Shown one piece after another: positions 1 through 64,000 of a stretch of 64,000 bases of DNA (positions are counted from its first letter, which is position 1; every line of letters begins with the position of its first letter). A program made the translations under genes and the position numbers. Below the pieces are notes generated by a model. The model saw only the letters and a list, made by a program, of their open reading frames with translations, did no database searches and was not told where the DNA came from. The stretch is from assembly GCA_963755285.1 (NCBI GenBank), contig CAVWJB010000005.1, positions 94,433-158,432 on the forward strand, in the 5' to 3' direction. This DNA is from an uncultured Chloroflexia bacterium. Lineage in GTDB: Bacteria; Chloroflexota; Limnocylindria; Limnocylindrales; CSP1-4.

Positions 1-572
1 GGCGGGTCCGGCTGGGCCGGGCCACGGATGTCGAGCCGATGGAGGCGGAGTGGCGCGAGCTCCGGGTTCCCTCCCCCGGCCTCGGCCTGGAAGTGCTCCC
101 GGACGTAGATCCCGTAGATGACCAGCAGGATGGCGGCCACGACGAAGCGCGGCCAGGCAAGGTCCGCGGGCAGGAACGCGACCCCGATGGCGAGCGCGTA
201 GGCGATCGCGAAGAAGCGCATGTCGTGGACGAGCACGCCACCATTGACGTCGAGCGTCTCGCCGGTCGGCCGCCGGCGCCGGGTGATCAGGATCGCCACG
301 CCGGTCACGAACATCGCCAGGGTGGCCAGCATGAACGGTGCGCCGAGGATGGCGCCGATGCCGATCTCGTCGGCCGAGCCGCCGCCGAACAGGATCGCGA
401 TCAACGGGATCATCGTCTCGGGCAGGGCGGTCCCGACCGCGGCGAGGACCGAGCCGACGGCGCCCTCGGCCAGGCCGAGCTTGTGCCCGGTCCACTCGAT
501 CCCGTTCGTGAACAGCTCGGCCCCGAGGAGGATCACGAGCAGCGCGCCGAGGAGGATGACGATGTCGTTCAT
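1..572 (-). CDS. Na+/Ca2+ exchanger (CaCA/YrbG-like) membrane protein, N-terminal part (gene continues beyond the window start). Minus-strand translation from ATG at 572-570 gives MNDIVILLGALLVILLGAELFTNGIEWTGHKLGLAEGAVGSVLAAVGTALPETMIP...
   Basis: Own translation of the minus strand; conserved alpha-repeat style motif GxxxAxGTxxPE. The ORF is not in the six-frame track because it runs off the window. Confidence 0.55.
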   Translation of the reverse strand, partial: MNDIVILLGALLVILLGAELFTNGIEWTGHKLGLAEGAVGSVLAAVGTALPETMIPLIAILFGGGSADEIGIGAILGAPFMLATLAMFVTGVAILITRRRRPTGETLDVNGGVLVHDMRFFAIAYALAIGVAFLPADLAWPRFVVAAILLVIYGIYVREHFQAEAGGGNPELAPLRLHRLDIRGPAQPDP

Positions 573-929
573 CTAGCGCTCCGCGGCGACGCCCAGGACG
601 ACCCCGATCCCGATCACCACCAGGATCGCGACCGAGATCAGCGCCATCCGCCGCTCGCCGCCGGCGACGTAGCCGACCAGCGAGGCTGCCACCCGCGCGA
701 GCGGCGTCGCGATCGCGACCACCAGCCCGAGCCACAGGAAGCCGGCCGGCTCGAGCGAGGCGATGTCGGCCGGGATCCGGGCGAGGCTGAAGGGCGGGGC
801 CGTGTCGAGCGGGGAGATCCCGTCGACGGCCATCAGCACCACGCCCACGGCGAGCAGCCCGACGCTCAGGTAGGTCCCCACGACGAGCACCCGGGCGATC
901 GACCGGTCGAGGTCGCGGGCGATGCTCAT
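573..929 (-). CDS. DUF1634-family small membrane protein
   Basis: 118-aa ORF with two or three hydrophobic helices. Its stop overlaps the start of the upstream TauE/SafE gene, the usual TauE-DUF1634 pairing. Confidence 0.55.
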   Translation of the reverse strand: MSIARDLDRSIARVLVVGTYLSVGLLAVGVVLMAVDGISPLDTAPPFSLARIPADIASLEPAGFLWLGLVVAIATPLARVAASLVGYVAGGERRMALISVAILVVIGIGVVLGVAAER

Positions 930-1765
930 CGGAGCGCCCGGCCGGCCATCTGCCAGGCCGTCACGAGGAGGACCACGACGAACAGCATCCGGAGGACGCG
1001 CACGTCCACTCGATGGGCCGTGCGCGAGCCGAGCGACGCCCCGACGAACACGCCGACCGCGGTCGGCCCGGCGACGTACGGGTCGATCCCGCCGCGGAGC
1101 AGGTAGATGATCGCGCTGGCGGCGGCGGTGATCCCGATCATCAGGTTGCTGGTGGCCGTGGCCACCCGCAGCGGGACGCCCATCGCCACGTTCATCAGCG
1201 GCACCTTGATCAACCCGCCGCCGATGCCGAGCAGCGCCGAGACGACGCCTGCAAACAGGCTTCCGACGATGCCCCAGCCGAAGTTCCGGACGGCGTACGG
1301 CGGCGGTCGCTCGCCGGCCGGCGGCTCGCCGGGCGTCGGCTCGGCCGCGATCGGGACGGCTGCGGCCGGCTCGACGTCGCCCGCCGGAGCGGGGGCGTCC
1401 TGGCGGCGGGCCATCGTGAACGCGGTGTAGACCAGCAGGACGGTGAACAGCCCCGCCAGGACCTGCTCGGACAGGGCGAAGGCGACGAGACCGCCGACGA
1501 GCGCTCCGCTGGCGGTGAACAGCTCGAGGGTCATCCCGAGCCGCAGGTTGGCGACGTGCCGTTCGAGGTAGACACCGGCCGAGGCCGAGCTCGTCACGAT
1601 GACCGCGACGAGGCTGACCCCCACAGCCTCGCGCAGGGGCAGCCCGAACCCGAGGGTCAGCAGCGGCACGATCAGGACCCCACCGCCGAGACCGAGGAGC
1701 GATCCGAACAGGCCGGCCGCGAAGCCACCGGCGATCATCAGTGCCGCGATCCCCGCGTCAGGCAA
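926..1765 (-). CDS. TauE/SafE (DUF81) sulfite/anion exporter family membrane protein
   Basis: 279-aa ORF with two internally repeated 4-TM halves (GxxxGxGGG, LGIGGG motifs) separated by a P/A/E-rich loop. Confidence 0.7.
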   Translation of the reverse strand: MPDAGIAALMIAGGFAAGLFGSLLGLGGGVLIVPLLTLGFGLPLREAVGVSLVAVIVTSSASAGVYLERHVANLRLGMTLELFTASGALVGGLVAFALSEQVLAGLFTVLLVYTAFTMARRQDAPAPAGDVEPAAAVPIAAEPTPGEPPAGERPPPYAVRNFGWGIVGSLFAGVVSALLGIGGGLIKVPLMNVAMGVPLRVATATSNLMIGITAAASAIIYLLRGGIDPYVAGPTAVGVFVGASLGSRTAHRVDVRVLRMLFVVVLLVTAWQMAGRALR

Positions 1766-1795
1766 GCGCGTCGATCCGCAGGCCGATCGTGCGGC

Positions 1796-2065
1796 TCAGG
1801 GGCGCAGGTGCTGGGGTGCGTACGGGAGGAGCGCCACGTGGCGGGCCCGCTTCAGGGCAACCGCCAGCTCGCGCTGGTGACCGGCGCAGGTGCCGGTCTT
1901 GCGGCGCGGCTCGATCTTGGCCCGCTCCGACAGGTAGCGGCGGAGGCGGTTGACCTCCTTGTAGTCGATCTGGACCGTCTTGTCCGCGCAGAACGCGCAG
2001 ACCTTCCGGCGACGTCGATCGCGGTAGTAGTCGTCGCGCTTCTTGGATCGGGTAACGGGTGGCAT
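1796..2065 (-). CDS. rpsR: 30S ribosomal protein S18
   Basis: 89-aa ORF; [53 protein letters not shown] is canonical S18. Confidence 0.9.
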
Positions 2066-2110
2066 CTTCGTCGTGGACTCCGTGCTGGGTGGTCGGGTGG
2101 GTCGGTTCGA

Positions 2111-2584
2111 TCAGAAGGGCAGGTCGTCGAAGTTCCCGTCCTCGAACTTCTCGCCGCCGCCGCCGCCGCCGTCGCCGTCGCCGGCAGGGGCGGGAGCCGG
2201 ACGGCTCGGGCGGCCGGCGGGTGCCGCTGCGGCGCCCTCCTCCGAGTCGTCGCGGGTCCGTCGCTCGAGGTTCGTCACCTGGTTGGCGACGAGCTCGGTG
2301 GTGTACCGCTTCTGGCCGGTCTGGTCCTCCCATTGGCGGGTCTGGAGCCGGCCCTCGATGTACACCTTGTTGCCCTTGCGCAGGTACTCCGCGGCTCGCT
2401 CGGCCTGCTGGCCCCAGACGACCACGCGGAACCACTCGGTCTCTTCCTGCCACTCGCCGGTCTGGTTCTTGTAGTTCCGGTTCACGGCGACCGTGAACTG
2501 GGTCACCGCCTGACCGCTCGGGGTGTAGCGCATCTCGGGATCGCGGCCGAGATTGCCGATGATCATCGCCTTGTTGAGCGACAT
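2111..2584 (-). CDS. ssb: single-stranded DNA-binding protein
   Basis: OB-fold N-terminus MSLNKAMIIGNLGRDPEMRYTPSGQAVTQFTVAVNR..., Gly-rich tail ending in the acidic DDLPF. Start chosen at ATG 2584, preceded by GGAGG on the minus strand; the longer ORF to 2743 was rejected. Confidence 0.88.
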   Translation of the reverse strand: MSLNKAMIIGNLGRDPEMRYTPSGQAVTQFTVAVNRNYKNQTGEWQEETEWFRVVVWGQQAERAAEYLRKGNKVYIEGRLQTRQWEDQTGQKRYTTELVANQVTNLERRTRDDSEEGAAAAPAGRPSRPAPAPAGDGDGGGGGGEKFEDGNFDDLPF

Positions 2585-2615
2585 GGCCCTGCCTCCGGTG
2601 TGCTGGGGTGGGAGG

Positions 2616-3053
2616 TCAGTCGATGGCGGCCGGAGCGGCTTCGCTCTCGGACTCGTCGATCTGCTCGCCGGTCGGCTCCTCGTCCTCGTCCTCGACGGAC
2701 GGGAGCTCGTCGGCCTCGAGCTCGAGCTCGGTCTCGTCACCACCCTCGCGGCGGGTCGACCTCGTCGGACGCTCGACCCGGGTGACGAGGTGGCGCAGGA
2801 GCTCCTCGGTGATCAGCAGGCTGCGTTCCAGCTCGACGATCGACTCGGCCGGGGCCTCGAAGATCACGATGTGGTACGAGCCTTCGCGGTGCCGGTCGAT
2901 CGGGTAGGCCAGCCGGCGCCGGCCCCACGGGGCGACCTTGACGATCTGGCCGCCGCCGGCGGTGATCTGGCGAGTAGTCCGGTCGATGATCGCCTGGCTG
3001 CGGTCGTCGGCGATGTCCGGACGGAGAACGAGCATGAGTTCGTAGCGGCGCAT
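2616..3053 (-). CDS. rpsF: 30S ribosomal protein S6 (acidic C-terminal tail)
   Basis: MRRYELMLVLRPDI... is typical of S6; rpsF-ssb-rpsR order; AAGGAG upstream. Confidence 0.88.
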   Translation of the reverse strand: MRRYELMLVLRPDIADDRSQAIIDRTTRQITAGGGQIVKVAPWGRRRLAYPIDRHREGSYHIVIFEAPAESIVELERSLLITEELLRHLVTRVERPTRSTRREGGDETELELEADELPSVEDEDEEPTGEQIDESESEAAPAAID

Positions 3054-3296
3054 TTCCGCGCATCACTCCTTCCTGTGGGATCGCCCCGCGTGGCGGCCGG
3101 ACGTCGACGCCCAGGCGCCGGTCGGGTCCGCTGCGGAGCCGAAAGGAAACATGACGAGTCTAGCATGGGCCGGCGGCAGGCTCCCCACGACCGCTCGGTC
3201 CGCGGCGCGGATCGTCGAGCCCCGAGCCCGGTCCGGGGCCGGCTCGATGTATCCTGTTCGTCGGTTCCATCCGACCTCGCCGCCCCTGGAGATCAC
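3054..3296. promoter_or_regulatory. divergent intergenic region between rpsF (minus) and the REC-ParA gene (plus); presumed promoters for both
   Basis: 243-bp gap between divergent start codons. It is locally less GC-rich (aaaggaaacatgacgagtctagcatgg). Confidence 0.3.
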
Positions 3297-4520
3297 GTGC
3301 CCTCGAGCTCCATCCTCCTCCTCGAAACCGATGCCAAGGCCGGCCAGACGATCGGCGCAGTCCTGACCGGCGTCGGCTACGCCGTCGAGATCGTGAAGGA
3401 TCCCGCCGAGGCAATCCGGACCGCGGCCGACTACAGCCTGGTCGTCATCGACGTCATCGGTTCGGGCGCGACCCCGGCCGACGTCTGCCGGGAGATCCGG
3501 GCCACCCCGAGCCTGTCCGCGATCCCGGTCCTGTGCCTGACCCAGACCGACGACGTCGAGGACCGGATCCTGTTCCTCGAGTCCGGCGCCGACGACGTGA
3601 TCGCCAAGCCCTTCGACAGCCTCGAGCTCGAGGCGCGCGTCGAGGCGCTCCTCCTGCGCTTCCAGCGCTCGGCCGGGATGCCGACCTCGACGTCGGGCGT
3701 CGGCCTCATCGATCGGCCGCGCCGGATGGTCGCCGTGTACAGCCCGAAGGGCGGGGTCGGGACGACGACGATCGCGGTCAACATCGCGGTCGCCCACGCC
3801 CAGTCACGGCCGGGACGGGTGTTGATCATCGACCTCGACCTCCAGTTCGGGCAGGTTGCGACCCACCTCAACGTGACCCCGCGCCAGACGATCGCCGACC
3901 TCGTCCGCGACGAGCAGTCCCAGCGCGAGCCCGAGCTGTTCCGGACCTACGCCGCCCACCACAGCTCCGGTCTCGACCTCCTGGCGGCGCCCGGCTCGCC
4001 CGAGCTCGCCGAGGTCGTCACGCCGACCCACGTCGAGCGGATCCTCCAGACGGCCCTGCTCGCCTACGACGCGGTCGTCGTCGATGCCGGCTCGACGCTC
4101 GACGAGCGGTCGCTCGGCGCTCTCGAAGGGGCCGAGGTCGTGATCCTGCCGGTGTACGGCGAGATCTCGGCGCTCAAGGCCGTCCACGCGTTCGTCGACT
4201 ACGTCAACGAGGCGGGCTCGATCTCGACGAAGACGACCTTCGTGCTCAACACGATGTTCCCGAAGGAAGTCCTCAAGATGCGCGACGTCGAGGCGGGGCT
4301 CGGCGCCAAGGTGTCCCAGACCCTGCCCTACGATCCGTTCCTGTACCTCAAGGCCGTCAACGAGGGCAACCCGGTCGTCCTCGGCGCCGCCCGAACCCCG
4401 GTTTCGGCAGCCCTGACGAGCCTCGCAGCGCTGGCCTTCGGCGAAAAGGCGACAGCGGTCCACGCGACCAGCGACGAGCGCAAGTCGCGCGGGCTCGGCA
4501 GCCTCCTCAAGCGAACCTGA
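3297..4520 (+). CDS. response-regulator receiver domain fused to a MinD/ParA-family P-loop ATPase (CpaE/TadZ-like), orphan
   Basis: GTG start at 3297 with GGAG 8 nt upstream. N-terminus SSILLLETDAKAG...VIDVIGSG...DDVIAKPF is REC-like. The C-terminal half has the deviant Walker A MVAVYSPKGGVGTTTIAVNIA and a MinD/ParA fold. The 655-aa ORF 2553..4520 is truncated because its 5' part overlaps rpsF/ssb antisense. Confidence 0.72.
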   Translation: MPSSSILLLETDAKAGQTIGAVLTGVGYAVEIVKDPAEAIRTAADYSLVVIDVIGSGATPADVCREIRATPSLSAIPVLCLTQTDDVEDRILFLESGADDVIAKPFDSLELEARVEALLLRFQRSAGMPTSTSGVGLIDRPRRMVAVYSPKGGVGTTTIAVNIAVAHAQSRPGRVLIIDLDLQFGQVATHLNVTPRQTIADLVRDEQSQREPELFRTYAAHHSSGLDLLAAPGSPELAEVVTPTHVERILQTALLAYDAVVVDAGSTLDERSLGALEGAEVVILPVYGEISALKAVHAFVDYVNEAGSISTKTTFVLNTMFPKEVLKMRDVEAGLGAKVSQTLPYDPFLYLKAVNEGNPVVLGAARTPVSAALTSLAALAFGEKATAVHATSDERKSRGLGSLLKRT

Positions 4521-4544
4521 GACCGTCCGGCCCGCGTCGTCGGG

Positions 4545-5215
4545 TCAGGGCGATGGGCTCGAACCCGACGATCCGGGACCACTCGCGCTCGGCTCGGGCG
4601 GTTCGGTCGGTGTCGGCTCGGGCGGTGCCGTCGGCTGGCACAGCGGCCGCGCCTCCAGCGTCGGGTCGGCCGCGCAGGCGTCGCTGAGCTCGCGTCCCCA
4701 GTTCGGTGGCTCGAGGAAGACGGTCCGGTAGGCGGCGTCGATCTCGGCCTGGCTGCCGCAGACGCCGATCGCCTTCTCCGGATGGTCGATGACGTCGACG
4801 ACCGCCCGCTCGCAGGCCGACGTCGCCCGGGAGGCCGGGTCGTCGGCGGTCGGAACGCTCGGGCCTGGCTCGCCGAGCTGCGCGGCCGTCGAGAACGTGA
4901 GATAGCCGATGACCGTGCCGAGGACCACGAGGATCGTGACCCCGAGCGCCTGACCCGCCCGGTAGCGGGTGGAACGTTGGACCGGCTCGGGCGTCGGCTT
5001 GGCGGCGACGAGGGCGGACGGCGCGAGCGAGAGGCCGCGGGGTTTGGCCCGCGGCAGTGGGCGGGCGAGGATTGGGCCGTCGGCCGCAGTGGCACGACCG
5101 TCGAAGGCTCGACGGGGATCGCGTCCAGCGCCGTGAAGTCGAAGCCGCACGAGGGGCAGAACCGCGACGATTCGGGCCGGCCCGTGCCACACCTCGGGCA
5201 GAACGCAGCGTCCAG
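4545..5215 (-). pseudogene. double zinc-ribbon (CPRCG...CPSCG) membrane protein interrupted by a frameshift. The N-terminal zinc ribbon (about 5215-5100) is in one frame; the TM helix and ectodomain (about 5100-4545) are in another.
   Basis: Minus-strand translation from 5215 gives ILDAAFCPRCGTGRPESSRFCPSCGFDFTALDAIPVEPST with GAGGAGG 4-6 nt upstream but no ATG/GTG/TTG (only CTG/ATC). The 375-aa ORF frame carries RSTRYRAGQALGVTILVVLGTVIGYLTFS (TM) followed by a non-repetitive ectodomain. That long ORF as listed is impossible as one CDS because it runs through tRNA-Leu. Confidence 0.45.
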
Positions 5216-5236
5216 GATGCCTCCTCGTGTCCCGGC

Positions 5237-5323
5237 TGGTGCCGAAGGTGAGATTCGAACTCACACGCCCTTGCGGGCAGCGGAGTTTAAGTCCGCCGCG
5301 TCTGCCGGTTCCGCCACTTCGGC
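5237..5323 (-). tRNA. tRNA-Leu (anticodon TAA), type II, 87 nt, CCA encoded
   Basis: Revcomp: GCCGAAGTGGCGGAACCGGCAGACGCGGCGGACTTAAACTCCGCTGCCCGCAAGGGCGTGTGAGTTCGAATCTCACCTTCGGCACCA. Anticodon stem GCGGA/TCCGC, loop CTTAAAC, long variable arm, GTTCGAATC T-loop. Confidence 0.85.
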
Positions 5324-5721
5324 CCGCGCCAAGCGTAGCCCCAGGACGATACGGTGGGCTGCAACTCTTGGTCAGTGCGTCGACGACACCAGCTCGCCCA
5401 CGAGTCCCGGTCCCGGGCGGATGTCTGACCGGGGCTCTGCTGCTCGGAGGTGGACGCGTCCGCTTCCGACGGCTCGAGACGGCCGGCTGAGAGGCGAACG
5501 TTCGCAGCCTGAGGTACTGGAACCCGAGCGCCGCCATGACACGCCGCACTGCCCGGGGCAGGTGCTCGGCCTCGCTGGCCCGATCATCGTCGGCTCGTCG
5601 AGATCGTCGGAGACGCCAGGAAGAAGGTCTTCGCGGTCTGACTCGTAGATGGGAACCCGATACCGGTAGCATGAGTCGAGCGTGAGACCGCCCGATCGTA
5701 GCGGCATGAGAGGAGTGGTGG

Positions 5722-6390
5722 ATGGAGCGACCACAAGGATCGGCGCCACCGACAACGGCGGATGCGTCGGCTGGTGAGCGCTATCTCCTCCTCGCCGACA
5801 TCTCCGGCTACACGGGGTTCATGTCCGGCGTCGAGCAGGAGCACGGGTTCGATTTCAGCGCGGGCATTCCGGCCGCCTACGGTATCCTCGCTGACCTCCT
5901 GAACTCTGTCATCGAGGGCGTCGAGCCCGATTTCGCCCTGGTCAAGCTCGAAGGCGATGCGGTCTTCGCCGCCGCGCCGGCGGCGACGCTCGATGGCCAC
6001 GGTGAGCAGGTCCTCGAGAAGCTCGCGGCCATGTACGCGTCGTTCATCGCCAGCCGCACGCGCGCGATCCCCGCCCATGACCACGTCTGTGTGGCCTGCC
6101 CGGCGGTCGCACACCTGGATCTCAAGGCGGTGCTCCACCGGGGTCCGTCGGTGCGCCAGATGGTCGGATCCGGGAGCGACCTCCTCGGCCCGGCCGTCAC
6201 TGTGGCGCATCGACTCCTCAAGAACACCGTTCGCGAGCAGATCGGCGCGCGGGCCTACGTGCTGGTGACCGGTGCCGCGGCCGGGCCCCTCGGGCTCTCC
6301 GATGTCGGAGTGGCGCACCACGAGGCGTACGCCGACGTGGGCCGGATCGACGGGCGGATCGTCGAGCTGGGCGGCCCGCGGCCGTCATAG
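5722..6390 (+). CDS. DUF2652-like protein (nucleotide-cyclase-like fold); conserved hypothetical
   Basis: 222-aa ORF; the ATG is preceded by GAGAGGAG. N-terminus ERYLLLADISGYTGFM resembles the actinobacterial DUF2652 signature. Family name recalled from memory, not verified. Confidence 0.55.
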   Translation: MERPQGSAPPTTADASAGERYLLLADISGYTGFMSGVEQEHGFDFSAGIPAAYGILADLLNSVIEGVEPDFALVKLEGDAVFAAAPAATLDGHGEQVLEKLAAMYASFIASRTRAIPAHDHVCVACPAVAHLDLKAVLHRGPSVRQMVGSGSDLLGPAVTVAHRLLKNTVREQIGARAYVLVTGAAAGPLGLSDVGVAHHEAYADVGRIDGRIVELGGPRPS

Positions 6391-6644
6391 CGAGGGACCC
6401 GGGCATCGGCGACGACACGCGCCTTTCGTGATCGACGCATCAGGATGAGGCAGGTCCGCCGTTACCAGCCCGTCTTCGGGCTGAGTTGGATCGTGACCAT
6501 CTCGATCAATCTGCGCGACCAGTTCGGGCCGTAGCCGCGGGACGTTCCGGTGAGTCGGCTCTTGCGGCGATCGCGGAATACGGACTCGCCCCGCCTTAAG
6601 ATCGACGGCGGTCACGCGCTGAGTGAGCAAGAGCAAACTCCCGA

Positions 6645-6678
6645 CCAAACGAAGACCCACTGGTCACCCAGCGGGTCA
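6645..6678 (-). terminator. candidate intrinsic terminator downstream of tRNA-Cys (imperfect hairpin GACCCGCTGGG-TGACC-AGTGGGTC followed by TTCGTTTGG on the minus strand)
   Basis: Inverted repeat seen directly 3' of the tRNA cluster. The U-tract is weak, as is usual in high-GC genomes. Confidence 0.3.
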
Positions 6679-6693
6679 TTTGTGCTCAAAGTG

Positions 6694-6769
6694 TGGAGGC
6701 GACGAGCGGATTCGAACCGCTGAATAGAGGTTTTGCAGACCTCCCCCTTAACCACTTGGGTACGTCGCC
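6694..6769 (-). tRNA. tRNA-Cys (GCA), 76 nt, CCA encoded
   Basis: Revcomp: GGCGACGTACCCAAGTGGTTAAGGGGGAGGTCTGCAAAACCTCTATTCAGCGGTTCGAATCCGCTCGTCGCCTCCA; anticodon loop CTGCAAA. Confidence 0.85.
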
Positions 6770-6828
6770 CCGAGCGGCACCACCGGAAGGGGTCCGGCCG
6801 GTGCCACGATCGCCAGTCTACGAGGTCG

Positions 6829-6899
6829 TTGCCCCTCGAGGATTCGAACCTCGGTTAACGGATCCAAAGTCCGCTGTCCTACCACTGGACGAAGGGGCA
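6829..6899 (-). tRNA. tRNA-Gln (TTG) candidate, 71 nt, U1:A72 first pair, 3' CCA not encoded
   Basis: Revcomp: TGCCCCTTCGTCCAGTGGTAGGACAGCGGACTTTGGATCCGTTAACCGAGGTTCGAATCCTCGAGGGGCAA. Anticodon arm GCGGA-CTTTGGA-TCCGT (anticodon UUG) closely resembles the Bacillus tRNA-Gln arm. U1:A72 is a GlnRS identity feature. Confidence 0.6.
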
Positions 6900-6954
6900 C
6901 CGGGCGAGTCGCCGGCGGCAGCCGGCCGGCCCGACCGGGCGTCGGACGAGAAAA

Positions 6955-7030
6955 TGGAGCGGAAGACGGGACTCGAACCCGCGACCCTCACCTTGGCAAG
7001 GTGATGCTCTACCAACTGAGCCACTTCCGC
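6955..7030 (-). tRNA. tRNA-Gly (GCC), 76 nt, CCA encoded
   Basis: Revcomp: GCGGAAGTGGCTCAGTTGGTAGAGCATCACCTTGCCAAGGTGAGGGTCGCGGGTTCGAGTCCCGTCTTCCGCTCCA. Confidence 0.85.
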
Positions 7031-7052
7031 TCGAGAAACCGGACCACCGATG

Positions 7053-7129
7053 TGGTGCCGAGAGCCAGGATCGAACTGGCGACACCGCGATTTTCAGTCG
7101 CGTGCTCTACCAACTGAGCTATCTCGGCC
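7053..7129 (-). tRNA. tRNA-Phe (GAA), 77 nt, CCA encoded
   Basis: Revcomp: GGCCGAGATAGCTCAGTTGGTAGAGCACGCGACTGAAAATCGCGGTGTCGCCAGTTCGATCCTGGCTCTCGGCACCA. Confidence 0.85.
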
Positions 7130-7235
7130 CGATGGCCTGACCAGGCTGGCCGCCCGTCGGCGAGCCGGAGAATACCACGGGCCTCGAACGGCCTTCAACC
7201 GAGCCGACCCTGGCGACCGCGCCGGCGGGATTGGA

Positions 7236-8219
7236 TCAGCTCGTCGCGGTGAGCTCCTCGGCGGTCGACTGGACCGGGGCCAGGCCGCGCAGCTGGCGGA
7301 GCCGGTTGATCCGGGCGAGCAACGGCGGGTGGGTCGAGAACCACGCGCTCTGCTCTTCTTCGGCGGTCTCGCCGAGCTTCATGATCGGGTTCGTGAAGTA
7401 GAGGTGCTGGGTCGCCCGGTTGGCGACCTCGAGGACCTCGGTGTCGCCGGCCAGCGTGGCAAGCGCCCGCTCGATCCCGACCGGGTTCCGAGTCAGCTCG
7501 ACCGACGAGGCGTCGGCCAGGTACTCGCGCTGGCGGCTGACCGCGAGCTGGACGAGCCGGGCGGCGATCGGGGCCAGGATCGCCAGGACGAACGCGACCG
7601 CCAGGATGATGAGCTGGATCCCACCGCCCTTGCCTTCGCTGTCACTCGACCGTCCGCGTCCACCCCAGAACGTGAACCGCAGGAAGAAGTCGGCGAGGAG
7701 CGCGATGCTGCCGACCAGGACGCCCACCAGCAGCGCGAAGCGGATGTCGTAGTTCCGGACGTGCGACAGCTCGTGACCGATCACCCCCTGGACCTCCTCG
7801 CGGTCCATCCGGCTCAGGAGCCCCTTCGTGACGGCGATCGAGGCGTGCTGCGGATCGCGCCCGGTGGCGAACGCGTTCATCGACGTGTCGTCGATGACGT
7901 GGACCCGCGGCATCGGGATGTTCGCCGCGATCGTCAGCTCGCGAACCACGTTGAACAGCTGGGGGAGCTCCTGCTCGGTCACCTCGCGCGCCCCGGACGC
8001 GGCGAGGACGATCGAATCGCCCTGGTAGTAGGACACGAGCGACAGGAGGACGCCGAGGGTGATCGCGAACGTCAGGGCGATGACCCCACCGCTGACCGAC
8101 CCGGTCAGCCCATAGCCGATCGTCAGGCCGAGCGCGGCGAGCAGGAACGTCAGGATGAACGCGAGCAGGAACGAGTTGCGCTTGTTCGCGCCGATCTGGC
8201 TGTAGAACGTCGAGGCCAA
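7236..8219 (-). CDS. htpX: zinc metalloprotease HtpX (M48 family)
   Basis: 327 aa, N-terminal TM helices, HELSH zinc motif, ...EYLADASSVELT... Confidence 0.88.
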   Translation of the reverse strand: MASTFYSQIGANKRNSFLLAFILTFLLAALGLTIGYGLTGSVSGGVIALTFAITLGVLLSLVSYYQGDSIVLAASGAREVTEQELPQLFNVVRELTIAANIPMPRVHVIDDTSMNAFATGRDPQHASIAVTKGLLSRMDREEVQGVIGHELSHVRNYDIRFALLVGVLVGSIALLADFFLRFTFWGGRGRSSDSEGKGGGIQLIILAVAFVLAILAPIAARLVQLAVSRQREYLADASSVELTRNPVGIERALATLAGDTEVLEVANRATQHLYFTNPIMKLGETAEEEQSAWFSTHPPLLARINRLRQLRGLAPVQSTAEELTATS

Positions 8220-8252
8220 GGTTCCTCCGGTCGCTGACGACCGGTCAGGCGA

Positions 8253-8816
8253 CTAGCGCAGCTGGACGGCCGGGACCTGGTCGGCTTCCGGCTCGGCGTC
8301 GAAGAAGTCGCGCTTGGTGAAGCCGAGCATCCCCGCCACGAGCACGGCCGGGAACGTCTGGATCGCGGTGTTGTAGTCGAGCACGGTCGCGTTGTAGTGC
8401 TGACGTGAGAACCCGATCTGGTTCTCGGTTGTCGTCAGCTGCTCCTGGAGGGCGAGCACGTTCTCGTTCGCCTTCAGCTGCGGGTAGTTCTCGACGACGG
8501 CGAACAGCGAGCGAAGGGCGCCGGTCAGCATGTTCTCCGCCTGGGCCTGCTCGGCCGGACCTTTGGCCCCGGCGGCGACGGCGTTGGCGCGTGCCTCGGT
8601 GACCTTGGTCAGGACATCCTGCTCGAAGTCCATGTAGCCCTTGACCGCGTTCACGAGGTTCGGAATGAGGTCGTGGCGGCGCTTCAGCTGGACTTCGATC
8701 TGGGCGAACGCCTCGTCAACCCGGAGGCGCCGGCTGACCAACCCGTTGTAGAGGGCGATCACGAACACCACGAGCGCCACGATGACGATGACGAGGATGA
8801 TCAACGCTGGTGTCAT
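8253..8816 (-). CDS. lemA: LemA family protein
   Basis: 187 aa with one N-terminal TM, then the LemA-like LVSRRLRVDEAFAQIEVQLKRRHDLIPNLV... Sits immediately upstream of htpX, a common pairing. Confidence 0.8.
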   Translation of the reverse strand: MTPALIILVIVIVALVVFVIALYNGLVSRRLRVDEAFAQIEVQLKRRHDLIPNLVNAVKGYMDFEQDVLTKVTEARANAVAAGAKGPAEQAQAENMLTGALRSLFAVVENYPQLKANENVLALQEQLTTTENQIGFSRQHYNATVLDYNTAIQTFPAVLVAGMLGFTKRDFFDAEPEADQVPAVQLR

Positions 8817-8959
8817 GGTCCTCCTCCGGCGATCGGCCGATTGCGCGGCCAGGGCTCGCGCGACACGAGTCTAGCAGGGGCGCCGATCGGAGCGGTGCGG
8901 AGCGATGGCATCTGGTTCCTTCGGGGCCGGCGCGAGGCTGCGCCCCGACCGTCACCCGA

Positions 8960-10237
8960 TCAGATGCCCGGCCGAGCCTCGACCCGACCCGCGGCCACCG
9001 CTTCGGTCAGCGCCGCATGGTCGCGCTCGACCTGGTCGCCGTAGCGCGCGGCGAACTCGACGATCGCCCGGTCGAACGAGGCGCCCCGGCCCACATAGCC
9101 GGCGATCGCCAGCGGGTCGCCCGTCCGGGCATGGGCCCGGGCGAGCGCCCAGGCGCACAGCGAGCCCTGGTGGGCGAGGCTGGTCAGGGTCATCGCGGTC
9201 GGATCGCCCTTGCCCTTCATGTTCCACAGCTGGCGGAGGTAGTAGTGACGTCCTGACTCCGGGCCCTCCGACCAGCCGAGGAAGAGGTCGCTCGACGATT
9301 GCGTGCGACGCTGCCCGACCACGACCCGCTCGCCGTGGTTCGCCTGGACCGCAGCGCCCGCATACGGCTCGAGCACCGACGCGTTGGCTTCCTTGATCTG
9401 GAGGACGAGCGGGTCTCCGGCACCGTGGTCGCGGCCCTCGAACAGGGCCACCCAGCAGCGCGTCCCGACGCTGCCGACGCCGACGGTCTTGCGGGCGACG
9501 TCCATCAGCCGGAACCGACCGAGCAGCTCGCGTCGATCCTCGCCCAGCGAATCCAGGTAGCCGGCGAGCAGGCCGACCGCCTCGTGCGGCTCGTGCTCGG
9601 TGTTGGCGAGGCGGATCATGAGCGGCGGCTCCTCGACGAACTCGCGCCGGGTTCCCTTCAGCCGGGTCATCCGGGCGGCTGCCTCCACGTGGGTCCGCCG
9701 ACGGGCCTTCTCGGCGTTCCGACGGACGTCTCGCCGATAGCGCGCCGGGAAGTGGCTGAGGACATCGCCCATCTCGATCCGCGACGTCCAGAGATCGAGG
9801 ATCCGGAGCTGCCCGAACCGGCGCATCCGTTCGCGGTAGGTGCGGACGGCCGTCTCGACGATCCCGGCCCGGATCGATGGCGAGCTCGTCCGGAGGCGGA
9901 CCACCAGGTCGAGGCTGACCGCGAGCCGCTTGAGGTCCCACTCCCACGGAGCCGGCAGCGTCTCGTCGAAGTCGTTGACGTCGAAGACCAGGGTGCGCCC
10001 GGGTGTGGCGAACTCGCCGAAGTTGCTGACGTGCGCGTCCCCGCAGGCCTGGACCCGCAGCCCGCTGATCGGGGTCTCGGCCAGGTCCATCGCCATCAGG
10101 CCGGCCGAGCCGCGGAAGAAGGCAAACGGCGACGGGAGCATCCGTCCGTAGCGGATCGGGATGAGCTCGGGAAGCCGCGTGCATTCGAGGCGGCGATGAC
10201 GTCGATCGGATCGACCCGGTCGGATCGTGGCGCCCAC
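8960..10237 (-). CDS. DUF2252 domain-containing protein
   Basis: 425-aa ORF with the characteristic DUF2252 blocks (SPFAFFRGSA, ...WNMKGKGDP...). Start not verified. Confidence 0.7.
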   Translation of the reverse strand: MGATIRPGRSDRRHRRLECTRLPELIPIRYGRMLPSPFAFFRGSAGLMAMDLAETPISGLRVQACGDAHVSNFGEFATPGRTLVFDVNDFDETLPAPWEWDLKRLAVSLDLVVRLRTSSPSIRAGIVETAVRTYRERMRRFGQLRILDLWTSRIEMGDVLSHFPARYRRDVRRNAEKARRRTHVEAAARMTRLKGTRREFVEEPPLMIRLANTEHEPHEAVGLLAGYLDSLGEDRRELLGRFRLMDVARKTVGVGSVGTRCWVALFEGRDHGAGDPLVLQIKEANASVLEPYAGAAVQANHGERVVVGQRRTQSSSDLFLGWSEGPESGRHYYLRQLWNMKGKGDPTAMTLTSLAHQGSLCAWALARAHARTGDPLAIAGYVGRGASFDRAIVEFAARYGDQVERDHAALTEAVAAGRVEARPGI

Positions 10238-10371
10238 TCCGCATGCGATGAGCGCGGGGTGGCCTGCCGAAGCGCCCGGCCTTCCTCGTATCGATCGCGT
10301 CGGGTCGACTCCACGATGGGGCTCCGTGCTGTCGGGTCGTGGCGCTCGGACGACCAGGGCCGATGGTCGGC

Positions 10372-10448
10372 TGGTGGGCGGTGAGGGACTCGAACCCCCG
10401 ACATCCTCGGTGTAAGCGAGGCGCTCTGACCAGCTGAGCTAACCGCCC
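10372..10448 (-). tRNA. tRNA-Val (TAC), 77 nt, CCA encoded
   Basis: Revcomp: GGGCGGTTAGCTCAGCTGGTCAGAGCGCCTCGCTTACACCGAGGATGTCGGGGGTTCGAGTCCCTCACCGCCCACCA. Confidence 0.85.
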
Positions 10449-10529
10449 GGGCACCGGCAGGATAGCGGCTTCACGGATTGAATCGAAACGGCGGTCCGGG
10501 TCGGACCGCCGTCGGTGTCAGCGAGGGAG

Positions 10530-10614
10530 TGGTGCCCAGGCCGGGACTTGAACCCGGATGAGTTGCCTCATACGCCCCTCAAACGTACGCGTATACCAAT
10601 TCCGCCACCTGGGC
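10530..10614 (-). tRNA. tRNA-Leu (GAG), type II, 85 nt, CCA encoded
   Basis: Revcomp: GCCCAGGTGGCGGAATTGGTATACGCGTACGTTTGAGGGGCGTATGAGGCAACTCATCCGGGTTCAAGTCCCGGCCTGGGCACCA. Anticodon arm TACGT-TTGAGGG-GCGTA, G37. Confidence 0.8.
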
Positions 10615-10645
10615 ATCGAGCGCCATCGGGAGACTCGGTCGAGGG

Positions 10646-10732
10646 TGGTACCGAGGAAGGGATTTGAACCCATACGCCCTTGCGGACACTAGCTCCTGAA
10701 GCTAGCGCGTCTACCGATTCCGCCACCTCGGC
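10646..10732 (-). tRNA. tRNA-Leu (CAG), type II, 87 nt, CCA encoded
   Basis: Revcomp: GCCGAGGTGGCGGAATCGGTAGACGCGCTAGCTTCAGGAGCTAGTGTCCGCAAGGGCGTATGGGTTCAAATCCCTTCCTCGGTACCA. Confidence 0.85.
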
Positions 10733-10760
10733 GAGAGTCCCGGGCGACGGCCGAGCGTGC

Positions 10761-12650
10761 TCAGCCGCCGTCGGCGAGGCGCCATGTTAGCACATCCCAG
10801 TACCGATCACTGGGGTCCCCGAGCTCGCGGACGGCCGGTCCCTGGACCCGGCTGTCGAGCACGACGAGCTCGTTGCGGAAGACGATCGGCAGGAGGTAGT
10901 TCTTGTCGACGAGCCGGGCCTGGAGCTTCTTGAAGGCCGACCGGCGAGCCTCGAGGGTGCCCGGGGCGCGGGCCTTGATCAGGGCCCGGTCGAGCCCCAC
11001 GTCCTGGATCCCGCTGATGTTCGAGCCGCCCTTCGACACCTGGGTCGAGCCGAACAACGGATAGAGGTCCGGGTCGAGCCCGATGTTGACGTCGATCGCG
11101 GCCGTCTGGAAGACGCCCTTGCGCAGCCGGTCCTCGACGAACTCGGTCGGCGGCAGGCCGATCACGGTCGTCTGGAGCCCGAACCGGCGCCAGTTCTCGG
11201 CGACGGCCTCGGCGACTGCCATCGCCGTCGGATTGGTCTCGGCGTCGGGCGATATGAGCTCCATCACGTACGGCTTCTTCGTCCCGGGCGCCGCCCAGCC
11301 GCCGGCGAGCTTCCGCCAGCCGGCCGCCTTGAAGTCCTCGAAGGCGCGCTTGGGGTCGAACCGGATCTGGTGGCTCGCCGTCTTGTCGAATGCCCACGAC
11401 GATGGCGGGATCGGTGAGTCGGCGCGCGCGGCGGCACCTCCGAACACGTCCGTGATGAGCGAGGCCCGGTCGATCGCGGCGAGCAGGCCGTGGCGGACTC
11501 GCGGCATGCGCAGCTCGGTGTTGCCGGGCCGCAGGTTCAGGGCGATCGCGGTGAGGGTCGTCCGCGGATAGCTCAAGGTCCGGCTTCCCGGCTTCAGCGC
11601 CACCTGGGCGGCGAGGTCGGGCGGGAGGCCCGTCGCGACGTCGATCTCACCGGCCCGGTAGGCGGCCGCGAGCGCATCGGCGTCGGGATAGAAGGACAGC
11701 TCGATCCCCGGCAGCGCCGGCTCGGGTCGCGGGGTCGCCGCCGGGAACGCCGAGGCCGTCGGCCCGCCGACGCCCGGCGCGTCGGAGCCCGCCGGGGAGG
11801 GGCTCTCGGCAGCCGCCTGGCCGGTCGACGGCAGGGGCTCGCTCGATGCTTCGTCCGACGGCTCGGCGGGCGTGTCGCCGGACGGTCCGGGGGACGGCTC
11901 GACCGCCGGATCGAACGAGCTGCCCGGCTCGCCCGCCGGGATGTTCGCCGCGCTGGCCGGGACGAGCGTGGCCGAGTCGGCGTTCCACGAGGTCAGGACG
12001 AACGGTCCCGATCCGACGGGCTGGAGGCTGAACGGATCGTCGGCGAGGGTCTCGATCGGAGCCTCGTTCAGGAGATGAACCGGCAGCAGGCCGACGGTCG
12101 CGGCCTGGAGGAAGCCGCCGATCGGCGTGGCCAGGTCGAACTGGACGGTCCGCTCGTCGATCGCGGTCGCGTTGACGCCCCGCCACGAGGCGGCCAGCGG
12201 TCCGGTGTAGCCGGGGCTCTTCAGGATGTTGACGGTGAAGATGACGTCGTCCGACGTGACCGGGACGCCGTCCTGCCAGGTCGCATCGGGACGGAGCGTG
12301 AACGTCCAGGTGCTGCCGGTCGGGTCGACCGTCCAGCCCTCGGCGAGGTCGGGCCGGTAGGTGCCGTCGGGACCGAGCGCGACGAGCCCGCTGAACACGA
12401 GGGCCACCAGGTCGCGGTCCGCCTGCGTTCGGGCGGTCAGCGGGTTGATCGAGCTCGGGCGGCCGATCGTGCCCTCACGGTAGACGACGGTTTCGGGAGT
12501 GGCGCCGCTTGGCAGCGCACTGCCGGCGGGGAGTGATGCGCCGGGGACGACGCCGGTCTGCGGGCCGGACCCGCCGAGGGCGACGACGACCGACAGCCCG
12601 ACCAGCACGGCGACGAGGGCGGCGACGATCCCCCGATCGCGGTGAGTCAC
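10761..12650 (-). CDS. ABC transporter substrate-binding protein, family 5 (peptide/nickel, DppA/OppA-like) with an internal P/S/E/A-rich low-complexity insert
   Basis: 629 aa; N-terminal signal/anchor MTHRDRGIVAALVAVLVGLSVVVALGGSG; SBP_bac_5-like blocks before and after an about 90-aa PAGEPGSSFDPAVEPSPGPSG... insert. Confidence 0.78.
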   Translation of the reverse strand: MTHRDRGIVAALVAVLVGLSVVVALGGSGPQTGVVPGASLPAGSALPSGATPETVVYREGTIGRPSSINPLTARTQADRDLVALVFSGLVALGPDGTYRPDLAEGWTVDPTGSTWTFTLRPDATWQDGVPVTSDDVIFTVNILKSPGYTGPLAASWRGVNATAIDERTVQFDLATPIGGFLQAATVGLLPVHLLNEAPIETLADDPFSLQPVGSGPFVLTSWNADSATLVPASAANIPAGEPGSSFDPAVEPSPGPSGDTPAEPSDEASSEPLPSTGQAAAESPSPAGSDAPGVGGPTASAFPAATPRPEPALPGIELSFYPDADALAAAYRAGEIDVATGLPPDLAAQVALKPGSRTLSYPRTTLTAIALNLRPGNTELRMPRVRHGLLAAIDRASLITDVFGGAAARADSPIPPSSWAFDKTASHQIRFDPKRAFEDFKAAGWRKLAGGWAAPGTKKPYVMELISPDAETNPTAMAVAEAVAENWRRFGLQTTVIGLPPTEFVEDRLRKGVFQTAAIDVNIGLDPDLYPLFGSTQVSKGGSNISGIQDVGLDRALIKARAPGTLEARRSAFKKLQARLVDKNYLLPIVFRNELVVLDSRVQGPAVRELGDPSDRYWDVLTWRLADGG

Positions 12651-12716
12651 TCGATCTGCCTCCGGCAGGTGCCGCCCCGGCCCTGACGATTCGCCCGCGT
12701 CGGGGCGGTCATCGCG

Positions 12717-12953
12717 TCAGGTGGTGGTCGTCGGCGTGGCCAGCGTGTACGAGGCGAGCGAGAAGAGGACGAACAGGACGGTCAGGACGATCGTGAACTG
12801 CCACAGTCGTCGCTCGACGCCCCGTCGGCTCCGGTAGACCGCGCTGTCGCCGCCGAACGCCCCGGACAGGCCGGTTCCCCGGGCCTGGAGCAGGATCGAG
12901 ACCATCAGGGCGATGCCCACGATGATCTGGCCAATGGCGAACAGCGGGTTCAC
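12717..12953 (-). CDS. secG: preprotein translocase subunit SecG
   Basis: 78 aa from GTG 12953: VNPLFAIGQIIVGIALMVSILLQARGTGLSGAFGG..., two TM helices. The GTG overlaps the gpmI stop (GTGA). The listed 263-aa ORF is an antisense extension. Confidence 0.8.
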   Translation of the reverse strand: MNPLFAIGQIIVGIALMVSILLQARGTGLSGAFGGDSAVYRSRRGVERRLWQFTIVLTVLFVLFSLASYTLATPTTTT

Positions 12954-14599
12954 GGACGCTCGGACCTCGGGCTTGAAGGGCCGTCGGATGGTAGCACAGG
13001 CTCGAGCAGGGAGCGCCCGACCACGGCCGGCCAGGCCGGCAACCCGGCCAGCTCGAGGATCGTCGGGGTGACGTCGGCCAGGACCCCGTTCCGGAGCCGC
13101 CGGCCGACGACCGCCCGCCCGACCGCGACGACCGGAACCGGGTTGAGCGAGTGAGCCGTGACCGGCGCGCCGGACTCGTCGCGCAGCTCGTCGGCGTTGC
13201 CGTGATCGGCGGTGATGAGGAGGACCGCGCCGCTCGAGGCCGGATCGTCGCGATCGACGGCCTCCACGGCGGTCACGACCCTGGCCAGGCAGGCGTCGAT
13301 CGTGGCCAGTGCCTGGATCGTCGCGTCCCAGACACCGGTGTGGCCGACCATGTCCGAGTTGGCGAAGTTGGCGACGATGAAGTCGTACTCGCCGGCGGCG
13401 ATCGCCCGGACCAGCTCGTCGGTCACCCCGACCGCGCTCATCTCGGGACGGAGGTCGTAGGTGGCGACCTGTGGGCTCGGCACGAGCAAGCGGTCCTCGC
13501 CGGGCCACGGCGCCTCACGACCGCCGTTGAAGAAGTAGGTCACGTGGGCGTACTTCTCGGTCTCGGCCAGATGGAGCTGGCGCCAGCCGGCCCGCGACAC
13601 CGCCTCGGCCAGCGACGGCACCTCCTCGGGCGGGAAGGCGACGAGGACCGGGAGCCCGGCCTCGTACTCGGTCATCGTCACGACGAGCAGGTCGCGTGGC
13701 GGCGGCCGTCCGTCCGGCCCGGTCCGGTCGAAGCCGTCGAACGGATCGTCGACCAGGGCGTGGATGAGCTGACGAGCGCGATCCGCCCGGAAGTTGGCGT
13801 GGATGATCGGATCACCGTCGCGAACCCGGCCGTCGACCCCGTCGATGACCGTCGGCAGGATGAACTCGTCGTTCTCGCCGCGGGCGTAGCCGCTCGTCAC
13901 GGCCGCGAGCGGGCTCGGCGCGCGCTCCCCCGCCCCGTTGACGATCGCCTGGTAGCCGCGCGCGGTCCGCTCCCAGCGGTGGTCGCGATCCATCGCGTAG
14001 TAGCGGCCGCCGACGGTCGCGATCCGGGCGTCGGGGTGGGCCCGGGCGAGGCGCTCCTCGAGGTCGACGATGAAGCCATCGGCCGATCGCGGCGGCGTGT
14101 CCCGGCCGTCGAGCAGCGCGTGGACCCGGACCTCGGGCACGCCCTGCCTCGCGGCGAGCTCGGCGAGCCCGACCAGGTGCCGATCGTGGGCGTGGACGCC
14201 GCCGGGCCCGATCAGCCCGACGACATGGAGCCGGCCATCCGGTCGGGCCGCGCGGGCGCAGGCCGCGAGCAGCGCCGGGCGCTCGAAGAACGAGCCGTCG
14301 GCGAGCGCCGCGTCGATCCGGGGCAGGTCCTGGAGGACGGGCTGGCCCGTCCCAAGGTTGAGGTGGCCGACCTCGGAGTTGCCCATCTGGCCGGGCGGCA
14401 GGCCGACGTCGCCCTCCGACGCCCCGAGGATCGCGTGCGGCCAGCGCTCGAGCAGCCCGCGCCAGACGGGCATCGGCGCAGCCGCGATCGCATCCGCCGC
14501 CGGGTTGCGCCCGATCCCGAACCCGTCGAGGACGACGAGCACGATCGGGCGCGGCCGGCGATGGGACTCGGCGCCGTCCCCGGTCGGTCGGTCGGTCAT
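12950..14599 (-). CDS. gpmI: 2,3-bisphosphoglycerate-independent phosphoglycerate mutase
   Basis: 549 aa from ATG 14599 (MTDRPTGDG...). PIVLVVLDGFGIG, NSEVGHLNLGTG and ADHGN metal-binding motifs; the upstream 146 codons of the listed ORF are antisense junk. Confidence 0.85.
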   Translation of the reverse strand: MTDRPTGDGAESHRRPRPIVLVVLDGFGIGRNPAADAIAAAPMPVWRGLLERWPHAILGASEGDVGLPPGQMGNSEVGHLNLGTGQPVLQDLPRIDAALADGSFFERPALLAACARAARPDGRLHVVGLIGPGGVHAHDRHLVGLAELAARQGVPEVRVHALLDGRDTPPRSADGFIVDLEERLARAHPDARIATVGGRYYAMDRDHRWERTARGYQAIVNGAGERAPSPLAAVTSGYARGENDEFILPTVIDGVDGRVRDGDPIIHANFRADRARQLIHALVDDPFDGFDRTGPDGRPPPRDLLVVTMTEYEAGLPVLVAFPPEEVPSLAEAVSRAGWRQLHLAETEKYAHVTYFFNGGREAPWPGEDRLLVPSPQVATYDLRPEMSAVGVTDELVRAIAAGEYDFIVANFANSDMVGHTGVWDATIQALATIDACLARVVTAVEAVDRDDPASSGAVLLITADHGNADELRDESGAPVTAHSLNPVPVVAVGRAVVGRRLRNGVLADVTPTILELAGLPAWPAVVGRSLLEPVLPSDGPSSPRSERP

Positions 14600-15408
14600 C
14601 CGGGATCGCCTGCCCGCGCGACCGCGGTCAGGCCGGCCCGGGCGACGATCCCGGCCATCTCGTCGGGCTTGAGCGAGGCGCCGCCGACGAGGGCGCCGTC
14701 GATCCCGGGCTCGGCCAGGAACTCGCCGATCACCCCGGCCGTCACGCTCCCGCCGTAGAGGACCGGCACCTCGTGGCCGAGCTCGGTCAGGCCGGTCTCG
14801 TCGATTGCCGCCCGGATCGTGTCGGCCATCGAGGCGGCGTCGGCCCCGGTGGCGTTGCGGCCGGTGCCGATCGCCCAGACCGGCTCGTAGGCGATGACGA
14901 CACCGCCCGTGGTCAGGTCCGCGGCGGCATCGCCGATCGTCGCGTCGCCGAACGCCGTGAGGATGCCGTGGACCTGGGCCCGGACGACCGCGTCGGCCCG
15001 GCCCGCTTCGCGCTCGGCAAGCTGCTCGCCGACGCACACGATCGGCCGCAGCCCGGCCTCGATCGCCCGGCGCAGCTTGCGACCGATGAGCTCGTCCGTC
15101 TCGCCGGCGTCGCGCCGCCGCTCGGAGTGGCCGACGATGACCCAGGTCGCCAGCCCGTCGAGCATCGGCGCGCTGATCTCGCCCGTGAAGGCACCGGTCA
15201 GCTCGTGATGGACGTTCTGCGCGCCGACCGCGACGCCGCTCCCGGCGAGCGCGTCGCGAACCGCCGCGAGGCAGACGAACGGGGGGCAGATCACCCGCTC
15301 GACCGGACCCTCGACCACGGTCCGGGCGGCGATCGTCGCGGCCAGTGACCCGGCGTCGGCCGGTGTCGTGTGCATCTTCCAGTTGGCGGCGATGACGACG
15401 GGTCTCAC
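14596..15408 (-). CDS. tpiA: triose-phosphate isomerase
   Basis: GTG start 15408 (V/MRPVVIAANWKMHTT...). Motifs ANWKMH, VIVGHSERR, AYEPVWAIGTG. Sits directly downstream of whiA with no gap/pgk in between. Confidence 0.85.
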   Translation of the reverse strand: MRPVVIAANWKMHTTPADAGSLAATIAARTVVEGPVERVICPPFVCLAAVRDALAGSGVAVGAQNVHHELTGAFTGEISAPMLDGLATWVIVGHSERRRDAGETDELIGRKLRRAIEAGLRPIVCVGEQLAEREAGRADAVVRAQVHGILTAFGDATIGDAAADLTTGGVVIAYEPVWAIGTGRNATGADAASMADTIRAAIDETGLTELGHEVPVLYGGSVTAGVIGEFLAEPGIDGALVGGASLKPDEMAGIVARAGLTAVARAGDPG

Positions 15409-15415
15409 CCGGGAA

Positions 15416-16255
15416 TCATGCCAGAGCCGGGCCGTCGTCTTCGTGGGCGGCGAGCCGCTCGAGTCGCTCGAGCGCGCGCTGGACCGTCGAGCGGTGCAGC
15501 CCGAGCCGCTCGGCGAGCTCGCCGAAGGTCGCCTCGGGCGTCTCGCGCCGGGCCGCGGCGACGAGCCGGACCACCGGCGGCTGCTCGGCCAGCCGGCCAT
15601 CGGCCTCGAGCCGGTCGATCGCCCGGAGCTGGCGGGCGGCGGCCACGACCGCCCGCTGGAGGTTGGCCGACTCGGCGTTGATGACCCGGTTGATGTCGCC
15701 GCGCATCGCGCGGGCGACCTGGCGGCTCTCGAGCTCGAGGATCGCCGAGCTTGCGCCGACGCGCCGGAGGAACGTGCCGATCGTGTCGGCGTTCTTCCAG
15801 GTCACGACTCCCCGGCCGCGCCGGATCCGCCACGACGCGGGCATCCCGAGGCCCTCGAGGCGCGCCGCCAGGACCGGCGCTTCGGCCGGCGGCACGACGA
15901 ACTCGAGGTGCGCCCGGCCGGAGGCGAGGCTCAGCGAGCCGCGGGCGAGGAACCGGCCGCGGAGCCAGGCGATCCGGCAGTGATCGGCGGCCAGGTCCCA
16001 GTCGAATGGCTCGCCGCCGGCTTCGGGCTCGGTCACCCGGACGTGCTTCGTCCGGCGCCGTCCGCCGAGCAGCCGGCCGGCGTCGGTCGGCTCGCGCCCG
16101 AGGCGGACGGCGAGCCGGGCCACGGCGGCCTCGCGAGTGGCCAGGGCGGGTCCGAGCCCGGCCGACTCGGCGAGCCGATCGCACGCTCGCTGGGGGACGA
16201 TCGACGCGAGCTCCGTCCGGATCGCGCTGACCAGGTCCCGGTCGGCGTCGCTCAT
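15416..16255 (-). CDS. whiA: DNA-binding protein WhiA
   Basis: 279 aa from ATG 16255 (MSDADRDLVSAIRTELA...). LAGLIDADG-like repeats and a C-terminal HTH; follows rapZ-yvcK. Confidence 0.8.
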   Translation of the reverse strand: MSDADRDLVSAIRTELASIVPQRACDRLAESAGLGPALATREAAVARLAVRLGREPTDAGRLLGGRRRTKHVRVTEPEAGGEPFDWDLAADHCRIAWLRGRFLARGSLSLASGRAHLEFVVPPAEAPVLAARLEGLGMPASWRIRRGRGVVTWKNADTIGTFLRRVGASSAILELESRQVARAMRGDINRVINAESANLQRAVVAAARQLRAIDRLEADGRLAEQPPVVRLVAAARRETPEATFGELAERLGLHRSTVQRALERLERLAAHEDDGPALA

Positions 16256-16292
16256 CGCATCCGCCGGATGCCGGGCCCGGAGCGAGCGGCGA

Positions 16293-17657
16293 TCACGCGC
16301 TGCGGACGGCCGTGGCGCCCCGCCGTCGAGCGGAGCCGTCGCGCTCGGCGATCCGGATGATGGCCGCGGCGAGCTTGGCGGCGTCGTGATGATTCGGCTC
16401 GGCCGGGTCGGCGAGATCGTCGAGGACGAGCCGCGGCGGGTGCTCGACGTTCGGCGGCCAGCGCAGCCGGATCGCATCGCCGACCGGCGCGCTGCGCTCG
16501 GCTGCGTCGCCGCTCGTCGTCCGGTTGTTGGCCAGGACGATGTCGACGATCCCGCTCGCGGCGTGCCGCTCGAGGGCCTCGACGTGGTCGGCCAGGTCGA
16601 AGCCGGTCGTCTCGCCCGGCTGGGTGGCCACGTTGCAGACGTAGATCCGCGGCGCGTTCGAGGCGGCGACAGCCGCCCGGATCTCGGGCAGGAGGAGGCT
16701 CGGCAGGACGCTCGTGAACAGGCTGCCCGGGCCGATCACGAGCAGATCCGCCTCGGCGATCGCGGCCACCGCGTCCTCCGCCGCGTGGACCCCCTCCGGC
16801 GAGAGCCAGACTCGTTCGATCCCGCTCGTCGCCGCGATCCGGGACTGGCCGACGACCTCGGTTCCGTCGTGGAGCTCGGCATGCAGGACGAGCGGGGTCG
16901 CCGAGGCGGGCACGACCTGGCCGCGGACGGCCAGGACCCGGTTCATCTGCCGGACGCCCTCCTCGAAGTCGCCGCCCTCGACCGCGGTCATCGCCGCGAT
17001 CAGGAGGTTGCCGATCGCGTGACCACCGAGCCCCTCGGGCTCCTCCTCGCCCGGGAACCGGTACTGGAGCAGCTCGCCCATGAGTGGCTCGGCATCGGCG
17101 AGTGCGACGATGCAGTTCCGGATGTCGCCGACCGGCGGCAGCCCGAGCTGGGTCCGGAGCTTCCCGGACGAGCCGCCGTCGTCGGCCACGGTCACGACCG
17201 CGGTCAGGTTGCTCGTGTGCTCCTTGAGACCGCGCAGCAGGGTCGACAGCCCGGTCCCGCCGCCGAGCGCGACCACCTTCGGCCCGCGGGCGAGGAAGCG
17301 CTTCTGGTAGATGACCTCGACCAGCGGGCGATCCTCGTCGTCCGACCGGAACGGATCCATCAGGACCCGCATCACCTTCCACGAGGCGAAGGCGAAGACG
17401 GCCACGCCGGCCGAGGCCAGGATCAGCGCCCGGAGCCCGTACGGCAGCGACTGGAGGGTGACCGCGGAGACGATGGTCTGGATCGGCTCGCCGAGCTCGA
17501 CGTCGCGATAGACCTGGCGGAGGACGAAGGCGAGGCCGAAGGCGAGGCCGAGCTCGCCGAGGAAGACGACCACCAGCCAGCGCTTGACGCCGATCCCCGG
17601 GGTCAGCCAGCGCCGGATCTCGTGGGCCGTCGTGCGGCGGCGCGGTCGGTCGGCCAT
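16293..17657 (-). CDS. yvcK: gluconeogenesis factor YvcK / CofD-like (UPF0052) with an N-terminal membrane anchor
   Basis: 454 aa; KVVALGGGTGLSTLLRGLK..., VVTVADDGGSSG; about 100-aa N-terminal TM extension. Confidence 0.8.
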   Translation of the reverse strand: MADRPRRRTTAHEIRRWLTPGIGVKRWLVVVFLGELGLAFGLAFVLRQVYRDVELGEPIQTIVSAVTLQSLPYGLRALILASAGVAVFAFASWKVMRVLMDPFRSDDEDRPLVEVIYQKRFLARGPKVVALGGGTGLSTLLRGLKEHTSNLTAVVTVADDGGSSGKLRTQLGLPPVGDIRNCIVALADAEPLMGELLQYRFPGEEEPEGLGGHAIGNLLIAAMTAVEGGDFEEGVRQMNRVLAVRGQVVPASATPLVLHAELHDGTEVVGQSRIAATSGIERVWLSPEGVHAAEDAVAAIAEADLLVIGPGSLFTSVLPSLLLPEIRAAVAASNAPRIYVCNVATQPGETTGFDLADHVEALERHAASGIVDIVLANNRTTSGDAAERSAPVGDAIRLRWPPNVEHPPRLVLDDLADPAEPNHHDAAKLAAAIIRIAERDGSARRRGATAVRSA

Positions 17658-17660
17658 CGG

Positions 17661-18584
17661 TCAGCTCCGCTCGAGCTCGCGGTGGAAGACCGCGACGGTT
17701 CCGAAGTCCTGCTCGCGGAGCCAGGCCGCGAGCGCCTCGCCGATCGCGATCGAGCGGTGGTAGCCCCCGGTGCAGCCGATCCCGATCGTCAGCCGGGTCT
17801 TGCCCTCGCCGACGTAGGCCGGGACGACGAACGCCAGGAACTCGTGGAGGAAGGCGAGGAACGCCTCGGTGGTCGGCTGGCCGAGCACGAACTCGCGGAC
17901 CTCCTCGGTCAGGCCCGACAGCGCCCGCAGCTCGTCGACGTAGTACGGGTTCTGCATGAACCGGACGTCGAACACGAGATCGGCCTCGAGCGGCAGCCCG
18001 TACTTGAAGCCGAAGCTGATGATCTGGATCGCCAGCCGGTCCGGGTCGGGCGAGTCGGCCAGGTTGGCGAAGAGCTTCTCGCGCAGCTCGCGCAGCGGCA
18101 GGTCGCTCGTGTCGATGACGACGTCCGCGTCGTCGCGGATCGGCTCGAGCCGTCGCCGCTCCTCGGCGATCGAGCTGGCGATCCCGCGCTGATCGGCGAG
18201 CGGATGGCGGTGGCGCGTCTCCGAGAACCGCCGGATGAGGATCTCGTCGCGGGCCTCGAGGAAGAACACCTGGGGTCGGATCCCGCGGCCCTCGAGCGCG
18301 CCGCGCATCGCGGCGAGGGCGACGACGACGTCGCCGGCCCGGACGTCGAGCACGATCGCGGTCTTCTCGAACCGCTCGCGATCCTCCGACACGAGCTCGG
18401 CCAGCTCCGGCAGGAGCTCGCCCGGCAGGTTGTCGACGCAGATGTAGCCGAGGTCCTCGAACAGCTTCGTCGCAGCCGTCTTGCCGGCCCCCGACAGGCC
18501 GCTCAGGATCACGACGTGCTGGCTGGCGGGCGGGCCGGCGGCGGCGGCCGGGTCGGATGGATCGAGGGATCCGGGGCCACTCAT
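17661..18584 (-). CDS. rapZ: RNase adapter protein RapZ (YvcJ)
   Basis: 307 aa; Walker A VVILSGLSGAGKTAA..., C-terminal ...IGCTGGYHRS... Confidence 0.85.
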   Translation of the reverse strand: MSGPGSLDPSDPAAAAGPPASQHVVILSGLSGAGKTAATKLFEDLGYICVDNLPGELLPELAELVSEDRERFEKTAIVLDVRAGDVVVALAAMRGALEGRGIRPQVFFLEARDEILIRRFSETRHRHPLADQRGIASSIAEERRRLEPIRDDADVVIDTSDLPLRELREKLFANLADSPDPDRLAIQIISFGFKYGLPLEADLVFDVRFMQNPYYVDELRALSGLTEEVREFVLGQPTTEAFLAFLHEFLAFVVPAYVGEGKTRLTIGIGCTGGYHRSIAIGEALAAWLREQDFGTVAVFHRELERS

Positions 18585-18626
18585 CGTGGGCAGTCTACGC
18601 TGCCGCCGCGAGCGAACCGGGAAGCG

Positions 18627-19448
18627 TCACTTGCCGGTGCGAGCGATGAACCAGGTCGTCAGCTCGAACAGGATGTACATCGTGCCGCCGAGCACGAACG
18701 GGCTGACCAGGTCGCCGCCGGGCGTGGCGATGGCCGAGAAGATCGCGATCCCGAGGATCACGTAGCGGCGCGACGCGCGCAGGCGCTGCGAGGTCAGGAT
18801 GTTCACCCGCGACAGCGCGAACAGGATGATCGGGAACTCCATCGTGAGGCCGAAGGCCAGGAACAGGGTCGTGACGAAGTCGAAGTACGAGCCGGCCGTG
18901 ATGAGCGGCTGGAGGTCCGCCGTCTGGAAGCTCAGCAGGAATCCCGCGGCGTAGGGCAGGATCACGTAGGCGATGGCGCAGCCGAGCGCGAAGAAGAACA
19001 GCGCGAGCGGCACCCAGGGCCGGATCAGACGCCGCTCGTTCGAGGTGAGCCCGGGGGCGATGAACCGCCAGCCCTGGTAGAGGATGACCGGCATCGCCAG
19101 GATCACGCCGACGACGAGCGAGATCTTCATCCGGATGAAGAACGGGTCGCCGAGGCCGGTGAAGAACAGCGGCGAGCTGCTCGGGATCGGCGCCTTCAGG
19201 AAGGCGATGATCTGGTCGCCGGCGGCAAAGCCGACCGTCGACGCCACGGCGACCGCCAGGATGATCTTGAACAGCCGTGAGCGGAGCTCGCCGAGATGGT
19301 CGACGAGGCTCATCACCGCCTCGCCGTCGGCGGGCTCGGTCGGTGGCACGGTGGGCGTCGGGGGCGTGGCCGGGACGGTCGTCAGCGCCGAGCTGGCTCC
19401 CGTCCCCGGGTCCGGGGCAAGCGCGTCCGGCGTCGGTTCGTCGGCCAT
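18627..19448 (-). CDS. tatC: twin-arginine translocase subunit TatC
   Basis: 273 aa; six TM helices; LVDHLGELRSRLFK..., ...ATPGGDLVSPF... Confidence 0.85.
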   Translation of the reverse strand: MADEPTPDALAPDPGTGASSALTTVPATPPTPTVPPTEPADGEAVMSLVDHLGELRSRLFKIILAVAVASTVGFAAGDQIIAFLKAPIPSSSPLFFTGLGDPFFIRMKISLVVGVILAMPVILYQGWRFIAPGLTSNERRLIRPWVPLALFFFALGCAIAYVILPYAAGFLLSFQTADLQPLITAGSYFDFVTTLFLAFGLTMEFPIILFALSRVNILTSQRLRASRRYVILGIAIFSAIATPGGDLVSPFVLGGTMYILFELTTWFIARTGK

Positions 19449-19481
19449 GACGATCGTGCTCCGCGGGCCCGCTGAGGCGGG

Positions 19482-19922
19482 CTAGGAGACGTTCTCGGAG
19501 TCGGGCTGGTCGGCGGGCGACGCGGCGACCGGGGCGGCCGCATCCTCGACGGGCGGAGCGACCGGCGCCGACTCCACGACGGCCTGGGCCACGGGCGGCG
19601 GCGCCGCGACAGGAGCCGCGGGCGGCGCCGCGACCGGCGCATCGGCGGCCACTGGCGCCGGGGTGGCGGCAACCGCGGCGACGACCGGCGCCGCAGCGAC
19701 CGGGGCGGCGGGCGCGGCCGGTGGCTGGCTGGCGGCCGCCTCATCCGGCGGCAACGGCGAGGTGTCGACCTTGACCGCGTCCTGGATGTCCGACGATGCC
19801 TTGCGGAACTCGCGCAGGCTCTTGCCGAGGGCGGAGCCGACGTCGGGCAGCCGGCCCGGCCCCAGGATGAGCAGCGCGATCACGAGGATGATGACGAGTT
19901 CGAGCGGACCAGGGGTGGGCAT
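19482..19922 (-). CDS. tatA: Sec-independent translocase TatA/E-family protein with a long A/P/V-rich C-terminal tail
   Basis: 146 aa; N-terminal TM plus amphipathic helix LGPGRLPDVGSALGKSLREFRKA, then about 90 aa of low complexity. Confidence 0.75.
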   Translation of the reverse strand: MPTPGPLELVIILVIALLILGPGRLPDVGSALGKSLREFRKASSDIQDAVKVDTSPLPPDEAAASQPPAAPAAPVAAAPVVAAVAATPAPVAADAPVAAPPAAPVAAPPPVAQAVVESAPVAPPVEDAAAPVAASPADQPDSENVS

Positions 19923-19967
19923 CGGTAGGTGCTGCTCCTTACGTCCGAGACGCCCTGAATTGGGCGC

Positions 19968-20840
19968 CTACAGTAGCACAGGGAGGCGTTTGGCCCAGTC
20001 GCGGGCGGCCTCGGCGAGGGCCTCTCCGGGGTCGGCCGCGACGCCTCTGTCCGGGGTTCCCGCCGCGGCGCCGGAGATGCCGCGCGAGACGTTGACGACC
20101 AGTCCTCCAGCGGGCGATCGGCCTGCCGGCGGAGCGGTCGCCGGGCCGTCGCGGAGGACCGGCTCGACCTCGCCACCCTGGGCCCCGACCCCCGGCACCA
20201 GGAACGCCAGCCCGGGCGCCGTGGCCCGGATCCGGGCCATCTCCTCGGGGGCAGTGGCGCCCACCACGAGGCCGACCGTGCCGCCCGGACCCCAGTCTCC
20301 AGCGCGCCGAGCGACCCGCAGGTAGAGCGGCTCGGCCGGAGCGTCGTCCGCGCTCGATACGTGGACGTCCTGGAGCTCGCCGGCACCCGGGTTCGACGTC
20401 CGGCACAGGACGTAGGCGAACCGATCCGCTCGCTCGATGAGCGGCGCGATCGCCTCCGATCCGAGGTACGGGTTGACGGTGATCGCGTCGGCGCCGAGCC
20501 GGTCGAACAGGGCCACCGCCTGGCGCGCCGCGGTCGAGCCGATGTCGGCGCGCTTGGCGTCGGCGATGAACGGCACGTCGTCCGGGACCGAGCCGCGGAG
20601 ACGCTCGAGGGCCGCGATCCCGTCGGGGCCGAACGCCTCGAAGAAGGCCAGGTTCGCCTTGACGGCCGTCACCGATGACAGGGACGATTCGAGGATCAAC
20701 CGGCAGAACGCCTCGATCCCCTGAACGTCGGGCGCGAAGCCCGGCGGGAGACCGGCGGGATCCGGGTCGAGGCCGACGCACAGGACCGTCCCGGTCGCGG
20801 CAGTGCGGGCCGCCAGCCGTTCGAGGTAGCCGCCGATCAC
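19968..20840 (-). CDS. pyrF: orotidine-5'-phosphate decarboxylase (type 2)
   Basis: 290 aa from GTG 20840, which overlaps the stop of the upstream gene (GTGA). Motifs VLCVGLDPDP, KANLAFFEA, DAKRADIGSTA. The listed 414-aa ORF extends through antisense sequence. Confidence 0.8.
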   Translation of the reverse strand: MIGGYLERLAARTAATGTVLCVGLDPDPAGLPPGFAPDVQGIEAFCRLILESSLSSVTAVKANLAFFEAFGPDGIAALERLRGSVPDDVPFIADAKRADIGSTAARQAVALFDRLGADAITVNPYLGSEAIAPLIERADRFAYVLCRTSNPGAGELQDVHVSSADDAPAEPLYLRVARRAGDWGPGGTVGLVVGATAPEEMARIRATAPGLAFLVPGVGAQGGEVEPVLRDGPATAPPAGRSPAGGLVVNVSRGISGAAAGTPDRGVAADPGEALAEAARDWAKRLPVLL

Positions 20841-22090
20841 GGAGCCGACGAGCCGCTCGGGCTGGCCGCGGGTGCGGCGGTCGGCGGCGGCGCCGGGAGC
20901 TGGTCGGGCGGGATGAACCAGCTCGCGCCCGATCCGCCATCGAGCCCGCTGTACTGGGTGATGTCGGGCAGCTGCTCCGCCTTCCAGGTCGGTGCGTCGC
21001 CGCTCAGTCCGATCAGCTTCAGGTCGACGATCAGGCCCTCGATGTGCATGTAGGCGATCGTGTCGCCCTTCGGCGACCAGACCGGCGCCCACGATCGGCC
21101 GTCGTTCGTGAGGCGGAGGACCTCGCTGCCGTTGCGGGCGTCCAGGATCGCGACGTCGGTCCCGAGCGCGCTCGTCTTCGTCACGGCGATCCAGCGACCG
21201 TCCGGAGACCACGACGGCTGCATGTAGCCGGGTGCGCTGAGCACGACGTTCTTCTTCGTCGCCGGGTCGTAGCGGTAGATCGTCGGCGCGCCGCGCGTGC
21301 CGTCGCGTCCGTTCTTGACGTAGAGGAGCAGCTTGCCGTCGGGTCGCCAGGCCGGGTCCTGGTGCCCGAGCGGCGGGTTCTCCGGGAGGTTGAGCCGGCG
21401 CGTCTTGTCGGTCGCCGTGTCATACGTCTGCATGACCACGTCGCTCTTCGTCGGGTCCGGCCCGTCGGAGACGATGGCCACCGTGTGGCCGTCGGGTGAG
21501 ACCCGCGGCTGGCGGATCCAGAAGAACCAGGTGTAGGAGCCCTGCTTGTAGCGACCGCTGAGCAGCTTCTCCGCCCCGGTCCCATCGGGATGGACCCGGG
21601 TCAGGACCGGGTAGTCCATCGAATAGCGGTTCGGGCCTTCACCGCCACCCGGGAAGTAGCCCTGGTCGTGGACGCTCTCGATGTAGTAGATCCACTGGCC
21701 ATCGGGTGACCAGCTCGGCATCGAGCCCGTCCCGCTCGTCGTGATCTGGGTCGCCTTGTTGCCGGTCTGCGTCCAGAGGTTGCCCTGCTTGACGAACACG
21801 AGGGTGCCGGGGATGTTCGTGCGCGGGTCGACGATCACCACGTTCGACGGCGCCGGGGTCCGGATCGGCCCCACCGCCCCACCACCGTTGTTGCCTCCCC
21901 CGCCCCCGCCGCCACCGGACGGAACGGGGACGGATCCGGTGAGCAGGGCCAGGGTCACGAGGGCGATGACGACCAGGCCGACCGTCGCGAGGACCGGCGC
22001 CACGAGTGTCCGCGGCGCTCCGATCCCGTACGGATCCGGGGTGGTCCGCGTTCCGCGGATCGCTCCGAACCGACTCGCCCGGCGGGCCAT
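20837..22090 (-). CDS. TolB-like periplasmic PD40/WD40-like beta-propeller protein with an N-terminal membrane anchor and poly-Gly linker
   Basis: 417 aa from ATG 22090. TM ...LVAPVLATVGLVVIALVTLALL, G8-NN-G3 linker, repeated SWSPDG/SPDG blades. Start overlaps the recJ stop (TGATG); the stop is coupled to pyrF. Confidence 0.7.
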   Translation of the reverse strand: MARRASRFGAIRGTRTTPDPYGIGAPRTLVAPVLATVGLVVIALVTLALLTGSVPVPSGGGGGGGGNNGGGAVGPIRTPAPSNVVIVDPRTNIPGTLVFVKQGNLWTQTGNKATQITTSGTGSMPSWSPDGQWIYYIESVHDQGYFPGGGEGPNRYSMDYPVLTRVHPDGTGAEKLLSGRYKQGSYTWFFWIRQPRVSPDGHTVAIVSDGPDPTKSDVVMQTYDTATDKTRRLNLPENPPLGHQDPAWRPDGKLLLYVKNGRDGTRGAPTIYRYDPATKKNVVLSAPGYMQPSWSPDGRWIAVTKTSALGTDVAILDARNGSEVLRLTNDGRSWAPVWSPKGDTIAYMHIEGLIVDLKLIGLSGDAPTWKAEQLPDITQYSGLDGGSGASWFIPPDQLPAPPPTAAPAASPSGSSAP

Positions 22091-23853
22091 CAGCCGAGGC
22101 CCGCCGCGACCGGCGTCGGACGGGAGGCGGTCACGAGCGACGCCGCGTGGCCGGCGGGAGCCACGTCCCGGATCTCCAGCTGGATCGACTCGTACCCACC
22201 GAACCGGCGGGTCACGATCCGGGCCACGACGTCGAGCAGGTCGCCCTCGTGGATGGTCTCGGCGAGGTCCGACCGCCCGAACGCGATGCCGTCCACGACG
22301 TCGAGCCGCTTGCGCAACGTCAGCTGGGTATGGCCGCCGTTCGCGGCGCGGACACGGGTCACGGTGAGCCCCTCGACGGCAACGAGTGGATCCGGGTTCC
22401 CGGGACCGGTCGGATCGAGCCGATGGAGCTCGGCCAGGAACCCGTAGTCGACCTCGGGCGCCGGGACGACGAGGTCGATCCGGAGCTCGGGGCGTCCATC
22501 GGACGAGGCCGGGAGCGCATTCGTGACGAGCGCGAGGAACCTCTCGCGGAACGCATCCCAGCGGTCGGGGGTGAGCTCGAACCCGGCTGCGCCCGGATGG
22601 CCGCCATGCCGGACGAACAGGTCCGAGCAGTCGGCGAGGGCCGCTCCGAGGTCGAACCCGGCAGCGCTCCGGCACGACGCCCGGATGACCCCGTCCAGCT
22701 CGGTCGCGACGACCGCCGGGCGGCCGCGCTCCTCGGCCAGGCGGCCGGCGACGAGCCCGATGACGCCGACCGGCCAGTCGCCGCGCACGACGGTTGCCGC
22801 CGCATCGCCGGGCTCGGCCGCCAGGACCGCCTGCGCCTCGGCCATCGCGGTCCTGGTCAGGTCCCGCCGGACGAGGTTGGCGGCCTGGAGCGCTGCCGCC
22901 AGCTCGGCCGCCTCGAGCGGGTCGTCGGTGAGGAGCAGGCGGGCCGCCTCAAGCGCGTCGCCGACCCGGCCCGCGGCGTTGAGCCGCGGAGCGATGACGA
23001 AGGCGACCGTCTCGAGATCGACGCTCGCCGGAGCGGACCCGGCGAGCTCGAGCAGCGCCGCCAGACCGGGCAGTGGCGCGCTCCGCAGCCGGTCGAGCCC
23101 GAGCCGGGCGATCGCCCGGTTCTCGCCGATGATCGGGGCCACGTCGGCCACCGTGCCGATCGTCGCCAGCTCGGCCAGGGCGAGGGCATCCTCGGCCGCG
23201 CCCGGAACGCGGGCGAGGAGGAGCTGGGCGACCTTGAACGCCACGCCGCTCCCGGCCAGCCGGGGGTCGGGGTAGTTCGAGTCGTCACGGTGCGGGTTGA
23301 CCACCGCGACCGCGGGCGGAAGATCGGGTGGCAGCCGATGGTGGTCGGTGACGATGACGTCGATCCCCCGCCGGCCGGCCTCGGCGATCTCGGGGCCGCT
23401 GGTCGACCCGGTATCGACCGTCACGATCAGCGACCGACCGTCCCGCTCCGCGGCCTCGACCGCACGCAGGCTCAGGCCGTGCCCTTCCTCGAGACGGCTC
23501 GGGACATACGGTTCGGCGTCGATCCCGAACCGTCGGAGCGCCCGGACCATGATCGCCAGGCCGGTCAGCCCGTCGGCGTCGAAGTCGCCGAAGACGAGGA
23601 CGCGCTCGCCGGCCTCGCGGGCGCGTTCAATCCGGGCCACGAGGCTGGCGGCGTCGGGCAGCAAGGCGGGGTCGTGGAGACCCTCGCCGCTGGGCGCAAC
23701 GAACGCGGCCAGCGCGTCGACGTCGGCGACCCCACGCCCGACGAGGAGCGCGGCGATCCGTTCCGAGAAGCCTGCCGCGCTGGCCGCCGCGACGAAGTCC
23801 GGAGTCGGGTCGACGGGCTCGGGAAGATGCCAGCGGAAGCGCGGCTCGATCAC
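22090..23853 (-). CDS. recJ: single-stranded-DNA-specific exonuclease RecJ
   Basis: 587 aa; DHH motifs (VFGDFDADGLTG, IVTDHH), DHHA1 region GGHPGAAGF, C-terminal OB fold. Confidence 0.85.
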   Translation of the reverse strand: MIEPRFRWHLPEPVDPTPDFVAAASAAGFSERIAALLVGRGVADVDALAAFVAPSGEGLHDPALLPDAASLVARIERAREAGERVLVFGDFDADGLTGLAIMVRALRRFGIDAEPYVPSRLEEGHGLSLRAVEAAERDGRSLIVTVDTGSTSGPEIAEAGRRGIDVIVTDHHRLPPDLPPAVAVVNPHRDDSNYPDPRLAGSGVAFKVAQLLLARVPGAAEDALALAELATIGTVADVAPIIGENRAIARLGLDRLRSAPLPGLAALLELAGSAPASVDLETVAFVIAPRLNAAGRVGDALEAARLLLTDDPLEAAELAAALQAANLVRRDLTRTAMAEAQAVLAAEPGDAAATVVRGDWPVGVIGLVAGRLAEERGRPAVVATELDGVIRASCRSAAGFDLGAALADCSDLFVRHGGHPGAAGFELTPDRWDAFRERFLALVTNALPASSDGRPELRIDLVVPAPEVDYGFLAELHRLDPTGPGNPDPLVAVEGLTVTRVRAANGGHTQLTLRKRLDVVDGIAFGRSDLAETIHEGDLLDVVARIVTRRFGGYESIQLEIRDVAPAGHAASLVTASRPTPVAAGLG

Positions 23854-23904
23854 GCTGTCAGGATGCCACGACAGCCTGCACGCGGGCTTATCGCGGGGAT
23901 CCGA

Positions 23905-25113
23905 TCAGGAAGCCGAGCGGCGGGCCGGTCGGCCGGCCGCGGCGAGCTGGGCGCGCTTCCGATCGTCGCGGTTGTGCCAGACGACGAGGAGCGGTGCCGC
24001 GTTGAAGATCGAGGAGTACGTTCCCGAGACGATCCCGATGAGCAGGGCGAGCACGAAGTAATACGTCGCGGAGCCGCCGAACAGGAGCAGCGCCGTCAGC
24101 GTCAGGACGACGGTCAGGCTCGTGTTGATCGAGCGGGCGAAGGTCTGCAGGATCGAGTGGTTGACGATCCGGTCGAACGGCTCGCCGACATGCCGCGCCC
24201 GGTTCTCGCGGACCCGGTCGTAGACGACGATCGTGTCGTGGACGCTGAACCCGATGACGGTCAGCACGGCGGTCACGAACAGGGCGTCGATCTGGACGTG
24301 GAAGAACGTGCCGAGGATCGCAAACGTCCCGATCACGACGAGCACGTCGTGGACGAGCGCGACGAGGGCCGTCGCGCCGAACCGGAAGTCGTTGAAGCGG
24401 ATCGTCATCCAGATCAGGATCCCGATCGAGCCGAGCACCACCAGGAGGGCCGCCTGCTGGGTCAGCTCCTCGCTGATCACCGGTCCGACGGTCGACAGCG
24501 AACGCTGGGCGACGATCGGTCCGAGCTCGTCCTGGAGGCCGGCGGCCACCTCGCCGAACTTACCGGTCGTCGGCAGGTTGAGACCCCCGGTTCCAGGGCT
24601 GGCCGACGGACCCGGCGACGTACCCGGGCTGGCGACGGCCGACGCGCCCGGCGAGGCCGACGGGCCGGCCGAGGCCGATGCACTCGGGCTTGCGGCCGAC
24701 GACGCGCCCGGGCTGGCGGCGGCCGACGCTCCCGCCGAGGCCGAGGCGCCGGGAGCGGGGCTCGTGGACGCTCCGGCCGAGGGCGACGCGCCCGCCGACG
24801 GGCTCGGGCTGGGCGCCGCCGGAGGCGGCAGAGCGACCTGGCGTGACCGGATCTCGTAGAAGGCGTCGCTCGTGGCGATGACCGTCGCGTCGCTGATGCC
24901 CTGGCGCGCCAGGGCCGTCTTGATCTGGTCGGCGCCGACGTTCGGATCCTGGAACTTGATCTCCCACGAGGTTCCGCCCGTGTAGTCGATCGAGAACTGG
25001 AGCCCGACAGCACCATTCGTGATCGGCCCAAGGAGGATGAAGATCAGGCCGGGGATCGTCAGGAGCGCCGAGAACAGGAAGAACCAGCGGCGTTTGCCGA
25101 TGACGTCAAACAC
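23905..25113 (-). CDS. secF: protein translocase subunit SecF (with an about 80-aa S/A/P/G-rich insert in the periplasmic loop)
   Basis: 402 aa from GTG 25113 (V/MFDVIGKRRWFFLFSALL...), 8 nt downstream of the secD stop; six-TM SecF core ...FSVHDTIVVYDRVRENR... Confidence 0.85.
   Translation of the reverse strand: MFDVIGKRRWFFLFSALLTIPGLIFILLGPITNGAVGLQFSIDYTGGTSWEIKFQDPNVGADQIKTALARQGISDATVIATSDAFYEIRSRQVALPPPAAPSPSPSAGASPSAGASTSPAPGASASAGASAAASPGASSAASPSASASAGPSASPGASAVASPGTSPGPSASPGTGGLNLPTTGKFGEVAAGLQDELGPIVAQRSLSTVGPVISEELTQQAALLVVLGSIGILIWMTIRFNDFRFGATALVALVHDVLVVIGTFAILGTFFHVQIDALFVTAVLTVIGFSVHDTIVVYDRVRENRARHVGEPFDRIVNHSILQTFARSINTSLTVVLTLTALLLFGGSATYYFVLALLIGIVSGTYSSIFNAAPLLVVWHNRDDRKRAQLAAAGRPARRSAS
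24585..24835. repeat. coding low-complexity / short-period repeat (GAS-P-S-A units) inside secF
   Basis: Iterated ggcgacg/cccgggct/gccgag DNA units encoding (A/P)S(P)SAGAS...; not a CRISPR. Confidence 0.4.
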
Positions 25114-26499
25114 GGGCGCGGGCCTGGCGCGGTCCCCGTCCCGGTGTCCGGGCCAGGAACTCGTCCTCGCCGACGCCCCACAGGCTCGCCCGTCGCGCGA
25201 AGTTCTGCTGGACGACGACCCGCAGGAGCGTCCTGGAGACCGTCACCGCGGTGAACATCGACGTGAGCACGCCGATGATCAGGACGAGCGCGAAGCCCTT
25301 GATCGTCGGGCGAGCCGAACGCGTACAGGATGCCGGCGGTGATCAGGCTCGACACGTTCGAGTCGAGGATCGAGTTCCAGGCCCGGGCGAAGCCCGCTTC
25401 GACGGCGCTCGGCAGGGTCTTGCCGAGGCGAAGCTCCTCCTTGGTCCGCTCGAAGATCAGGATGTTCGCATCGACCGCCATGCCGACCGACAGGACGAAG
25501 CCGGCGATGCCGGCCAGGGTCAGCGTGACGGGGATCAGCCGGAAGACCGCCAGCACGACGATGGCGTAGTACAGGAGGGCGAAGTCGGCGACCAGCCCGG
25601 GCAGCCGATAGTAGATGAGCATGAAGCTGAACACGAGGCCGATCCCGATCACGGCCGCGATCAGGCTCGACTGGAGGAACTCCGCCCCGAGCGTGGCGCT
25701 GATCTGGGTGTCCTGGACCGCCTGGACCGGGAACGGCAGCGAGCCGTAGCGGAGGACGGTCACCAGCTCGTTCATCTGGGTCACCGCGTCCGGGCCCGAA
25801 CCCGTCGTGATGATCCCGGTCCCGCCGGTGATCGCCGAGTTGATGCTCGGGGCCGAGATGACCGTCCCGTCGAGCACGATCGCGAAGAAGTTCCCGACGT
25901 TGGCGCTCGTGTAGTCGGCGAACTTCTTGGCCGCGTCGCTCTTCAGGGCGAACGCGACGGCCGGCCGGCCGTTCTCGTCGGTCGACGGGTTGGCGCTCTC
26001 GAGCTGGTCGCCGGTGAACAGCGGGACGAGCGACTCATCCTTCGGGAGCGGCTGGCCGTCGATGATGCCGGTGGCGCTGCCGGTCGTCGACGCTGTTCCG
26101 TACTTGTCGGGTGGCAGCGGCACGAACGTCAGCTGACCGGTCGCGCCCGACGAGCCGTTCGATCTCCTCCCGGTCGGTCGCGCCGGGCAGCTCGACGACG
26201 ACCCGGTCGTTGCCGTGGACGACGACCACCGGCTCGGACACGCCGGTCGAGTTCACCCGTCGCTCGATGATGTCGCGGATGGTGGCCATCGCCGCCGCGT
26301 CGGGTGACTTGCCGTCGACCGGGATCGCCTGGTACTCGACCCGGAGGCCGCCCTGCAGGTCGAGCCCCAGCTTCGTCTCGAGGACCCGCGGGCCGGCCGC
26401 CGGGTCGCCGAAGGTGGGCAGCTTGAGACCCGGCCAGAAGTCGATCGCGAGCGCGAGCAGACCGATGACCACGATGAGGATGGGGACGAAGCGACGCAT
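25106..26499 (-). pseudogene. secD: protein translocase subunit SecD carrying two single-base frameshifts (near 26142 and at the GGG run 25308-25310). Most likely assembly indels in a functional gene.
   Basis: The N-terminal frame (26499...) ends ...EIERLVG| and the middle frame resumes |ATGQLTFVPLPPDKYGT...; the middle frame leaves SecD after ...ILYAFGS|. The +1 frame continues IKGFALVLIIGVLTSMFTAVTVSRTLL... to a TGA 4 nt after the secF GTG. Deleting one C from ccc restores GSPTIKGFA. Confidence 0.8.
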
Positions 26500-26545
26500 C
26501 GCGGCGGACTATACCAGCGTCCGGGCGGGCGGGCCGGAACGGGGT

Positions 26546-29266
26546 CTAGACGATCGGTTTGGCGGGCCGGAACCGTCCAAACAGGTAGGCGCTTCCGAGC
26601 AGGACGACTCCCAGCGCCACGAGCGACAGCACCCGGTAGGCGACGTCGAGCGCGGCCAGATCGACCAGGAACACCTTGATGGTCACGAGCCCGAGCAGGA
26701 GGAGCCCGGCCTGCCTCGCCGGTCTGATGTCGGCGACCAGGCCGACCGCAAACGCAGCCGCTCCGAGGACCGCCCAGAGAACGCTCAGGGCCACCTGCGC
26801 CTGCTTCGCCAGCTCCTCCTCGCCGACCGATCCACCAAGACGGGCCTGGAAGACATCGACCAGCCCGACGGACAGCAGGTAGACCAGCGCGATCGCGGCC
26901 ACGGCGACGCGGACCGGCTCCCAGCGGTTTCGAGGATGGAGCCGGGCACAGACGGCCAGCGCGGCGGCAACGGCGCTGAGCGCGGCGGTCGTCCCATTGA
27001 TGAACGGCAGCCCAACCGCTGATCGGTCGGCGTCGACCACGAGTCGGTCGGGCGGCGCGACGCTGATCAGGATCGTCGCGATCCCGAGCCCGACGAGCGT
27101 GTCCGCCGCCCCCAGCCACGCCGCCCGTTCCGATGCCGGTCGCACCGTCGCGAGCTCCGCGTAGAGCACCGCCAGGCCGGACCAGACGACGACGACCGCA
27201 TCGAGCGGCAGCTCGAAGGTGACTCCATAGGCGACGATCCCACCGGCCAGGAGACCGCCGCCCAAGCGCACCGCCGGCCGTCGATCGATCAATCCGATCG
27301 CCAGCGCCGCGACCGTGAGGATCACGATCGTGGCGCCGCCCGCATCGGCGAATGGGACGACCGGCGGTGCGACGCGGAACAGGTCGTCGAGCGGGAGCTG
27401 GACCCGGAGCGCGTACCAGAGCCCCGTCCCGAAGGCGACCGCGCCGGCGAACCAGACCGATCGCTCGAGCCGCGCGGCAATCCAGGCCGAATCCGGCGCG
27501 ACGTGAGCCGGCCAATCGTGGCGGGTCAGCACCTGCCGGTCGAGCCAGATCGCGCCGACGGCCAGGATCGACCAGCCGAGGAGCACCGGCGCGCCGTCGA
27601 GCTCGAATGGAAGGACGTAGACCGTCAGGAGGACCGCAACCGAGATGACGGTCGCCCGCTCCCAGGCAACTTGGAGGATCCAGGCCGCGAGGACGGTCGC
27701 CGCGATCACGAATGCCGCCGCGACGCCGGTCGTGTCGCCGAAGGGGACATCGGGACGGACGACGCTCGTCAGGTCGCGGAGCGGCAGCTGGACGAGGACG
27801 AGCTGGCCGATCGCGAGCGTGCCGAGCACGATCGCCGCCGCGCCGCTGTAGAGGTGGTCCCGTCGGACCCGGAGCCAGGTCAGGACGACCGCCTCGGCAG
27901 CCCACGCCACTGGGACCACGGAGCTGCCGAATTGGACGGGAACGGCGATCGTCAGGGCCGCCACGCCGGTTCCGGTCACGAGCAGGCCGAACAGGTGGCC
28001 GTCCCCTTCCGCCCTGAGGAACCAGCCGCCGAGGACGAAGTGGACGAGGGCGACGGCGGCCAGGAACGCCCCGCGGTCCGCGACGAGCGGCCCATCGAGC
28101 AGGGCGAACCCGGCTCCAACGAGGAACGCCGCGTTGGCGACGACGAGCAGTGCGGTGGCCGGCCGCAGGACGCGGCTGCGCCGCCGCATCTCCTCGCCGG
28201 CCGCCGCGATCGTGTTGATGAGCCAGAACAGCCCGAGGACGGTCAGCCCGATGGCGACGTCGACGTCCGGACCGCGGAGCCAGCTCGCCAGCTGAGGCGC
28301 GCTGAGGATGAACGCGATCCCGGGGAGTCGCGGCCACGACCTGAACAGCGAGATGATCGTCGTGCCGACCAGGGCGGTCCCGACGAACGCGACGGTGGCG
28401 AGGTCCGGCGACGCGCCCATCAGCGGCGGCGCCGCCAGGACTGCGAGCAAGCCAAATGCCGCGACGACCTGGGAGTTCGCCCGGATGGCGATCGCGGCCG
28501 CTGCGGCGGCGGCCAGAAGCGAGCCGGCCAGCCCGACCTCGACGGGGATCAGGCCGTAGAGCCGGGTCGCCGCGATCAGAGCGAGCGACACCGTGCCCAG
28601 CCCGACGGCGACAAGGACGTGGGCGACCTGCCGCTGACGAGCCTCCTCGAACAGCCAGGTGCCCAGCCCGAGTGCGAGCAGCCCACCGGCCAGGCCGAGG
28701 ATCACCCGGGCCTCGGGGCCGATCCAGCCGCGGCTGAAGGCGAGGCTCAGGAACAGGATCGCCCCGGCAATGAGAGCGATCCCGCCGACCCAGGCCAGGA
28801 TTCGTCCGGTCATCCGCTCCTCGAGGTCGGCCAGCGAGGCGCGACTGAACGGCGACAGTGGCTGCGATTCAGTGACCCAGGCGCTCTCGGTCGGCGCGAC
28901 TCCAGGCGCCACGCTCGATGGTTGACCCCAGCCCGCGATCGGTCCGGCCCGGGCAGCTGGAGCGGTCTTGGCCGAGGCAGGGGCCGGCGGCGACGGTCGT
29001 CCGGGGGTCACCCAGTGTGACGACGGACCTGGCTCTGGCGACGGCGCGACCGGGATGGTCGGCGTTGCCGCGGCAGCCGGCATTGACGCGGCTGTCGGCC
29101 TTGGCGGCACCGCTCGCGTTGCCTCGGCAGCGAGGTGCTCGTCGAACCGGCTCTGGAGCTGGTCGAGCTTGTGCTGGAGCTCCTCGATCCGATCCTCGAG
29201 CGGCCGATCCGACGACCGGTCGTCCGCCGACCGGTCGTCCGTCGGTCCCCCGTGCGGGTCAGTCAT
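26546..29266 (-). CDS. DUF2339 domain-containing large polytopic membrane protein (N-terminal coiled coil, then more than 25 TM segments)
   Basis: 907 aa from ATG 29266 (MTDPHGGPTDDRS...DRIEELQHKLDQLQSRFDEHL). The 242-codon upstream extension of the listed 1148-aa ORF is R/G/P-rich antisense-type junk. Confidence 0.68.
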   Translation of the reverse strand: MTDPHGGPTDDRSADDRSSDRPLEDRIEELQHKLDQLQSRFDEHLAAEATRAVPPRPTAASMPAAAATPTIPVAPSPEPGPSSHWVTPGRPSPPAPASAKTAPAARAGPIAGWGQPSSVAPGVAPTESAWVTESQPLSPFSRASLADLEERMTGRILAWVGGIALIAGAILFLSLAFSRGWIGPEARVILGLAGGLLALGLGTWLFEEARQRQVAHVLVAVGLGTVSLALIAATRLYGLIPVEVGLAGSLLAAAAAAAIAIRANSQVVAAFGLLAVLAAPPLMGASPDLATVAFVGTALVGTTIISLFRSWPRLPGIAFILSAPQLASWLRGPDVDVAIGLTVLGLFWLINTIAAAGEEMRRRSRVLRPATALLVVANAAFLVGAGFALLDGPLVADRGAFLAAVALVHFVLGGWFLRAEGDGHLFGLLVTGTGVAALTIAVPVQFGSSVVPVAWAAEAVVLTWLRVRRDHLYSGAAAIVLGTLAIGQLVLVQLPLRDLTSVVRPDVPFGDTTGVAAAFVIAATVLAAWILQVAWERATVISVAVLLTVYVLPFELDGAPVLLGWSILAVGAIWLDRQVLTRHDWPAHVAPDSAWIAARLERSVWFAGAVAFGTGLWYALRVQLPLDDLFRVAPPVVPFADAGGATIVILTVAALAIGLIDRRPAVRLGGGLLAGGIVAYGVTFELPLDAVVVVWSGLAVLYAELATVRPASERAAWLGAADTLVGLGIATILISVAPPDRLVVDADRSAVGLPFINGTTAALSAVAAALAVCARLHPRNRWEPVRVAVAAIALVYLLSVGLVDVFQARLGGSVGEEELAKQAQVALSVLWAVLGAAAFAVGLVADIRPARQAGLLLLGLVTIKVFLVDLAALDVAYRVLSLVALGVVLLGSAYLFGRFRPAKPIV

Positions 29267-29349
29267 CGTCGGTCGCTCATGGCTGGCGATCGTCGGCGAT
29301 CGGATCGTCGATCGCCATGACCCGATAGTCGCCGCGGCCGGACCCCCGC

Positions 29350-31206
29350 TCAGGCCTCGAGCGTGGCCTTGATCCGAGCGGCCAGGGCAGGTCCGATCCC
29401 GGGCACGGCGGCGATCTGCTCGACCGGGGCGTCGCGGACCCGCTTCGTCGACCCGAACACGCGCAGGAGCGCCCGTCGTCGCTTCGGCCCGACGCCCGGC
29501 AGGTCGTCGAAGGCCGACCGGACCGAGGCCTTGGCCCGCAGGTCGCGGTGGTAGGTGATCGCGAAGCGGTGAGCCTCGTCGCGCAGGCGCTGGACGAGGT
29601 AGAGGGCCTGCGAGGTGGGAGGCAGGAGGACCGGCTCGGATCGCCCGGGCAGGAACAGCTCCTCGCGTTCCTTGGCCAGACCGGCCAGCGGCAGGTCGCT
29701 CAACCCGAGCTCGTCGAGGACCTCGGCCGCGGCGCTCACCTGGCCCTTGCCACCGTCGACGATCACGAGGTCGGGCAGCCGCCAGCGGAGCTCCTCCTCG
29801 CTCCCCTCGTCGCCGGCCTTCGCCCGGCGGAACCGCCGGCGGAGCACTTCCTGGTGGCTGGCGAAGTCGTTCGGGCCCTCGACCCCCCTGATCCGGAAGC
29901 GCCGGTAGTCGCCGGTCCGGGGCTTCCCATCCTCGAACACGACCATGCTGGCGACCGACTGGTCGCCCTGGAAGTTGCTGATGTCGTAGCACTCGATCCG
30001 GAGCGGTGGGTCGGCCAGGCCCAGGGCATCGGCCAGCTCGCGCAACGCGCCGAGCGTCTTGCCCTGGTCGGCCAGCCAGCGCGCCTGCTCGCGGGCCAGC
30101 GTCTCGCCCGCGTTGCGCACGGCGAGGGCCATGAGCTCGCGCTTCTCGCCGCGCTGGGGAACCCGGAGGTGGACCGGACCGTTCCGTCGCTCGGCGAGGA
30201 ACGCCTCGACCGCCGCCCGCTCGTCGGGTCCGGGCAGGCTCGGCACGAGGACCTGGTTCGGGATCGACGTCGCTCGCGCGTAGTACTGCTCGAGGAAGCC
30301 AACCAGGACCTCGTCGTCGGGCGCCTCACGGACGGCGTCGAGCAGGAAGACGTCGCGCCCGACGAGCTTGCCGTCGCGGACGACGAACAGCTGGACCGCG
30401 GCCTGGTTGTCCTGCCGGGCGATCCCGACGAGATCGAGCTCGGTCCGGGCGAAGGCGGCCATCTTCTGGCTCTCCATCGTCCGCTCGATCGCCCGGATCT
30501 TGTCCCGGAGGACCGCCGCTCGCTCGTAGTCGGTCCGTTCGGCGGCCGCGCCCATGTCCCGCTCGAGCGCCTTGACGAGCGTCTCCTGGCGACCCTCGAG
30601 GAAGAGCTCGACCTGCTCGATGTCGGCCCGGTAGGCGTCCTTCGAGATCGCTTCGATGCACGGACCCTGGCAGCGCTTGATGTGGTACAGGAGGCACGGA
30701 CGCTGGAGCGCGCGCTTGCCGTCCTTGATGTCGATCGTGCAGGTCCGGAACGGGAACAGCCGGCGGATGAGGTTCATCGATTCGTCGACGCTGCTGGCCG
30801 ACGCGTACGGGCCGAAGTAGCGGCTGCCGTCGGCCGGCAGCTTGCGGGTGCGCTCGATCCGCGGGAAGTCGTCGGCCAGCGTGATCTTGATGTACGGGTA
30901 GCTCTTGTCGTCCTTCAGCCGGACGTTGAAGCGCGGGGCGTAGCGCTTGACCAGGTTCGCCTCGAGGAGGAGCGCTTCGGACACCGAATCGGTCAGCGTG
31001 TAGTCAACGTCGGCGACCCGGTCGATCACGCTCCGGATCCGATGGACCTCGACCCCGACCGCCTGCTTCTGCCAGTAGCTCCGGACGCGCGAGCGCAGGC
31101 TCTGGGCCTTGCCCACGTAGAGCACGACGCCCCGGGCATCCTTCATCAGGTAGACGCCGGGGCGATCGGGCAGCTTCTTGAGGGTGGCGGCGAGCTCGGG
31201 TGTCAC
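29350..31206 (-). CDS. uvrC: excinuclease ABC subunit C
   Basis: 618 aa; GIY-YIG N-terminus (PGVYLMKDARGVVLYVGKA), UvrBC domain, C-terminal HhH. Confidence 0.9.
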   Translation of the reverse strand: MTPELAATLKKLPDRPGVYLMKDARGVVLYVGKAQSLRSRVRSYWQKQAVGVEVHRIRSVIDRVADVDYTLTDSVSEALLLEANLVKRYAPRFNVRLKDDKSYPYIKITLADDFPRIERTRKLPADGSRYFGPYASASSVDESMNLIRRLFPFRTCTIDIKDGKRALQRPCLLYHIKRCQGPCIEAISKDAYRADIEQVELFLEGRQETLVKALERDMGAAAERTDYERAAVLRDKIRAIERTMESQKMAAFARTELDLVGIARQDNQAAVQLFVVRDGKLVGRDVFLLDAVREAPDDEVLVGFLEQYYARATSIPNQVLVPSLPGPDERAAVEAFLAERRNGPVHLRVPQRGEKRELMALAVRNAGETLAREQARWLADQGKTLGALRELADALGLADPPLRIECYDISNFQGDQSVASMVVFEDGKPRTGDYRRFRIRGVEGPNDFASHQEVLRRRFRRAKAGDEGSEEELRWRLPDLVIVDGGKGQVSAAAEVLDELGLSDLPLAGLAKEREELFLPGRSEPVLLPPTSQALYLVQRLRDEAHRFAITYHRDLRAKASVRSAFDDLPGVGPKRRRALLRVFGSTKRVRDAPVEQIAAVPGIGPALAARIKATLEA

Positions 31207-31231
31207 ACCTCGATGCTACCGCGGGCGTGGA

Positions 31232-32182
31232 TCAGGGCGACGCGACGACCGGCCGCAGCGGGAACGGCAACGGCCCCGAGCGAACCACGGCGACAAGATC
31301 GTTCCAGGCGACCTCTGCCCCGGCTTCGGTACCGATCGAGACCTGACCGACGCCATCGGTGATCGGCGAGTTGATGCTCGGTGCCGAGAGGACCGTCCCG
31401 TCCATCACGATCGCGAAGAAGTCGCCGATGTTCGCCATCGTGTAGTTGGCGAAGATCTGCCGCGCGTCCTGGTCCAGCGTGAACGACACTGCCGGGCTAC
31501 CGTTCTGATCCGTCACGCGATCGGCGCTGACGAGGTGGTCCCCGCTGAAGAGGGGCCGAAGCGACGAGTCTGCCGGCAGCGGCTGTCCATCGACGATGCC
31601 GGTTGGGCTCCCGGTCGTCGAGGCGGTCCCGTACGTTTCGGGGGGCAGGGGCACGAACGTCACCTGCCCGACCTCCGTGAGGAGTCGCTCGACAGCCGCC
31701 ACGTCGACTCCGACCGGCAGGTCGACGACGACCCGGTCCTGGGCATCGATGTCGACAACCGGCTGGGCGATCCCGGTCGCCCGGAGCCGCTGAGCAACGA
31801 TGTACCGGATCTCGTCCAGGGCCGCCGCGTCCGGCCCGTTGCCACTAACGGCTTCCGGCTCGAAGGTCAGCCGCTGCACGGACACCGTCGACGCCGATGG
31901 GGACACCGACGGGTTGGCACTGCTTCCGGCCTGGATCCCCCGCGAGGTCAGGCCATATCCGACGACTCCGATCGCGACGACAACGACCGCCAGCCCGATC
32001 GCCAGCGACAGCCGACGAGCGCCGCCCGCTGACACGGCGGTCCGAACGGACGGCCAGAAGCGTCGCTGGCTCGTCCGGCCAATCGTGGACCGGACGGTCT
32101 GCACGACCTGGTCCGACAGCTCGGTCGGACCCAGCTCCAGCCAGTCCTGGATGACGCGGTCGAAGTCGCGCTGGGTGCTCAT
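31232..32182 (-). CDS. anti-sigma factor (single TM) whose extracytoplasmic domain is a SecD P1 (base plus head) domain paralogue
   Basis: 316 aa from ATG 32182, which overlaps the ECF sigma stop (ATGA). Short cytoplasmic N-terminus, one TM helix (LSLAIGLAVVVVAIGVVGYGL), then about 60% identity to this window's SecD over about 200 aa (VTFVPLPPETYGTASTTGSPTGIVDGQPLP...FFAIVMDGTVLSAPSINSPITDG vs the SecD equivalents), also visible at DNA level. Confidence 0.6.
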   Translation of the reverse strand: MSTQRDFDRVIQDWLELGPTELSDQVVQTVRSTIGRTSQRRFWPSVRTAVSAGGARRLSLAIGLAVVVVAIGVVGYGLTSRGIQAGSSANPSVSPSASTVSVQRLTFEPEAVSGNGPDAAALDEIRYIVAQRLRATGIAQPVVDIDAQDRVVVDLPVGVDVAAVERLLTEVGQVTFVPLPPETYGTASTTGSPTGIVDGQPLPADSSLRPLFSGDHLVSADRVTDQNGSPAVSFTLDQDARQIFANYTMANIGDFFAIVMDGTVLSAPSINSPITDGVGQVSIGTEAGAEVAWNDLVAVVRSGPLPFPLRPVVASP

Positions 32183-32732
32183 GCGATCCGCTCCGTCTTG
32201 GTGATCGCCCGCTCGTCGGCCTCGAGGGCGGCGCGCAGCGTCTGGGTCGCGTAGTGAAGCCTCGACTTGACCGTCCCGATGGGGATCTCGAGGCTCCTGG
32301 CGATCTCGGCCTGCTCCCAGCCGAGGTAGTGGTGCAGGATGAAGATCGGCCCGATGATCCGGGCGGCAGCCGGCTGAATCCACGCTCGAGCTGATCGCGA
32401 TCGACGACGCTCAACGTCGAGTCCGGCTGGCCTGGTCCGTCGAGCGGCAGCTCCACGATCCGTGCTCTCCAGCGTCGCTGCTGCCTCGCGGCTCGATAGC
32501 AGGCCCGGACGAGGAGTCTCGTGATCCACGGCTCGAAGCGGTCGGGATCGCGCAGGCCTGGCAGGTCGCGCCAGCCATCGATGAGGGCGACCTGGACGGC
32601 GTCCTCGGCCAGGTGGACGTCGCGCAGGATCCGGTAGGCGATCGCCAGCATGCGATCGCCGGTCATCGTCATCAGGCCGGCGAACGCCTCTGCGTCACCC
32701 TTCATCGCTCGTTCCACCAGGTCCCGCTGCAC
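32179..32732 (-). pseudogene. ECF (group IV) sigma-70 factor, sigma2 and sigma4 domains split by a -1 frameshift at a CCC/GGG run (about 32362-32364)
   Basis: Region-2 frame gives ...RILRDVHLAEDAVQVALIDGWRDLPGLRDPDRFEPWITRLL...LERGFSRLPP|; the region-4 frame resumes |(A)RIIGPIFILHHYLGWEQAEIARSLEIPIGTVKSRLHYATQTLR... Confidence 0.7.
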
Positions 32733-32853
32733 CCAGCGCTCCCTTCAGGCGTCGTCGCTGGGACGCTACACCCTGGATGGGGCACGAACGGCCTCGCGAG
32801 TTCGATCCTGGTGGATCGACCGTCGGGTGAGCGCTCCCGTGCAGACTGCCGCG

Positions 32854-34563
32854 ATGAATCTCCAGCCCGATGTCCAGGCTCGGCTCGAGCGTCTGACGAC
32901 CGACCAGCGGGCGGCGGCGACCGCACCGCCGGGGCCGGTGCTCTGCCTCGCACCGGCCGGGAGCGGCAAGACGACGACGCTCGTCGCCCGGATCGCCTGG
33001 CTCGTGGCGACCGGGACGCCGGCCGCGGAGATCGCGGCGATCGCCTTCAACAAGCGCGCCGCGGATGAGCTCGTCGAGCGGATCGACGCCGCACTGGCGC
33101 CGCTCGAGGTTCCGGCGGGGACGGTCCGCGTTCGGACCTTCCACGCCTTCGGTCGCGAGATCCTGCTCGCCGCGGGGCGCTCCGTCGATCCGCTCCTGGA
33201 TCGGGACGCCGCTCATCCGTGCGGTCGCCTCATGGGCCGGTCCCGCCGAGCGACGCCAGCTCGACACGTTGTTCTCGGCGCTCAAGCTCGAGCACCGCGT
33301 GACGGCCGACGTGATCGCCGACGACCCGGCCGCGGGACCGCGCGCTCGGGCGTTCGTCGCCTACGAGCGGGCGCTGGCGGACGCGTGGCGGACTCGACTT
33401 CGACGACCTCGTCGCACGCCCGCTCGCCATGCTCGGTTCGGATCCGGTCCAGCTGGCCTGGTGGCGCTCGGCCTGTCGCGAGCTGCTCGTCGACGAGGTC
33501 CAGGACGTCGATCGGTCCCAGCTCGAGCTGGCACTCCTGATCGCGGCGCCTGCCAACCGGATCTTCCTCGTCGGCGACGACGACCAGTCGATCTATGGCT
33601 GGCGGCTGGCGGACGTCCGGCGAGTCCTGGCGATCGCCGAGCGGCTGCCGGGACTCCGGCGCCACGACCTGATCACGAACTTCCGCTGCCCGGCCCCGGT
33701 CGTCGAGCGGGCCGTGCGGCTCGTCGAGCACAACACCGAGCGGTTCGCCAAGCGGATCGTTGCGCGGCCCGCCGCCGTCGGGCGCATCGTCCTCGCGCCG
33801 GACCCGACCGACGACGACGAACGCGCCTTCCACGTCCTGGCCAGCTGGTCGAGCGTCGCCGGCGACCGACGGCCACGAGACCCAGGCGATCCTCGCCCGG
33901 ACGAATCGCGAGCTGCTGCCCGCCGCCGCCGTCGCGCTCGAGCTCGGGATCCCGTTCCGCGCCGAGCGCTTGAGCCTGCCGCTCGAGGATCCGAGGATCG
34001 ACGATCTGCTGGCCGCGGTCGAAGCCACCGACGACGCGCCGCTCCTCGTTCGGATCGCGAGGCTGCGGAAGGGTGAGCCCGAGGTCGATCCAGCGGATGA
34101 GTCGCCCGACGATGGCCTGTCCTGGGACGAGATCGTTGCCGCGACGCTGGCCTGGGCAGCGCCGTTCGCGGACGGCGGCGAGTTCTGCCGGGCAGTCCGC
34201 CGGCGACGCGAGGACCTTGCCCGACTGCGTCGCGACGATGCCCGGCTGACGCTCGCGACCGCCCATTCGACGAAGGGTCTCGAGTTCGATCACGTCGCCG
34301 TCGTCGACATGGACGCCGGGCGGTTCCCGAGCCAGCGTTCGCTCGACGACGCCGATGACCCGGTCCGTGCCCTCGAGGAGGAGCGCCGCCTGGCCTATGT
34401 GGCGTGGACCCGCGCTCGCCGCTCGCTGACCCTCGTGTACGACCCGGCCGCGCCGAGCCGCTTCCTGCTCGAGGCCTTCGATCCGGACGAAGATGACGGC
34501 CCCAGGCTGACGATCCGTAGCGTCCCGTCAGCCAGTCGCACACGGCTCACGAGATTCGAATGA
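32854..34563 (+). pseudogene. UvrD/Rep-family (superfamily 1) DNA helicase, short form, spread over four frames (three frameshifts near 33210, 33388 and 33850)
   Basis: Successive frames carry Walker A LCLAPAGSGKTTTLVARIAW; then ...GLDFDDLVARPLAMLGSDPVQLA..LLVDEVQDVD..VGDDDQSIYGWRLA; then ...TLATAHSTKGLEFDHVAVVDMD...RRLAYVAWTRARRSLTL. Confidence 0.62.
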
Positions 34564-34583
34564 CTTCGCCTACGCCGACAGCG

Positions 34584-35693
34584 TCAACGCGACGTTCGCA
34601 GAACGCCGAGTTCCCTCATCCGGGACTGCGCCGCCTCGAAGGTGTCGCTCAGGTCGGGCTGGTCCGAGGCCCAGCCGAGGTACTCGTCGACCATCGCTGT
34701 CTGATCGATGGCGGGCGCCCAGCCAAACGCCTTGAGCCGCGAGACATCGCTGAAGATGTGGCGCGTGTCGCCGACCCGGAAGACGCCGGGTATCTCCGGC
34801 CGCACAGAAGACCCGGCGCAGCGGACAACCAGCTCGGCCAACTCGCGAACGGACACCTTGCGATCGCCGCCCACGTTGAAGACGTGACCGACCGCACGCT
34901 CGTCTTCGAAAGCCAGCAGGTTCGCCCGGACAACGTCGTGAACCGAGACGTAGTCCCGGATCTGCTCGCCGTCCTCGAACAGGATTGGCGCACGCCCTGT
35001 AAGGACGCGAACCGCGAACGCCCGGAGCGCTCCCGAATAGGCATTTCGGAATGACTGTCGAGGTCCCTGAACGATCGAATAGCGCAGCGCGACGCTCGGG
35101 ATTGAATATCGCCGGCCCAGGAGCAGGGCGATGTCTTCCTGGTCGCGCTTGGACAGTCCATAGCTGTTGTGAGGATGGGGAACGGCTTCGCTTGTCCAGG
35201 TTGGCTGTGTGGGTCCTCCGCAGACCGGACAGTGGATCGCCCAGTCCTGTTGATCGAGCTGCGCAGGCAACCGTTGGTCCGGGTGCGTGAGGCCGTGGAT
35301 CGGGCAGAGATGGGCCCCCTCGCCGTAGACCGCCTGCGAGGACGCCACGACCACCTTCTGGATCGGCAACCGCTCGGTGACGATCAGCTCGTAAAGGAGG
35401 GCGGTGCCCACGCTGTTGGTGAGGAAGAACCTCGAGAAGTCGGTGAGATAGTCCTGGTACGCGGCGAAGTGAAAGACCGCTTCGACGCCCTGGAGCGCAC
35501 GGTGCAGGACCTCGCGATCGGTCACCCCGCCGTCGATGAACTCGACGTCCGACGGAACGTACTCAGGGCGGCGACCCGTGTGCACGGGCGGTTCGAGCGA
35601 GTCGAGGATGCGCACCTGATGGCCCTTCGCGAGCAGGGCGTCGACCGTGTGCGACCCGATGAATCCTGCCCCGCCCGTGACCAGCACCCTCAC
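34584..35693 (-). CDS. NAD-dependent sugar epimerase/dehydratase (SDR) with an inserted C4 zinc-ribbon (CPIHG...CPVCG)
   Basis: 369 aa from GTG 35693, which overlaps the upstream stop (GTGA). Motifs VLVTGGAGFIGSH, YGLSK catalytic Y-x3-K. Confidence 0.75.
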   Translation of the reverse strand: MRVLVTGGAGFIGSHTVDALLAKGHQVRILDSLEPPVHTGRRPEYVPSDVEFIDGGVTDREVLHRALQGVEAVFHFAAYQDYLTDFSRFFLTNSVGTALLYELIVTERLPIQKVVVASSQAVYGEGAHLCPIHGLTHPDQRLPAQLDQQDWAIHCPVCGGPTQPTWTSEAVPHPHNSYGLSKRDQEDIALLLGRRYSIPSVALRYSIVQGPRQSFRNAYSGALRAFAVRVLTGRAPILFEDGEQIRDYVSVHDVVRANLLAFEDERAVGHVFNVGGDRKVSVRELAELVVRCAGSSVRPEIPGVFRVGDTRHIFSDVSRLKAFGWAPAIDQTAMVDEYLGWASDQPDLSDTFEAAQSRMRELGVLRTSR

Positions 35694-37261
35694 GATGCGC
35701 CCCGCCCCGAAAGGACGGCGGGGACGGTCCGGACCAGAATCTGAAGATCGAGCCCCAAGGACCAGCGCTCGATGTACTCGAGATCGAGACGGAGCCAATC
35801 CTCGAAATCGGTGATCTGGTTTCGACCGGCGACTTGCCAAAGACAGGTGATCCCGGGCTTCACGGCAAGCTTGGCCCGCTGTCGCTCCGAGAATCGGGCG
35901 AATTCGCTCTGGAGCGGCGGACGCGGACCGACCAGGCTCATGTCGCCGACGAGCACGCTCCAGAGCTGGGGCAACTCATCGAGGCTGTAGCGTCGCAGGA
36001 TCCGTCCGACGCGCGTGATCCGAGGATCGCCGCGCATCTTGAAGACGGGGCCTGACATCTCGTTGGCCCCTTCGAGCGCCGCCTTGAGCTCATCGGCATT
36101 GGTCACCATGCTCCGGAACTTGAAGCCGGTGAACGGCCGCCCAGCGCGTCCCACGACACGCCACCGGTAGAGCACCGGTCCCCCGTCACCAAGCTTGATG
36201 GCCAGTGCGATCGCTGCGAGCAACGGGCTCAGGACCACGAGCAGGGTCGCGGAGACGACGACATCGAGGATGCGCTTGGCGGCTCGTTCGGCCGGCGAAC
36301 GGCGAGATCGTGACGATACCGTCTCGCGGGGCGGGTACGGGTCCGCCGTCGTCATCTCCTTCGACTCGAGGCGCTTCGACCGGCCCGCGCTGGTCGCGCT
36401 GGTCGCGAGGACCCGGACGATCCCGGCCGCCAATCCCGCTGCGATGCCCGCATACACAGCGGCATTCACCAGCATCGGATAGCGCGGCGCGATGTTCTTC
36501 CGGTGGTAGAGCACGAGCGAGCGATGGAACTGCCAGACGGTCCGGAGCGGCCGCTGCCCGGTGCTGGTCCCCTTGTGATGCTCGACGACGACGCCAGGGT
36601 GATAGACCACTCGCCAATCCGCCTGCCGAGCGCGCCAGCAGAGATCCTCGTCCTCGCAGTACAGGAAGAACCGCTCGTCAAACCCTCCGATCTGCTCGAT
36701 CACGCGGTGCGGCATCAGCATGAACGCGCCGACCACCGAATCGACGTCTGCCAACTCGTGCTCGTCGAGGTAGGACAGGTAATAGCGGCCAAAGCGCCGG
36801 TGGCGCGGAAACGCCCGGCTGAGCCCCACGGACTTGTAGAAGTACGTCGCGGGGGTCTTGAACGAGCGTCGAGCGGGCGGATCCAGCCGTCCGTCGGGAA
36901 GCAGGATCCGGGCGCCAAGGATGCCCACGTCGGGGTTCGCTCGAAGGTGGGCCAGACCGGTCGAGATGGCGTCCGGGGCGACCAGAGCATCGGGGTTCAG
37001 GAAGAGGATGAACTGACCCCGAGCGACCCGGAGCGCCTGGTTGTTTGCCGCCCCGTAGCCGACGTTGCGAACGTTGCTGATCAGCCGGGTTCCCGGGAAG
37101 ACCTCCGTCGCGGTCGCGCTGCCGTCCTTCGATGCGTTGTCGACGACGAAGACCTCCGTGTCGGGCGGCACGGCCGCGACCAACCGCGAGAGGCACTCGC
37201 GCAGCAGCGGACCACCGTTGTAGTTGACGATGACGACCGAGAGCGACGGTCGGGCGGTCAT
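35690..37261 (-). CDS. bifunctional protein: N-terminal GT2 glycosyltransferase fused to a C-terminal PglC/WecA-type small phosphoglycosyl transferase (Bac_transf domain)
   Basis: 523 aa. Residues 1-about 290: SVVIVNYNGG...VDNASKDGS...DEDLCWR (GT-A). Residues about 330-523: ILDVVVSATLLVVLSPLLAAIALAIKL...FKFRSM...DPRITRVGRILRRYSLDELPQLWSVLVGDMSLVGPRP...PGITCLWQVAGR. Start overlaps the upstream stop (ATGA). Confidence 0.75.
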   Translation of the reverse strand: MTARPSLSVVIVNYNGGPLLRECLSRLVAAVPPDTEVFVVDNASKDGSATATEVFPGTRLISNVRNVGYGAANNQALRVARGQFILFLNPDALVAPDAISTGLAHLRANPDVGILGARILLPDGRLDPPARRSFKTPATYFYKSVGLSRAFPRHRRFGRYYLSYLDEHELADVDSVVGAFMLMPHRVIEQIGGFDERFFLYCEDEDLCWRARQADWRVVYHPGVVVEHHKGTSTGQRPLRTVWQFHRSLVLYHRKNIAPRYPMLVNAAVYAGIAAGLAAGIVRVLATSATSAGRSKRLESKEMTTADPYPPRETVSSRSRRSPAERAAKRILDVVVSATLLVVLSPLLAAIALAIKLGDGGPVLYRWRVVGRAGRPFTGFKFRSMVTNADELKAALEGANEMSGPVFKMRGDPRITRVGRILRRYSLDELPQLWSVLVGDMSLVGPRPPLQSEFARFSERQRAKLAVKPGITCLWQVAGRNQITDFEDWLRLDLEYIERWSLGLDLQILVRTVPAVLSGRGAS

Positions 37262-38472
37262 GCGGCCCGCTCCGCAAGGACCGAGTCGTACAAGGCCTCG
37301 ATCCGGAGGGCATACGCCCCAACCTCGAAGTCCTCGATCGCGCGGATCCGACCCGCGGCTCCCATGCTCCTTGCGCGCGAAGGATCGGCCAGGATCCGCA
37401 GCACGGCGGCCGCCGCCGCCTTCCAGTCGCCGGGCGGGACCAGCTCGCCGGTGAGCCCGTCAACCACGACCTCGCTGATCCCGCCGATGCGAGACGCCAC
37501 GACCGGACGGGCCGTGGCCATCGCCTCGACGAGTACGAGCCCGAACGGTTCGGGACCGGTCGGTGGATGCAGGAGGACATCGATGGCCGCCATGACTTCG
37601 GCGATTTCACCCAAGGTGTATCGCCAGCCGGTGAACAGGATCCGCCCGTCGAGTCCGACATTCGAGGCAAGGTCGCGGACGCCCTGAGCGTAATCCTCGT
37701 ATCCGTGCAGCTCCCCGCCGCAAACGATGAACCGGACATCCGGCCGCTCCAGTGCGATCTCGGCCGCCGCCCGAACGAAGACGTCGGCACCCTTCCACGG
37801 ATCAAGTCGGGCGACGAAGCCCACGACTGGAGTCTCGGGGTCGATCCCCAGCTCGGTCCGGATCCTCGCCCCACTGATCGATGGATGAAACTCTTCCACA
37901 TCGATTCCGTCCGGAATTGGCACGATCGAGGGGCCCAGCCGGTCCCTCGGCCCGAACAGCTCGGCGACCGCGAACGTCATCGGCACCACGCGGCGCGCGC
38001 TAAGGCGCACGACGGATGCCAGAGCGCGGCGCATTGGCTTTGGACCGCTCGGGATCTCCCGGATGTGCCAGACATGAGGGCGCCCGACGAGCAACGACGC
38101 CCACATCCCGTAGAGGGAGTAGAGCGAGTTGGAATGGACCAGTTGGGCACGCTCCCGGCGGATCAACCGAGCGAGCCGAATCACTGCGGGCCAGAATGCC
38201 AGGCAGAAGCGCAACTGGTAGGCCGGGTCCCTGATCGGCCTCAGCTGCAGCATCGGCACGAACCGGACCGGGATCTTGGCGGCTCGAAGGCTGGCCACGA
38301 GTGGGCCGTCTCCCGGGAGGACGACGACGGGCCGGTAGCGTGTGCGGTCGAGGGCTGCCACCAGCCGAAAGAGGGCGATGTCCGAGCCGCCGACCTCCGA
38401 GCTCGGCTGGACATAGACAACCGTAGCCGGGGCACCAGCACGTACCGGATCAGCCGAAGCGGCGACCGTCAC
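37258..38472 (-). CDS. GT4-family glycosyltransferase
   Basis: 404 aa from GTG 38472, which overlaps the acetyltransferase stop (GTGA). C-terminal EPFGLVLVEAMATARPVVASRIGGISEVV motif. Confidence 0.75.
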   Translation of the reverse strand: MTVAASADPVRAGAPATVVYVQPSSEVGGSDIALFRLVAALDRTRYRPVVVLPGDGPLVASLRAAKIPVRFVPMLQLRPIRDPAYQLRFCLAFWPAVIRLARLIRRERAQLVHSNSLYSLYGMWASLLVGRPHVWHIREIPSGPKPMRRALASVVRLSARRVVPMTFAVAELFGPRDRLGPSIVPIPDGIDVEEFHPSISGARIRTELGIDPETPVVGFVARLDPWKGADVFVRAAAEIALERPDVRFIVCGGELHGYEDYAQGVRDLASNVGLDGRILFTGWRYTLGEIAEVMAAIDVLLHPPTGPEPFGLVLVEAMATARPVVASRIGGISEVVVDGLTGELVPPGDWKAAAAAVLRILADPSRARSMGAAGRIRAIEDFEVGAYALRIEALYDSVLAERAA

Positions 38473-39209
38473 GAGGCCGACCGTGCGCGGATGAACCGGG
38501 CAGGATTCCCGGCCACGACGGTCCCCGGGGCCACGTCGTGAGTGACCACGGAGCCCGCGCCGACGACGGATCCCGCGCCGATCTGGATCCCGTCGAGCAC
38601 GATCACCGAGTTGCCGAGCCAGCAATCGTCCTCGACTCGGATCCCGCGCCGGCTGACGCCCTGTTCGTTGATCGGACGGGCGGCATCCGCGAACGCATGG
38701 TCCTCTGCCAGGAGCTGAACGAACGCGCCCATCGTCACGTTCCGGCCGACGTCGATCCCACCCCCGGCGCCGAGGATCGCGTGCGGGCCGATGTACGTGT
38801 CATTCCCCACGCTGAGGCCGACACCAGGATCGGTCAGCTGGCTCGTCACCTGGATCCAGGCGAACTCGCGCACTCGCACGTTGTCGCCAAGGACGACGCC
38901 CCGCTGCCCGTAGCAGTTCATGAAGACGTAGTCACCGATGGCGACGTTCCGGCCAACCCGAAGCCGGTCCGGAAAGAGGATGTTGGTCTGGCGACCGACG
39001 AACAACCGGCCGGTGCATTGACCCAGGCGCGGCCGAAGAAGCAACCCTCGGAGGTACGGCCAGAAGCCCTTCCGATAGCCGTAGTAGACGACGTCGCCGA
39101 GACCCGGACGACCACCCTCAGCCGAGATGGAGGCAACGCGCCGTGGGTCGATCCCCAGCAGCCGAACGTAGAGCCTCGTGGCGAGCGACGGACGAGCCCC
39201 GCCGGCCAT
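38469..39209 (-). CDS. hexapeptide-repeat (left-handed beta-helix) sugar O-acetyltransferase
   Basis: 246 aa; repeated [LIV]G-x-x-x-x-I hexapeptides (VGRNVAIGDYVFM, IGPHAILGAGGGIDVGRNVTMGA, IGAGSVVGAGSVV). Confidence 0.75.
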   Translation of the reverse strand: MAGGARPSLATRLYVRLLGIDPRRVASISAEGGRPGLGDVVYYGYRKGFWPYLRGLLLRPRLGQCTGRLFVGRQTNILFPDRLRVGRNVAIGDYVFMNCYGQRGVVLGDNVRVREFAWIQVTSQLTDPGVGLSVGNDTYIGPHAILGAGGGIDVGRNVTMGAFVQLLAEDHAFADAARPINEQGVSRRGIRVEDDCWLGNSVIVLDGIQIGAGSVVGAGSVVTHDVAPGTVVAGNPARFIRARSAS

Positions 39210-39211
39210 GA

Positions 39212-40342
39212 TCAGTGGGTCTCCTCGTACACGTCGCGGTAGACCGCGAGGGTTTCGCGCGCGGTCCTCTCCCAGCTGAATGTCGCGGCGCGAGCCAGCC
39301 CGCGAGCCCGAAGATCGTCCCGAAGTCCCTGGTCCTCGATGGCTCGGACAATCGCTGCCGCGAGCACCGACGCGTTCGTTGGATCGTCGACGATGATGCC
39401 TGCGTCACCCACGACCTCGGGGAGGGAGCCACGGTTCGAGGCGACGACCGGTGTGCCGCAGGCCATCGCCTCGAGCACGGGCAGGCCAAAGCCCTCATGG
39501 AGGGACGGCATGACGACGAGGTCGGCCTCGCGATAGATGCCAGGCAATGTGGCGTCTGAAACGTGCCCGAGGTGTCGAACGTGGTCCTCGAGCCGGAGCG
39601 TGCTGATCAGCGCCAGCTGCCCGGGAGTGAATGGACTACCTACCTTGATGAGCTCGACCCGTTCCCCGGCCTCGCGGATCACAAGCGGCAGAGCTCGAAG
39701 GAGCCCTTCGACGTTCTTGTACGGCCCGCAATGACCGACATGGAGGATCCTCACGGTCGGTTTCCGATCGCTCCATTCAGCTCGTTCCTCGCCACTGTCT
39801 TCGCTGGGCGCGAAGCGAGGCGAGACGCCCAGCAGAGTGACCCGAACCCGCTGAGGGTCGATCCCGGTGAACCGGAGCAGGTCCTCGCGCGAACGCTCCG
39901 AGTTGGTCAGGATCCGGGCACACTTCGTGAGCGCTACGAGGTCGATTCGGTGGGCAAGGATCGACATGTGCGGATAGGGTTCGACCGGTAGCTCCCGTGC
40001 CCGAAACTTGAGCAGCATCGCGTCATGGAAGGTAGCGACCGTCCGGTGACGATCGAGGCTGAAGCCCAGATGGCCATAGCCATGATCGACGAGGTGATAG
40101 ACGTCGGCGAGGCGAGAACGAGCCTGCCACTGGTACACGAGGTATCGGTCGAGATAGCCGCCAACTTTCGCCGCAGGCGCAACGACGCCGAGTCGGCGGC
40201 GGAGGCGACCCTTGGGCCGGAAGTGGCGGAGCTCGAGGTCGGCTGGCGCGAGCGCCGACAGCGCCGCAGCCAGCTCGCGGGCGTAGACCTCGGAGCTCGT
40301 GCGACCCTCCTCAGGGATCGTGTGGAACAGGCCGACCCTCAT
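39212..40342 (-). CDS. GT4-family glycosyltransferase
   Basis: 376 aa; ...EGFGLPVLEAMACGTPVVASNRGSLPEVVGDAG... Confidence 0.75.
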   Translation of the reverse strand: MRVGLFHTIPEEGRTSSEVYARELAAALSALAPADLELRHFRPKGRLRRRLGVVAPAAKVGGYLDRYLVYQWQARSRLADVYHLVDHGYGHLGFSLDRHRTVATFHDAMLLKFRARELPVEPYPHMSILAHRIDLVALTKCARILTNSERSREDLLRFTGIDPQRVRVTLLGVSPRFAPSEDSGEERAEWSDRKPTVRILHVGHCGPYKNVEGLLRALPLVIREAGERVELIKVGSPFTPGQLALISTLRLEDHVRHLGHVSDATLPGIYREADLVVMPSLHEGFGLPVLEAMACGTPVVASNRGSLPEVVGDAGIIVDDPTNASVLAAAIVRAIEDQGLRDDLRARGLARAATFSWERTARETLAVYRDVYEETH

Positions 40343-40361
40343 GGCTCGACCGGGATCGCGC

Positions 40362-41574
40362 TCAGCTCGGTGAAGGAGCCCTCTGGGTCAATCGACCGCA
40401 GGATTCCCTCCACGACGCGCTCTCGGGTGAACCAAGGGATGAGCGCCTCGCACCTTCGGACAGATGCCAGCGCAGGTCCGGTTCGTCCACGAGAGTCTGG
40501 ACCCGCGCGGCGATGCTTGAAGCTGTCGGCTCGACAAAGAATCCGTTCTCGCCATCGACGACGAGCTCGTCCGTCCCGTTGATCCTGGTGACGATCAAGG
40601 GCAGCCCCGCACCCGCGGCCTCGAGGCTCACCAGCGAGAAGGCTTCGTAGGCCGAGGGGTAGACGAAGCAGTCGGCCGCCGCGTAGTAGCCCTCGATGTC
40701 GCGACGATAGCCCGCGAAGACGACGCGATCGCCGATGCCGAGTGCGCGCGATCGCTCGAGGTAGTAGTCGATGTCTTCCTGGCCAACGACGAGGAGCCTG
40801 ACCATGGGGTTCGGCACGAGGGCCAGGGCATCCAGCACGACCTGCAGGCCCTTGCGCTTGAAGTCACCAGCCGCTACGAAGAGGAGGACCAGCGCATCCT
40901 CCGGAATTCCGTGCCGAGTCCGGATTTCACGGCCTCGACGAGCACGCTCGGACGGCGATAGCCGGACACGCTCATCGACCATGTTCGGGACGACATCGAT
41001 CCGATCCTCGCGGACGCCGTAGTAGCGGACCAGCTCACGCTTGGTTCCCGTCGACACCGCAACGACCCGCCGTAGCCCACGCCGTCGATACATTCCGCGC
41101 TCGACCCGGCTGGCGAGTCCAAGGAAGAGCCGGTAGTGCGCATTGCGCAAGCGCTGGCGGACGCTGGTCGAGGGGAGGACGACGCCGCCCTGGCGCAAGC
41201 CGATCCGACCAGGCGGCCGCACAGAAATGGGCGTTCACGACATCCGCGAACAGACAGTCACCGCCGGTCGCCAGGATCACGTCGTACGGGCGGCGACCGG
41301 CGAGCCGATCCACCCAGAACAGGACCGTGTTGGCCAGCAGAAAGCTCACGTAGCGCGCCAGCCTGGGTCGCATGATCATCGGGACACGGCGTCTCACGAG
41401 CGGCGCATCGTCGATGTCCGCGATTTCCCCGGCGATGACCGTCACGTCCACGTGAGCTGCAAGGCCCTCCGCGAGCCAGGAGAGGCACTTCTCGGTGCCG
41501 CCACGCCGACTGAGGGACGGCGTCACGATCGCCACCTTGGGGCGACCCCCGGTTGCTGCACGCGGCGGAGCCAT
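40362..41574 (-). pseudogene. GT4-family glycosyltransferase with a +1 frameshift near 41190-41225
   Basis: N-terminal frame (41574-): Glyco_trans_4-like ...ILATGGDCLFADVVNAHFCAAAW|. C-terminal frame: |...VLPSTSVRQRLRNAHYRLFLGL...EAFSLVSLEAAGAGLPLIVTRINGTDELVVDG... Confidence 0.7.
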
Positions 41575-42742
41575 CTACGAAGGTCTCGCGACGAGCTGCC
41601 GGTAGAGGTTCAGATACGCCGCTCCCATGACATCGAGTGAGAACGTCGAGTCGAAGCTGCGGCGACCACCTGCTGACAGCTCCCGCCTCAGCTCAGGGCG
41701 TCGGACCATCTCGGTCATAAGGGCCGTGAGCTCCGAGCACGTTCCCGCGCTCGAAGACCAACCCGCCCGTCCGCGTCACCTCACCGAGGCCGCCGGCATC
41801 CGCGGCGATAACAGGCGTCCCCACCGAGAACGCCTCGGGGACGACGATCGGGCCTGTCTCATCCGAGAGCGAGGGCACCACGAGGGCCAGCGCGCCGGAC
41901 ATGAGCCTCCGGACCTCGGCCGGCGACCGGGTCCCGATGAACGAGACGCGATCGACGAGATCGAGCTCGGCAACCAGCGCTCTCAGGTCCCGTTCTTCCG
42001 GTCCCGAGCCGCAGATGACCAAGAGCTGATCCTTATCCTCCACAGCCAGGCGACGAAACGCCCGGAGCAAGACGTCGATGCCCTTGCCAGGGACGAGGCG
42101 GCCCACGAACAGGAAGTCCCGCGGGTCTTGGTGTTCGGTCAGGTCCTCGTCCGAGCGATCCGTCGGCTCGATGCCGTTCGGGATCCGGAGGACCCGCTGC
42201 ACCCTGAGGCGTCGGATCGCAAAGTCGCTCATCACGACGTTCGCGTCCGCCTGCCGAGTCGCGAGCCGGCGAGCCAGGAAGGCGACGATCGGTCGCATCA
42301 CCCCACGGAGGCCTCGTTCCTCCGTCAGGTGACGTCCGCAGAGCTCTGGATCGAAGGCACATGCTCGCCCTCGCCACCACGCGGTCCCGATCGGGCAGAT
42401 CGCGTGGAAATCATGATGGACGTCGATCGTTGGCTTGCCGAGCGCTCGGGCGAGGGTGAACAGAAACGGGTTGAGCGAGTTGAACTGGATCACGTCAGAT
42501 CCTCGGAAGATTCGAAGCAGCTCCAAGGGTGTCGGGCGACGGTGGATCTCGTAGGCACCGTCCCCGAGGTTGCCGGGCGTCGCCGTGACCACGCGAACCC
42601 GATGACCGCGCACCGCGAGATAGCGCGCGAGCCCGTCGGTGTATGTCTCGACGCCACCCGTACTAGGGCGGGCAAAGTGCGATACGAGGCAGATCCTCAA
42701 CGGTCCAGCCGCCCGCTCGACTGGGGCCCCGACAGGCGTCAT
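41575..42742 (-). pseudogene. GT4-family glycosyltransferase with a frameshift near 41745
   Basis: Main frame from ATG 42742 (MTPVGAPVERAAGPLRICLVSHF...) ends GLVFERGNV|LGAHGPYDRDGPTP*. The +1 frame continues |(S)ELTALMTEMVRRPELRRELSAGGRRSFDSTFSLDVMGAAYLNLYRQLVARPS* to TAG 41577-41575. Confidence 0.7.
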
Positions 42743-44132
42743 CTCGGATCCTCGGCCGTTTGCTGGATCGCAGCGCCCTGGTCGGCAGCCTCTCCGGCAC
42801 CGGCTCCCACCCCTTGTCCCGCGAGCATGCCTGCGAGGACCCAGAACAGGATGTTCGTCGGCGGATAGTTGATGGGCGTGAAGATCACGGCCTCGACGAG
42901 GAGATAGGCGAACAGGCCGGACGCGATCCATCGACGCTGGTCGGGAGCGATCGCACTCCGCCCCAGGCAGCTCGAAATACCGCTGCGTAGAGCCACACGT
43001 AGACGAGCAGGCCCCAGATCCCGAACATGTAGTAGGGCGAGTACCAGGCGCTCTCGAAGGCGTTGGGCACCTCGCCGGTGACGTAGCGTGCGGCCCCGAG
43101 CGCCGTACCCGTGCCGTGGCCGATGAGGATGTCGCCGATCGACGTATTCGCGGCGAAGCCCGCGAGGACCGGACCAAGTCGGTTGGCAAACGGGTCAACG
43201 CCACTCGTCAGGCCAGGCAGCCGGTTTTCGAGGACCGGGGCCCCGACGGTTGCCACGAGCGCGATCGCGATCAGGACGACCGGCGCCGCGCGGCCGGCTC
43301 CCCGAAGCTGTCGATTGAGCAGATAGATCAGGACGATCGCAACCGGCATCAGGACCCAGGTCGTCCGTTGCGCCTGGAGGACGATCGCGATCCCCGCGAG
43401 CGCGAAGGCGACGGTCAGAGCAACACGTCCGGGAATGGTCGACGGCGCATGGAGGGCCGCGAAGCCGACGACTCCGAGGAACAGCAGGTATGAGCCGAAG
43501 TGCCCGACGAACGCGAATGTTGACGCCGGCCGGAAGATCACGTCCGACGTCGCTTCGGGGCCCACGATCCAGATCGATCGCGCAAAGCCGGGACCCAGCG
43601 CTGCGACGGCATCGGGTCCGGCGAGGTATTCCGCGATCCCGAAGACGGTGATTGGGATCGAGGCGAGGATGAGGAAGACCGCCAGCCGATCCGTCTCCAG
43701 GCCGGACCTGACGAGGTGGAAGCCCAGGACGAAGAGCGGGATGTAGAACACGAGGACCCGGAAGCCGACCAGGGCGACCAGTGGGTCGTAGCCCCGCGGA
43801 TTGAACGCCTCGACGACGCACAGGGCCACCAGGGCGACATACGGATACGCCACCCACTTGGGAACCATCCATCGCTCCTGCCGGACGAGAAGCGATGTCC
43901 CGAACCCCACGTAGGCGCCGGCGATCAGGCCGTCCTTGAGCAGGACGGGGTACGTCTCCGGGTAGAGCAGGTTGCCGACCAGCCCCTCGACGGTCACGTA
44001 GACGAGCACGGCGAGGATCCCCCACCGCCAGCGCAGCGTCACGGCGAACGCGATCCCCGCACCGATCAGCACGGTCGCCCGCGCGAAGTCCCACCCGAGC
44101 GAGGCCGTGGCGGCGAAGAACCCGCCGAGCAC
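42739..44132 (-). pseudogene. O-antigen ligase / Wzy-type polymerase family membrane protein with a frameshift at the CCCC (minus GGGG) run 42961-42964
   Basis: Twelve-TM Wzy_C-like protein. The frame leaves after ...WLYAAVFRAAWG and the real C-terminus ...RSAIAPDQRRWIASGLFAYLLVEAVIFTPINYPP... is in the next frame. Adding one G to the run joins them exactly (AAWGRSAIAPDQRRW). Confidence 0.6.
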
Positions 44133-44213
44133 GACGACGACGGCCAGGAGCGCCAGCGACCTGGGTCCGAAGGTCGAGGTTCGCCAATCGTGTCGTCGAG
44201 GTCGCCTGCATGG

Positions 44214-45179
44214 TCATGCCTCGACGCGCACCGAGGCATCGCGCGGCGAGCCCAGGTACGCGCGCAGTCCGGCGATCTTGCCCGAGAAGTGGACGCCGAC
44301 CGACGCCCAGGACCAACCGTCTCTGAGGATCAGGAGCGGCACGCGTGCCACCCCAACGGAGTTCCGGTCGCCGATCAGGGTCGTGTACAGGACGAAGGCG
44401 ATCTTGCGGGTCAGGGACAGCCGCTTCAGCAGCACGTAGGTCTGGTTCCGATTGACCGTCCAGGCGATCGGCGATGAGGCGCTGTAGTCGGTCGTTGGGT
44501 AGTGGTCCACCACAATCGCCGGGTCGAAGATCACCCGCTGGCCGAGTCCACGAATGTGGAGCCCCAGATCGATCTCAAAGCCGTAGGGAACGGGCCCAGC
44601 CAGGCGATCATCGATCTTCGGGAGCAACGAGCGGCGGAAGCTCATGTTGACGCCCTTCAGGAAGTCGACGTCACGCGCTCCGACCGCCGGGCGGTGATGG
44701 TTGCCGACCAGCCTTCCCCACCATCGGACACGACCGACGTCCCGGACCGTGTGCTCGGGTACGGGGTCGCCCCTCCGGATCACGTCGCGTCCGCCAACGG
44801 CGCCGACGGACGGATCGACGTACCAGTGGGCGATGCGCTCGAGCCAGTCCGGTCTGGCTACCGCGTCGTCGTCCATGAATCCGACGATGCCGGCGCTGGC
44901 GACCGCCAGCCCAGCATTCTCCTTGGCCACGACCGTGTTGTCGGCGGTGACGACCAATCGCAGGCCGGTCTGGCTCGCCGCCCAGGTCGACCCGAGCTGG
45001 AGCCGGCGGACGGTCTCGAGCGTCGGCCCGTCCTCGGCCCACGCGGCCACGATCAACTCGGCGGGCGGTTGCGTCTGCTGGCCCAGGGATTCGATGGCGC
45101 GGGCGAGCGCCTCGGGTCGGGCGTAGGTTGCCACGATGATCGAAATGGTCGAATCCATGGGCGGTCCGGAGACGCTCAT
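44214..45179 (-). CDS. GT2-family glycosyltransferase
   Basis: 321 aa; ISIIVATYARPEALARAIESL...MDDDAV... (GT-A, DxD). Confidence 0.75.
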   Translation of the reverse strand: MSVSGPPMDSTISIIVATYARPEALARAIESLGQQTQPPAELIVAAWAEDGPTLETVRRLQLGSTWAASQTGLRLVVTADNTVVAKENAGLAVASAGIVGFMDDDAVARPDWLERIAHWYVDPSVGAVGGRDVIRRGDPVPEHTVRDVGRVRWWGRLVGNHHRPAVGARDVDFLKGVNMSFRRSLLPKIDDRLAGPVPYGFEIDLGLHIRGLGQRVIFDPAIVVDHYPTTDYSASSPIAWTVNRNQTYVLLKRLSLTRKIAFVLYTTLIGDRNSVGVARVPLLILRDGWSWASVGVHFSGKIAGLRAYLGSPRDASVRVEA

Positions 45180-46429
45180 CGAGCCACGGCTTTCGGGACG
45201 GCACTCAGTCCGCGCCGGTCGATCGCCTGATGAAAGACGTCGACCAGCGCGTCGGCGTGAACCTGGACCGTGAAGCGGGCCTGCGCGGCCGCCCGGCCGG
45301 CTGATCCGAAACGACGGACCAGCTCAGGATCGCCAACAAGCTGGTCGATCCGGGAAGCCAGCCCGCCGACGTCGCGCGGTTCGACCAGGAACCCGGTGAC
45401 GCCGTCAACGAGCCACTCGGGGATTCCGCCGGATCGGAACGCGACGACCGGAAGCCCGCTGGCCATCGACTCCGGTCCGATCAGTCCCCATGGTTCGGGC
45501 CAGACCGAGGGGACCACCAGGACACTCGCCCGCCGATACAGGGCGTCGACCTCCGCCCGGCCGATGACCCCCACGTACTCCGTCCGGTCGGCGATACCGA
45601 GGGCCGCGGTTAGCCGGCGCATGTTGGCCATGTCGTAGCCGTCACCGGCGACGATCAACCGGGCCGGCTGGCCCACGATCGCCATCGCGCGAAGCAGGTA
45701 CTTCAGACCCTTGTGCGGGGTGATCCGTCCGACGAAGAGCACGATCGGCTCACGCGGCGAGACCTCGTCCTGGAACGTGTCGCGAGGTGCCGGCGATGGC
45801 AGGATCGAGACCGCCTCCTGCGCGACCCCGTTCTCCATCAGGCGCCGCCTGACGTAGTCCGAGTGAACCACGATTCCGTCGACCCGCGCGAGGAGATGCT
45901 TCTGGCTGCGCGCTCGCTGGAACGAGGCGAGGAGCGGACCGGGCCGACGGGTGTTGCACTGCTCCAGATAGGCGTTGGCGAGGCAACGCCAGTTCGGTAC
46001 GCCTTTCAGCTGACAGACGGTGTCGGTCCGCTGGTACAGGAGCGACCCGCTCGGACAGAAGACACCGTAGTTGTGGACGAGGAACACGGAGGGCAGCGTT
46101 CGGACGACGTATGACGCGAGGCCCGGGTTCATCCAGCCATGCAGGAATGCCACGTCGGAAGGACTGGAGGCGATCGCGGCTCGTGCCGCGCCGATCAACG
46201 AACGGCCATGCGCGGCCCCCGTCCGCTCGAGACCGGCAAGCCGGTGCACGACGGTTCCATCGGGCATGGAAGCCGGGAGCCCCGGGCCATCGGCCAGCAC
46301 CACGTTCCGGTGACCACGACGGGCGAGCTCTGCCAACATGCCCGCGAGATACGTCTCCACGCCGCCCACGCTCGTGAGACTCACGACGTGCAGGATGCGC
46401 AACCCGGACTCGATCCCGGTTGACGTCAT
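45176..46429 (-). CDS. GT4-family glycosyltransferase
   Basis: 417 aa; ...EPWGLIGPESMASGLPVVAFRSGGIPEWLVDGVTG...; start overlaps the upstream stop. Confidence 0.75.
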   Translation of the reverse strand: MTSTGIESGLRILHVVSLTSVGGVETYLAGMLAELARRGHRNVVLADGPGLPASMPDGTVVHRLAGLERTGAAHGRSLIGAARAAIASSPSDVAFLHGWMNPGLASYVVRTLPSVFLVHNYGVFCPSGSLLYQRTDTVCQLKGVPNWRCLANAYLEQCNTRRPGPLLASFQRARSQKHLLARVDGIVVHSDYVRRRLMENGVAQEAVSILPSPAPRDTFQDEVSPREPIVLFVGRITPHKGLKYLLRAMAIVGQPARLIVAGDGYDMANMRRLTAALGIADRTEYVGVIGRAEVDALYRRASVLVVPSVWPEPWGLIGPESMASGLPVVAFRSGGIPEWLVDGVTGFLVEPRDVGGLASRIDQLVGDPELVRRFGSAGRAAAQARFTVQVHADALVDVFHQAIDRRGLSAVPKAVAR

Positions 46430-47634
46430 TGGACGAGCCTTCGCAACGATCGATCGAACTGGCGCGCGAGGTCGACCGCCTGACCCAGCCAGCTGAGCTC
46501 GGAGATCGCTTCGCGCGCCCGGGTTCGAATGGACAGGAGGTCGTCATCGGAGAGGTTGAGCAGCCACCGCGACGCGCGGGCGAATGCCTCGGAATCCAAG
46601 GTGTCGACCAGGACCCCGGTGTCAGCCGACCGAACATACTGCGGCCATCCGCCGGCCCGTGAGGCGACCACCGGCAGGCCAGCCGCCATCGCCTCGGCGA
46701 CGATCGCTCCGAACCCCTCGTAGACCGATGTGGCCAGCAACAGCGAGTGCGTCCTGAACAGCTCGGGCATCCGGTCGTGTGGTACGTCGGCCATGACGTC
46801 GACACGCCCTCGCACATCGGGCGGGAATGCGGCCAGGACGACGTCTCGCTCAGCCACGGTCCCGACGACGGTAAGGCGCACGTCGCTGCCTTCTGCCAGG
46901 GCCGAGAACGCGTCGACCAGCAGACGCTTGCCCTTGGGCCACTGCCAGGAGCCGGACCACAGGATCCGGTTTCTCGGGAGCGGATCGAGGGCCAGGTCCA
47001 TCCAATCCGGTGGCACGCCCGACGGTGTCACGCCGATCTGGGACCTCGACTTCCACCCATGCCGCGTGACGAACTCCATCTCGGGGTACGTGTGGCAGAT
47101 GAAGAGGTCCGCGGCGCGGATCGCCCTCTCGACCTCCCACAGGCGCAGGCCGCCGAAGTACAGGCGGTGGGCGATCGAACAGCGCTCGTAGCCGTCCGAA
47201 ACCTCCTGCTGAAAGGCCCGCCAGTAGAGGTGCTCGAGACCATGGCTGCGGGCGACCATGAGCCGGCGGCGACCGAGGCGATCACGTCGGACGAGTGGGG
47301 CGATGAAGCCATCGCCGCCGCTGAACTGAATCACGTCGAACGGGGCGCTGCGCTGCTCGATCTGCCGGATCTGTCGGGCGATCAGCGGCGCGAAGAGCGT
47401 GTAGTTGAAGCCCTTGCGAGCGACCCAGGGTGGAACGTCGTCGAGGAAGAGATTGTCCACATGATGGCCCAGGCGACGGAGCTCCCGGGTCAGCATCGCG
47501 CTGTGGACCGGCATCCCGCCCGCGATGCCTCGATTGCAGTTCATCACGGTCAGGATCCGGAGCGTCCGCGTCCTTGCCTCGGCGTGGTCCCTCCCAGCCG
47601 CAGCGCCCGGATGAGGCAGAACGGCGCTAACCAT
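46426..47634 (-). CDS. GT4-family glycosyltransferase
   Basis: 402 aa; ...EGFGAIVAEAMAAGLPVVASRAGG... Confidence 0.72.
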   Translation of the reverse strand: MVSAVLPHPGAAAGRDHAEARTRTLRILTVMNCNRGIAGGMPVHSAMLTRELRRLGHHVDNLFLDDVPPWVARKGFNYTLFAPLIARQIRQIEQRSAPFDVIQFSGGDGFIAPLVRRDRLGRRRLMVARSHGLEHLYWRAFQQEVSDGYERCSIAHRLYFGGLRLWEVERAIRAADLFICHTYPEMEFVTRHGWKSRSQIGVTPSGVPPDWMDLALDPLPRNRILWSGSWQWPKGKRLLVDAFSALAEGSDVRLTVVGTVAERDVVLAAFPPDVRGRVDVMADVPHDRMPELFRTHSLLLATSVYEGFGAIVAEAMAAGLPVVASRAGGWPQYVRSADTGVLVDTLDSEAFARASRWLLNLSDDDLLSIRTRAREAISELSWLGQAVDLARQFDRSLRRLVQ

Positions 47635-48664
47635 ATGCGGCCAGACAGCGCTCGGCCGTTGCCTGCCAGGTGAACCGTCCGGTCACCTGCGAGCGGGCCG
47701 ATCTCCCAAGGCGATCTGACAGCTCCGGATCGGCGAGGAATTTCGCGATGGTCGCGCGCAGCGCGTCGGGGTCGGTGGCCGGGACAACGAATCCCGTGGT
47801 GCCGTCCTCGACGACCTCGGACTCCGGTCCGGGCTCCATGCAGATCACGGGCGTGGCACAGGCCATCGATTCCAGCAGCACCAGGCCGAGAAGCTCGGCC
47901 TGTCGCCACGACGGTAGAACGGTCACCAGGCTCGTCCGATAGGCCATCACGACGTCGCGATCCGATGCGTCCGTGACGAACTCGACGGAGCGCCCGGCTG
48001 CGCGGCGCTTGAGGGCGTCGAAGTACTCCGAGTCGTATGGCCGGCCAATGACGAGCAGCGGAACGTCGGGATCGACCGCGTCGATCAGCTGTTCGATGCC
48101 CTTGCTCGGGATCAGCCGTCCGACGAACAGGATCTGTCGCTTCCTCGCCACGTTGGCTGGCGAGAACTGTTCGACGTCTGCGCCGCCGTAGATGACCCCC
48201 GCGCGGCGACCGAACTCCGGGTAGCGCGACGCCGCGTAGCGGGACACGAACAGGAAGCGATCGACCAACCGTCCCATCGGCAGGATGCGCGCCAGGCTCA
48301 CGTCCGCCCCCCCACCCTGGTCGGTGACGAACACGTGCTTGCCGCTGAGCTTGCCGTAGAGCACCGCGAGGTCGGTTGGCAGGACGTGCCAGGCAAGGCA
48401 GTGGATGACATCGACATCGCGAAGCGCATTCAGGAACCGCGGGTTGAACGGGTTGTTCAGCCGTCCGCGCACCAGCCACCTTCGCGGATAGACCTCGATT
48501 CGCAGGCGTCCTTCCTGACGACGCTCCCGATGGCGGCCGAACGTCACGAGCCGGGTATCCACCTCCTCGGCGAGGGCATGGGCGAGCTCCTGCGCATAGC
48601 GCTCACCACCGCCGACATGACCCTCGTCACCGAACTCGATTGGGTAGACGATCGCGACCTTCAT
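47627..48664 (-). CDS. GT4-family glycosyltransferase
   Basis: 345 aa; ...FVGRLIPSKGIEQLIDA...ELLGLVLLESMACATPVICMEPGPESEVVEDGTTG... Confidence 0.72.
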   Translation of the reverse strand: MKVAIVYPIEFGDEGHVGGGERYAQELAHALAEEVDTRLVTFGRHRERRQEGRLRIEVYPRRWLVRGRLNNPFNPRFLNALRDVDVIHCLAWHVLPTDLAVLYGKLSGKHVFVTDQGGGADVSLARILPMGRLVDRFLFVSRYAASRYPEFGRRAGVIYGGADVEQFSPANVARKRQILFVGRLIPSKGIEQLIDAVDPDVPLLVIGRPYDSEYFDALKRRAAGRSVEFVTDASDRDVVMAYRTSLVTVLPSWRQAELLGLVLLESMACATPVICMEPGPESEVVEDGTTGFVVPATDPDALRATIAKFLADPELSDRLGRSARSQVTGRFTWQATAERCLAAYG

Positions 48665-50142
48665 CGATCCGAACCCTGGGCGGCCGGCCGGCGGAGTCGG
48701 CCAGCTCGACCGAGGTAGCTGCGCAGGCTGCCGATGAGCCCGGGCGTTGTCCCGAGCAGGACCAGGGCGGCGACGATCGATCCGCAGACCGTGGCGATCG
48801 GGGCTCCGACCGGGGTGAGGAGGACGACCGCCGCGCCGCCCGCACCAATAGCCGCGAGGCCGTGCACCAGGGGGCGCAGCGGCAGGTCCCGGCCGATCCG
48901 CCGCCTGCCCAGCCCGACTGTCAGACCCAGGATCAGGGCATTCGTCGCGAGAACCGCGAGGGCCGCACCCGTCGCTCCCGCGGCCGGGACGAGCAGCACC
49001 AGGAGGATGACGACACTCGGGAGCGCCGCGAACAGGACCATCAGGTTGATCCGCTGGAACCCGGCGGCCGTGAGCGATTCAGCTACGAGGATCGACGGGA
49101 ACAGCAGGCCCACGGCGGCCAGGAGGAGCATGAAGGGCACGACCGAGGCCACGAATCCGGGGCCGAACAGGACGCGGACGAGCAGCGGTCCAAAGCCAAT
49201 CCCAAGGATCACAACCGGGACAGCCGCCAGGAGGGCCACCGAGACGAGACGGTCGAGGATCCTCCTGAACTCGAGTCGGTTTCCGACCCAGCTCCGTGCC
49301 AGCAAGGGGAATGTCGTCGTCCGGAGGATCAGCGGGATCAAGGCCAGCTGGACGGGAACGCGACTGGCCGCGTGAAAGAGGCCGACGGCGGCAAGGTTGG
49401 TCGAGGACAGCAACAGCACCGGGGCTTGCTGGATCGCGGTTCCCAACACGGTGCCCAGGCCGAGGGGCCACGACTCACCGACGAAGTAACGCCAATGCAC
49501 GACCGAGGGCCGGGTCAGGGCCACCAGACCGAGGCTCAGACGGAGGGTCCAGCCATCGGAGATCAATCGCGCTGCCAGGGCCGCCCCGGCGAGGGCAACG
49601 ATCGAACCGCCGGCGAGGAGCACGCCCAGGGTGAGGACGAAATGGAGCCCGACGCCCGTGAGCGCCGGTCCAAGGAGCCGAGTGAGCCGCAGCTCGGCCT
49701 GGAACGGGAGGGCCAGCAGCGCGGCGGGCTCCAGGAACACGATGAGTCCGTAGAGCGCGATAGCCTGCTGCACGGCGACCGGGAACCCGACGAAGACGAG
49801 CCCGGCCAGCATCAGGAGGTAGGCGGTCGAGGACGCAATCAGTTGCAGCGCGGCTCCGCTGGCCAGGAGACCGGCGCGCTCGTCGGGGCGCCGCGAGATC
49901 TCCCGAAGGAGTACCGTCCCGAGGCCCCACTCCGCGAAGACGCCATCGAAGGTGGCGACGTAGGCGAAGACCAGGGCGTAGGCACCAAAGCCGGCAACAC
50001 CGAGATAGCGGGCCAGGGCTGCGACCAGGATCAGCCCGGTGGCGATCCGCAGTCCGGGACTGATCAGCTGGACGAGCGTGTTGCTGACGACTCGTTGGTT
50101 CAACGAAGCCGTGACGAGGTCCTCGTCGGCGTCCACCGCCAT
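48661..50142 (-). CDS. wzx: oligosaccharide/polysaccharide flippase (Wzx, MOP superfamily)
   Basis: 493 aa, about 12-14 TM segments, N-terminus NTLVQLISPGLRIATGLILVAALARYLGVAGFGAYAL typical of Polysacc_synt flippases. Confidence 0.72.
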   Translation of the reverse strand: MAVDADEDLVTASLNQRVVSNTLVQLISPGLRIATGLILVAALARYLGVAGFGAYALVFAYVATFDGVFAEWGLGTVLLREISRRPDERAGLLASGAALQLIASSTAYLLMLAGLVFVGFPVAVQQAIALYGLIVFLEPAALLALPFQAELRLTRLLGPALTGVGLHFVLTLGVLLAGGSIVALAGAALAARLISDGWTLRLSLGLVALTRPSVVHWRYFVGESWPLGLGTVLGTAIQQAPVLLLSSTNLAAVGLFHAASRVPVQLALIPLILRTTTFPLLARSWVGNRLEFRRILDRLVSVALLAAVPVVILGIGFGPLLVRVLFGPGFVASVVPFMLLLAAVGLLFPSILVAESLTAAGFQRINLMVLFAALPSVVILLVLLVPAAGATGAALAVLATNALILGLTVGLGRRRIGRDLPLRPLVHGLAAIGAGGAAVVLLTPVGAPIATVCGSIVAALVLLGTTPGLIGSLRSYLGRAGRLRRPAAQGSDR

Positions 50143-50195
50143 CGCGGTGTCCGCTTCGCTCGGCCCGGTCCAGGTTCAGGCTGGTGCTCATCTGG

Positions 50196-50753
50196 TCACT
50201 TGCGGACGGCGAGCTCGATGCTCATGAAGAACGCGGGTTGGATCCAGCACAGGTGGCGTTCATAGAAAGCCGGCCACCGATTGGCCAGGCGGCGCATCAG
50301 GGCGTTCATGCGGGACGGGTGGAAGACGAGGAGCCGCCGGACATAGGCGAACCTCTTGTCCGTGTAATACGGATGAGCGGACGATCCGGTGAAGAAGTCG
50401 AAGCTGAACATCCCGAATTGATGGCAGTGGGTCGGATCGGTGAAGGCGTTGGCGCAGCTGAAGTGCGGCGTGGTGACGAAGACCCGTGCGCCCGGCCTGG
50501 ATACCCGATGGATCTCGTCCATCGTCGCGACGGTGTCCGGCAGGTGCTCGAGGATGTCGTGGCACCAGACCTCACGGAAGGCCTCGCTGGGAAAGGGCCA
50601 GGGAAACACGCGGAGGTCATGAACCACGTCCGGCCGACAGCTGGCATTCAGGTCGACGTTGAGCGCGCCGATCCTCGGGCTGAGTCCGCTACCGAGAACC
50701 AGGACGTCCGCAACAGACGCCGGCGTCCTGACGGGAAGCGTGAGCGTCGTCAC
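50196..50753 (-). CDS. class I SAM-dependent methyltransferase (Methyltransf_11/23-like)
   Basis: 185 aa from GTG 50753, which overlaps the dehydratase stop (GTGA). Motif I VLVLGSG; ...HDILEHLPD... Confidence 0.62.
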   Translation of the reverse strand: MTTLTLPVRTPASVADVLVLGSGLSPRIGALNVDLNASCRPDVVHDLRVFPWPFPSEAFREVWCHDILEHLPDTVATMDEIHRVSRPGARVFVTTPHFSCANAFTDPTHCHQFGMFSFDFFTGSSAHPYYTDKRFAYVRRLLVFHPSRMNALMRRLANRWPAFYERHLCWIQPAFFMSIELAVRK

Positions 50754-51784
50754 GGCATACCGGCAGGCGCCAGAGCGTCCTTGATGGCCGGAGTTGGCGA
50801 GGACAGGAACTGCCGGTACCACCTCACGGTGCGATCGAGTCCGTCCTCGAGACCCACGTCCGGCTGCCAGCCTAGGGTCAGCCTGGCCAGGGTGCTGTCG
50901 AGGAACTGGCGGTCGATTTCCGCCGGGGGCACTCCCCCGCCCCGAATGTCAAGAGCGATGTCCTCGGACTTGCATGCCTCGAGAACACGGCGGAGCATGT
51001 CGAGGACCGAGATCGGTTGACCGCCTCCGAAGTTGAACGCGTAGTCGCCCGTGTCGACCTGCGCGAACCGTTCCCCGAGCGTCAGGTACGCCGCAACGGC
51101 GTCGTCCACATGGAGGTAGTCCCGAACCGGGGATCCGTCGCTGCGCAGGACCGGACGCTCGCCCGTCAGAACCGAGCGGATCGTTCCGGGGATCAGACGG
51201 CTGAAGTTCAGGTCCCCGCCGCCATAGATGTTGGCGCATCGGGCGACGGCAACGTCGAGCCCGAAGGTCGCTCGATACGAGCGCACGAGCAGCTCGGCAC
51301 AGGCCTTCGAGGCATCGTACGGATTGACCCCAAGGAGGGCCATCTCTTCGGTGTAGGGCAGCGTGGGCTGGGAGCCATAGGCCTTGTCGCTCGAGGCGAC
51401 GATCAACCGCTCCACGAGCGGTGCGGTGCGGCACGCCTCGAGGATGATCCACGTCCCCCGCACGTTGGATTCGAACGTCGACACGGGCGACCGATTGGCC
51501 GCGCCGACAATTGCCTGGGCGGCGAGGTGGTAGACCGTGTCCACCTCGTATTCGTTCAGCGCGCGTTCGACGGTGGCGGCATCGACGATCGATCCGCGTA
51601 CGACGTTCACCCGATCGGCCAGGCCCAGCAGGTCGAAGTTGGTGAGCCGCGGCTCGTCTCGAAGGATCGCCGTGACGAGCGCGCCACGATCGACCAGGGC
51701 ACTCGCCAGCCAGGAGCCCACAAAGCCCCCGGCCCCGGTGACCAGGACGTTCCTGTCCCGCCAGAACGTCGACGTCACCGTCAT
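50750..51784 (-). CDS. CDP-glucose 4,6-dehydratase (RfbG/DdhB-like SDR)
   Basis: 344 aa from ATG 51784 (MTVTSTFWRDRNVLVTGAGGFVGSWL...), with the HLAAQ..., SSDKAYG, YDASKACAEL pattern of CDP-glucose 4,6-dehydratases. Overlaps the upstream stop (ATGA). Confidence 0.72.
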   Translation of the reverse strand: MTVTSTFWRDRNVLVTGAGGFVGSWLASALVDRGALVTAILRDEPRLTNFDLLGLADRVNVVRGSIVDAATVERALNEYEVDTVYHLAAQAIVGAANRSPVSTFESNVRGTWIILEACRTAPLVERLIVASSDKAYGSQPTLPYTEEMALLGVNPYDASKACAELLVRSYRATFGLDVAVARCANIYGGGDLNFSRLIPGTIRSVLTGERPVLRSDGSPVRDYLHVDDAVAAYLTLGERFAQVDTGDYAFNFGGGQPISVLDMLRRVLEACKSEDIALDIRGGGVPPAEIDRQFLDSTLARLTLGWQPDVGLEDGLDRTVRWYRQFLSSPTPAIKDALAPAGMP

Positions 51785-52810
51785 CGGCGCACCGCGATCA
51801 CGTCCGCGATGTTGCCGAGGCCCACCTGCGCCTCGGCCCGGGCCAGGAGTCGGGCCAGCGTCGACAGGCCCGGCATTTGGCGGGGTCGACCTGACGCGAC
51901 GCCCACAGGCGACACGTCCGCGGTCGCGGCTGCGCCCCGGCGGGAGATCGAGCCGAATGTCTGGCGATACGCGCGTCTCGCCATTGCGCGCATGGTCAGC
52001 TCCATCGTTCCGGGGCTGTGCCACGGGTCGTAGGTTTCGATTGAGAGCACTCGGAACCCCTCTTCGGTTAGGAGTTGACGGAGGTGTCGTGGCTCATAGA
52101 AGGTCACGTGTTGCGGGCAGCGAAGGCCCCACCAGGATTGACGTCCGAGCCGCCCGTCGAGCGAGCCGATGTTCGGCATCTGGAGGTGGAGGACGCCTCC
52201 TCGGGTTGAGTGCGTCGCGGATCCCCTGCAGCACCGCGCGCGGGTCGTAGAGGTGCTCCAGCACGTGGTAGGCGCCGACCGCATCGTGGCTGCCGCCCGG
52301 GATCTTGAAGTCGTCGAACCCGATGACGTGAAGGTCGAGACCGTGGCGATCGCGTGCCACTCGAACGGCCGAGCCATGGACCTCACTGCCCGCGACGTCC
52401 CATCCTCGAGCCTGCATTACGGCGAGGAAGTTGCCATCGCCGCAGCCAATCTCGAACAGTCGGTGGCCCGGAGCGACCGCGGTCAATCGGGCGGCCCGAT
52501 AGGCGAAGGTCGGGTTGGCCAGCTGCTGCGGCAGTGCCTCCTGGGCGTGTTCATACGGCTCGCGGTAGAGGGCGTCATAGAACGAGGCGAGATCCCGCGC
52601 GGCGACGCGAGGCGACAATCGGACGAGCCCGCATTCTCGGCAGGCCACATAGCCATACGGCGGCTGCCGGAACAGCCGTCTGGAGCGTGCAGACCCGCAG
52701 AGCACGCACGTCGGGACGGGCTCCGTCTCGCTGGTTCGGGGCGGATCCTCGACTTGATCCACGGGCTCGATCGCGCTGATCGGCACGCCCGCTTGCGGAG
52801 CGAGGGTCAT
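51781..52810 (-). pseudogene. zinc-ribbon SAM-dependent sugar C-methyltransferase-like enzyme (TylC3 / Methyltransf_13-type), frameshifted near 52185-52200
   Basis: N-terminal frame: CVLCGSARSRRLFRQPPYGYVACRECGLVRL (C-x2-C...C-x2-C), motif I LFEIGCGDGNF, ...AYHVLEHLYDPRAVLQGIRDALNPR|. C-terminal frame: |GGVLHLQMPNIGSLDGRLGRQSWWG..HVTFYEPRHLRQLLTEEGFRVL... Start ATG 52810 overlaps the rfbF stop (ATGA). Confidence 0.55.
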
Positions 52811-53604
52811 GGCGCGCCCCAGGTCCGCCACGGAGCCTTGCCGGAGGACCATGTCGCATTGAGATCGGCCTGATCCTTGTACGTATCCATGCAGGCCCAG
52901 AAGCCTTCGTGTCGGAACGCCACCAGCTGGCCGTCCGCGGCCAATTGCTCCATGGGTTCCCGTTCGAGGATGCTGTCGTCCTCCAGGTAGTCGAAGATCC
53001 GCCGGTCGAACACGAAGAAGCCCCCGTTGATCCAGCCATCGAGCCGTGGTTTCTCCTCGAAGCGAGTCACCAGGTTGTCGTCGCGGACGTCGAGCAACCC
53101 GAAGGTGAGGCGCGGTCGGACGACCGTGACGGTCGCCACCTTGCCGTGCGATCGGTGGAACTCGAGCAGCCTGGACAGGTCGACATCCGACACGCCGTCG
53201 CCATAGGTGGTGAAGAAGATGTCACCCTCGATGTGACCGCTCAGCCGCTTGATCCGCCCGCCGGAGTTCGTCTCGGCCCCGGTGTCGACACACGAGATCG
53301 ACCAGCCATCGTCGCTGCTCGGCAGGAGCTGCGGAGGGCTGCCGGACCCAAGCCGGAGGCGGATGTCGCGCCCGCGCCAGCCGTCCTGGTCGATGAAGTA
53401 CTCGGTGATCCGATCACCCAGGTGGCCCAGGGCCAGGATGAAGTCGGAGAAGCCGTAGTGGGCGTAGCCCTTCATGATGTGCCACAGGATCGGCCGCGAA
53501 CCCACTTCGACGAGGACCTTCGGCAGGCTCTCGGTGCGCTCTCGCAGACGGGTGCCCTTGCCACCACACAGGACGACGGTCTGGATGCCGTTCGAGGCGG
53601 TCAT
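52807..53604 (-). CDS. rfbF: glucose-1-phosphate cytidylyltransferase
   Basis: 265 aa from ATG 53604: MTASNGIQTVVLCGGKGTRLRERTESLPKVLVEVGSRPILWHIMKGYAHYGFSDFILALGH... closely follows the RfbF/DdhA pattern. Confidence 0.8.
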   Translation of the reverse strand: MTASNGIQTVVLCGGKGTRLRERTESLPKVLVEVGSRPILWHIMKGYAHYGFSDFILALGHLGDRITEYFIDQDGWRGRDIRLRLGSGSPPQLLPSSDDGWSISCVDTGAETNSGGRIKRLSGHIEGDIFFTTYGDGVSDVDLSRLLEFHRSHGKVATVTVVRPRLTFGLLDVRDDNLVTRFEEKPRLDGWINGGFFVFDRRIFDYLEDDSILEREPMEQLAADGQLVAFRHEGFWACMDTYKDQADLNATWSSGKAPWRTWGAP

Positions 53605-55010
53605 ACGCGGGCTCGCTCGATCAGTCGGGTCTCGCTGCCGTCCGACGGCTCCCAGCGCCCCAGGACCGCATGCGACTGGCTGCTTCGCCGACCCGCCCAC
53701 AGCAGCCGATAGGTCTGGATCATGATCCGGACGTCCTCCCAGATCGTGTAGTTGCGCACATAGGCGAGATCCTGGGTCGCCTGCTGCTCGATCGTGGCGT
53801 CGCCGATCAGTCGCCACGGACCGGTCAGGCCGGGTCGCATGCTCGTCAAGGCCGAGGCGGATGCCGACGGCGCACCGCGACCGATGGCCACCGGGCGGGG
53901 CCCGACCAGGCTCATGTCTCCCACGAGCACGGCCACCAACGCCGGCATGCCACGGACCGGCAGTTGCGGGCTCGACTTCCGAGACAGCAACCACAGCGTG
54001 AGGTGGCGTCCATCTGGGCCATACACGGTCCGCTTTCCCCACAGCGGCCGGATGCCAGCCAGGCGTGCTCTCACGAGATCGATCGCGGCGATCGGGGCGA
54101 CGAGGATCAAGAGCAGCGTCGCACCAACGACGTCGAATGCACGCTTGAGGACCGCTTCGAGTCCCGTGATCCGTGCTCGCCGCAGGGTCACCATCGGGAT
54201 GAGGCTGCGCTCGGCGATCAGAACGCCGTTCGTCAACAGCGACGAAGGGGTGACCGCCATTCGAAGGACCGGTTGATCGCGCGCGACCATGATCGCCGTG
54301 ATCTCCTCGAGCCGTTCATGCGGCAACGCCTGCGGGACGAGGACGTACTCGTCGATGTCCTCGTGCGCATCGCTCCGAACCACGTCATCCGGACGGCCGA
54401 TGACGGAGATCCCATCGATGACCGGCCAGCCGATCGGGAGATACTCGTCGAGGAAGCCTCGGACGATGAGCCCCTCGTTCCTGGCACCGCGGAGCTGCTC
54501 AGCGATTGCGACCGCATCGGCCGACGCCCCGACGATCGCGATGCGCGTCTGGAGGAAGCCACGCCGGCGGTAGGCCCGGACAATCCTTCGAGCAACGAAC
54601 CGCTCGAGCACGAGCAGCCCTGGGACCACCAGGACGACGAGCACGAGCCACGACCGCGAAACAAGCGGGCGATCCCCGGCGAAGTAGCTGGCGGCCATGA
54701 CCATCGCCGTGGCAATCGTCACCGCACGAAAGACACGTGCGTATTCGTGCGAGCCCGCCAGGATCCGATCGGTGTCGTACAGACCATCGAGCCGGAACCA
54801 GATCAGGACGAATCCGGCCATCAGCGCCGACGCCAGGACATGCCGATCGAAGTCGTATGGCACGGCGATCGAGGCGTTGTCCAGGGCCAGCCGCAACGCG
54901 TTGACCGCGACCACAGCGAACGCCAGCGTTATCGCGTCGGCGACCAGCAGGCCGCGCAACAGCGTCGATCGCTCGCGCTGGGTGTCCTGAGGGGTGTGAG
55001 CTGCGTTCAC
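53601..55010 (-). CDS. WbaP-like polyprenyl-phosphate hexose-1-phosphate transferase (large PGT: N-terminal TM bundle plus C-terminal Bac_transf domain) with an atypical, shortened catalytic-loop region
   Basis: 469 aa from GTG 55010, which overlaps the hddA stop (GTGA). C-terminal domain has [23 protein letters not shown]... and ...[10 protein letters not shown]...[11 protein letters not shown]...[16 protein letters not shown]. The segment between, [30 protein letters not shown], lacks the usual ~25 aa ending in SLDELPQL. Other reading frames there were checked and do not contain it. Confidence 0.62.
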   Translation of the reverse strand: [469 protein letters not shown]

Positions 55011-56071
55011 GCCACCGGCCTCTCGACGCCTGCCAGGTCCGGGTGGCCGAACGATCGCGTATGCGGCATCGCATCCATGAGGAGCATGGCGCCGCCCTGC
55101 TCGAAGCCGAAGTCCATCCGGACCAGACCACGTGCCTCGAGGGCTGCCGTGACCGCCGGCTGGAACTCCTCCCTGCTGTAGAGCAACAGGAAGCCGCCGC
55201 CGCCGGCGCCGGTGATCTTGCCGCCCGTCGCGCCATTCAGCCGAGCCACGGCGTACCACTCGTCGATCTGGGCCGTCGACACCCCGCGGGCGAGGCGCTT
55301 CTTCGCCGTCCATGACGCGTCCAGCAGGTCGCCATACGCGTCGAGGTCACCGGACCTCAGCACCTTGAGCGTCTCGTGAGCGAGCTCCAGGATTCGATCG
55401 AGCGAGGCGATCACGTCGTGATCCCCACGCTCACTCGACGTTCGCTGTTCGCGCAGGATCGCCGGCGAGTCATGGGACAACCCCGTGAAGAAGAGCATCA
55501 GACGCCGCTCCAGGGCGGTCTCCACCTCTGGGGGAAGGCCGACCGGGCTGACCTCGGTCCCATCGCGCCCGAAGGAGATCGCGTTCAGACCGCCGAACGC
55601 TGATGCGTACTGGTCCTGATGGCCGATCGGGAAGTGGAGCTTCTCGGTCTCCACGTGGATCGCCAGCTCCGCCAGCTGCGCTCGCGTCTGGCTCAGTCCC
55701 ACCAACCGACCCAAGGCCCTGGCGAGGGCCACCGAGGCGGCGCTCGACGAGCCCAAGCCGGTCCCAGGCGGGACTTCGGACGCAAGGAAGATCGACAGCC
55801 CGCGATCGAGTCCGAAGTGGTGGAGAAAGGCCCGAGGCAGCGCGAGATCACCGTCCCATGCCAGGGGCGCGTCCTGCGGCTGGCGAAACATCGTCTGGTA
55901 GTCCGATGAGGTGATCTGGACCGAATCGCCGGAGCTCAATCGCACGAACGCATAGATGTAGCGATCGATCGAGGTCGAGATCACGAGGCCGCCGCGCTGC
56001 CGGAAGTACGCGGGCAGGTCTGTGCCGCCGCCGGCGAGGCTCAGCCGAACCGGAGCGCGAGCGATGAGCAT
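55007..56071 (-). CDS. hddA: GHMP-family sugar kinase, D-glycero-alpha-D-manno-heptose 7-phosphate kinase (HddA-like)
   Basis: 354 aa; RAPVRLSLAGGGTDLPAY..., PPGTGLGSSSAASVALARAL. Context gmhA-gmhB-hddC-hddA. Confidence 0.68.
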   Translation of the reverse strand: MLIARAPVRLSLAGGGTDLPAYFRQRGGLVISTSIDRYIYAFVRLSSGDSVQITSSDYQTMFRQPQDAPLAWDGDLALPRAFLHHFGLDRGLSIFLASEVPPGTGLGSSSAASVALARALGRLVGLSQTRAQLAELAIHVETEKLHFPIGHQDQYASAFGGLNAISFGRDGTEVSPVGLPPEVETALERRLMLFFTGLSHDSPAILREQRTSSERGDHDVIASLDRILELAHETLKVLRSGDLDAYGDLLDASWTAKKRLARGVSTAQIDEWYAVARLNGATGGKITGAGGGGFLLLYSREEFQPAVTAALEARGLVRMDFGFEQGGAMLLMDAMPHTRSFGHPDLAGVERPVA

Positions 56072-56820
56072 CAGGCCACTCCAACCGGCTGCTGCAGGTC
56101 GGCGACATGCGATCGGACGGTCCCGGCCTGAAGGTCCCTCTCGGCCTGGCGATATCGGTCGAGCGATCCAATGTCCAGGACGTAGTCCGGCGAGGCGAGG
56201 CCGTACAGGGGGAGACCGGCCTGAAGGAGCGCCGGAAAGAGGTCCGATCCGAAATCGAATGGCGTCGCCGGCGGCACGAGGTCGAGCACTCGGCGATGCA
56301 GGACGTAGATCCCGCTGTTGGCCAGGCGACCGAACTCGTCCGTCGCCGGCTTCTCGATGAACCGAATGACCCGACCAGCCGCGTCGAGCTGGACGATGCC
56401 GCTCCGGGTCGGGTCTTCGTTCTCGGCCAGGACGAGCGTTCCGACCCCACCGAACCCTCGATCGGCGCTCTCGAGCCGGGACAAGTCGACATCGGTGAGC
56501 ACATCGCCGTAGACCACCACGAACCGCTCGCCGAGGTACCAGTCCAGCTGTCGGGCGGCGCCGGCCGAACCCAGGAGCTCGCGCTCCGGCGAGTAGGTGA
56601 TCCGAACGCCGAAGCGCGAACCATCACCAAAGTGGTCGACGATCGCCTCAGGGCGATAGTGCAGATTGATCGCGATGTCGCGGATCCCGTGGTGCGCCAA
56701 CAGAGCGACGAGGTGCTCGAGAAGGGGCCGACCGGCCAGGGAAAGCATCGGCTTCGGCCGATCCAGGGTCAGAGGACGCAACCGGATGCCTTCGCCGGCC
56801 GCCAGGACGAGCGCTTTCAT
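56071..56820 (-). CDS. hddC: sugar-1-phosphate nucleotidyltransferase, D-glycero-alpha-D-manno-heptose-1-phosphate guanylyltransferase (HddC-like)
   Basis: 249 aa; MKALVLAAGEGIRLRPLTLDRPKPML...; context. Confidence 0.68.
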   Translation of the reverse strand: MKALVLAAGEGIRLRPLTLDRPKPMLSLAGRPLLEHLVALLAHHGIRDIAINLHYRPEAIVDHFGDGSRFGVRITYSPERELLGSAGAARQLDWYLGERFVVVYGDVLTDVDLSRLESADRGFGGVGTLVLAENEDPTRSGIVQLDAAGRVIRFIEKPATDEFGRLANSGIYVLHRRVLDLVPPATPFDFGSDLFPALLQAGLPLYGLASPDYVLDIGSLDRYRQAERDLQAGTVRSHVADLQQPVGVA

Positions 56821-57413
56821 CTCGCACCGACGAGAATCCGCTGCGATCCACTCACGCCGACGGAACCAGTGACGAACCGGGCGGCCTGGAGCAAGCCCGG
56901 CAGGACGGCGAGACAGCCGGTCGGAAGCTCGTCCTCGGGAGGCTGTTCACGAGTCCGTCCGCTCAGCAGCAGGATCGAGGAGCAGCCCGCACGTCGGGCC
57001 GCCTCCAGGTCGTGCGGATGGTCGCCGATCATCAGGGCGTCGGACGGCTCGATCCCCAGTCGGGCAGCTGCTTCGACGAGGAGCCCCGGCTCCGGCTTCC
57101 GGCAGGCGCAGCCTTCGTCTGGACGATGAGGACAGAGCAGAACCGCCCGAATTGCCCCGCCCCGCCGTGCGATCTCCGCGACCATCCTCTCGTGGATGCG
57201 GTCCACGACGTCCCGGGCGACGATCCCTCGATTCACGATCGACTGGTTGGTGACGACAACCACCTGGAAGCCGGATCGGGTGAGCAGGGCGAGACCATCC
57301 AGCACGCCAGGCAAGAACTCGAGGTCTGACCAGGTGCGGACGTGTTCGGCCCGGTTGACGTTGATCACGCCGTCCCGGTCGACGAAGACGGCGGGTGCCC
57401 CGTGCCCCTTCAT
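56817..57413 (-). CDS. gmhB: D-glycero-D-manno-heptose 1,7-bisphosphate phosphatase (HAD-IIIA, GmhB)
   Basis: 198 aa; VFVDRDGVIN, VVVVTNQS, C-x-H-x6-C-x-C zinc motif (CPHRPDEGCACRKP), MIGDHPHDLEAA. Confidence 0.75.
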   Translation of the reverse strand: MKGHGAPAVFVDRDGVINVNRAEHVRTWSDLEFLPGVLDGLALLTRSGFQVVVVTNQSIVNRGIVARDVVDRIHERMVAEIARRGGAIRAVLLCPHRPDEGCACRKPEPGLLVEAAARLGIEPSDALMIGDHPHDLEAARRAGCSSILLLSGRTREQPPEDELPTGCLAVLPGLLQAARFVTGSVGVSGSQRILVGAR

Positions 57414-57964
57414 CGCTCGATGGGCACCTCCGTGGGTACGGAGCGGAGGGCTGCGGCGAGCGCGTGGCCCACGGCCGCGTGGACGTCCTCGACGACGCCG
57501 TAATCGTTCGCCGGGACATGGATCGCGACGTCGGCGAGGTCGCGGGTGTCGCCACCCTGGAATCCGATCAGCCCGATGACCTGTGCGCCACAGGCCTGCG
57601 CGGAGCGAACCGCAGCCACGATGTTCGGGGACTTCCCGCTCGAGCTGATCGCGATCACCACGTCGTCCGGATCGACGAGGGCTTCGATCTGGGCTGCGAA
57701 GACGCGTTCGTACGAGGTGTCATTTGCCCAGGCCGACAGAAGCGGAACGCTGTCGGTCAGGGCGAACGAGCGGAGCGGGCGCCCACCGTCCTGGGCCGCA
57801 GTCTTGGTCAGGTCGCAGACGAGATGGCTGGCGAGGGCGGCGCTGCCGCCGTTGCCGATAACCCACACCCGGCGACCCGTCGAGCGGGCGGCCAGCAACA
57901 GGTCGATCGCCCGGTTCAGCGGTTCGGCTGGCACTCGTTGCAGCGTCTCCGCGACCCGCGTCAT
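57410..57964 (-). CDS. gmhA: phosphoheptose isomerase (SIS domain, GmhA)
   Basis: Conserved core starts at MTRVAETLQRV...VWVIGNGGSAALASHLVCDL...ISSSGKSPNIV. An in-frame GTG at 58066 overlapping the Wzc stop (GTGA) would add 34 low-complexity residues, so the true start is 57964 or 58066. Confidence 0.7.
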   Translation of the reverse strand: MTRVAETLQRVPAEPLNRAIDLLLAARSTGRRVWVIGNGGSAALASHLVCDLTKTAAQDGGRPLRSFALTDSVPLLSAWANDTSYERVFAAQIEALVDPDDVVIAISSSGKSPNIVAAVRSAQACGAQVIGLIGFQGGDTRDLADVAIHVPANDYGVVEDVHAAVGHALAAALRSVPTEVPIER

Positions 57965-58062
57965 GTGCCGCTGAGCGACAGTGTGAGCCGGTGGCCTGGA
58001 CACGGGAACCGGCGCGCGGGTCGTCGGCGCGATCGCCACCGTGACGGACGCTCGGCGGCTGG

Positions 58063-59645
58063 TCACTGGACGCCGCGGTGCTGGGCCGGGGGTTGCGGCA
58101 TGGCGACCATGTCCTTATCGCCGTAGCCGCCGTAGTAGTAGTTCAGGTTCTCCACCGATCGTTTCGGGACCTGATTGATGACGGATCCCAGAACTCGTGC
58201 TCCGGCCTTGGTGAGCGCCTCCCGCGCGTGACCTGCCTGGCCGCCCTTGGTGCGGCCGGCCTGGACGACGACGATGGTCACGTCGGCGATCGAGGCCAGG
58301 ATCGCTCCGTCGGCGACGCCCGAGACGGGCGGGCTATCGAGCACGATCACGTCGAACTCGTCGCCGAGCTGCTTGAGGATCTCGCGGAAACGATCGGAGC
58401 CCAGGAGCTCTGCCGGGTTCGGCGGCAACGGACCGCTGGTGATGATCTGCAGCCCCTCCTGGTCGGTTTCCTGGCCGACCGATCCCGGGCTGACGTCCGG
58501 GTCCAGCAGGAGTGACGTGAGCCCACGCCTGTTCGTAAGGTTGAAGATGCGATGGGCGCCCGGCTTTCGGAGGTCCGCGTCCACCAGGACCGTACGCTTG
58601 CCGGCCTGGGCGAATGCAACCGCGAGGTTGGCGGCGGTGGTTGTCTTGCCCTCGCCCTGCGAAGGGCTCGTGACGAGCACCGTCTTCATCTCAGCGTCGA
58701 CGCTGGCGAAGGCGATGTTCGCTCGGAGCGTGCGGTATGACTCGGCCGCCGAGGAGCGCGGGTAGACCAACGTGACAAGGCGGTAGATCTCGCTCCTGGC
58801 GCGATTGCCCGGCAGCTTCGCGATGAGACCAAGAGTCGAAGCCCCGACAATCGCATCGACGTCGGATGCCGTCTTCAGCGTGTCATCGAGGTGCTCCACG
58901 ACGAACGCGATGGCGGCGGCGACCAGCAGACCGATCAGGCCGGCCAGGGCGGTATTCAAGAGGATGCGCGGTGAGGAAGGCGCCGATGGAGGCAGTGCCT
59001 GTTGGTCGAATGCCACCGAGTTGGTCGGGGGCTTTGACGACAGCAGGAGCGTCGCCAGGGTTGCTCGGAGGGCGCCCAGCTGCTGGGTAACGGTCTCGAG
59101 CCGGGCTCGCTGAAGGGCTTCGGCGAGGACAGTGCCTCGAGCGTCTGCTGCTCGCTCTCAGCCTTGCCGATCTGACCGGTGATCGCGGCAATCTGATCGT
59201 CGATGATCTTGTCGTAGGCGGTCTTGCTGCCCACCGGGGGCGCCACTGCGATGAGCGCGTCGCCCACCGCGTTGGCGATGACCGCCGCCCTGGTCGGGTC
59301 CCCATCCTGGGCGCTGATCAGGATCTGCGCGCTGTCGGTTGAAGCAGCGACCTGAACCCGGGCTTGGAGCTCAGCCGGGTCGGAGCCGGGGAGCTTCTCG
59401 GCAACGGCCTGGAACAGCGATCGATCCGCCTTGTCGACATAGAACCGGACGAGCTGCTGGGCGATCGTGATCTGGTTCGGGTCCGGGTTCTGCAGGATCA
59501 GGAACTGGCCCACCCCCAGCTTGGCCTGAGCCTCGTACGTCGGCGGAATCGTCCGGCTGACCATGAAGGCGGCCCCGCCGGCGAGCGCGACGCTCGCCAC
59601 CAGCAGCCACGCCCAGCGCCGCAGGACGCTCAGCTGCCTGTTCAC
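58063..59645 (-). pseudogene. wzc: Wzc-type polysaccharide co-polymerase (Wzz domain) fused to a BY-kinase (CpsD/CapB tyrosine kinase) domain, frameshifted near 59140-59160
   Basis: N-terminal frame: MNRQLSVLRRWAWLLVASVALAGGAAFMVS...ITGQIGKAESEQQ|. Downstream frame: |...TVLAEALQRARLETVTQQLGALRATLATLLLSSKPPTNSVAFDQQ...second TM...VTSPSQGEGKTTTAANLAVAFAQAGKRTVLVDADLRKP (Walker A)...VLDSPPV...YYYGGYG. Confidence 0.7.
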
Positions 59646-59939
59646 ACGATCCCCTGCAGCGTACCGACCGGCCGCGGCCCCATTCCACTGCTCCAGGTGC
59701 GGCGGTGAGGGGACGCGTCAGGCGGCGGCGAGGTGCCAGAACGGGTCGCGGATCCGGCCGCCAGGTCGGTCGCACCGAGTCCGACACCCAGGTTCCTGGA
59801 TCGCCGAGGGCCTTCCGCGCCGAGGTCTTCGGCGGGTCGGCGGCGAGCCGAAACCGCAACGTTGGCGGCTTTCAATGGAGATCCCCCTCCGAAGTCCCGG
59901 TGCGCCGCCGAACTCCATCGCCGACCACGGTCGGTGTCC

Positions 59940-60040
59940 GGCCACGCCTTCTTCGTAGAGGGTAAGCATAGGCAACGAGTAAATAGGTAGGCTGGGCTAC
60001 GGTGTTAAGAAATGGCTAGTACTTTACGCTCAATCGGAGG
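59940..60040. promoter_or_regulatory. AT-rich island (taagcataggcaacgagtaaataggtaggctgggctacggtgttaagaaatggctagtactttacgct) at the 3' end of the DUF4012 gene and 370 bp upstream of wzc. Candidate promoter or regulatory region for the glycan operon.
   Basis: Stands out sharply against the surrounding 70%+ GC. The 59646-60015 intergenic stretch has no credible ORF. Confidence 0.3.
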
Positions 60041-62012
60041 TCGGTCTGGAACGTCGTGACCAGCGTTGCCGTGTCGCCCGAAACCGTAAGACCGTCCGTT
60101 GTGGACTTGATCCGGGAGCCGGACGGGGCGTGGATCGTCAGGCTCAGCGGCCCGGGCAAGAGCCCCGGCTGTTTCTGAATCAGCAGGCGATACAGGCGGT
60201 CCCCTTGGTCGGCGACGGCGGCCCCTGAGGTCGTCCAAACGTAGCGCAGGCTCGTCTGGCCAGGAGGCGCCAGGAGGTAGGTTCCGACGACGACGCGACC
60301 GGCCTCGTTGGCAACAACGGCGGGCGCCGTGACCTCCGCGGACTGCCCGCCTGAGACAGCGTCGATCGAGCTTCCTTCGGGCGCCAGGAGCCGGAAGTAG
60401 ATCCCGAGATTACGCAGGTGCTTGTTTCCTGGAAGCTCACGATAGGGTGTGCCGGCCGGGGTCATGATTCCGTTGTCCCACGTGATGTCCAAGGTGTGAA
60501 CCGCGTTGCCCGCGGCGTCGAGCGCGACGTCGAGTACCAGGCTCCGGGTGGTGACTGCGTTCAGCTTCGAGGACGGTAAGACGTTCGAGTCGACGGCATA
60601 GACATAGTCGCCGGGCTCGTCTATCACCCCTCCTGCGAAGCCGCTCGTGACGGCAAGCGCCTGGTCGTCCGGGTTCTTGAACCACGCGAGCAACAGGTGC
60701 TGGCGCTGGAGCGTGTCCGCCGCGCTGGCCAGCCCCGTCCACTGCTTCGACGGGAGGGCGAGCAATCGATCGAATATCTGGTCGGCGAACGCCGACAGAA
60801 ACGCCTTGCGGGTCGCTCCGGGCTTGGCCACACGGGTCAGCTGGAGCGTCTTGAGCGTGGTCTCCCCCGTTGCGATCGTGGCCTGGTACGCGGGCACGTC
60901 GATCGGTCCGGTGATCTTCAGCAGCTCGTCGATCGTGTAGGTCGTGATCCCGAGGACGCCGTCGATCTGCTTGTCGCCTGATTCGTTGGTGTACAGCCGA
61001 AGAGCATCCTGCGCGCTCGTGGGAAAGTCGGGTGACCAATTGGCGGCGATCAGCTGCCATGGCTGCTTCGTCGAACCGAGCAGGTAGGTCGACAGGTCGG
61101 CCGGCGGTTTGATGAAGGGGTAGTCCGGCGGCAGGTCGAGGTCGAAGACGTCGTGAAAGCTCCGATCGGTGACCCGGCCGCGGTCAAACGTGACGACGCC
61201 ATAGCTACCGAGGAAGCCGCCGGTCGGACGAAGCTCCGCTGGGTCCTGGGTCAGGACGAGGTAGCGCCGAGGACCGTCCCATCCGAGCATCGCCGGAAGT
61301 CGTCCGCTGAGTTCCACGTACGAGTCGAGCAGGGGGCCATACCGGGCCACGCGTTCGATGATCGCATCGCGTGCGCCGTCGACCGGCCCGGCCAGTCCGT
61401 CCGGTACGGTCGCCAGCTTCGCCTGGGCGCGAGCAAGCGCGGCCTGGGCGGCAAGGGCTCGTGTCACGCGATGTGACCATCAACTCGACCAACTGAGCCA
61501 TCGCCGAGCCACTCGCCGGGGTCCGTCGCCCGGGCCTCCTTGATCTCCACGTATCGGACCCCCATCGCGAGACCGTCGTCAGCAGCATCAAGCAGATCGC
61601 GGGAGGCCGCGACGACCGCTTCTGCACCCGTGACCTGGTCCGCGGTCGGGGGCAGCACCCGAGCCAGCCCGAGCAGCGGGTCAGTGGAGAGGAGATCCGA
61701 GACGTGATCCAGCCGGGCACGGGCGGCCCGCAGGTCCCGATCGAGACTTCCGATCATCGGCCGATCGATGCCCAGACCGGCGGTCTGAACACGCGAAGCC
61801 ATCGTTTCCAGGTCCGTTCGAAGGCTCCGAGCCTCGTCGAGCGCTGGCAGATACCGGACGACGGCGAGTGCGGCGCTTGCCGTGGCCAGGACGAGCAGGA
61901 TCACACCGGCTCCGAGCACGACGTATCGGCGGCGCCTCGGGCTCCTGCGCCGACGCTGCCGGCCGATGGGTTTGGCGAACAGCCGCGCCAGTCTCGGTTC
62001 CGGATCGGTCAT
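60016..62012 (-). pseudogene. DUF4012 domain-containing protein (N-terminal TM anchor), split by a one-base frame change at 61464-61470
   Basis: N-terminal ORF (182 aa) has a TM (YVVLGAGVILLVLATASAALAVV) and ends ...GSVGRVDGHIA*. The 483-aa ORF starts 3 nt away in another frame (V/MTRALAAQAALARAQAKLATVPDG...). Both halves match the about 600-aa DUF4012 architecture; family assignment from memory. Confidence 0.58.
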
Positions 62013-62174
62013 CTCATTCGGCCTCTGTCGATTGGCAGCGGCGAGAATTTTCCAAACGTGCGAATGCCATGGATGTCGATGGCGGCTCCCCCGTTGGAGC
62101 CCGATGCGAGCCCCGGATCATGCACCGAGTCGGCGAATGGCGCAGGAAAGCCGTCACCGGCTAGGGCCGATCCG

Positions 62175-62858
62175 TCAGCGGGGCTCTGGGATAACCAGCC
62201 TCTGGCCGACGTGGAGAATCGAGTTCTTGAGCTTGTTCGCGTTCTTGATGGCCTGAACCGTGACCCCGTACTTGACCGCGATCGACCCGAGGGTGTCGCC
62301 CTTCTTGACGCGATAGACGACGGGAGCCGGCGTAGGGCTCGCGGTCGGGCTCGCCGTGGGGTTCGCTGTGGGAGTTGGGCCGGGGCTGAGGGTGGGTCCC
62401 GGGCTCAGTGCCAGGGCCGATGCGCGAAGTGGTAGCGGCGAGGGCGACCCAATCGCCTCACCGGGCATCACGAGCGCCGCGATCCGAGGACCGCCCAGTC
62501 CGACGGCCATCAGCACCCCGACGATCAGCAGGACGGCGATCAGACGCCGAGCGATCTCGCCCGCCTGGGGGGCGCGATCGGGCTGTCGGTCCGGAGGCCG
62601 TGCGGATTCACGCCTGCGTGGCACCGGGATCAGGAAGCCGGAACCAGCCGCGCGGACCGGACGATAGCGATTGCACGAGGGATACGCGCTCGACAGGCAG
62701 AACGCCGCCTGATGGGCGGGCTCGATCGATCTCGTCATCCGTCCGGCCCGACAGCGATGGGCGGCCGACGCAAACGTGAGACGAGTGTCGGGGTCCTCGG
62801 CCAACCCAAGGTAGGGGCAGGCCTCCAACGCGACGCTCGGATCGGATGAGCTCGTCAT
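62175..62858 (-). CDS. LysM peptidoglycan-binding domain protein: cytoplasmic Cys-rich N-terminus (CPYLG...HRC...C), one TM, PT-rich linker, C-terminal LysM
   Basis: 227 aa from ATG 62858; Lys[44 protein letters not shown]; [18 protein letters not shown]. Confidence 0.6.
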
Positions 62859-63066
62859 GGGAGGCGCGGCCCGAAGGCCAGTGTCGGCCGAGTCCAGCGG
62901 CCTACCTCGAGCATCGCCCCATACTACGCGGTCACCGGCCGGCCGGCGATCGAGCCACCGTCGGGGCCCGGCGCGCCCCGCGTAGCTGGCGGTGGCGATG
63001 ACCACGGTTGCCGTGCGAACTTCCTGTTCGAGTCGTCGCAGCCGTTGGCGACCGACCCGGCGTCGG

Positions 63067-63954
63067 TTACTGCGGAGCCGGGATCACGAGCCGCTGCCCG
63101 ACGTGAATGAGGTTCGGATCCTTGATGTGATTCAGGCGTCTGATCGACTGGGGCGTTACCCCGAAGCGCGCCGCAATCGAGACCAGAGTCTCTCCCGAGT
63201 GCACCACGTGCGTCCTTCGGGGCGTTGCGACAGGCGGTGCCGGGGTCGGGATGGACGTCGGGGGCGCCGGCCGGGCGGGCGACGGAGCGGCGATCGCGAC
63301 CGCGCCGGCATCCCGGGCTGCGCCGGGTGACGTCGGGGGCGGAGCGACCGGTTGGGTCACCCCTGGCGTCGCGACCAGGGCGGCAGCGTTGCCCAGGAAG
63401 TCGCCGTCCGGGAGCCAGCCGAACAGCGAGCTCGACGCCGCCGCACGAAACAAGGCGGCGATCGCGAGCGCCAGCAGGAGCGCAAGGATCAAGACCCGCC
63501 GTCGAACGCTGGACCTTCGGGCAGATGGCTGCTGGGCGCTGCCGAGCTGCGCAGGTGATGCCGCTGCGCTTGGTCGAGGGCGAGCAGCCGAGGTCGCACT
63601 GGCCGATTCGACTGCAGGCCGTGAACCTGGAAGCCGAGCGCGGGTATCTGCAACCGGGGTGGAGACTGGGAATGCCCAAGCTCGCGGAGCTCCCACCCCT
63701 GGTTCCGCCTCCACGAGAGGCTGAGCCTTCGCGTTCTCGGCTGCTTCCGGGCGGGTTACGAGGGCTCCGGCCGCCACAGTGACGGCACTCGCGGGCTCGG
63801 CGCTTACCGCACTGGTGGCTGCGATCGCCGCCGCCGCCGACATGGCTGGGAGCGGCGGGGTCGACAGTTGTGTCGCGATCGTGTCGGAGCTCGGCACCCT
63901 GGTCGGGGCCGTGGCGAGTTCCACATCGATGGGAGGGAGGACCGACCGAAGCAC
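63067..63954 (-). CDS. LysM peptidoglycan-binding domain protein (paralogue of 62175..62858); the N-terminus may extend past the listed start
   Basis: C-terminal Lys[47 protein letters not shown]; [18 protein letters not shown]; long A/P/S-rich N-terminal region. Confidence 0.55.
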
Positions 63955-64000
63955 GGAAGAAACGGTCGCCGACTTCCAGGCGGTCGGTGGTTGAGTCGTC

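What the first reader, a model, noticed from the sequence alone, without database searches (positions are those of the whole stretch)
35690..37261. Single polypeptide fusing a GT2 glycosyltransferase to a PglC-type phosphoglycosyl transferase
One uninterrupted 523-aa ORF carries an N-terminal GT-A/GT2 domain (VVIVNYNGG...DNAS...DED) followed by a complete small Bac_transf domain with the re-entrant helix and the DELPQL/GDMSLVGPRP catalytic core. The fused product would both prime undecaprenyl phosphate and add the second sugar. It is translationally coupled on both sides (ATGA upstream, GTGA downstream) inside the glycan operon. Such initiator-GT fusions are uncommon. The sequence is continuous and the domain boundary lacks a start codon, so it appears genuine rather than a mis-joined gene pair.
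Basis: seen in the sequence. Interest (0 to 1): 0.6.

Follow-up and report, generated by a model that had tools for sequence, protein, structure and literature searches.

The report
Glycosyltransferase fused to glycan-priming enzyme
One gene in a soil Chloroflexia sugar-polymer operon really does join a family-2 glycosyltransferase to the enzyme that starts glycan assembly on the lipid carrier, but such 'bifunctional' primers are already a recognised class, so this is a well-supported, fairly ordinary new member.

Summary
Window 35690..37261 (minus strand) is one 523-aa ORF. It has a GT2/GT-A domain (res 5-235), a two-helix tail, a disordered basic linker (about 292-322), and a complete monotopic phosphoglycosyl-transferase (PGT) core (res 329-517) with the Asp428-Glu429 dyad and a Ser345-Pro346 re-entrant helix. 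It overlaps both neighbouring genes by 4 nt.

The fusion is not an assembly artefact. Eight proteins at 57-90% identity from separate assemblies, and syntenic MAG loci, keep the same single ORF, while the linker varies in sequence and length.

Close relatives (70-73% and about 55% identity) have the same two genes split, with GTGA/ATGA overlaps or an abutting stop and start. Fusion and fission have therefore happened several times.

The architecture belongs to the published "bifunctional monoPGT (Bi-PGT)" class, and I found four GT2+PGT arrangements in the databases. "PglC-type" is right only for the size. The core is WbaP/EpsZ-like, so probably a hexose-1-P transferase.

The claim that it adds the second sugar is inferred, not shown.

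The same operon also holds a conserved Lg-PGT-like family in which Arg-Gly replaces the catalytic Asp-Glu. That is more unusual than the fusion itself.

The parts
35690..37261 (-). Whole Bi-PGT gene (523 codons plus TGA): GT2 domain, tail helices, linker, small monoPGT core.
   Evidence: Orthologues keep a single ORF.
36557..37249 (-). GT2 / GT-A glycosyltransferase domain (res 5-235). Acidic motifs D41 (VVDNAS), N89-P90-D91 and E203-D204-E205-D206.
   Evidence: Pfam PF13641 and PF00535. The motifs are invariant in 9 fused orthologues. GT-A fold matches, e.g. 6p61 with target-normalised TM-score (TMt) 0.83.
36389..36550 (-). GT2 C-terminal tail: helices 238-260 and 263-291. The second holds the moderately hydrophobic Ala/Gly-rich segment 262-287, with invariant N266 and Y270. 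Both flanks are net +5, so it is inferred to be an interfacial or non-spanning membrane anchor.
   Evidence: AF2 model, hydropathy and charge, conservation.
36296..36388 (-). Interdomain linker (about res 292-322). It is disordered, rich in Ser/Arg, and variable in sequence and length among orthologues. It contains ATG codon 303 (36355..36353), probably a relic of the ancestral PGT start.
   Evidence: pLDDT below 50 for res 298-314. Alignment A1. Composition. DNA read.
36188..36295 (-). Re-entrant membrane helix of the PGT core (res 323-358). It is preceded by K329-R330 and has a helix break at S345-P346.
   Evidence: AF2 helices 323-343 and 345-358. Aligns to the WbaP re-entrant helix.
35711..36277 (-). 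Bac_transf (monotopic PGT) catalytic core, res 329-517.
   Evidence: PF02397 E 5.8e-65. WbaP E 6e-47. Foldseek match to PglC 8e37/8g1n, target-normalised TM-score (TMt) 0.72-0.77.
35975..35980 (-). Catalytic Asp428-Glu429 dyad (GAT GAG) in SLDELPQL.
   Evidence: Sequence. Aligned to LDELPQL of WbaP. Invariant in orthologues.
34584..35693 (-). Downstream SDR epimerase/dehydratase (369 aa, GalE-like). Its GTG start overlaps the Bi-PGT stop (GTGA). It is the likely supplier of the PGT's nucleotide sugar (inferred).
   Evidence: The same PGT-then-epimerase order is seen in L001, L082 and L090.
37258..38472 (-). Upstream GT4 glycosyltransferase (about 404 aa, from GTG at 38472). Its stop overlaps the Bi-PGT ATG (ATGA).
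   Evidence: L001 orthologue is 404 aa.
38469..39209 (-). Hexapeptide-repeat (WcaF/WbbJ-like) O-acetyltransferase. It overlaps the GT4 start by 4 nt.
53604..55010 (-). Second PGT-superfamily gene of the cluster: an Lg-PGT-like protein (TM bundle, PF13727, re-entrant helix). It lacks about 35 aa of the catalytic core and has Arg-Gly in place of Asp-Glu. It overlaps by 4 nt an HddA-like GHMP kinase (55007..56071). It may be a non-catalytic partner of the Bi-PGT.

Best explanation
The gene encodes a bifunctional monotopic phosphoglycosyl transferase (Bi-PGT) of an uncultured soil Chloroflexia bacterium.

The C-terminal core has a re-entrant helix and an Asp428-Glu429 dyad. It transfers a sugar-1-phosphate from a UDP-sugar to polyprenyl phosphate at the cytoplasmic face of the membrane. 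The sugar is most likely a hexose such as Gal or Glc, because the core is WbaP/EpsZ/WcaJ-like and a GalE-like epimerase is translationally coupled downstream.

The N-terminal GT-A/GT2 domain is held at the same membrane face by its own tail helix and a roughly 30-residue flexible basic linker. It then glycosylates the nascent polyprenyl-PP-sugar, most likely adding the second residue. The many GT4 enzymes of the operon extend the unit, and a Wzy-like protein and a putative flippase finish the job.

The fusion arose from two adjacent genes (GT2, then small PGT) that were translationally coupled through a 4-nt start/stop overlap. Close relatives still have that arrangement.

Shown: the domain identities, intact catalytic motifs, fold, conservation of the single ORF, the split relatives, and the operon context.

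Inferred: the sugar specificity, that the GT2 step directly follows priming, and that both domains face the cytoplasm.
For: Domains and motifs:
- Both domains score far above Pfam thresholds. The best NCBIfam matches are EPS_sugtrans, EpsZ, WbaP and WcaJ.
- The core aligns to WbaP through LDELPQL and SLVGPRP.
- D41, NPD91, EDED203-206, K329/R330, P346, D428/E429 and PRP446-448 are invariant in 9 fused sequences of 57-90% identity. S345 is kept in 7 of the 9 (Ala in P0005, Gly in P0007). The linker varies and loses about 30 residues in P0008.

Structure:
- AF2 model: mean pLDDT 91, disordered linker at 298-314, helix break at 344/345.
- Foldseek matches PglC for the C-terminal domain (target-normalised TM-score, TMt, 0.72-0.77) and GT-A enzymes for the N-terminal domain.

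The fusion is real:
- Fused orthologues occur in JGI, ENA and Logan assemblies and in Chloroflexia MAGs, with the same neighbours: GT4 upstream and epimerase downstream.

Origin from a split pair:
- Split relatives keep the GT2-then-PGT order, with GTGA (L082, L085), ATGA (L009) or TAA followed directly by GTG (L005).
- Each non-clade fused form has a close split relative: 90/91%, 87/89% and 70/77% identity (GT2 part / PGT part).

Topology:
- There are only two hydrophobic segments. The linker carries 11 Lys/Arg (net +5), which fits a cytoplasmic location.

This is the initiator of the locus:
- It is the only Asp-Glu-bearing PGT core in the 64-kb window.

Literature:
- The Bi-PGT class is defined as monoPGT cores fused to glycosyltransferases or acetyltransferases (PMC11626204; PMC10942596; PMC10186338).
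Against: - No activity data exist for this protein or any orthologue found.
- Fusion shows functional linkage but not that the GT2 step is the second one. The operon holds at least seven other GTs.
- Foldseek and PDB matches for the GT2 domain are generic and give no donor or acceptor.
- If the GT2 tail helix (262-287) spans the membrane, the simple 'both domains cytoplasmic' picture fails unless the PGT helix also spans. Only charge bias argues against this.
- The interdomain geometry is uncertain (pTM 0.68).
- The nearest genome, L002 (97% identity), has a 1-nt insertion at codon 28. The gene is therefore broken or mis-assembled there, and these long-read MAGs carry indel errors.
- More distant GT2 homologues (L006, L007) are not next to a PGT.
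Confidence: 0.7

Rival explanations
1. The fusion is an assembly or sequencing artefact. A 1-nt indel near a 4-nt start/stop overlap would have merged two separate genes (GT2 and small PGT).
For: - Close relatives really are split, with GTGA/ATGA overlaps where a single indel could fuse them.
- The window and its 97%-identical relative L002 differ by 20 gap openings in 12.7 kb.
- L002 has a frameshift at codon 28 of this very gene.
- Other genes in the window look frameshifted, e.g. UvrD and a GT4.
Against: - The same continuous ORF, with an alignable linker (RRSPAERAAKR, MTTA), recurs in at least 8 other sequences. They come from JGI, ENA and Logan assemblies and from MAG loci at 84-90% identity.
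- The linker stays in frame despite many substitutions and indels of whole codons.
Confidence: 0.02
2. The fusion is genuine, but the GT2 domain does not add the second sugar. It acts later in repeat-unit assembly, or makes a polyprenyl-monophosphate sugar (GtrB/DPMS-like). The fusion would serve only to recruit it to the membrane or to fix its stoichiometry with the initiator.
For: - The operon encodes at least seven other GTs that could take step 2.
- The GT2 domain has its own hydrophobic tail and aligns over 327 columns with the membrane-anchored mannosyltransferase PcManGT, 6yv7.
- Related stand-alone GT2 genes occur without an adjacent PGT (L006, L007).
Against: - GT2-then-PGT adjacency or fusion is kept from about 54% to 97% identity and arose repeatedly. 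That is the usual signature of consecutive steps.
- The NCBIfam similarities are to lipid-PP-glycan GT2s (EpsD, HpsE/HpsN, the rhamnosyltransferase family), not to GtrB/ArnC/DPMS models.
- There is only one tail helix, whereas GtrB/DPMS enzymes have a helix pair (the latter from my own knowledge).
Confidence: 0.22
3. One half is a non-catalytic relic, so the protein has a single function. Either the GT2 domain is only an anchor or regulator, or the PGT core is only a lipid-binding module.
For: Dyad-less PGT homologues do exist in this very operon, so dead domains occur in this lineage.
Against: All acidic motifs of the GT-A domain, and the dyad, the PRP motif and the re-entrant-helix proline (P346) of the PGT core, are invariant across orthologues down to 57% identity. 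S345 is kept in 7 of 9. Both domains are modelled with pLDDT above 90.
Confidence: 0.05

Closest known systems
Bifunctional monotopic phosphoglycosyl transferases (Bi-PGTs) of the monoPGT superfamily. Named after a published sequence-similarity-network study; described in PMC10942596, PMC10186338 and PMC11626204; examples purified in PMC12776464.
   Same: A monoPGT catalytic core with a second catalytic domain, here a glycosyltransferase, fused to its N-terminus in one polypeptide. Re-entrant helix, Asp-Glu dyad and PRP motif are all present.
   Different: No characterised member with this exact GT2 partner or from Chloroflexia was found in the literature I could read. This lineage switches between fused and split forms among close relatives. 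I could not open the original network paper to see whether this cluster is listed.
WbaP / EpsZ / WcaJ (large monoPGTs; hexose-1-phosphate transferases; PDB 8t53, 9s7s and others)
   Same: The closest sequence relatives of the PGT core: E 6e-47 to WbaP, and 60-66% identity to the cores of roughly 470-aa Lg-PGTs. The catalytic motifs are the same.
   Different: It lacks the N-terminal four-helix bundle and the PF13727 domain. A GT2 domain occupies the N-terminus instead.
PglC of Campylobacter (small monoPGT; PDB 8e37, 8g1n)
   Same: The same minimal core architecture and fold: target-normalised TM-score (TMt) 0.72-0.77 over the full length of PglC.
   Different: Only 32-33% identity, and a much weaker sequence match than to WbaP. 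PglC is a stand-alone enzyme specific for UDP-diNAcBac, and nothing here suggests that substrate.
Neisseria PglB (PGT-acetyltransferase Bi-PGT)
   Same: A bifunctional monoPGT in which a pathway-neighbour enzyme is fused to the core (listed as a Bi-PGT in PMC12776464).
   Different: The partner there is an acetyltransferase acting on the UDP-sugar before priming. Here it is a GT-A glycosyltransferase expected to act after priming.

Membership tests
Monotopic PGT superfamily (Pfam PF02397 Bac_transf; PglC/WbaP fold) | Full-length match to the Bac_transf profile above the curated cut-off | tested here: met
   218.6 bits against a cut-off of 27; profile positions 1-178 of 179; res 329-517.
Monotopic PGT superfamily (Pfam PF02397 Bac_transf; PglC/WbaP fold) | Catalytic Asp-Glu dyad | tested here: met
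   D428-E429 in SLDELPQL, aligned to LDELPQL of WbaP. Invariant in orthologues. 108 hits of the control set have DE at this position.
Monotopic PGT superfamily (Pfam PF02397 Bac_transf; PglC/WbaP fold) | N-terminal re-entrant membrane helix with a Ser-Pro break, preceded by basic residues | tested here: met
   K329-R330. The hydrophobic stretch 333-358 contains S345-P346. AF2 gives helices 323-343 and 345-358. True re-entrant topology in a membrane cannot be tested here.
Monotopic PGT superfamily (Pfam PF02397 Bac_transf; PglC/WbaP fold) | Fold similarity to a solved monoPGT | tested here: met
   Foldseek: PglC 8e37/8g1n, E about 1e-13, target-normalised TM-score (TMt) 0.72-0.77.
Monotopic PGT superfamily (Pfam PF02397 Bac_transf; PglC/WbaP fold) | Transfers sugar-1-phosphate from an NDP-sugar to polyprenyl phosphate | not testable with these tools
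   Needs an enzyme assay.
Bi-PGT class (bifunctional monoPGT) | [quoted passage not shown] | tested here: met
   GT2 domain at res 5-235, N-terminal to the core, in one ORF without a stop. The ORF is conserved in 8 other sequences and in syntenic loci.
Bi-PGT class (bifunctional monoPGT) | Both activities present in the one protein | not testable with these tools
   Only the conservation of catalytic motifs in both halves could be shown.
Small monoPGT (core only, 'PglC-type') | No four-helix TM bundle and no PF13727 domain before the core | tested here: met
   No PF13727 hit. Only two hydrophobic segments in the whole protein. Split relatives encode 210-227-aa stand-alone cores.
Small monoPGT (core only, 'PglC-type') | Sequence kinship with PglC proper (the UDP-diNAcBac enzymes) | tested here: not met
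   PglC E 2.5e-24 against WbaP E 6e-47. The best NCBIfam models are EPS_sugtrans, EpsZ, WbaP and WcaJ. The nearest cluster representatives are roughly 470-aa Lg-PGTs.
GT2 (GT-A fold, inverting glycosyltransferases) | Match to GT2 profiles above threshold, and a GT-A fold | tested here: met
   PF00535 83.3 bits and PF13641 77.8 bits. GT-A structural hits include 6p61 (target-normalised TM-score, TMt, 0.83), WrtF and GlfT2.
GT2 (GT-A fold, inverting glycosyltransferases) | Conserved acidic nucleotide/metal-binding and catalytic motifs (D...DxD-type...ED) | tested here: met
   D41, N89-P90-D91 and E203-D204-E205-D206 are invariant in the fused set. Residues 203-206 are at least 90% conserved when split homologues are added.
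GT2 (GT-A fold, inverting glycosyltransferases) | The acceptor is the polyprenyl-PP-monosaccharide made by the fused PGT (second step) | not testable with these tools
   Inferred from the conserved adjacency or fusion only.

The most novel reading that the evidence does not exclude
The live PGT core of this Bi-PGT may not work alone. It may pair with the Lg-PGT-like protein encoded 16 kb upstream (53604..55010).

That protein belongs to a conserved family, apparently undescribed in the literature I could search. The family keeps the TM bundle, the PF13727 domain, the re-entrant helix and the SLVGPRP motif. It has lost about 35 residues of the active site and carries Arg-Gly instead of the Asp-Glu nucleophile.

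The pair would form a pseudo-heterodimer, with a catalytic small core plus a non-catalytic large scaffold, mimicking the WbaP homodimer. In some Chloroflexi the two are even fused in tandem (622-aa proteins: a dyad-less domain with Ala/Val/Cys-Lys at the dyad position, followed by a live one).

Alternatively, the Arg-Gly family is itself a mechanistically different initiator tied to an HddA-type sugar-kinase/nucleotidyl-transferase module.
Probability: 0.2. Interest if true: 0.65.

Novelty: new member of a known kind. Interest (0 to 1): 0.3.

Why it matters
For the fusion itself the value is modest but real.
- A PGT fused to the glycosyltransferase that probably acts next gives a free pairing of initiator and second enzyme. 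That is normally hard to assign in glycan operons.
- This lineage offers natural fused and split versions at about 90% identity. They would be good material for asking what fusion buys: channelling of the lipid-linked intermediate, stoichiometry, or membrane recruitment.
- It also adds an example from Chloroflexia; the characterised or purified monoPGTs in the papers I read come from other phyla.

The larger potential lies in the by-product. The same clusters hold a widespread, conserved PGT-like family without the catalytic dyad. If it is a scaffold or regulator of small PGT cores, it would bear on the unexplained role of the accessory domains of large PGTs.

Tried and rejected
1. The first AF2 run used a 27-sequence alignment and gave an unusable PGT half (pLDDT 30-60). 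I repeated it with 58 sequences, including trimmed PGT cores.
2. Foldseek against the PDB gave only generic GT-A hits for the GT2 domain, so no donor or acceptor could be assigned.
3. I tried to open the original monoPGT network paper by DOI and by a guessed PMC id. It is not held, so class frequencies come only from my own hit lists.
4. I tested whether the fused linkers are simply the other reading frame of the split relatives' junction DNA. They are not recognisably so. P0008 looks like a junction-spanning deletion instead.
5. I checked whether more distant stand-alone GT2 homologues (L006, L007) are followed by a PGT. They are not.
6. I looked for a live PGT within 10 kb of the Arg-Gly Lg-PGT-like genes in five other loci. 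None was found, except in the tandem dyad-less/live proteins. The pairing idea therefore stays weak.
7. A literature search for 'phosphoglycosyl transferase' plus 'pseudoenzyme' found nothing.
8. The AAGGAG directly in front of ATG303 was considered as an internal ribosome-binding site. I set it aside because there is no spacer and it is not conserved in orthologues.
Full report
**1. Observation**

The ORF listing and translation confirm one uninterrupted 523-codon ORF at 35690..37261, on the minus strand.

Pfam places GT2 profiles at the N-terminus: PF00535 at res 8-132 (E 2.5e-23) and PF13641 at res 5-235 (E 1.7e-21). A complete Bac_transf domain lies at res 329-517 (E 5.8e-65, profile positions 1-178 of 179).

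The ATG overlaps the stop of an upstream GT4 gene (ATGA, 37261..37258). The TGA overlaps the GTG of a downstream SDR epimerase (GTGA, 35693..35690). A further GTGA at 38472..38469 couples a hexapeptide acetyltransferase to the GT4 gene.

**2. Is the fusion real?**

The 5.8-billion-protein search returned eight proteins of 493-522 aa with 99-100% coverage, 57-90% identity and the same domain pair. They come from JGI, ENA and Logan assemblies.

One of them (P0004, 84%) lies on a 379-kb contig with the same neighbours: acetyltransferase-like gene, GT4, fusion, epimerase, then UvrD/UvrC/SecDF.

The genome collection gives full-length matches in uncultured Chloroflexia MAGs: L002 at 97%, L003 and L004 at 84%. 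The organism is therefore a soil Chloroflexia relative.

In the alignment of the nine fused sequences, both domains are highly conserved. The stretch between them differs in sequence and length, and P0008 lacks about 30 residues there, yet it always stays in frame. That pattern fits a selected linker, not a mis-join.

One caveat: L002 carries a 1-nt insertion at codon 28 and differs from the window by 20 gap openings in 12.7 kb. These long-read MAGs do contain indel errors. The independent short-read assemblies settle the matter.

**3. Fused or split in relatives?**

Both states occur.
- P0014 (70% identity) and P0011 (73%) are 299-301-aa stand-alone GT2 proteins. On their contigs they are followed, with a GTGA overlap, by a 213-227-aa small PGT. 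The neighbouring genes match the window: GT4 upstream in L084, epimerase downstream in L082.
- An Acidobacteria-labelled MAG (L009, 54%) has the pair with an ATGA overlap.
- A groundwater Chloroflexi MAG (L005, 55%) has TAA followed immediately by an in-frame GTG.

Each fused form outside the window's own clade has a split nearest relative (identity given as GT2 part / PGT part):

| Fused | Split | Identity |
|---|---|---|
| P0007 | L085 | 90/91% |
| P0008 | L082 | 87/89% |
| P0009 | L009 | 70/77% |

Fusion or fission has therefore happened at least three or four times.

The fused linkers are unrelated between clades, and P0008 looks like a deletion across the junction. I consider repeated fusion of a translationally coupled pair the more likely direction. 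That direction is inference.

**4. How common is the architecture?**

An exhaustive profile search of 1.84 billion cluster representatives, combined with domain-wise BLAST of all 269 proteins fetched up to that point, gave 41 proteins with both domains. They fall into four layouts:
- GT2 then small PGT (about 480-531 aa). This includes three unrelated clusters: P0125, P0197 and P0239.
- GT2 then large PGT (about 690-783 aa).
- Large PGT then GT2 (about 740-772 aa).
- Small PGT then GT2 (551-589 aa).

A GT4-then-small-PGT fusion also exists whose core is 70-72% identical to this one (P0092).

The literature already names this class. [quoted passage not shown] Several have been expressed and purified (PMC12776464).

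**5. What kind of PGT and GT2?**

*The PGT core*
- By sequence the core is WbaP/EpsZ/WcaJ-like. The best NCBIfam matches are to the last 200 residues of EPS_sugtrans, EpsZ, WbaP and WcaJ.
- PDB WbaP chains score E 6e-47 against 2.5e-24 for PglC.
- The nearest 50%-cluster representatives (60-66% identity) are roughly 470-aa large PGTs.
- 'PglC-type' therefore holds only for the small, core-only architecture and the fold.
- The dyad D428-E429, the PRP motif, K329/R330 and P346 are invariant in the fused set; S345 is kept in 7 of the 9.

*The GT2 domain*
- It keeps D41, N89-P90-D91 and E203-D204-E205-D206.
- Its solved structural neighbours are generic GT-A enzymes.

*The structure model*
- The second AF2 model has mean pLDDT 91.
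- It shows the GT-A core, two tail helices (238-260 and 263-291), a disordered linker (298-314), a helix-break-helix at 323-343 / 345-358, and the PGT core.
- The C-terminal half superposes on PglC with a target-normalised TM-score (TMt) of 0.72-0.77.
- No solved chain covers both halves.

*The linker ATG*
- The linker holds an ATG at codon 303 (36355..36353), kept in five of the six closest orthologues.
- I read it as a relic of the old PGT start.
- The AAGGAG in front of it has no spacer and is not conserved, so internal initiation is unlikely.

**6. Topology**

There are only two hydrophobic segments: 262-287 (Kyte-Doolittle 1.9, Ala/Gly-rich) and 333-358 (2.5). The stretch between them (res 288-333, spanning the linker) has 11 Lys/Arg and a net charge of +5. 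The flank before segment 262-287 is also +5.

By the positive-inside rule the linker is cytoplasmic. The GT2 tail helix is then interfacial or non-spanning, and both active sites face the cytoplasmic leaflet. The short linker in P0008 is also strongly basic, which agrees. This is inference.

**7. Operon**

On the same strand, reading upstream from the epimerase:
- Bi-PGT
- GT4
- O-acetyltransferase
- several GT4 genes
- a weakly Wzy_C-like membrane protein (42885..44132)
- a GT2 (44214..45179)
- more GT4 genes
- a 493-aa protein with no family hit (48661..50142)
- methyltransferases
- a CDP-glucose-4,6-dehydratase-like SDR (50750..52024)
- glucose-1-phosphate cytidylyltransferase (52807..53580)
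- an Lg-PGT-like gene (53604..55010)
- an HddA-like GHMP kinase (55007..56071)
- a guanylyltransferase-like NTP transferase (56071..56820)

The Bi-PGT holds the only Asp-Glu-bearing PGT core in the 64-kb window. It is therefore the best candidate for the initiator of this glycan.

**8. By-product: a dyad-less Lg-PGT-like family**

*The window gene*
- The gene at 53604..55010 has the TM region, PF13727 and a re-entrant-helix-like segment.
- It matches Bac_transf only from profile position 91 onward.
- It reads VRGMPALVAVLVGDMSLVGPRP where live enzymes read SLDELPQL...GDMSLVGPRP, and about 35 residues of the core are missing.

*It is not a decaying pseudogene*
- A search found more than 100 full-length homologues at 46-91% identity with the same deletion.
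- Of the 95 homologues with a recognisable motif, 82 have Arg-Gly at the dyad position and none has Asp-Glu in that domain.
- The control set of live PGTs has Asp-Glu in 108 cases.

*Tandem forms*
- Seven homologues (506-622 aa; Chloroflexi MAGs) carry a dyad-less domain, with Ala/Val/Cys-Lys at the dyad position, followed by a complete live small-PGT core in the same polypeptide.

*Conserved neighbourhood*
- In six of six loci, counting the window, the gene directly follows an HddA-like GHMP kinase. An NTP transferase lies alongside in five of the six (missing in L087 and in L090), and SIS or HAD genes are usually nearby; no SIS gene was identified in the window.
- In the tandem locus, an SDR epimerase follows, as it does after the Bi-PGT here.

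*Link to the Bi-PGT*
- Members of the 91%-identity cluster of this gene lie on the same contigs as the Bi-PGT orthologues L002 and L004.
- In five other loci, however, no live PGT lies within 10 kb.
- A partnership with the Bi-PGT is therefore only a hypothesis.
- I found no paper in the held library linking PGTs with pseudoenzymes.

**9. Verdict**

The finding is real and well supported. It is a new member of a known class (Bi-PGT), not a new kind of enzyme.

The two-step 'prime and add the second sugar' function is the most likely reading but is untested.

Interest is moderate to low. The added points of interest are the repeated fusion and fission among close relatives and the neighbouring dyad-less Lg-PGT-like family.

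Noticed in passing
window 53604..55010 (-): An Lg-PGT-like protein (TM bundle, PF13727, re-entrant helix, SLVGPRP). It lacks about 35 aa of the catalytic core and has Arg-Gly in place of the Asp-Glu dyad. It belongs to a conserved family: more than 100 homologues at 46-91% identity, and 82 of 95 with a recognisable motif have Arg-Gly. Seven homologues (506-622 aa) are tandem proteins with a dyad-less domain (Ala/Val/Cys-Lys at the dyad position) followed by a live core.
   Followed up: partly
window 55007..56820 (-); also L087, L088, L089, L090: Conserved gene string ending in an HddA-like GHMP kinase. The kinase overlaps the Arg-Gly Lg-PGT-like gene by 4 nt in the window and directly precedes it in the other loci. 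It is seen in 6 of 6 loci examined; an NTP transferase accompanies it in five of the six (absent in L087 and L090), and SIS and/or HAD genes in most of the other loci (no SIS gene found in the window). This suggests a dedicated activated sugar, possibly a heptose, linked to that protein.
   Followed up: partly
window 36353..36355 (codon 303 of the Bi-PGT): An ATG inside the interdomain linker, conserved as 'MTTA' (MTPT in one) in 5 of the 6 closest orthologues. It is probably a relic of the ancestral small-PGT start codon. It is preceded directly by AAGGAG with no spacer, which is not conserved.
   Followed up: partly
L002:10001-11564 (CAVOVX010000008.1, 97% identical MAG): The orthologous Bi-PGT gene has a 1-nt insertion at codon 28 and a 6-nt in-frame deletion at codons 284-286. 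There are 20 gap openings in 12.7 kb against the window. This points to long-read assembly indels, or to a pseudogene in that genome.
   Followed up: partly
window 32650..34563 (+): A UvrD-like helicase appears broken across three overlapping ORFs in different frames: 32650..33540 (N-terminal domain), 33065..33973, and 33760..34563 (C-terminal domain). The orthologous locus L001 also has it in pieces. Either frameshift errors or a pseudogene.
   Followed up: no
window 40362..41574 (-): A GT4 gene seems split. ORF 40362..41222 carries the C-terminal half. The overlapping ORF 41035..41574 has a weak match to the N-terminal GT4 domain. L001 shows similar GT4 fragments (100 aa plus 180 aa).
   Followed up: no
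window 50196..53580 (-): A CDP-sugar module: glucose-1-phosphate cytidylyltransferase (52807..53580; TIGR02623, E 2e-79), a CDP-glucose-4,6-dehydratase-like SDR (50750..52024), and two methyltransferases (52094..52852 and 50196..50822). It implies a methylated 6-deoxy- or dideoxy-hexose in the glycan.
   Followed up: no
L003:4470-6029 and L004:10001-11560: Two contigs of the same MAG (MFD03975.bin.2.87) each carry a 99-100% identical copy of the Bi-PGT gene. This is either a duplicated region or strain haplotypes binned together.
   Followed up: no
P0092 (629 aa, ENA): A GT4 (GT-B fold) domain fused N-terminally to a small PGT core that is 70-72% identical to this one. The same core lineage has been captured by different glycosyltransferase partners.
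   Followed up: no

Follow-up and report, generated by a model that had tools for sequence, protein, structure and literature searches.

The window, by which we mean the whole 64-kb stretch of DNA analysed here, carries on its minus strand four adjacent genes for an RfbF-like enzyme, a zinc-ribbon methyltransferase (ZnMT), an RfbG-like SDR and a small methyltransferase (sMT), in that order, and not, as had been stated in the preliminary description, in the order rfbF, SDR, zinc-ribbon methyltransferase, sMT. These genes and the neighbours that bear on their interpretation are:

34584..35840, minus strand: GalE-like SDR of ~370 aa with a Cys/His insertion, likely start near 35700; candidate finishing enzyme
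47627..48664, minus strand: GT4a, a GT4 glycosyltransferase; conserved partner of the sMT family
48661..50142, minus strand: Wzx-type flippase; L003 orthologue with PF01943 Polysacc_synt; 90-99% identical in relatives
50196..50753, minus strand: sMT, small class I methyltransferase, 185 aa; GTG start overlaps the SDR stop
50750..51784, minus strand: RfbG-like SDR, predicted CDP-hexose 4,6-dehydratase, 344 aa; TIGR02622; begins MTVTSTFWRDRNVLVTGAGGFVGSWL
51781..52200, minus strand: ZnMT C-terminal part in a shifted frame, ~140 codons with family motifs
52201..52202, minus strand: ZnMT frameshift site, one base extra versus intact relatives
52094..52810, minus strand: ZnMT N-terminal part as encoded, ATG at 52810; 238 aa, then a premature stop
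52807..53604, minus strand: RfbF-like glucose-1-phosphate cytidylyltransferase, 265 aa; TIGR02623; 1tzf; ATGA overlaps at both ends
53601..55010, minus strand: WbaP/WcaJ-like polyprenyl-phosphate hexose-1-phosphate transferase, GTG start at 55010 (start codon scan); TIGR03025
55007..58066, minus strand: GDP-D-glycero-alpha-D-manno-heptose-type genes (GmhA, GmhB, HddC-like, HddA), namely
57410..58066, minus strand: GmhA; the heptose model expected for it ranks first in NCBIfam
56817..57413, minus strand: GmhB; the heptose model expected for it ranks first in NCBIfam
56071..56820, minus strand: HddC-like; nucleotidyltransferase models
55007..56071, minus strand: HddA; the heptose model expected for it ranks first in NCBIfam

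The four genes lie in the middle of what we take, with modest confidence in our explanation as a whole, to be a Wzx/Wzy-type cluster for a surface polysaccharide, ~27 kb long (from about 34.6 to 62 kb) with every gene on the minus strand, probably an ordinary one with an O-methylated glycan as its product. Its source is most likely a soil Chloroflexia bacterium; the nearest relatives of the window carry the label 'uncultured Chloroflexia bacterium' (for L006, with 94.5% identity over 20.8 kb), and, the closest relatives being Chloroflexia MAGs, the earlier framing as a high-GC Gram-positive has to be abandoned. Each junction among the four genes is a 4-nt ATGA or GTGA overlap, in accord with the translational coupling suggested before, but the overlap of ZnMT with the SDR start is present only with the ZnMT frame restored, and because overlaps of 1-8 nt are found at the majority of junctions in this cluster of some 17 genes, they do not single out RfbF-ZnMT-SDR-sMT as a unit.

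The heptose-type genes provide context for these four genes and stand outside them. Every NCBIfam score in this group is far below the equivalog cut-off, and the HddC-like protein scores higher with the mannose-1-phosphate guanylyltransferase model (174 bits) than with the HddC model (92 bits); the gene order is kept in L002, L003, L006 and L007. The WbaP/WcaJ-like transferase matches TIGR03025 with 182 bits, under the cut-off of 295.55, and its orthologues carry CoA_binding_3 and Bac_transf.

Interruption of the zinc-ribbon methyltransferase

The gene described previously as a zinc-ribbon methyltransferase has the four cysteines of its C-x2-C ... C-x2-C ribbon invariant across 51 homologues, but it is broken into two frames. 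Translation from 52810 meets a stop at 52094, while the conserved C-terminal 140 codons run on in another frame to 51781. Comparison by blastn with L001 and L006, two 94% identical loci in which ZnMT is an intact 356-aa ORF, places one extra base at 52201/52202 (window CTCAACCCGAGGAGGCG versus CTGAACCC-CGGAGGCG), and removal of one base gives a 342/356-aa ZnMT that is 93% identical to P0001 over the full length. Owing to this one base, the product as written is predicted to be truncated and inactive.

We suspect a long-read assembly error as the probable cause of the interruption, since several other genes of the 64-kb window are also split, including a UvrD-like gene spread over three frames, and there are further uncompensated 1-nt indels versus L006. 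The relatives come from Nanopore-only MAGs that received a single Medaka polishing round (PMC12313526). Otherwise, the inactivation would have to be very recent. A genuine frameshift, by which ZnMT would be a recent pseudogene and the glycan would be made minus one methyl group in a serotype-like loss of one decoration, appears rather unlikely to us, albeit worth serious consideration: the extra base stands outside any long homopolymer (CCCGAGGAGG), related clusters clearly differ in their methyltransferase content, and the truncated 238-aa product is present, 100% identical, as public record P0008. Besides the other split genes and the Nanopore origin of the relatives, the downstream part itself argues against such a loss, as its 140 codons are conserved and contain no stop codon in the restored frame, and its ratio of synonymous to non-synonymous changes (15:13) does not differ significantly from that of the upstream part (27:11, p = 0.2).

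The probable CDP-sugar branch

The RfbF-like protein aligns end to end with the Salmonella glucose-1-phosphate cytidylyltransferase 1tzf (228 bits, residues 8-262, 44% identity) and has TIGR02623 as its best NCBIfam model (267.9 bits, below the cut-off of 300.25), which bears out its first assignment as a G1P cytidylyltransferase. The SDR had been called CDP-glucose 4,6-dehydratase-like, and this holds as well: TIGR02622 (219.6 bits, below the cut-off of 278.45) outscores the dTDP-type (173.5) and gmd (58) models, and the structures 1rkx/1wvg (148/146 bits) outscore the best dTDP enzyme (119). The SDR has an Asp-Lys pair (SSDKAY) where E. coli RfbB has Asp-Glu, and its YxxxK motif reads YDASK. 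The proposed check by phylogeny (CDP versus dTDP versus GDP) groups it with the canonical CDP clade, away from E. coli RfbB, RffG, Gmd and GalE, as a member of a large clade of uncharacterised proteins that forms the sister group of the canonical CDP-glucose 4,6-dehydratases (NJ bootstrap 75/100), although by pairwise identity it is at least as close to E. coli RfbB (35%) as to 1rkx (33%). The homology of RfbF together with the residues and clade of the SDR makes a CDP-4-keto-6-deoxyhexose branch credible; the exact substrates of the two enzymes are uncertain because both score under the NCBI equivalog cut-offs.

Gene content, homologies, conserved catalytic residues, the frameshift and the synteny patterns are what the sequences show; all substrates and products are inferred from them, and so are the part given to the distal SDR and the preference for O- over C-methylation. 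The RfbF-like enzyme would convert glucose-1-phosphate and CTP to CDP-glucose, from which the RfbG-like SDR would form CDP-4-keto-6-deoxyglucose. The finishing reduction or epimerisation is probably the task of the GalE-like SDR at 34.6-35.7 kb, acting as 4-ketoreductase or epimerase; its best matches are UDP-glucose 4-epimerases, the Asp-Glu/Lys dehydratase pair is absent from its sequence, and in L004 and L063 an orthologue of it (65-68% identical) immediately precedes RfbF and the RfbG-like SDR. At L149, no candidate reductase was seen within 20 kb. The 19 large ORFs scanned in the 1-34.5 kb part of the window include no DdhC/DdhD-type gene, belonging to housekeeping families only, with one ORF giving no match. 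The branch would thereby supply a CDP-6-deoxyhexose donor, alongside a GDP-heptose-type donor from the GmhA/GmhB/HddC/HddA genes.

Let us consider, however, that the RfbF-like and RfbG-like enzymes might act on the heptose made by GmhA/HddA/GmhB rather than on glucose, yielding CDP-heptose and then CDP-6-deoxy-4-keto-heptose. In all Chloroflexota-type clusters seen, RfbF and the SDR come as a pair after the heptose genes and the priming transferase, L149 having the order GmhA - GmhB - HddA - WbaP - RfbF - SDR with the RfbF-like protein as the sole nucleotidyltransferase visible, and no HddC-type gene, in its 20 kb; the sub-cut-off scores of both enzymes would also fit. Yet these clusters, all being syntenic, count as a single evolutionary observation, the HddC of L149 may sit beyond the 20 kb seen, and an HddC-like nucleotidyltransferase distinct from RfbF is encoded both in the window and in its close relatives. 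Furthermore, the end-to-end identity of the RfbF-like protein is to a proven glucose-1-phosphate cytidylyltransferase, and known heptose 4,6-dehydratases are GDP-mannose-dehydratase-like. We thus regard a heptose substrate as very improbable and continue with glucose.

The two methyltransferases and their probable role in decoration

The encoded 238-aa part of ZnMT holds C-x2-C...C-x2-C, EIGCGDGNFL and HVLEHL, and the C-terminal part the motifs LHLQMPN, PQHVTFY, YDPWHSPG and GNIADVIAVRR. The restored protein matches Pfam Methyltransf_23 (86 bits), and its cysteine region is modelled with pLDDT 90-97 (10-residue block means, residues 41-90). The TylC3-like architecture claimed at the outset is incomplete: hhalign finds the zinc ribbon and SAM domain of TylC3/TcaB9-type enzymes (probability 99.85%, residues 46-273), but the homology stops short of the C-terminal domain, and neither Methyltransf_13 nor Methyltransf_14 matches even at E <= 5, whereas methyltransferases adjoining RfbF/RfbG in three other scanned loci carry both. 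ZnMT is a shortened relative of the sugar C-methyltransferases.

The branched-chain or methylated CDP-6-deoxyhexose predicted earlier would arise if ZnMT C-methylated CDP-4-keto-6-deoxyhexose and sMT added an O-methyl group. In the window's own clade, the ZnMT gene separates RfbF from the dehydratase gene and overlaps each of them by 4 nt, its top Foldseek matches are MtmC, KijD1 and TcaB9, and the catalytic His225 of TcaB9 (DEH motif) is matched in the alignment by the conserved histidine of the ZnMT PQH motif; full TylC3-type methyltransferases adjoin RfbF and SDR in other phyla, including L043, whose SDR is of the window's clade. The closest solved structures are C-3 methyltransferases, and together with this gene position and this histidine they lend C-methylation some likelihood. 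Nevertheless, generic methyltransferases follow closely in Foldseek (2.5e-14 versus 1e-12), hhalign sets Gln of ZnMT (LHLQVPN, PQH) opposite the EVP Glu and DH Asp of the template, and the missing Methyltransf_14 domain is one that, in TcaB9 structures, helps bind the NDP-sugar. Relatives of ZnMT at 38-46% identity are found immediately behind cysS in contigs of Longimicrobium type, or else in a locus of Acidobacteriota type that has no sugar genes. No characterised member of the ZnMT or sMT families was found in the literature.

The distribution of methyltransferases among syntenic clusters also speaks against C-methylation. RfbF and SDR are retained in L003, L007, L149, L004 and L063, while sMT is absent from the otherwise syntenic L003 and L007, in L149 ZnMT is missing and a different methyltransferase, of 298 aa, is encoded at another place in the cluster, and in L004 and L063 the flippase is followed by three or four methyltransferases, with ZnMT among them and apart from RfbF/SDR. 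The 185-aa class I methyltransferase frame described before was confirmed (50196-50753, GTG start); sMT matches Methyltransf_11 (27 bits), its AF2 model is a compact methyltransferase fold (pLDDT 93.8), and its family of 170-200-aa proteins conserves G21, G23, D34, D46, D66, E69 and H70. The conserved partner of sMT is the GT4a glycosyltransferase, not the CDP genes: at 28 of 55 evaluable metagenome loci, the gene for the sMT homologue is followed directly by one for a full-length GT4a homologue (36-46% identical), and the same succession recurs in L149 and L066, whereas RfbF and RfbG-like SDR are present at one of the 34 sMT-family loci of at least 4 kb. We suppose that sMT works together with GT4a.

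Given the incomplete architecture, the frameshift, the variable methyltransferase complement and the tracking of GT4a by sMT, we do not predict C-methylation and consider it improbable; C-branching by ZnMT is a possible but unsupported part of the earlier prediction, of which the CDP branch is credible. The simpler reading is O-methyl decoration, with ZnMT and sMT most likely being variable decorating enzymes that O-methylate a sugar of the repeat unit.

Comparison with known systems

The window has homologues of both DdhA and DdhB (RfbF-RfbG), which carry out the first two steps of CDP-3,6-dideoxyhexose synthesis in Salmonella and Yersinia, and, as there, the RfbF-like enzyme and the SDR (Ser-Asp-Lys, YxxxK) are encoded within one polysaccharide-cluster operon. 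Unlike in those species, the DdhC/DdhD (E1/E3) genes for 3-deoxygenation were not found among the window ORFs scanned; the SDR belongs to a separate sister clade (SSDKAY/YDASK, 33% identical to 1rkx), both window proteins fall below the equivalog cut-offs, and the host is Chloroflexia-type. The pathway to GDP-D-glycero-alpha-D-manno-heptose of Gram-positive S-layer glycans has its likeness in the four adjacent genes directly upstream, three of which best match its NCBIfam models, the fourth being weaker on HddC.

A CDP-6-deoxyhexose with both a C-methyl and an O-methyl group exists in Azotobacter vinelandii, namely CDP-vinelose (6-deoxy-3-C-methyl-2-O-methyl-L-talose). This classical example is exactly what a branched, methylated CDP-6-deoxyhexose model predicts; we know of no genes for it, and we take it as a lead only.

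With the NDP-sugar C-3 methyltransferases TylC3, TcaB9, KijD1 and MtmC, ZnMT shares the N-terminal zinc ribbon with its four cysteines and, behind it, the Methyltransf_23 SAM domain. In place of the ~145-residue Methyltransf_14 domain of TylC3/TcaB9, however, it has an unrelated tail of ~80 residues ending in GNVxDVxARR, and, unlike these enzymes, members of its family also occur away from sugar genes. RfbF-RfbG-TylC3-like cassettes are found at L041, L043, L046, L049 and L052, with RfbF 43-50% identical to that of the window and a CDP-type SDR, in L043 one of the window's own clade, near a zinc-ribbon methyltransferase. Their methyltransferases (373-406 aa) end, unlike ZnMT, in a WGAGGKG...DSDP domain, and the three scanned (L041, L043, L052) match Methyltransf_13, Methyltransf_23 and Methyltransf_14. 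ZnMT being of a different family, these cassettes are the better candidates for C-branched CDP-sugars.

Cluster organization and host

Minus-strand genes in long succession surround the flagged interval, and all four of the genes listed in the preliminary description were found in it, although not in the order it gave; the true order is RfbF-like gene, zinc-ribbon methyltransferase gene (ZnMT), RfbG-like SDR gene and small methyltransferase gene (sMT):

52807-53604, minus strand: RfbF-like gene, 265 aa
ATG at 52810, minus strand: ZnMT, with an N-terminal C-x2-C...C-x2-C motif
50750-51784, minus strand: RfbG-like extended SDR, 344 aa
50196-50753, minus strand: sMT, 185 aa, GTG start

Every junction among these four genes is a 4-nt ATGA or GTGA overlap, which had been read as translational coupling marking a three-enzyme unit. 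However, most junctions across the whole cluster overlap by 1-8 nt, so that coupling is a property of the operon as a whole and gene overlaps had to be set aside as proof of such a unit. The cluster as a whole comprises glycosyltransferases, a flippase, SDRs, methyltransferases, an acetyltransferase and heptose genes, arranged as follows:

Start: DUF4012 gene; Wzz-like protein and tyrosine-kinase-like ATPase; GmhA, GmhB, HddC-like and HddA; WbaP-like priming transferase
Middle: the four flagged genes; Wzx; three GT4s and a GT2; Wzy-like membrane protein
End: further GT4s and a hexapeptide acetyltransferase; GT2/Bac_transf fusion; GalE-like SDR

The scanned ORFs of window positions 1-34.5 kb are housekeeping genes. 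The fusion of a GT2 glycosyltransferase to a Bac_transf phosphoglycosyl transferase domain (35690-37261, minus strand) is a second priming-type transferase of the cluster, in addition to the WbaP-like gene at 53601-55010.

The preliminary description framed its prediction in terms of the envelope glycans of high-GC Gram-positives. This framing does not fit the nearest relatives of the window, which are Chloroflexia MAGs; the contig L006 (‘uncultured Chloroflexia bacterium’, MFD00031.bin.2.172) matches it with 94.5% nucleotide identity across 20.8 kb, and an actinobacterial origin was rejected on this ground. The organism thus almost certainly belongs to the class Chloroflexia and not to the high-GC Gram-positives.

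The CDP-sugar branch

The best model for the RfbF-like protein is that of glucose-1-phosphate cytidylyltransferase (TIGR02623; 267.9 bits, where the cut-off is 300.25), with the next best model at 77 bits, and the protein shows an end-to-end match to 1tzf, the enzyme of Salmonella (228 bits; 110/252 residues identical, 44%). For the SDR, raw pairwise identity fails to separate it from dTDP-type enzymes (33% to 1rkx, 35% to E. coli RfbB), and profile scores, motifs and a tree are therefore required. Its best model, TIGR02622 CDP-glucose 4,6-dehydratase, scores 219.6 bits, under the equivalog cut-off of 278.45 bits, compared to 173.5 for the dTDP-type model and 58.1 for gmd. Among solved structures, 1rkx and 1wvg come out on top (148 and 146 bits), and the best dTDP enzyme reaches 119. 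Along with an N-terminal GAGGFVG NAD site and YDASK, the protein carries SSDKAY, with the Asp-Lys pair of CDP enzymes; the comparison motifs are TSDKCY and YSNSK in 1rkx/1wvg, STDEVY (Asp-Glu) in E. coli RfbB and STSELY in Gmd.

In a neighbor-joining tree of 1rkx, 1wvg, E. coli RfbB, RffG, Gmd, GalE, Fcl and the SDRs of RfbF-carrying loci, the window SDR belongs to a clade with many members (bootstrap 100), whose sister group is the canonical CDP clade (also 100), and the two together split from RfbB, RffG, Gmd, GalE and Fcl at 75/100. The phylogenetic check proposed for the dehydratase thus comes out, with moderate support, on the side of CDP-type rather than dTDP- or GDP-type enzymes, and we consider the predicted placement reasonable but not strong. 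Homologues at 56-86% identity number in the hundreds, named CDP-glucose 4,6-dehydratase by JGI and after the Pfam family by NCBI, and no characterised one is apparent from these record names. SSDKAY-type SDRs would then constitute a large uncharacterised sister clade of the CDP-glucose 4,6-dehydratases, common in Chloroflexota-like metagenome contigs and carrying no link to 3,6-dideoxy machinery. In Pfam scans of the large window ORFs, neither an aminotransferase-fold nor a ferredoxin-reductase-type protein turned up that could stand for DdhC (E1, the PMP-dependent dehydrase) or DdhD (the E3 reductase), which argues against a 3,6-dideoxyhexose pathway.

The RfbF-like and SDR genes belong to one operon in the window, one gene apart, and are direct neighbours in five related loci (L004, L063, L073, L149 and L043). 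In L149, a syntenic cluster with proteins 60-71% identical to those of the window, the order over positions 2095-7648 is GmhA - GmhB - HddA - WbaP - RfbF - SDR, and the RfbF-like protein is the sole nucleotidyltransferase visible in 20 kb. One could imagine that the pair acts on a heptose, making CDP-heptose and then 6-deoxyheptose; L149 speaks for this to the extent that GmhA, GmhB and HddA are present there while the RfbF-like gene has no HddC-type gene in its vicinity. We regard such a heptose substrate as highly improbable and retain CDP-glucose as the predicted intermediate.

A finishing enzyme would be needed for the dehydratase product, and gene neighbourhood suggests a candidate at the far end of the cluster:

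34584-35700 (ORF 34584-35840), minus strand: GalE-like SDR, ~370 aa, with a CxxH...CxxC insertion

In L004 and L063, an orthologue of this gene (65-68% identical) immediately precedes RfbF and the RfbG-like SDR, which makes the GalE-like SDR the best candidate for a 4-ketoreductase or epimerase; in the syntenic L149, no GalE-like SDR was found within 20 kb. The Cys/His insertion, HLCPIHG...HCPVCGG, resembles a small metal-binding insertion and has no counterpart in the aligned solved epimerase 4zrm. If homology is a guide, glucose-1-phosphate and CTP would yield CDP-glucose and then CDP-4-keto-6-deoxyglucose, which the distal SDR, going by its neighbourhood, would reduce or epimerise to a CDP-6-deoxyhexose. 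By pathway logic, this sugar would join heptose on a repeat unit carried by a polyprenyl lipid, and the genomic context suggests that sMT, together with the GT4 glycosyltransferase GT4a (47627-48664, minus strand), and ZnMT methylate sugars of this repeat unit.

A frame break in the zinc-ribbon methyltransferase gene

ZnMT is not a single open frame in the window. The frame from 52810 stops at 52094 after 238 aa, and the remaining 140 codons of the gene lie in a different frame and extend to 51781, where their stop overlaps the SDR start; the motifs LHLQMPN, PQHVTFY, YDPWHSPG and GNIADVIAVRR all lie in these out-of-frame codons. A 252-aa ORF (52094-52852) was considered as the entire gene and rejected, since homologues are 320-360 aa long and the missing C-terminus is found in the other frame. 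Alignment with two loci carrying an intact gene, the 94%-identical contig L001 and the MAG contig L006, places one extra base at 52201/52202, and removing it restores a full-length protein 93% identical to the intact 356-aa orthologue P0001. As encoded in the window, the product would have lost half of its Rossmann fold and would be predicted to be inactive.

Is the break real? The truncated 238-aa product is present in public sources as P0008. We looked for relaxed selection 3' of the break by counting synonymous and non-synonymous differences; the ratio is 15:13 downstream versus 27:11 upstream, a shift that is not significant (p = 0.2), which points to a break that is either an artefact or of recent date. 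Other genes of the window are also broken. The coding sequence of a UvrD-like helicase runs across three overlapping plus-strand ORFs in different frames (32650-33540, 33429-34076 and 33760-34563), which implies at least two further frameshifts. The DUF4012 gene (60016-62117, minus strand) seems to be split at ~61470 into ORFs 60016-61479 and 61464-62117, with two 1-nt insertions relative to L006, at 61517 and 61462. On the minus strand at 58063-59645, a Wzz-like ORF (58956-59645) and a kinase-like ORF (58063-59016) share 61 nt, this region has a 1-nt deletion relative to L006 at 59111, and the counterpart of the two ORFs in L149 is one 618-aa product. Including that deletion, uncompensated 1-nt indels relative to L006 were also seen at 59111, 58390, 47771, 44158, 43600 and 42941. 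The closest relatives of the window bear Microflora Danica MAG names, and these MAGs are Nanopore-only assemblies with one round of Medaka polishing (PMC12313526). The accumulation of split genes and indels, together with the Nanopore-only origin of the relatives, favours assembly error as the more likely cause of the extra base; that the frameshift is genuine we consider rather unlikely. The practical lesson is that frame breaks in long-read MAGs can escape a sequence-only reader and alter what a gene appears to predict.

Two methyltransferase families and the question of C-methylation

While the RfbF-SDR pair is constant across clusters, the methyltransferases differ in presence, type and position. 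In the window's own clade, ZnMT separates RfbF from the SDR; in a 55%-identical clade (L004, L063) the gene lies 5 kb away, past the flippase and amid other methyltransferases, and the syntenic L149 lacks it, with a different 298-aa methyltransferase elsewhere in the cluster. More distant homologues (~38-46% identity) directly follow cysS in Longimicrobium-type contigs and occur also in an Acidobacteriota-type contig, with no sugar genes nearby in either. In L065 (Longimicrobium terrae, 8541-11032) and L068 (a metagenome contig, 5542-7990, same local gene order), the homologue, 39-46% identical, begins 14 nt past cysS, and polysaccharide genes are absent within 7-10 kb of it; this lack of polysaccharide genes suggests a different role for the cysS-linked branch. 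A deltaproteobacterial EPS cluster that lacks RfbF has one further homologue.

The small methyltransferase is not tied to the CDP-sugar genes: it is absent from the otherwise syntenic L003/L007, and RfbF with an RfbG-like SDR is present in just 1 of the 34 sMT loci of at least 4 kb. A full-length GT4a homologue directly follows sMT in 28 of the 55 metagenome loci with enough downstream sequence (soil and sediment contigs, L069-L148), and the same pair occurs in L149 and L066; in L128 it adjoins HddC, GmhB and HddA. A structural search with the sMT model gave no clue to its substrate, returning generic class I methyltransferases only. Such variability around a constant RfbF-SDR pair points to decoration rather than an obligatory step between dehydratase and reductase, and is the pattern that would be expected of decorating, most simply O-methylating, enzymes. 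The sMT-GT4 pair, recurrent in many soil contigs, is a practical starting point in the search for a glycan O-methyltransferase.

ZnMT had been assigned a TylC3-like architecture, and a part of this assignment stands. Its four ribbon cysteines (C49, C52, C71 and C74) do not vary among 51 homologues, its SAM domain matches PF13489 (Methyltransf_23) with 86-88 bits, and in an hhalign comparison with zinc-ribbon methyltransferases from RfbF-carrying loci its ribbon aligns with that of TylC3-like proteins, residues 46-273 (ribbon and SAM domain) giving a probability of 99.85% and E = 1.4e-30. What is missing is the C-terminal Methyltransf_14 domain: the alignment covers the 386-column template no further than column 239, the point at which the TylC3-type C-terminal domain begins, and P0001 matches neither Pfam Methyltransf_13 nor Methyltransf_14 (PF08484) even at E <= 5. 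In L043, L041 and L052, the methyltransferases next to RfbF and SDR carry Methyltransf_13, Methyltransf_23 and Methyltransf_14 (63, 25 and 53 bits for the last). The AlphaFold model of P0001 (pLDDT 84.7) has MtmC, KijD1 and TcaB9 as best PDB matches (Foldseek top: 4rv9, 5t6b, 4e2y), by a small margin, 2.5e-14 versus 1e-12 for generic methyltransferases. These domain boundaries indicate that ZnMT is a distinct, shorter family related to sugar C-methyltransferases, not a full-architecture member.

Of the catalytic residues, the His of the TcaB9 DEH motif (Glu224-His225) has its aligned counterpart in H248 (PQH), which is invariant, with Gln in place of the neighbouring acidic residue; hhalign likewise puts a Gln opposite the Glu of the template EVP and the Asp of DH. 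The same His occurs in the uncharacterised methyltransferase 3cc8 and was therefore discarded as a criterion for C- versus O-methylation. We consider it unlikely that ZnMT C-methylates the sugar to give a C-branched CDP-sugar, as was first proposed. A variant of this idea, in which ZnMT, as a shortened TylC3 offshoot lacking the customary C-terminal domain, still C-methylates an NDP-4-keto sugar and sMT adds an O-methyl group, would place a vinelose-like C-/O-methylated CDP-6-deoxyhexose in a Chloroflexia envelope glycan, and appears quite unlikely. Our literature searches on vinelose, on CDP-glucose with a C-methyltransferase and on O-methyl sugars in Chloroflexus walls returned nothing usable. 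Decoration by O-methylation is the simpler expectation for both enzymes.

Long zinc-ribbon methyltransferases (373-406 aa) with a TylC3-type C-terminal motif were seen near RfbF and a CDP-type SDR in five other loci, belonging to Chitinophagaceae, Chthonomonadales, Bacteroidota and Rhizobacter MAGs:

L041:9995-11116
L043:6478-7644
L046:9902-11056
L049:9845-11065
L052:5168-6310

These five are plausibly better candidates for C-branched CDP-sugars than the window, and such sugars are better sought where full TylC3-type methyltransferases adjoin RfbF/RfbG, as in Bacteroidota, Chthonomonadales and the Rhizobacter MAG.

Taken as a whole, the preliminary observation is partly confirmed and its interpretation partly supported. 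As it stands, the cluster is of small import, another uncharacterised polysaccharide cluster of an uncultured soil bacterium with predictions at the level of homology. Its enzymes are of known kinds, with a CDP-dehydratase from a divergent clade and methyltransferases from two families that are both uncharacterised. Compared to the TylC3/TcaB9 family, ZnMT shares the four-cysteine ribbon and the Methyltransf_23 domain, but lacks the C-terminal Methyltransf_14 domain.
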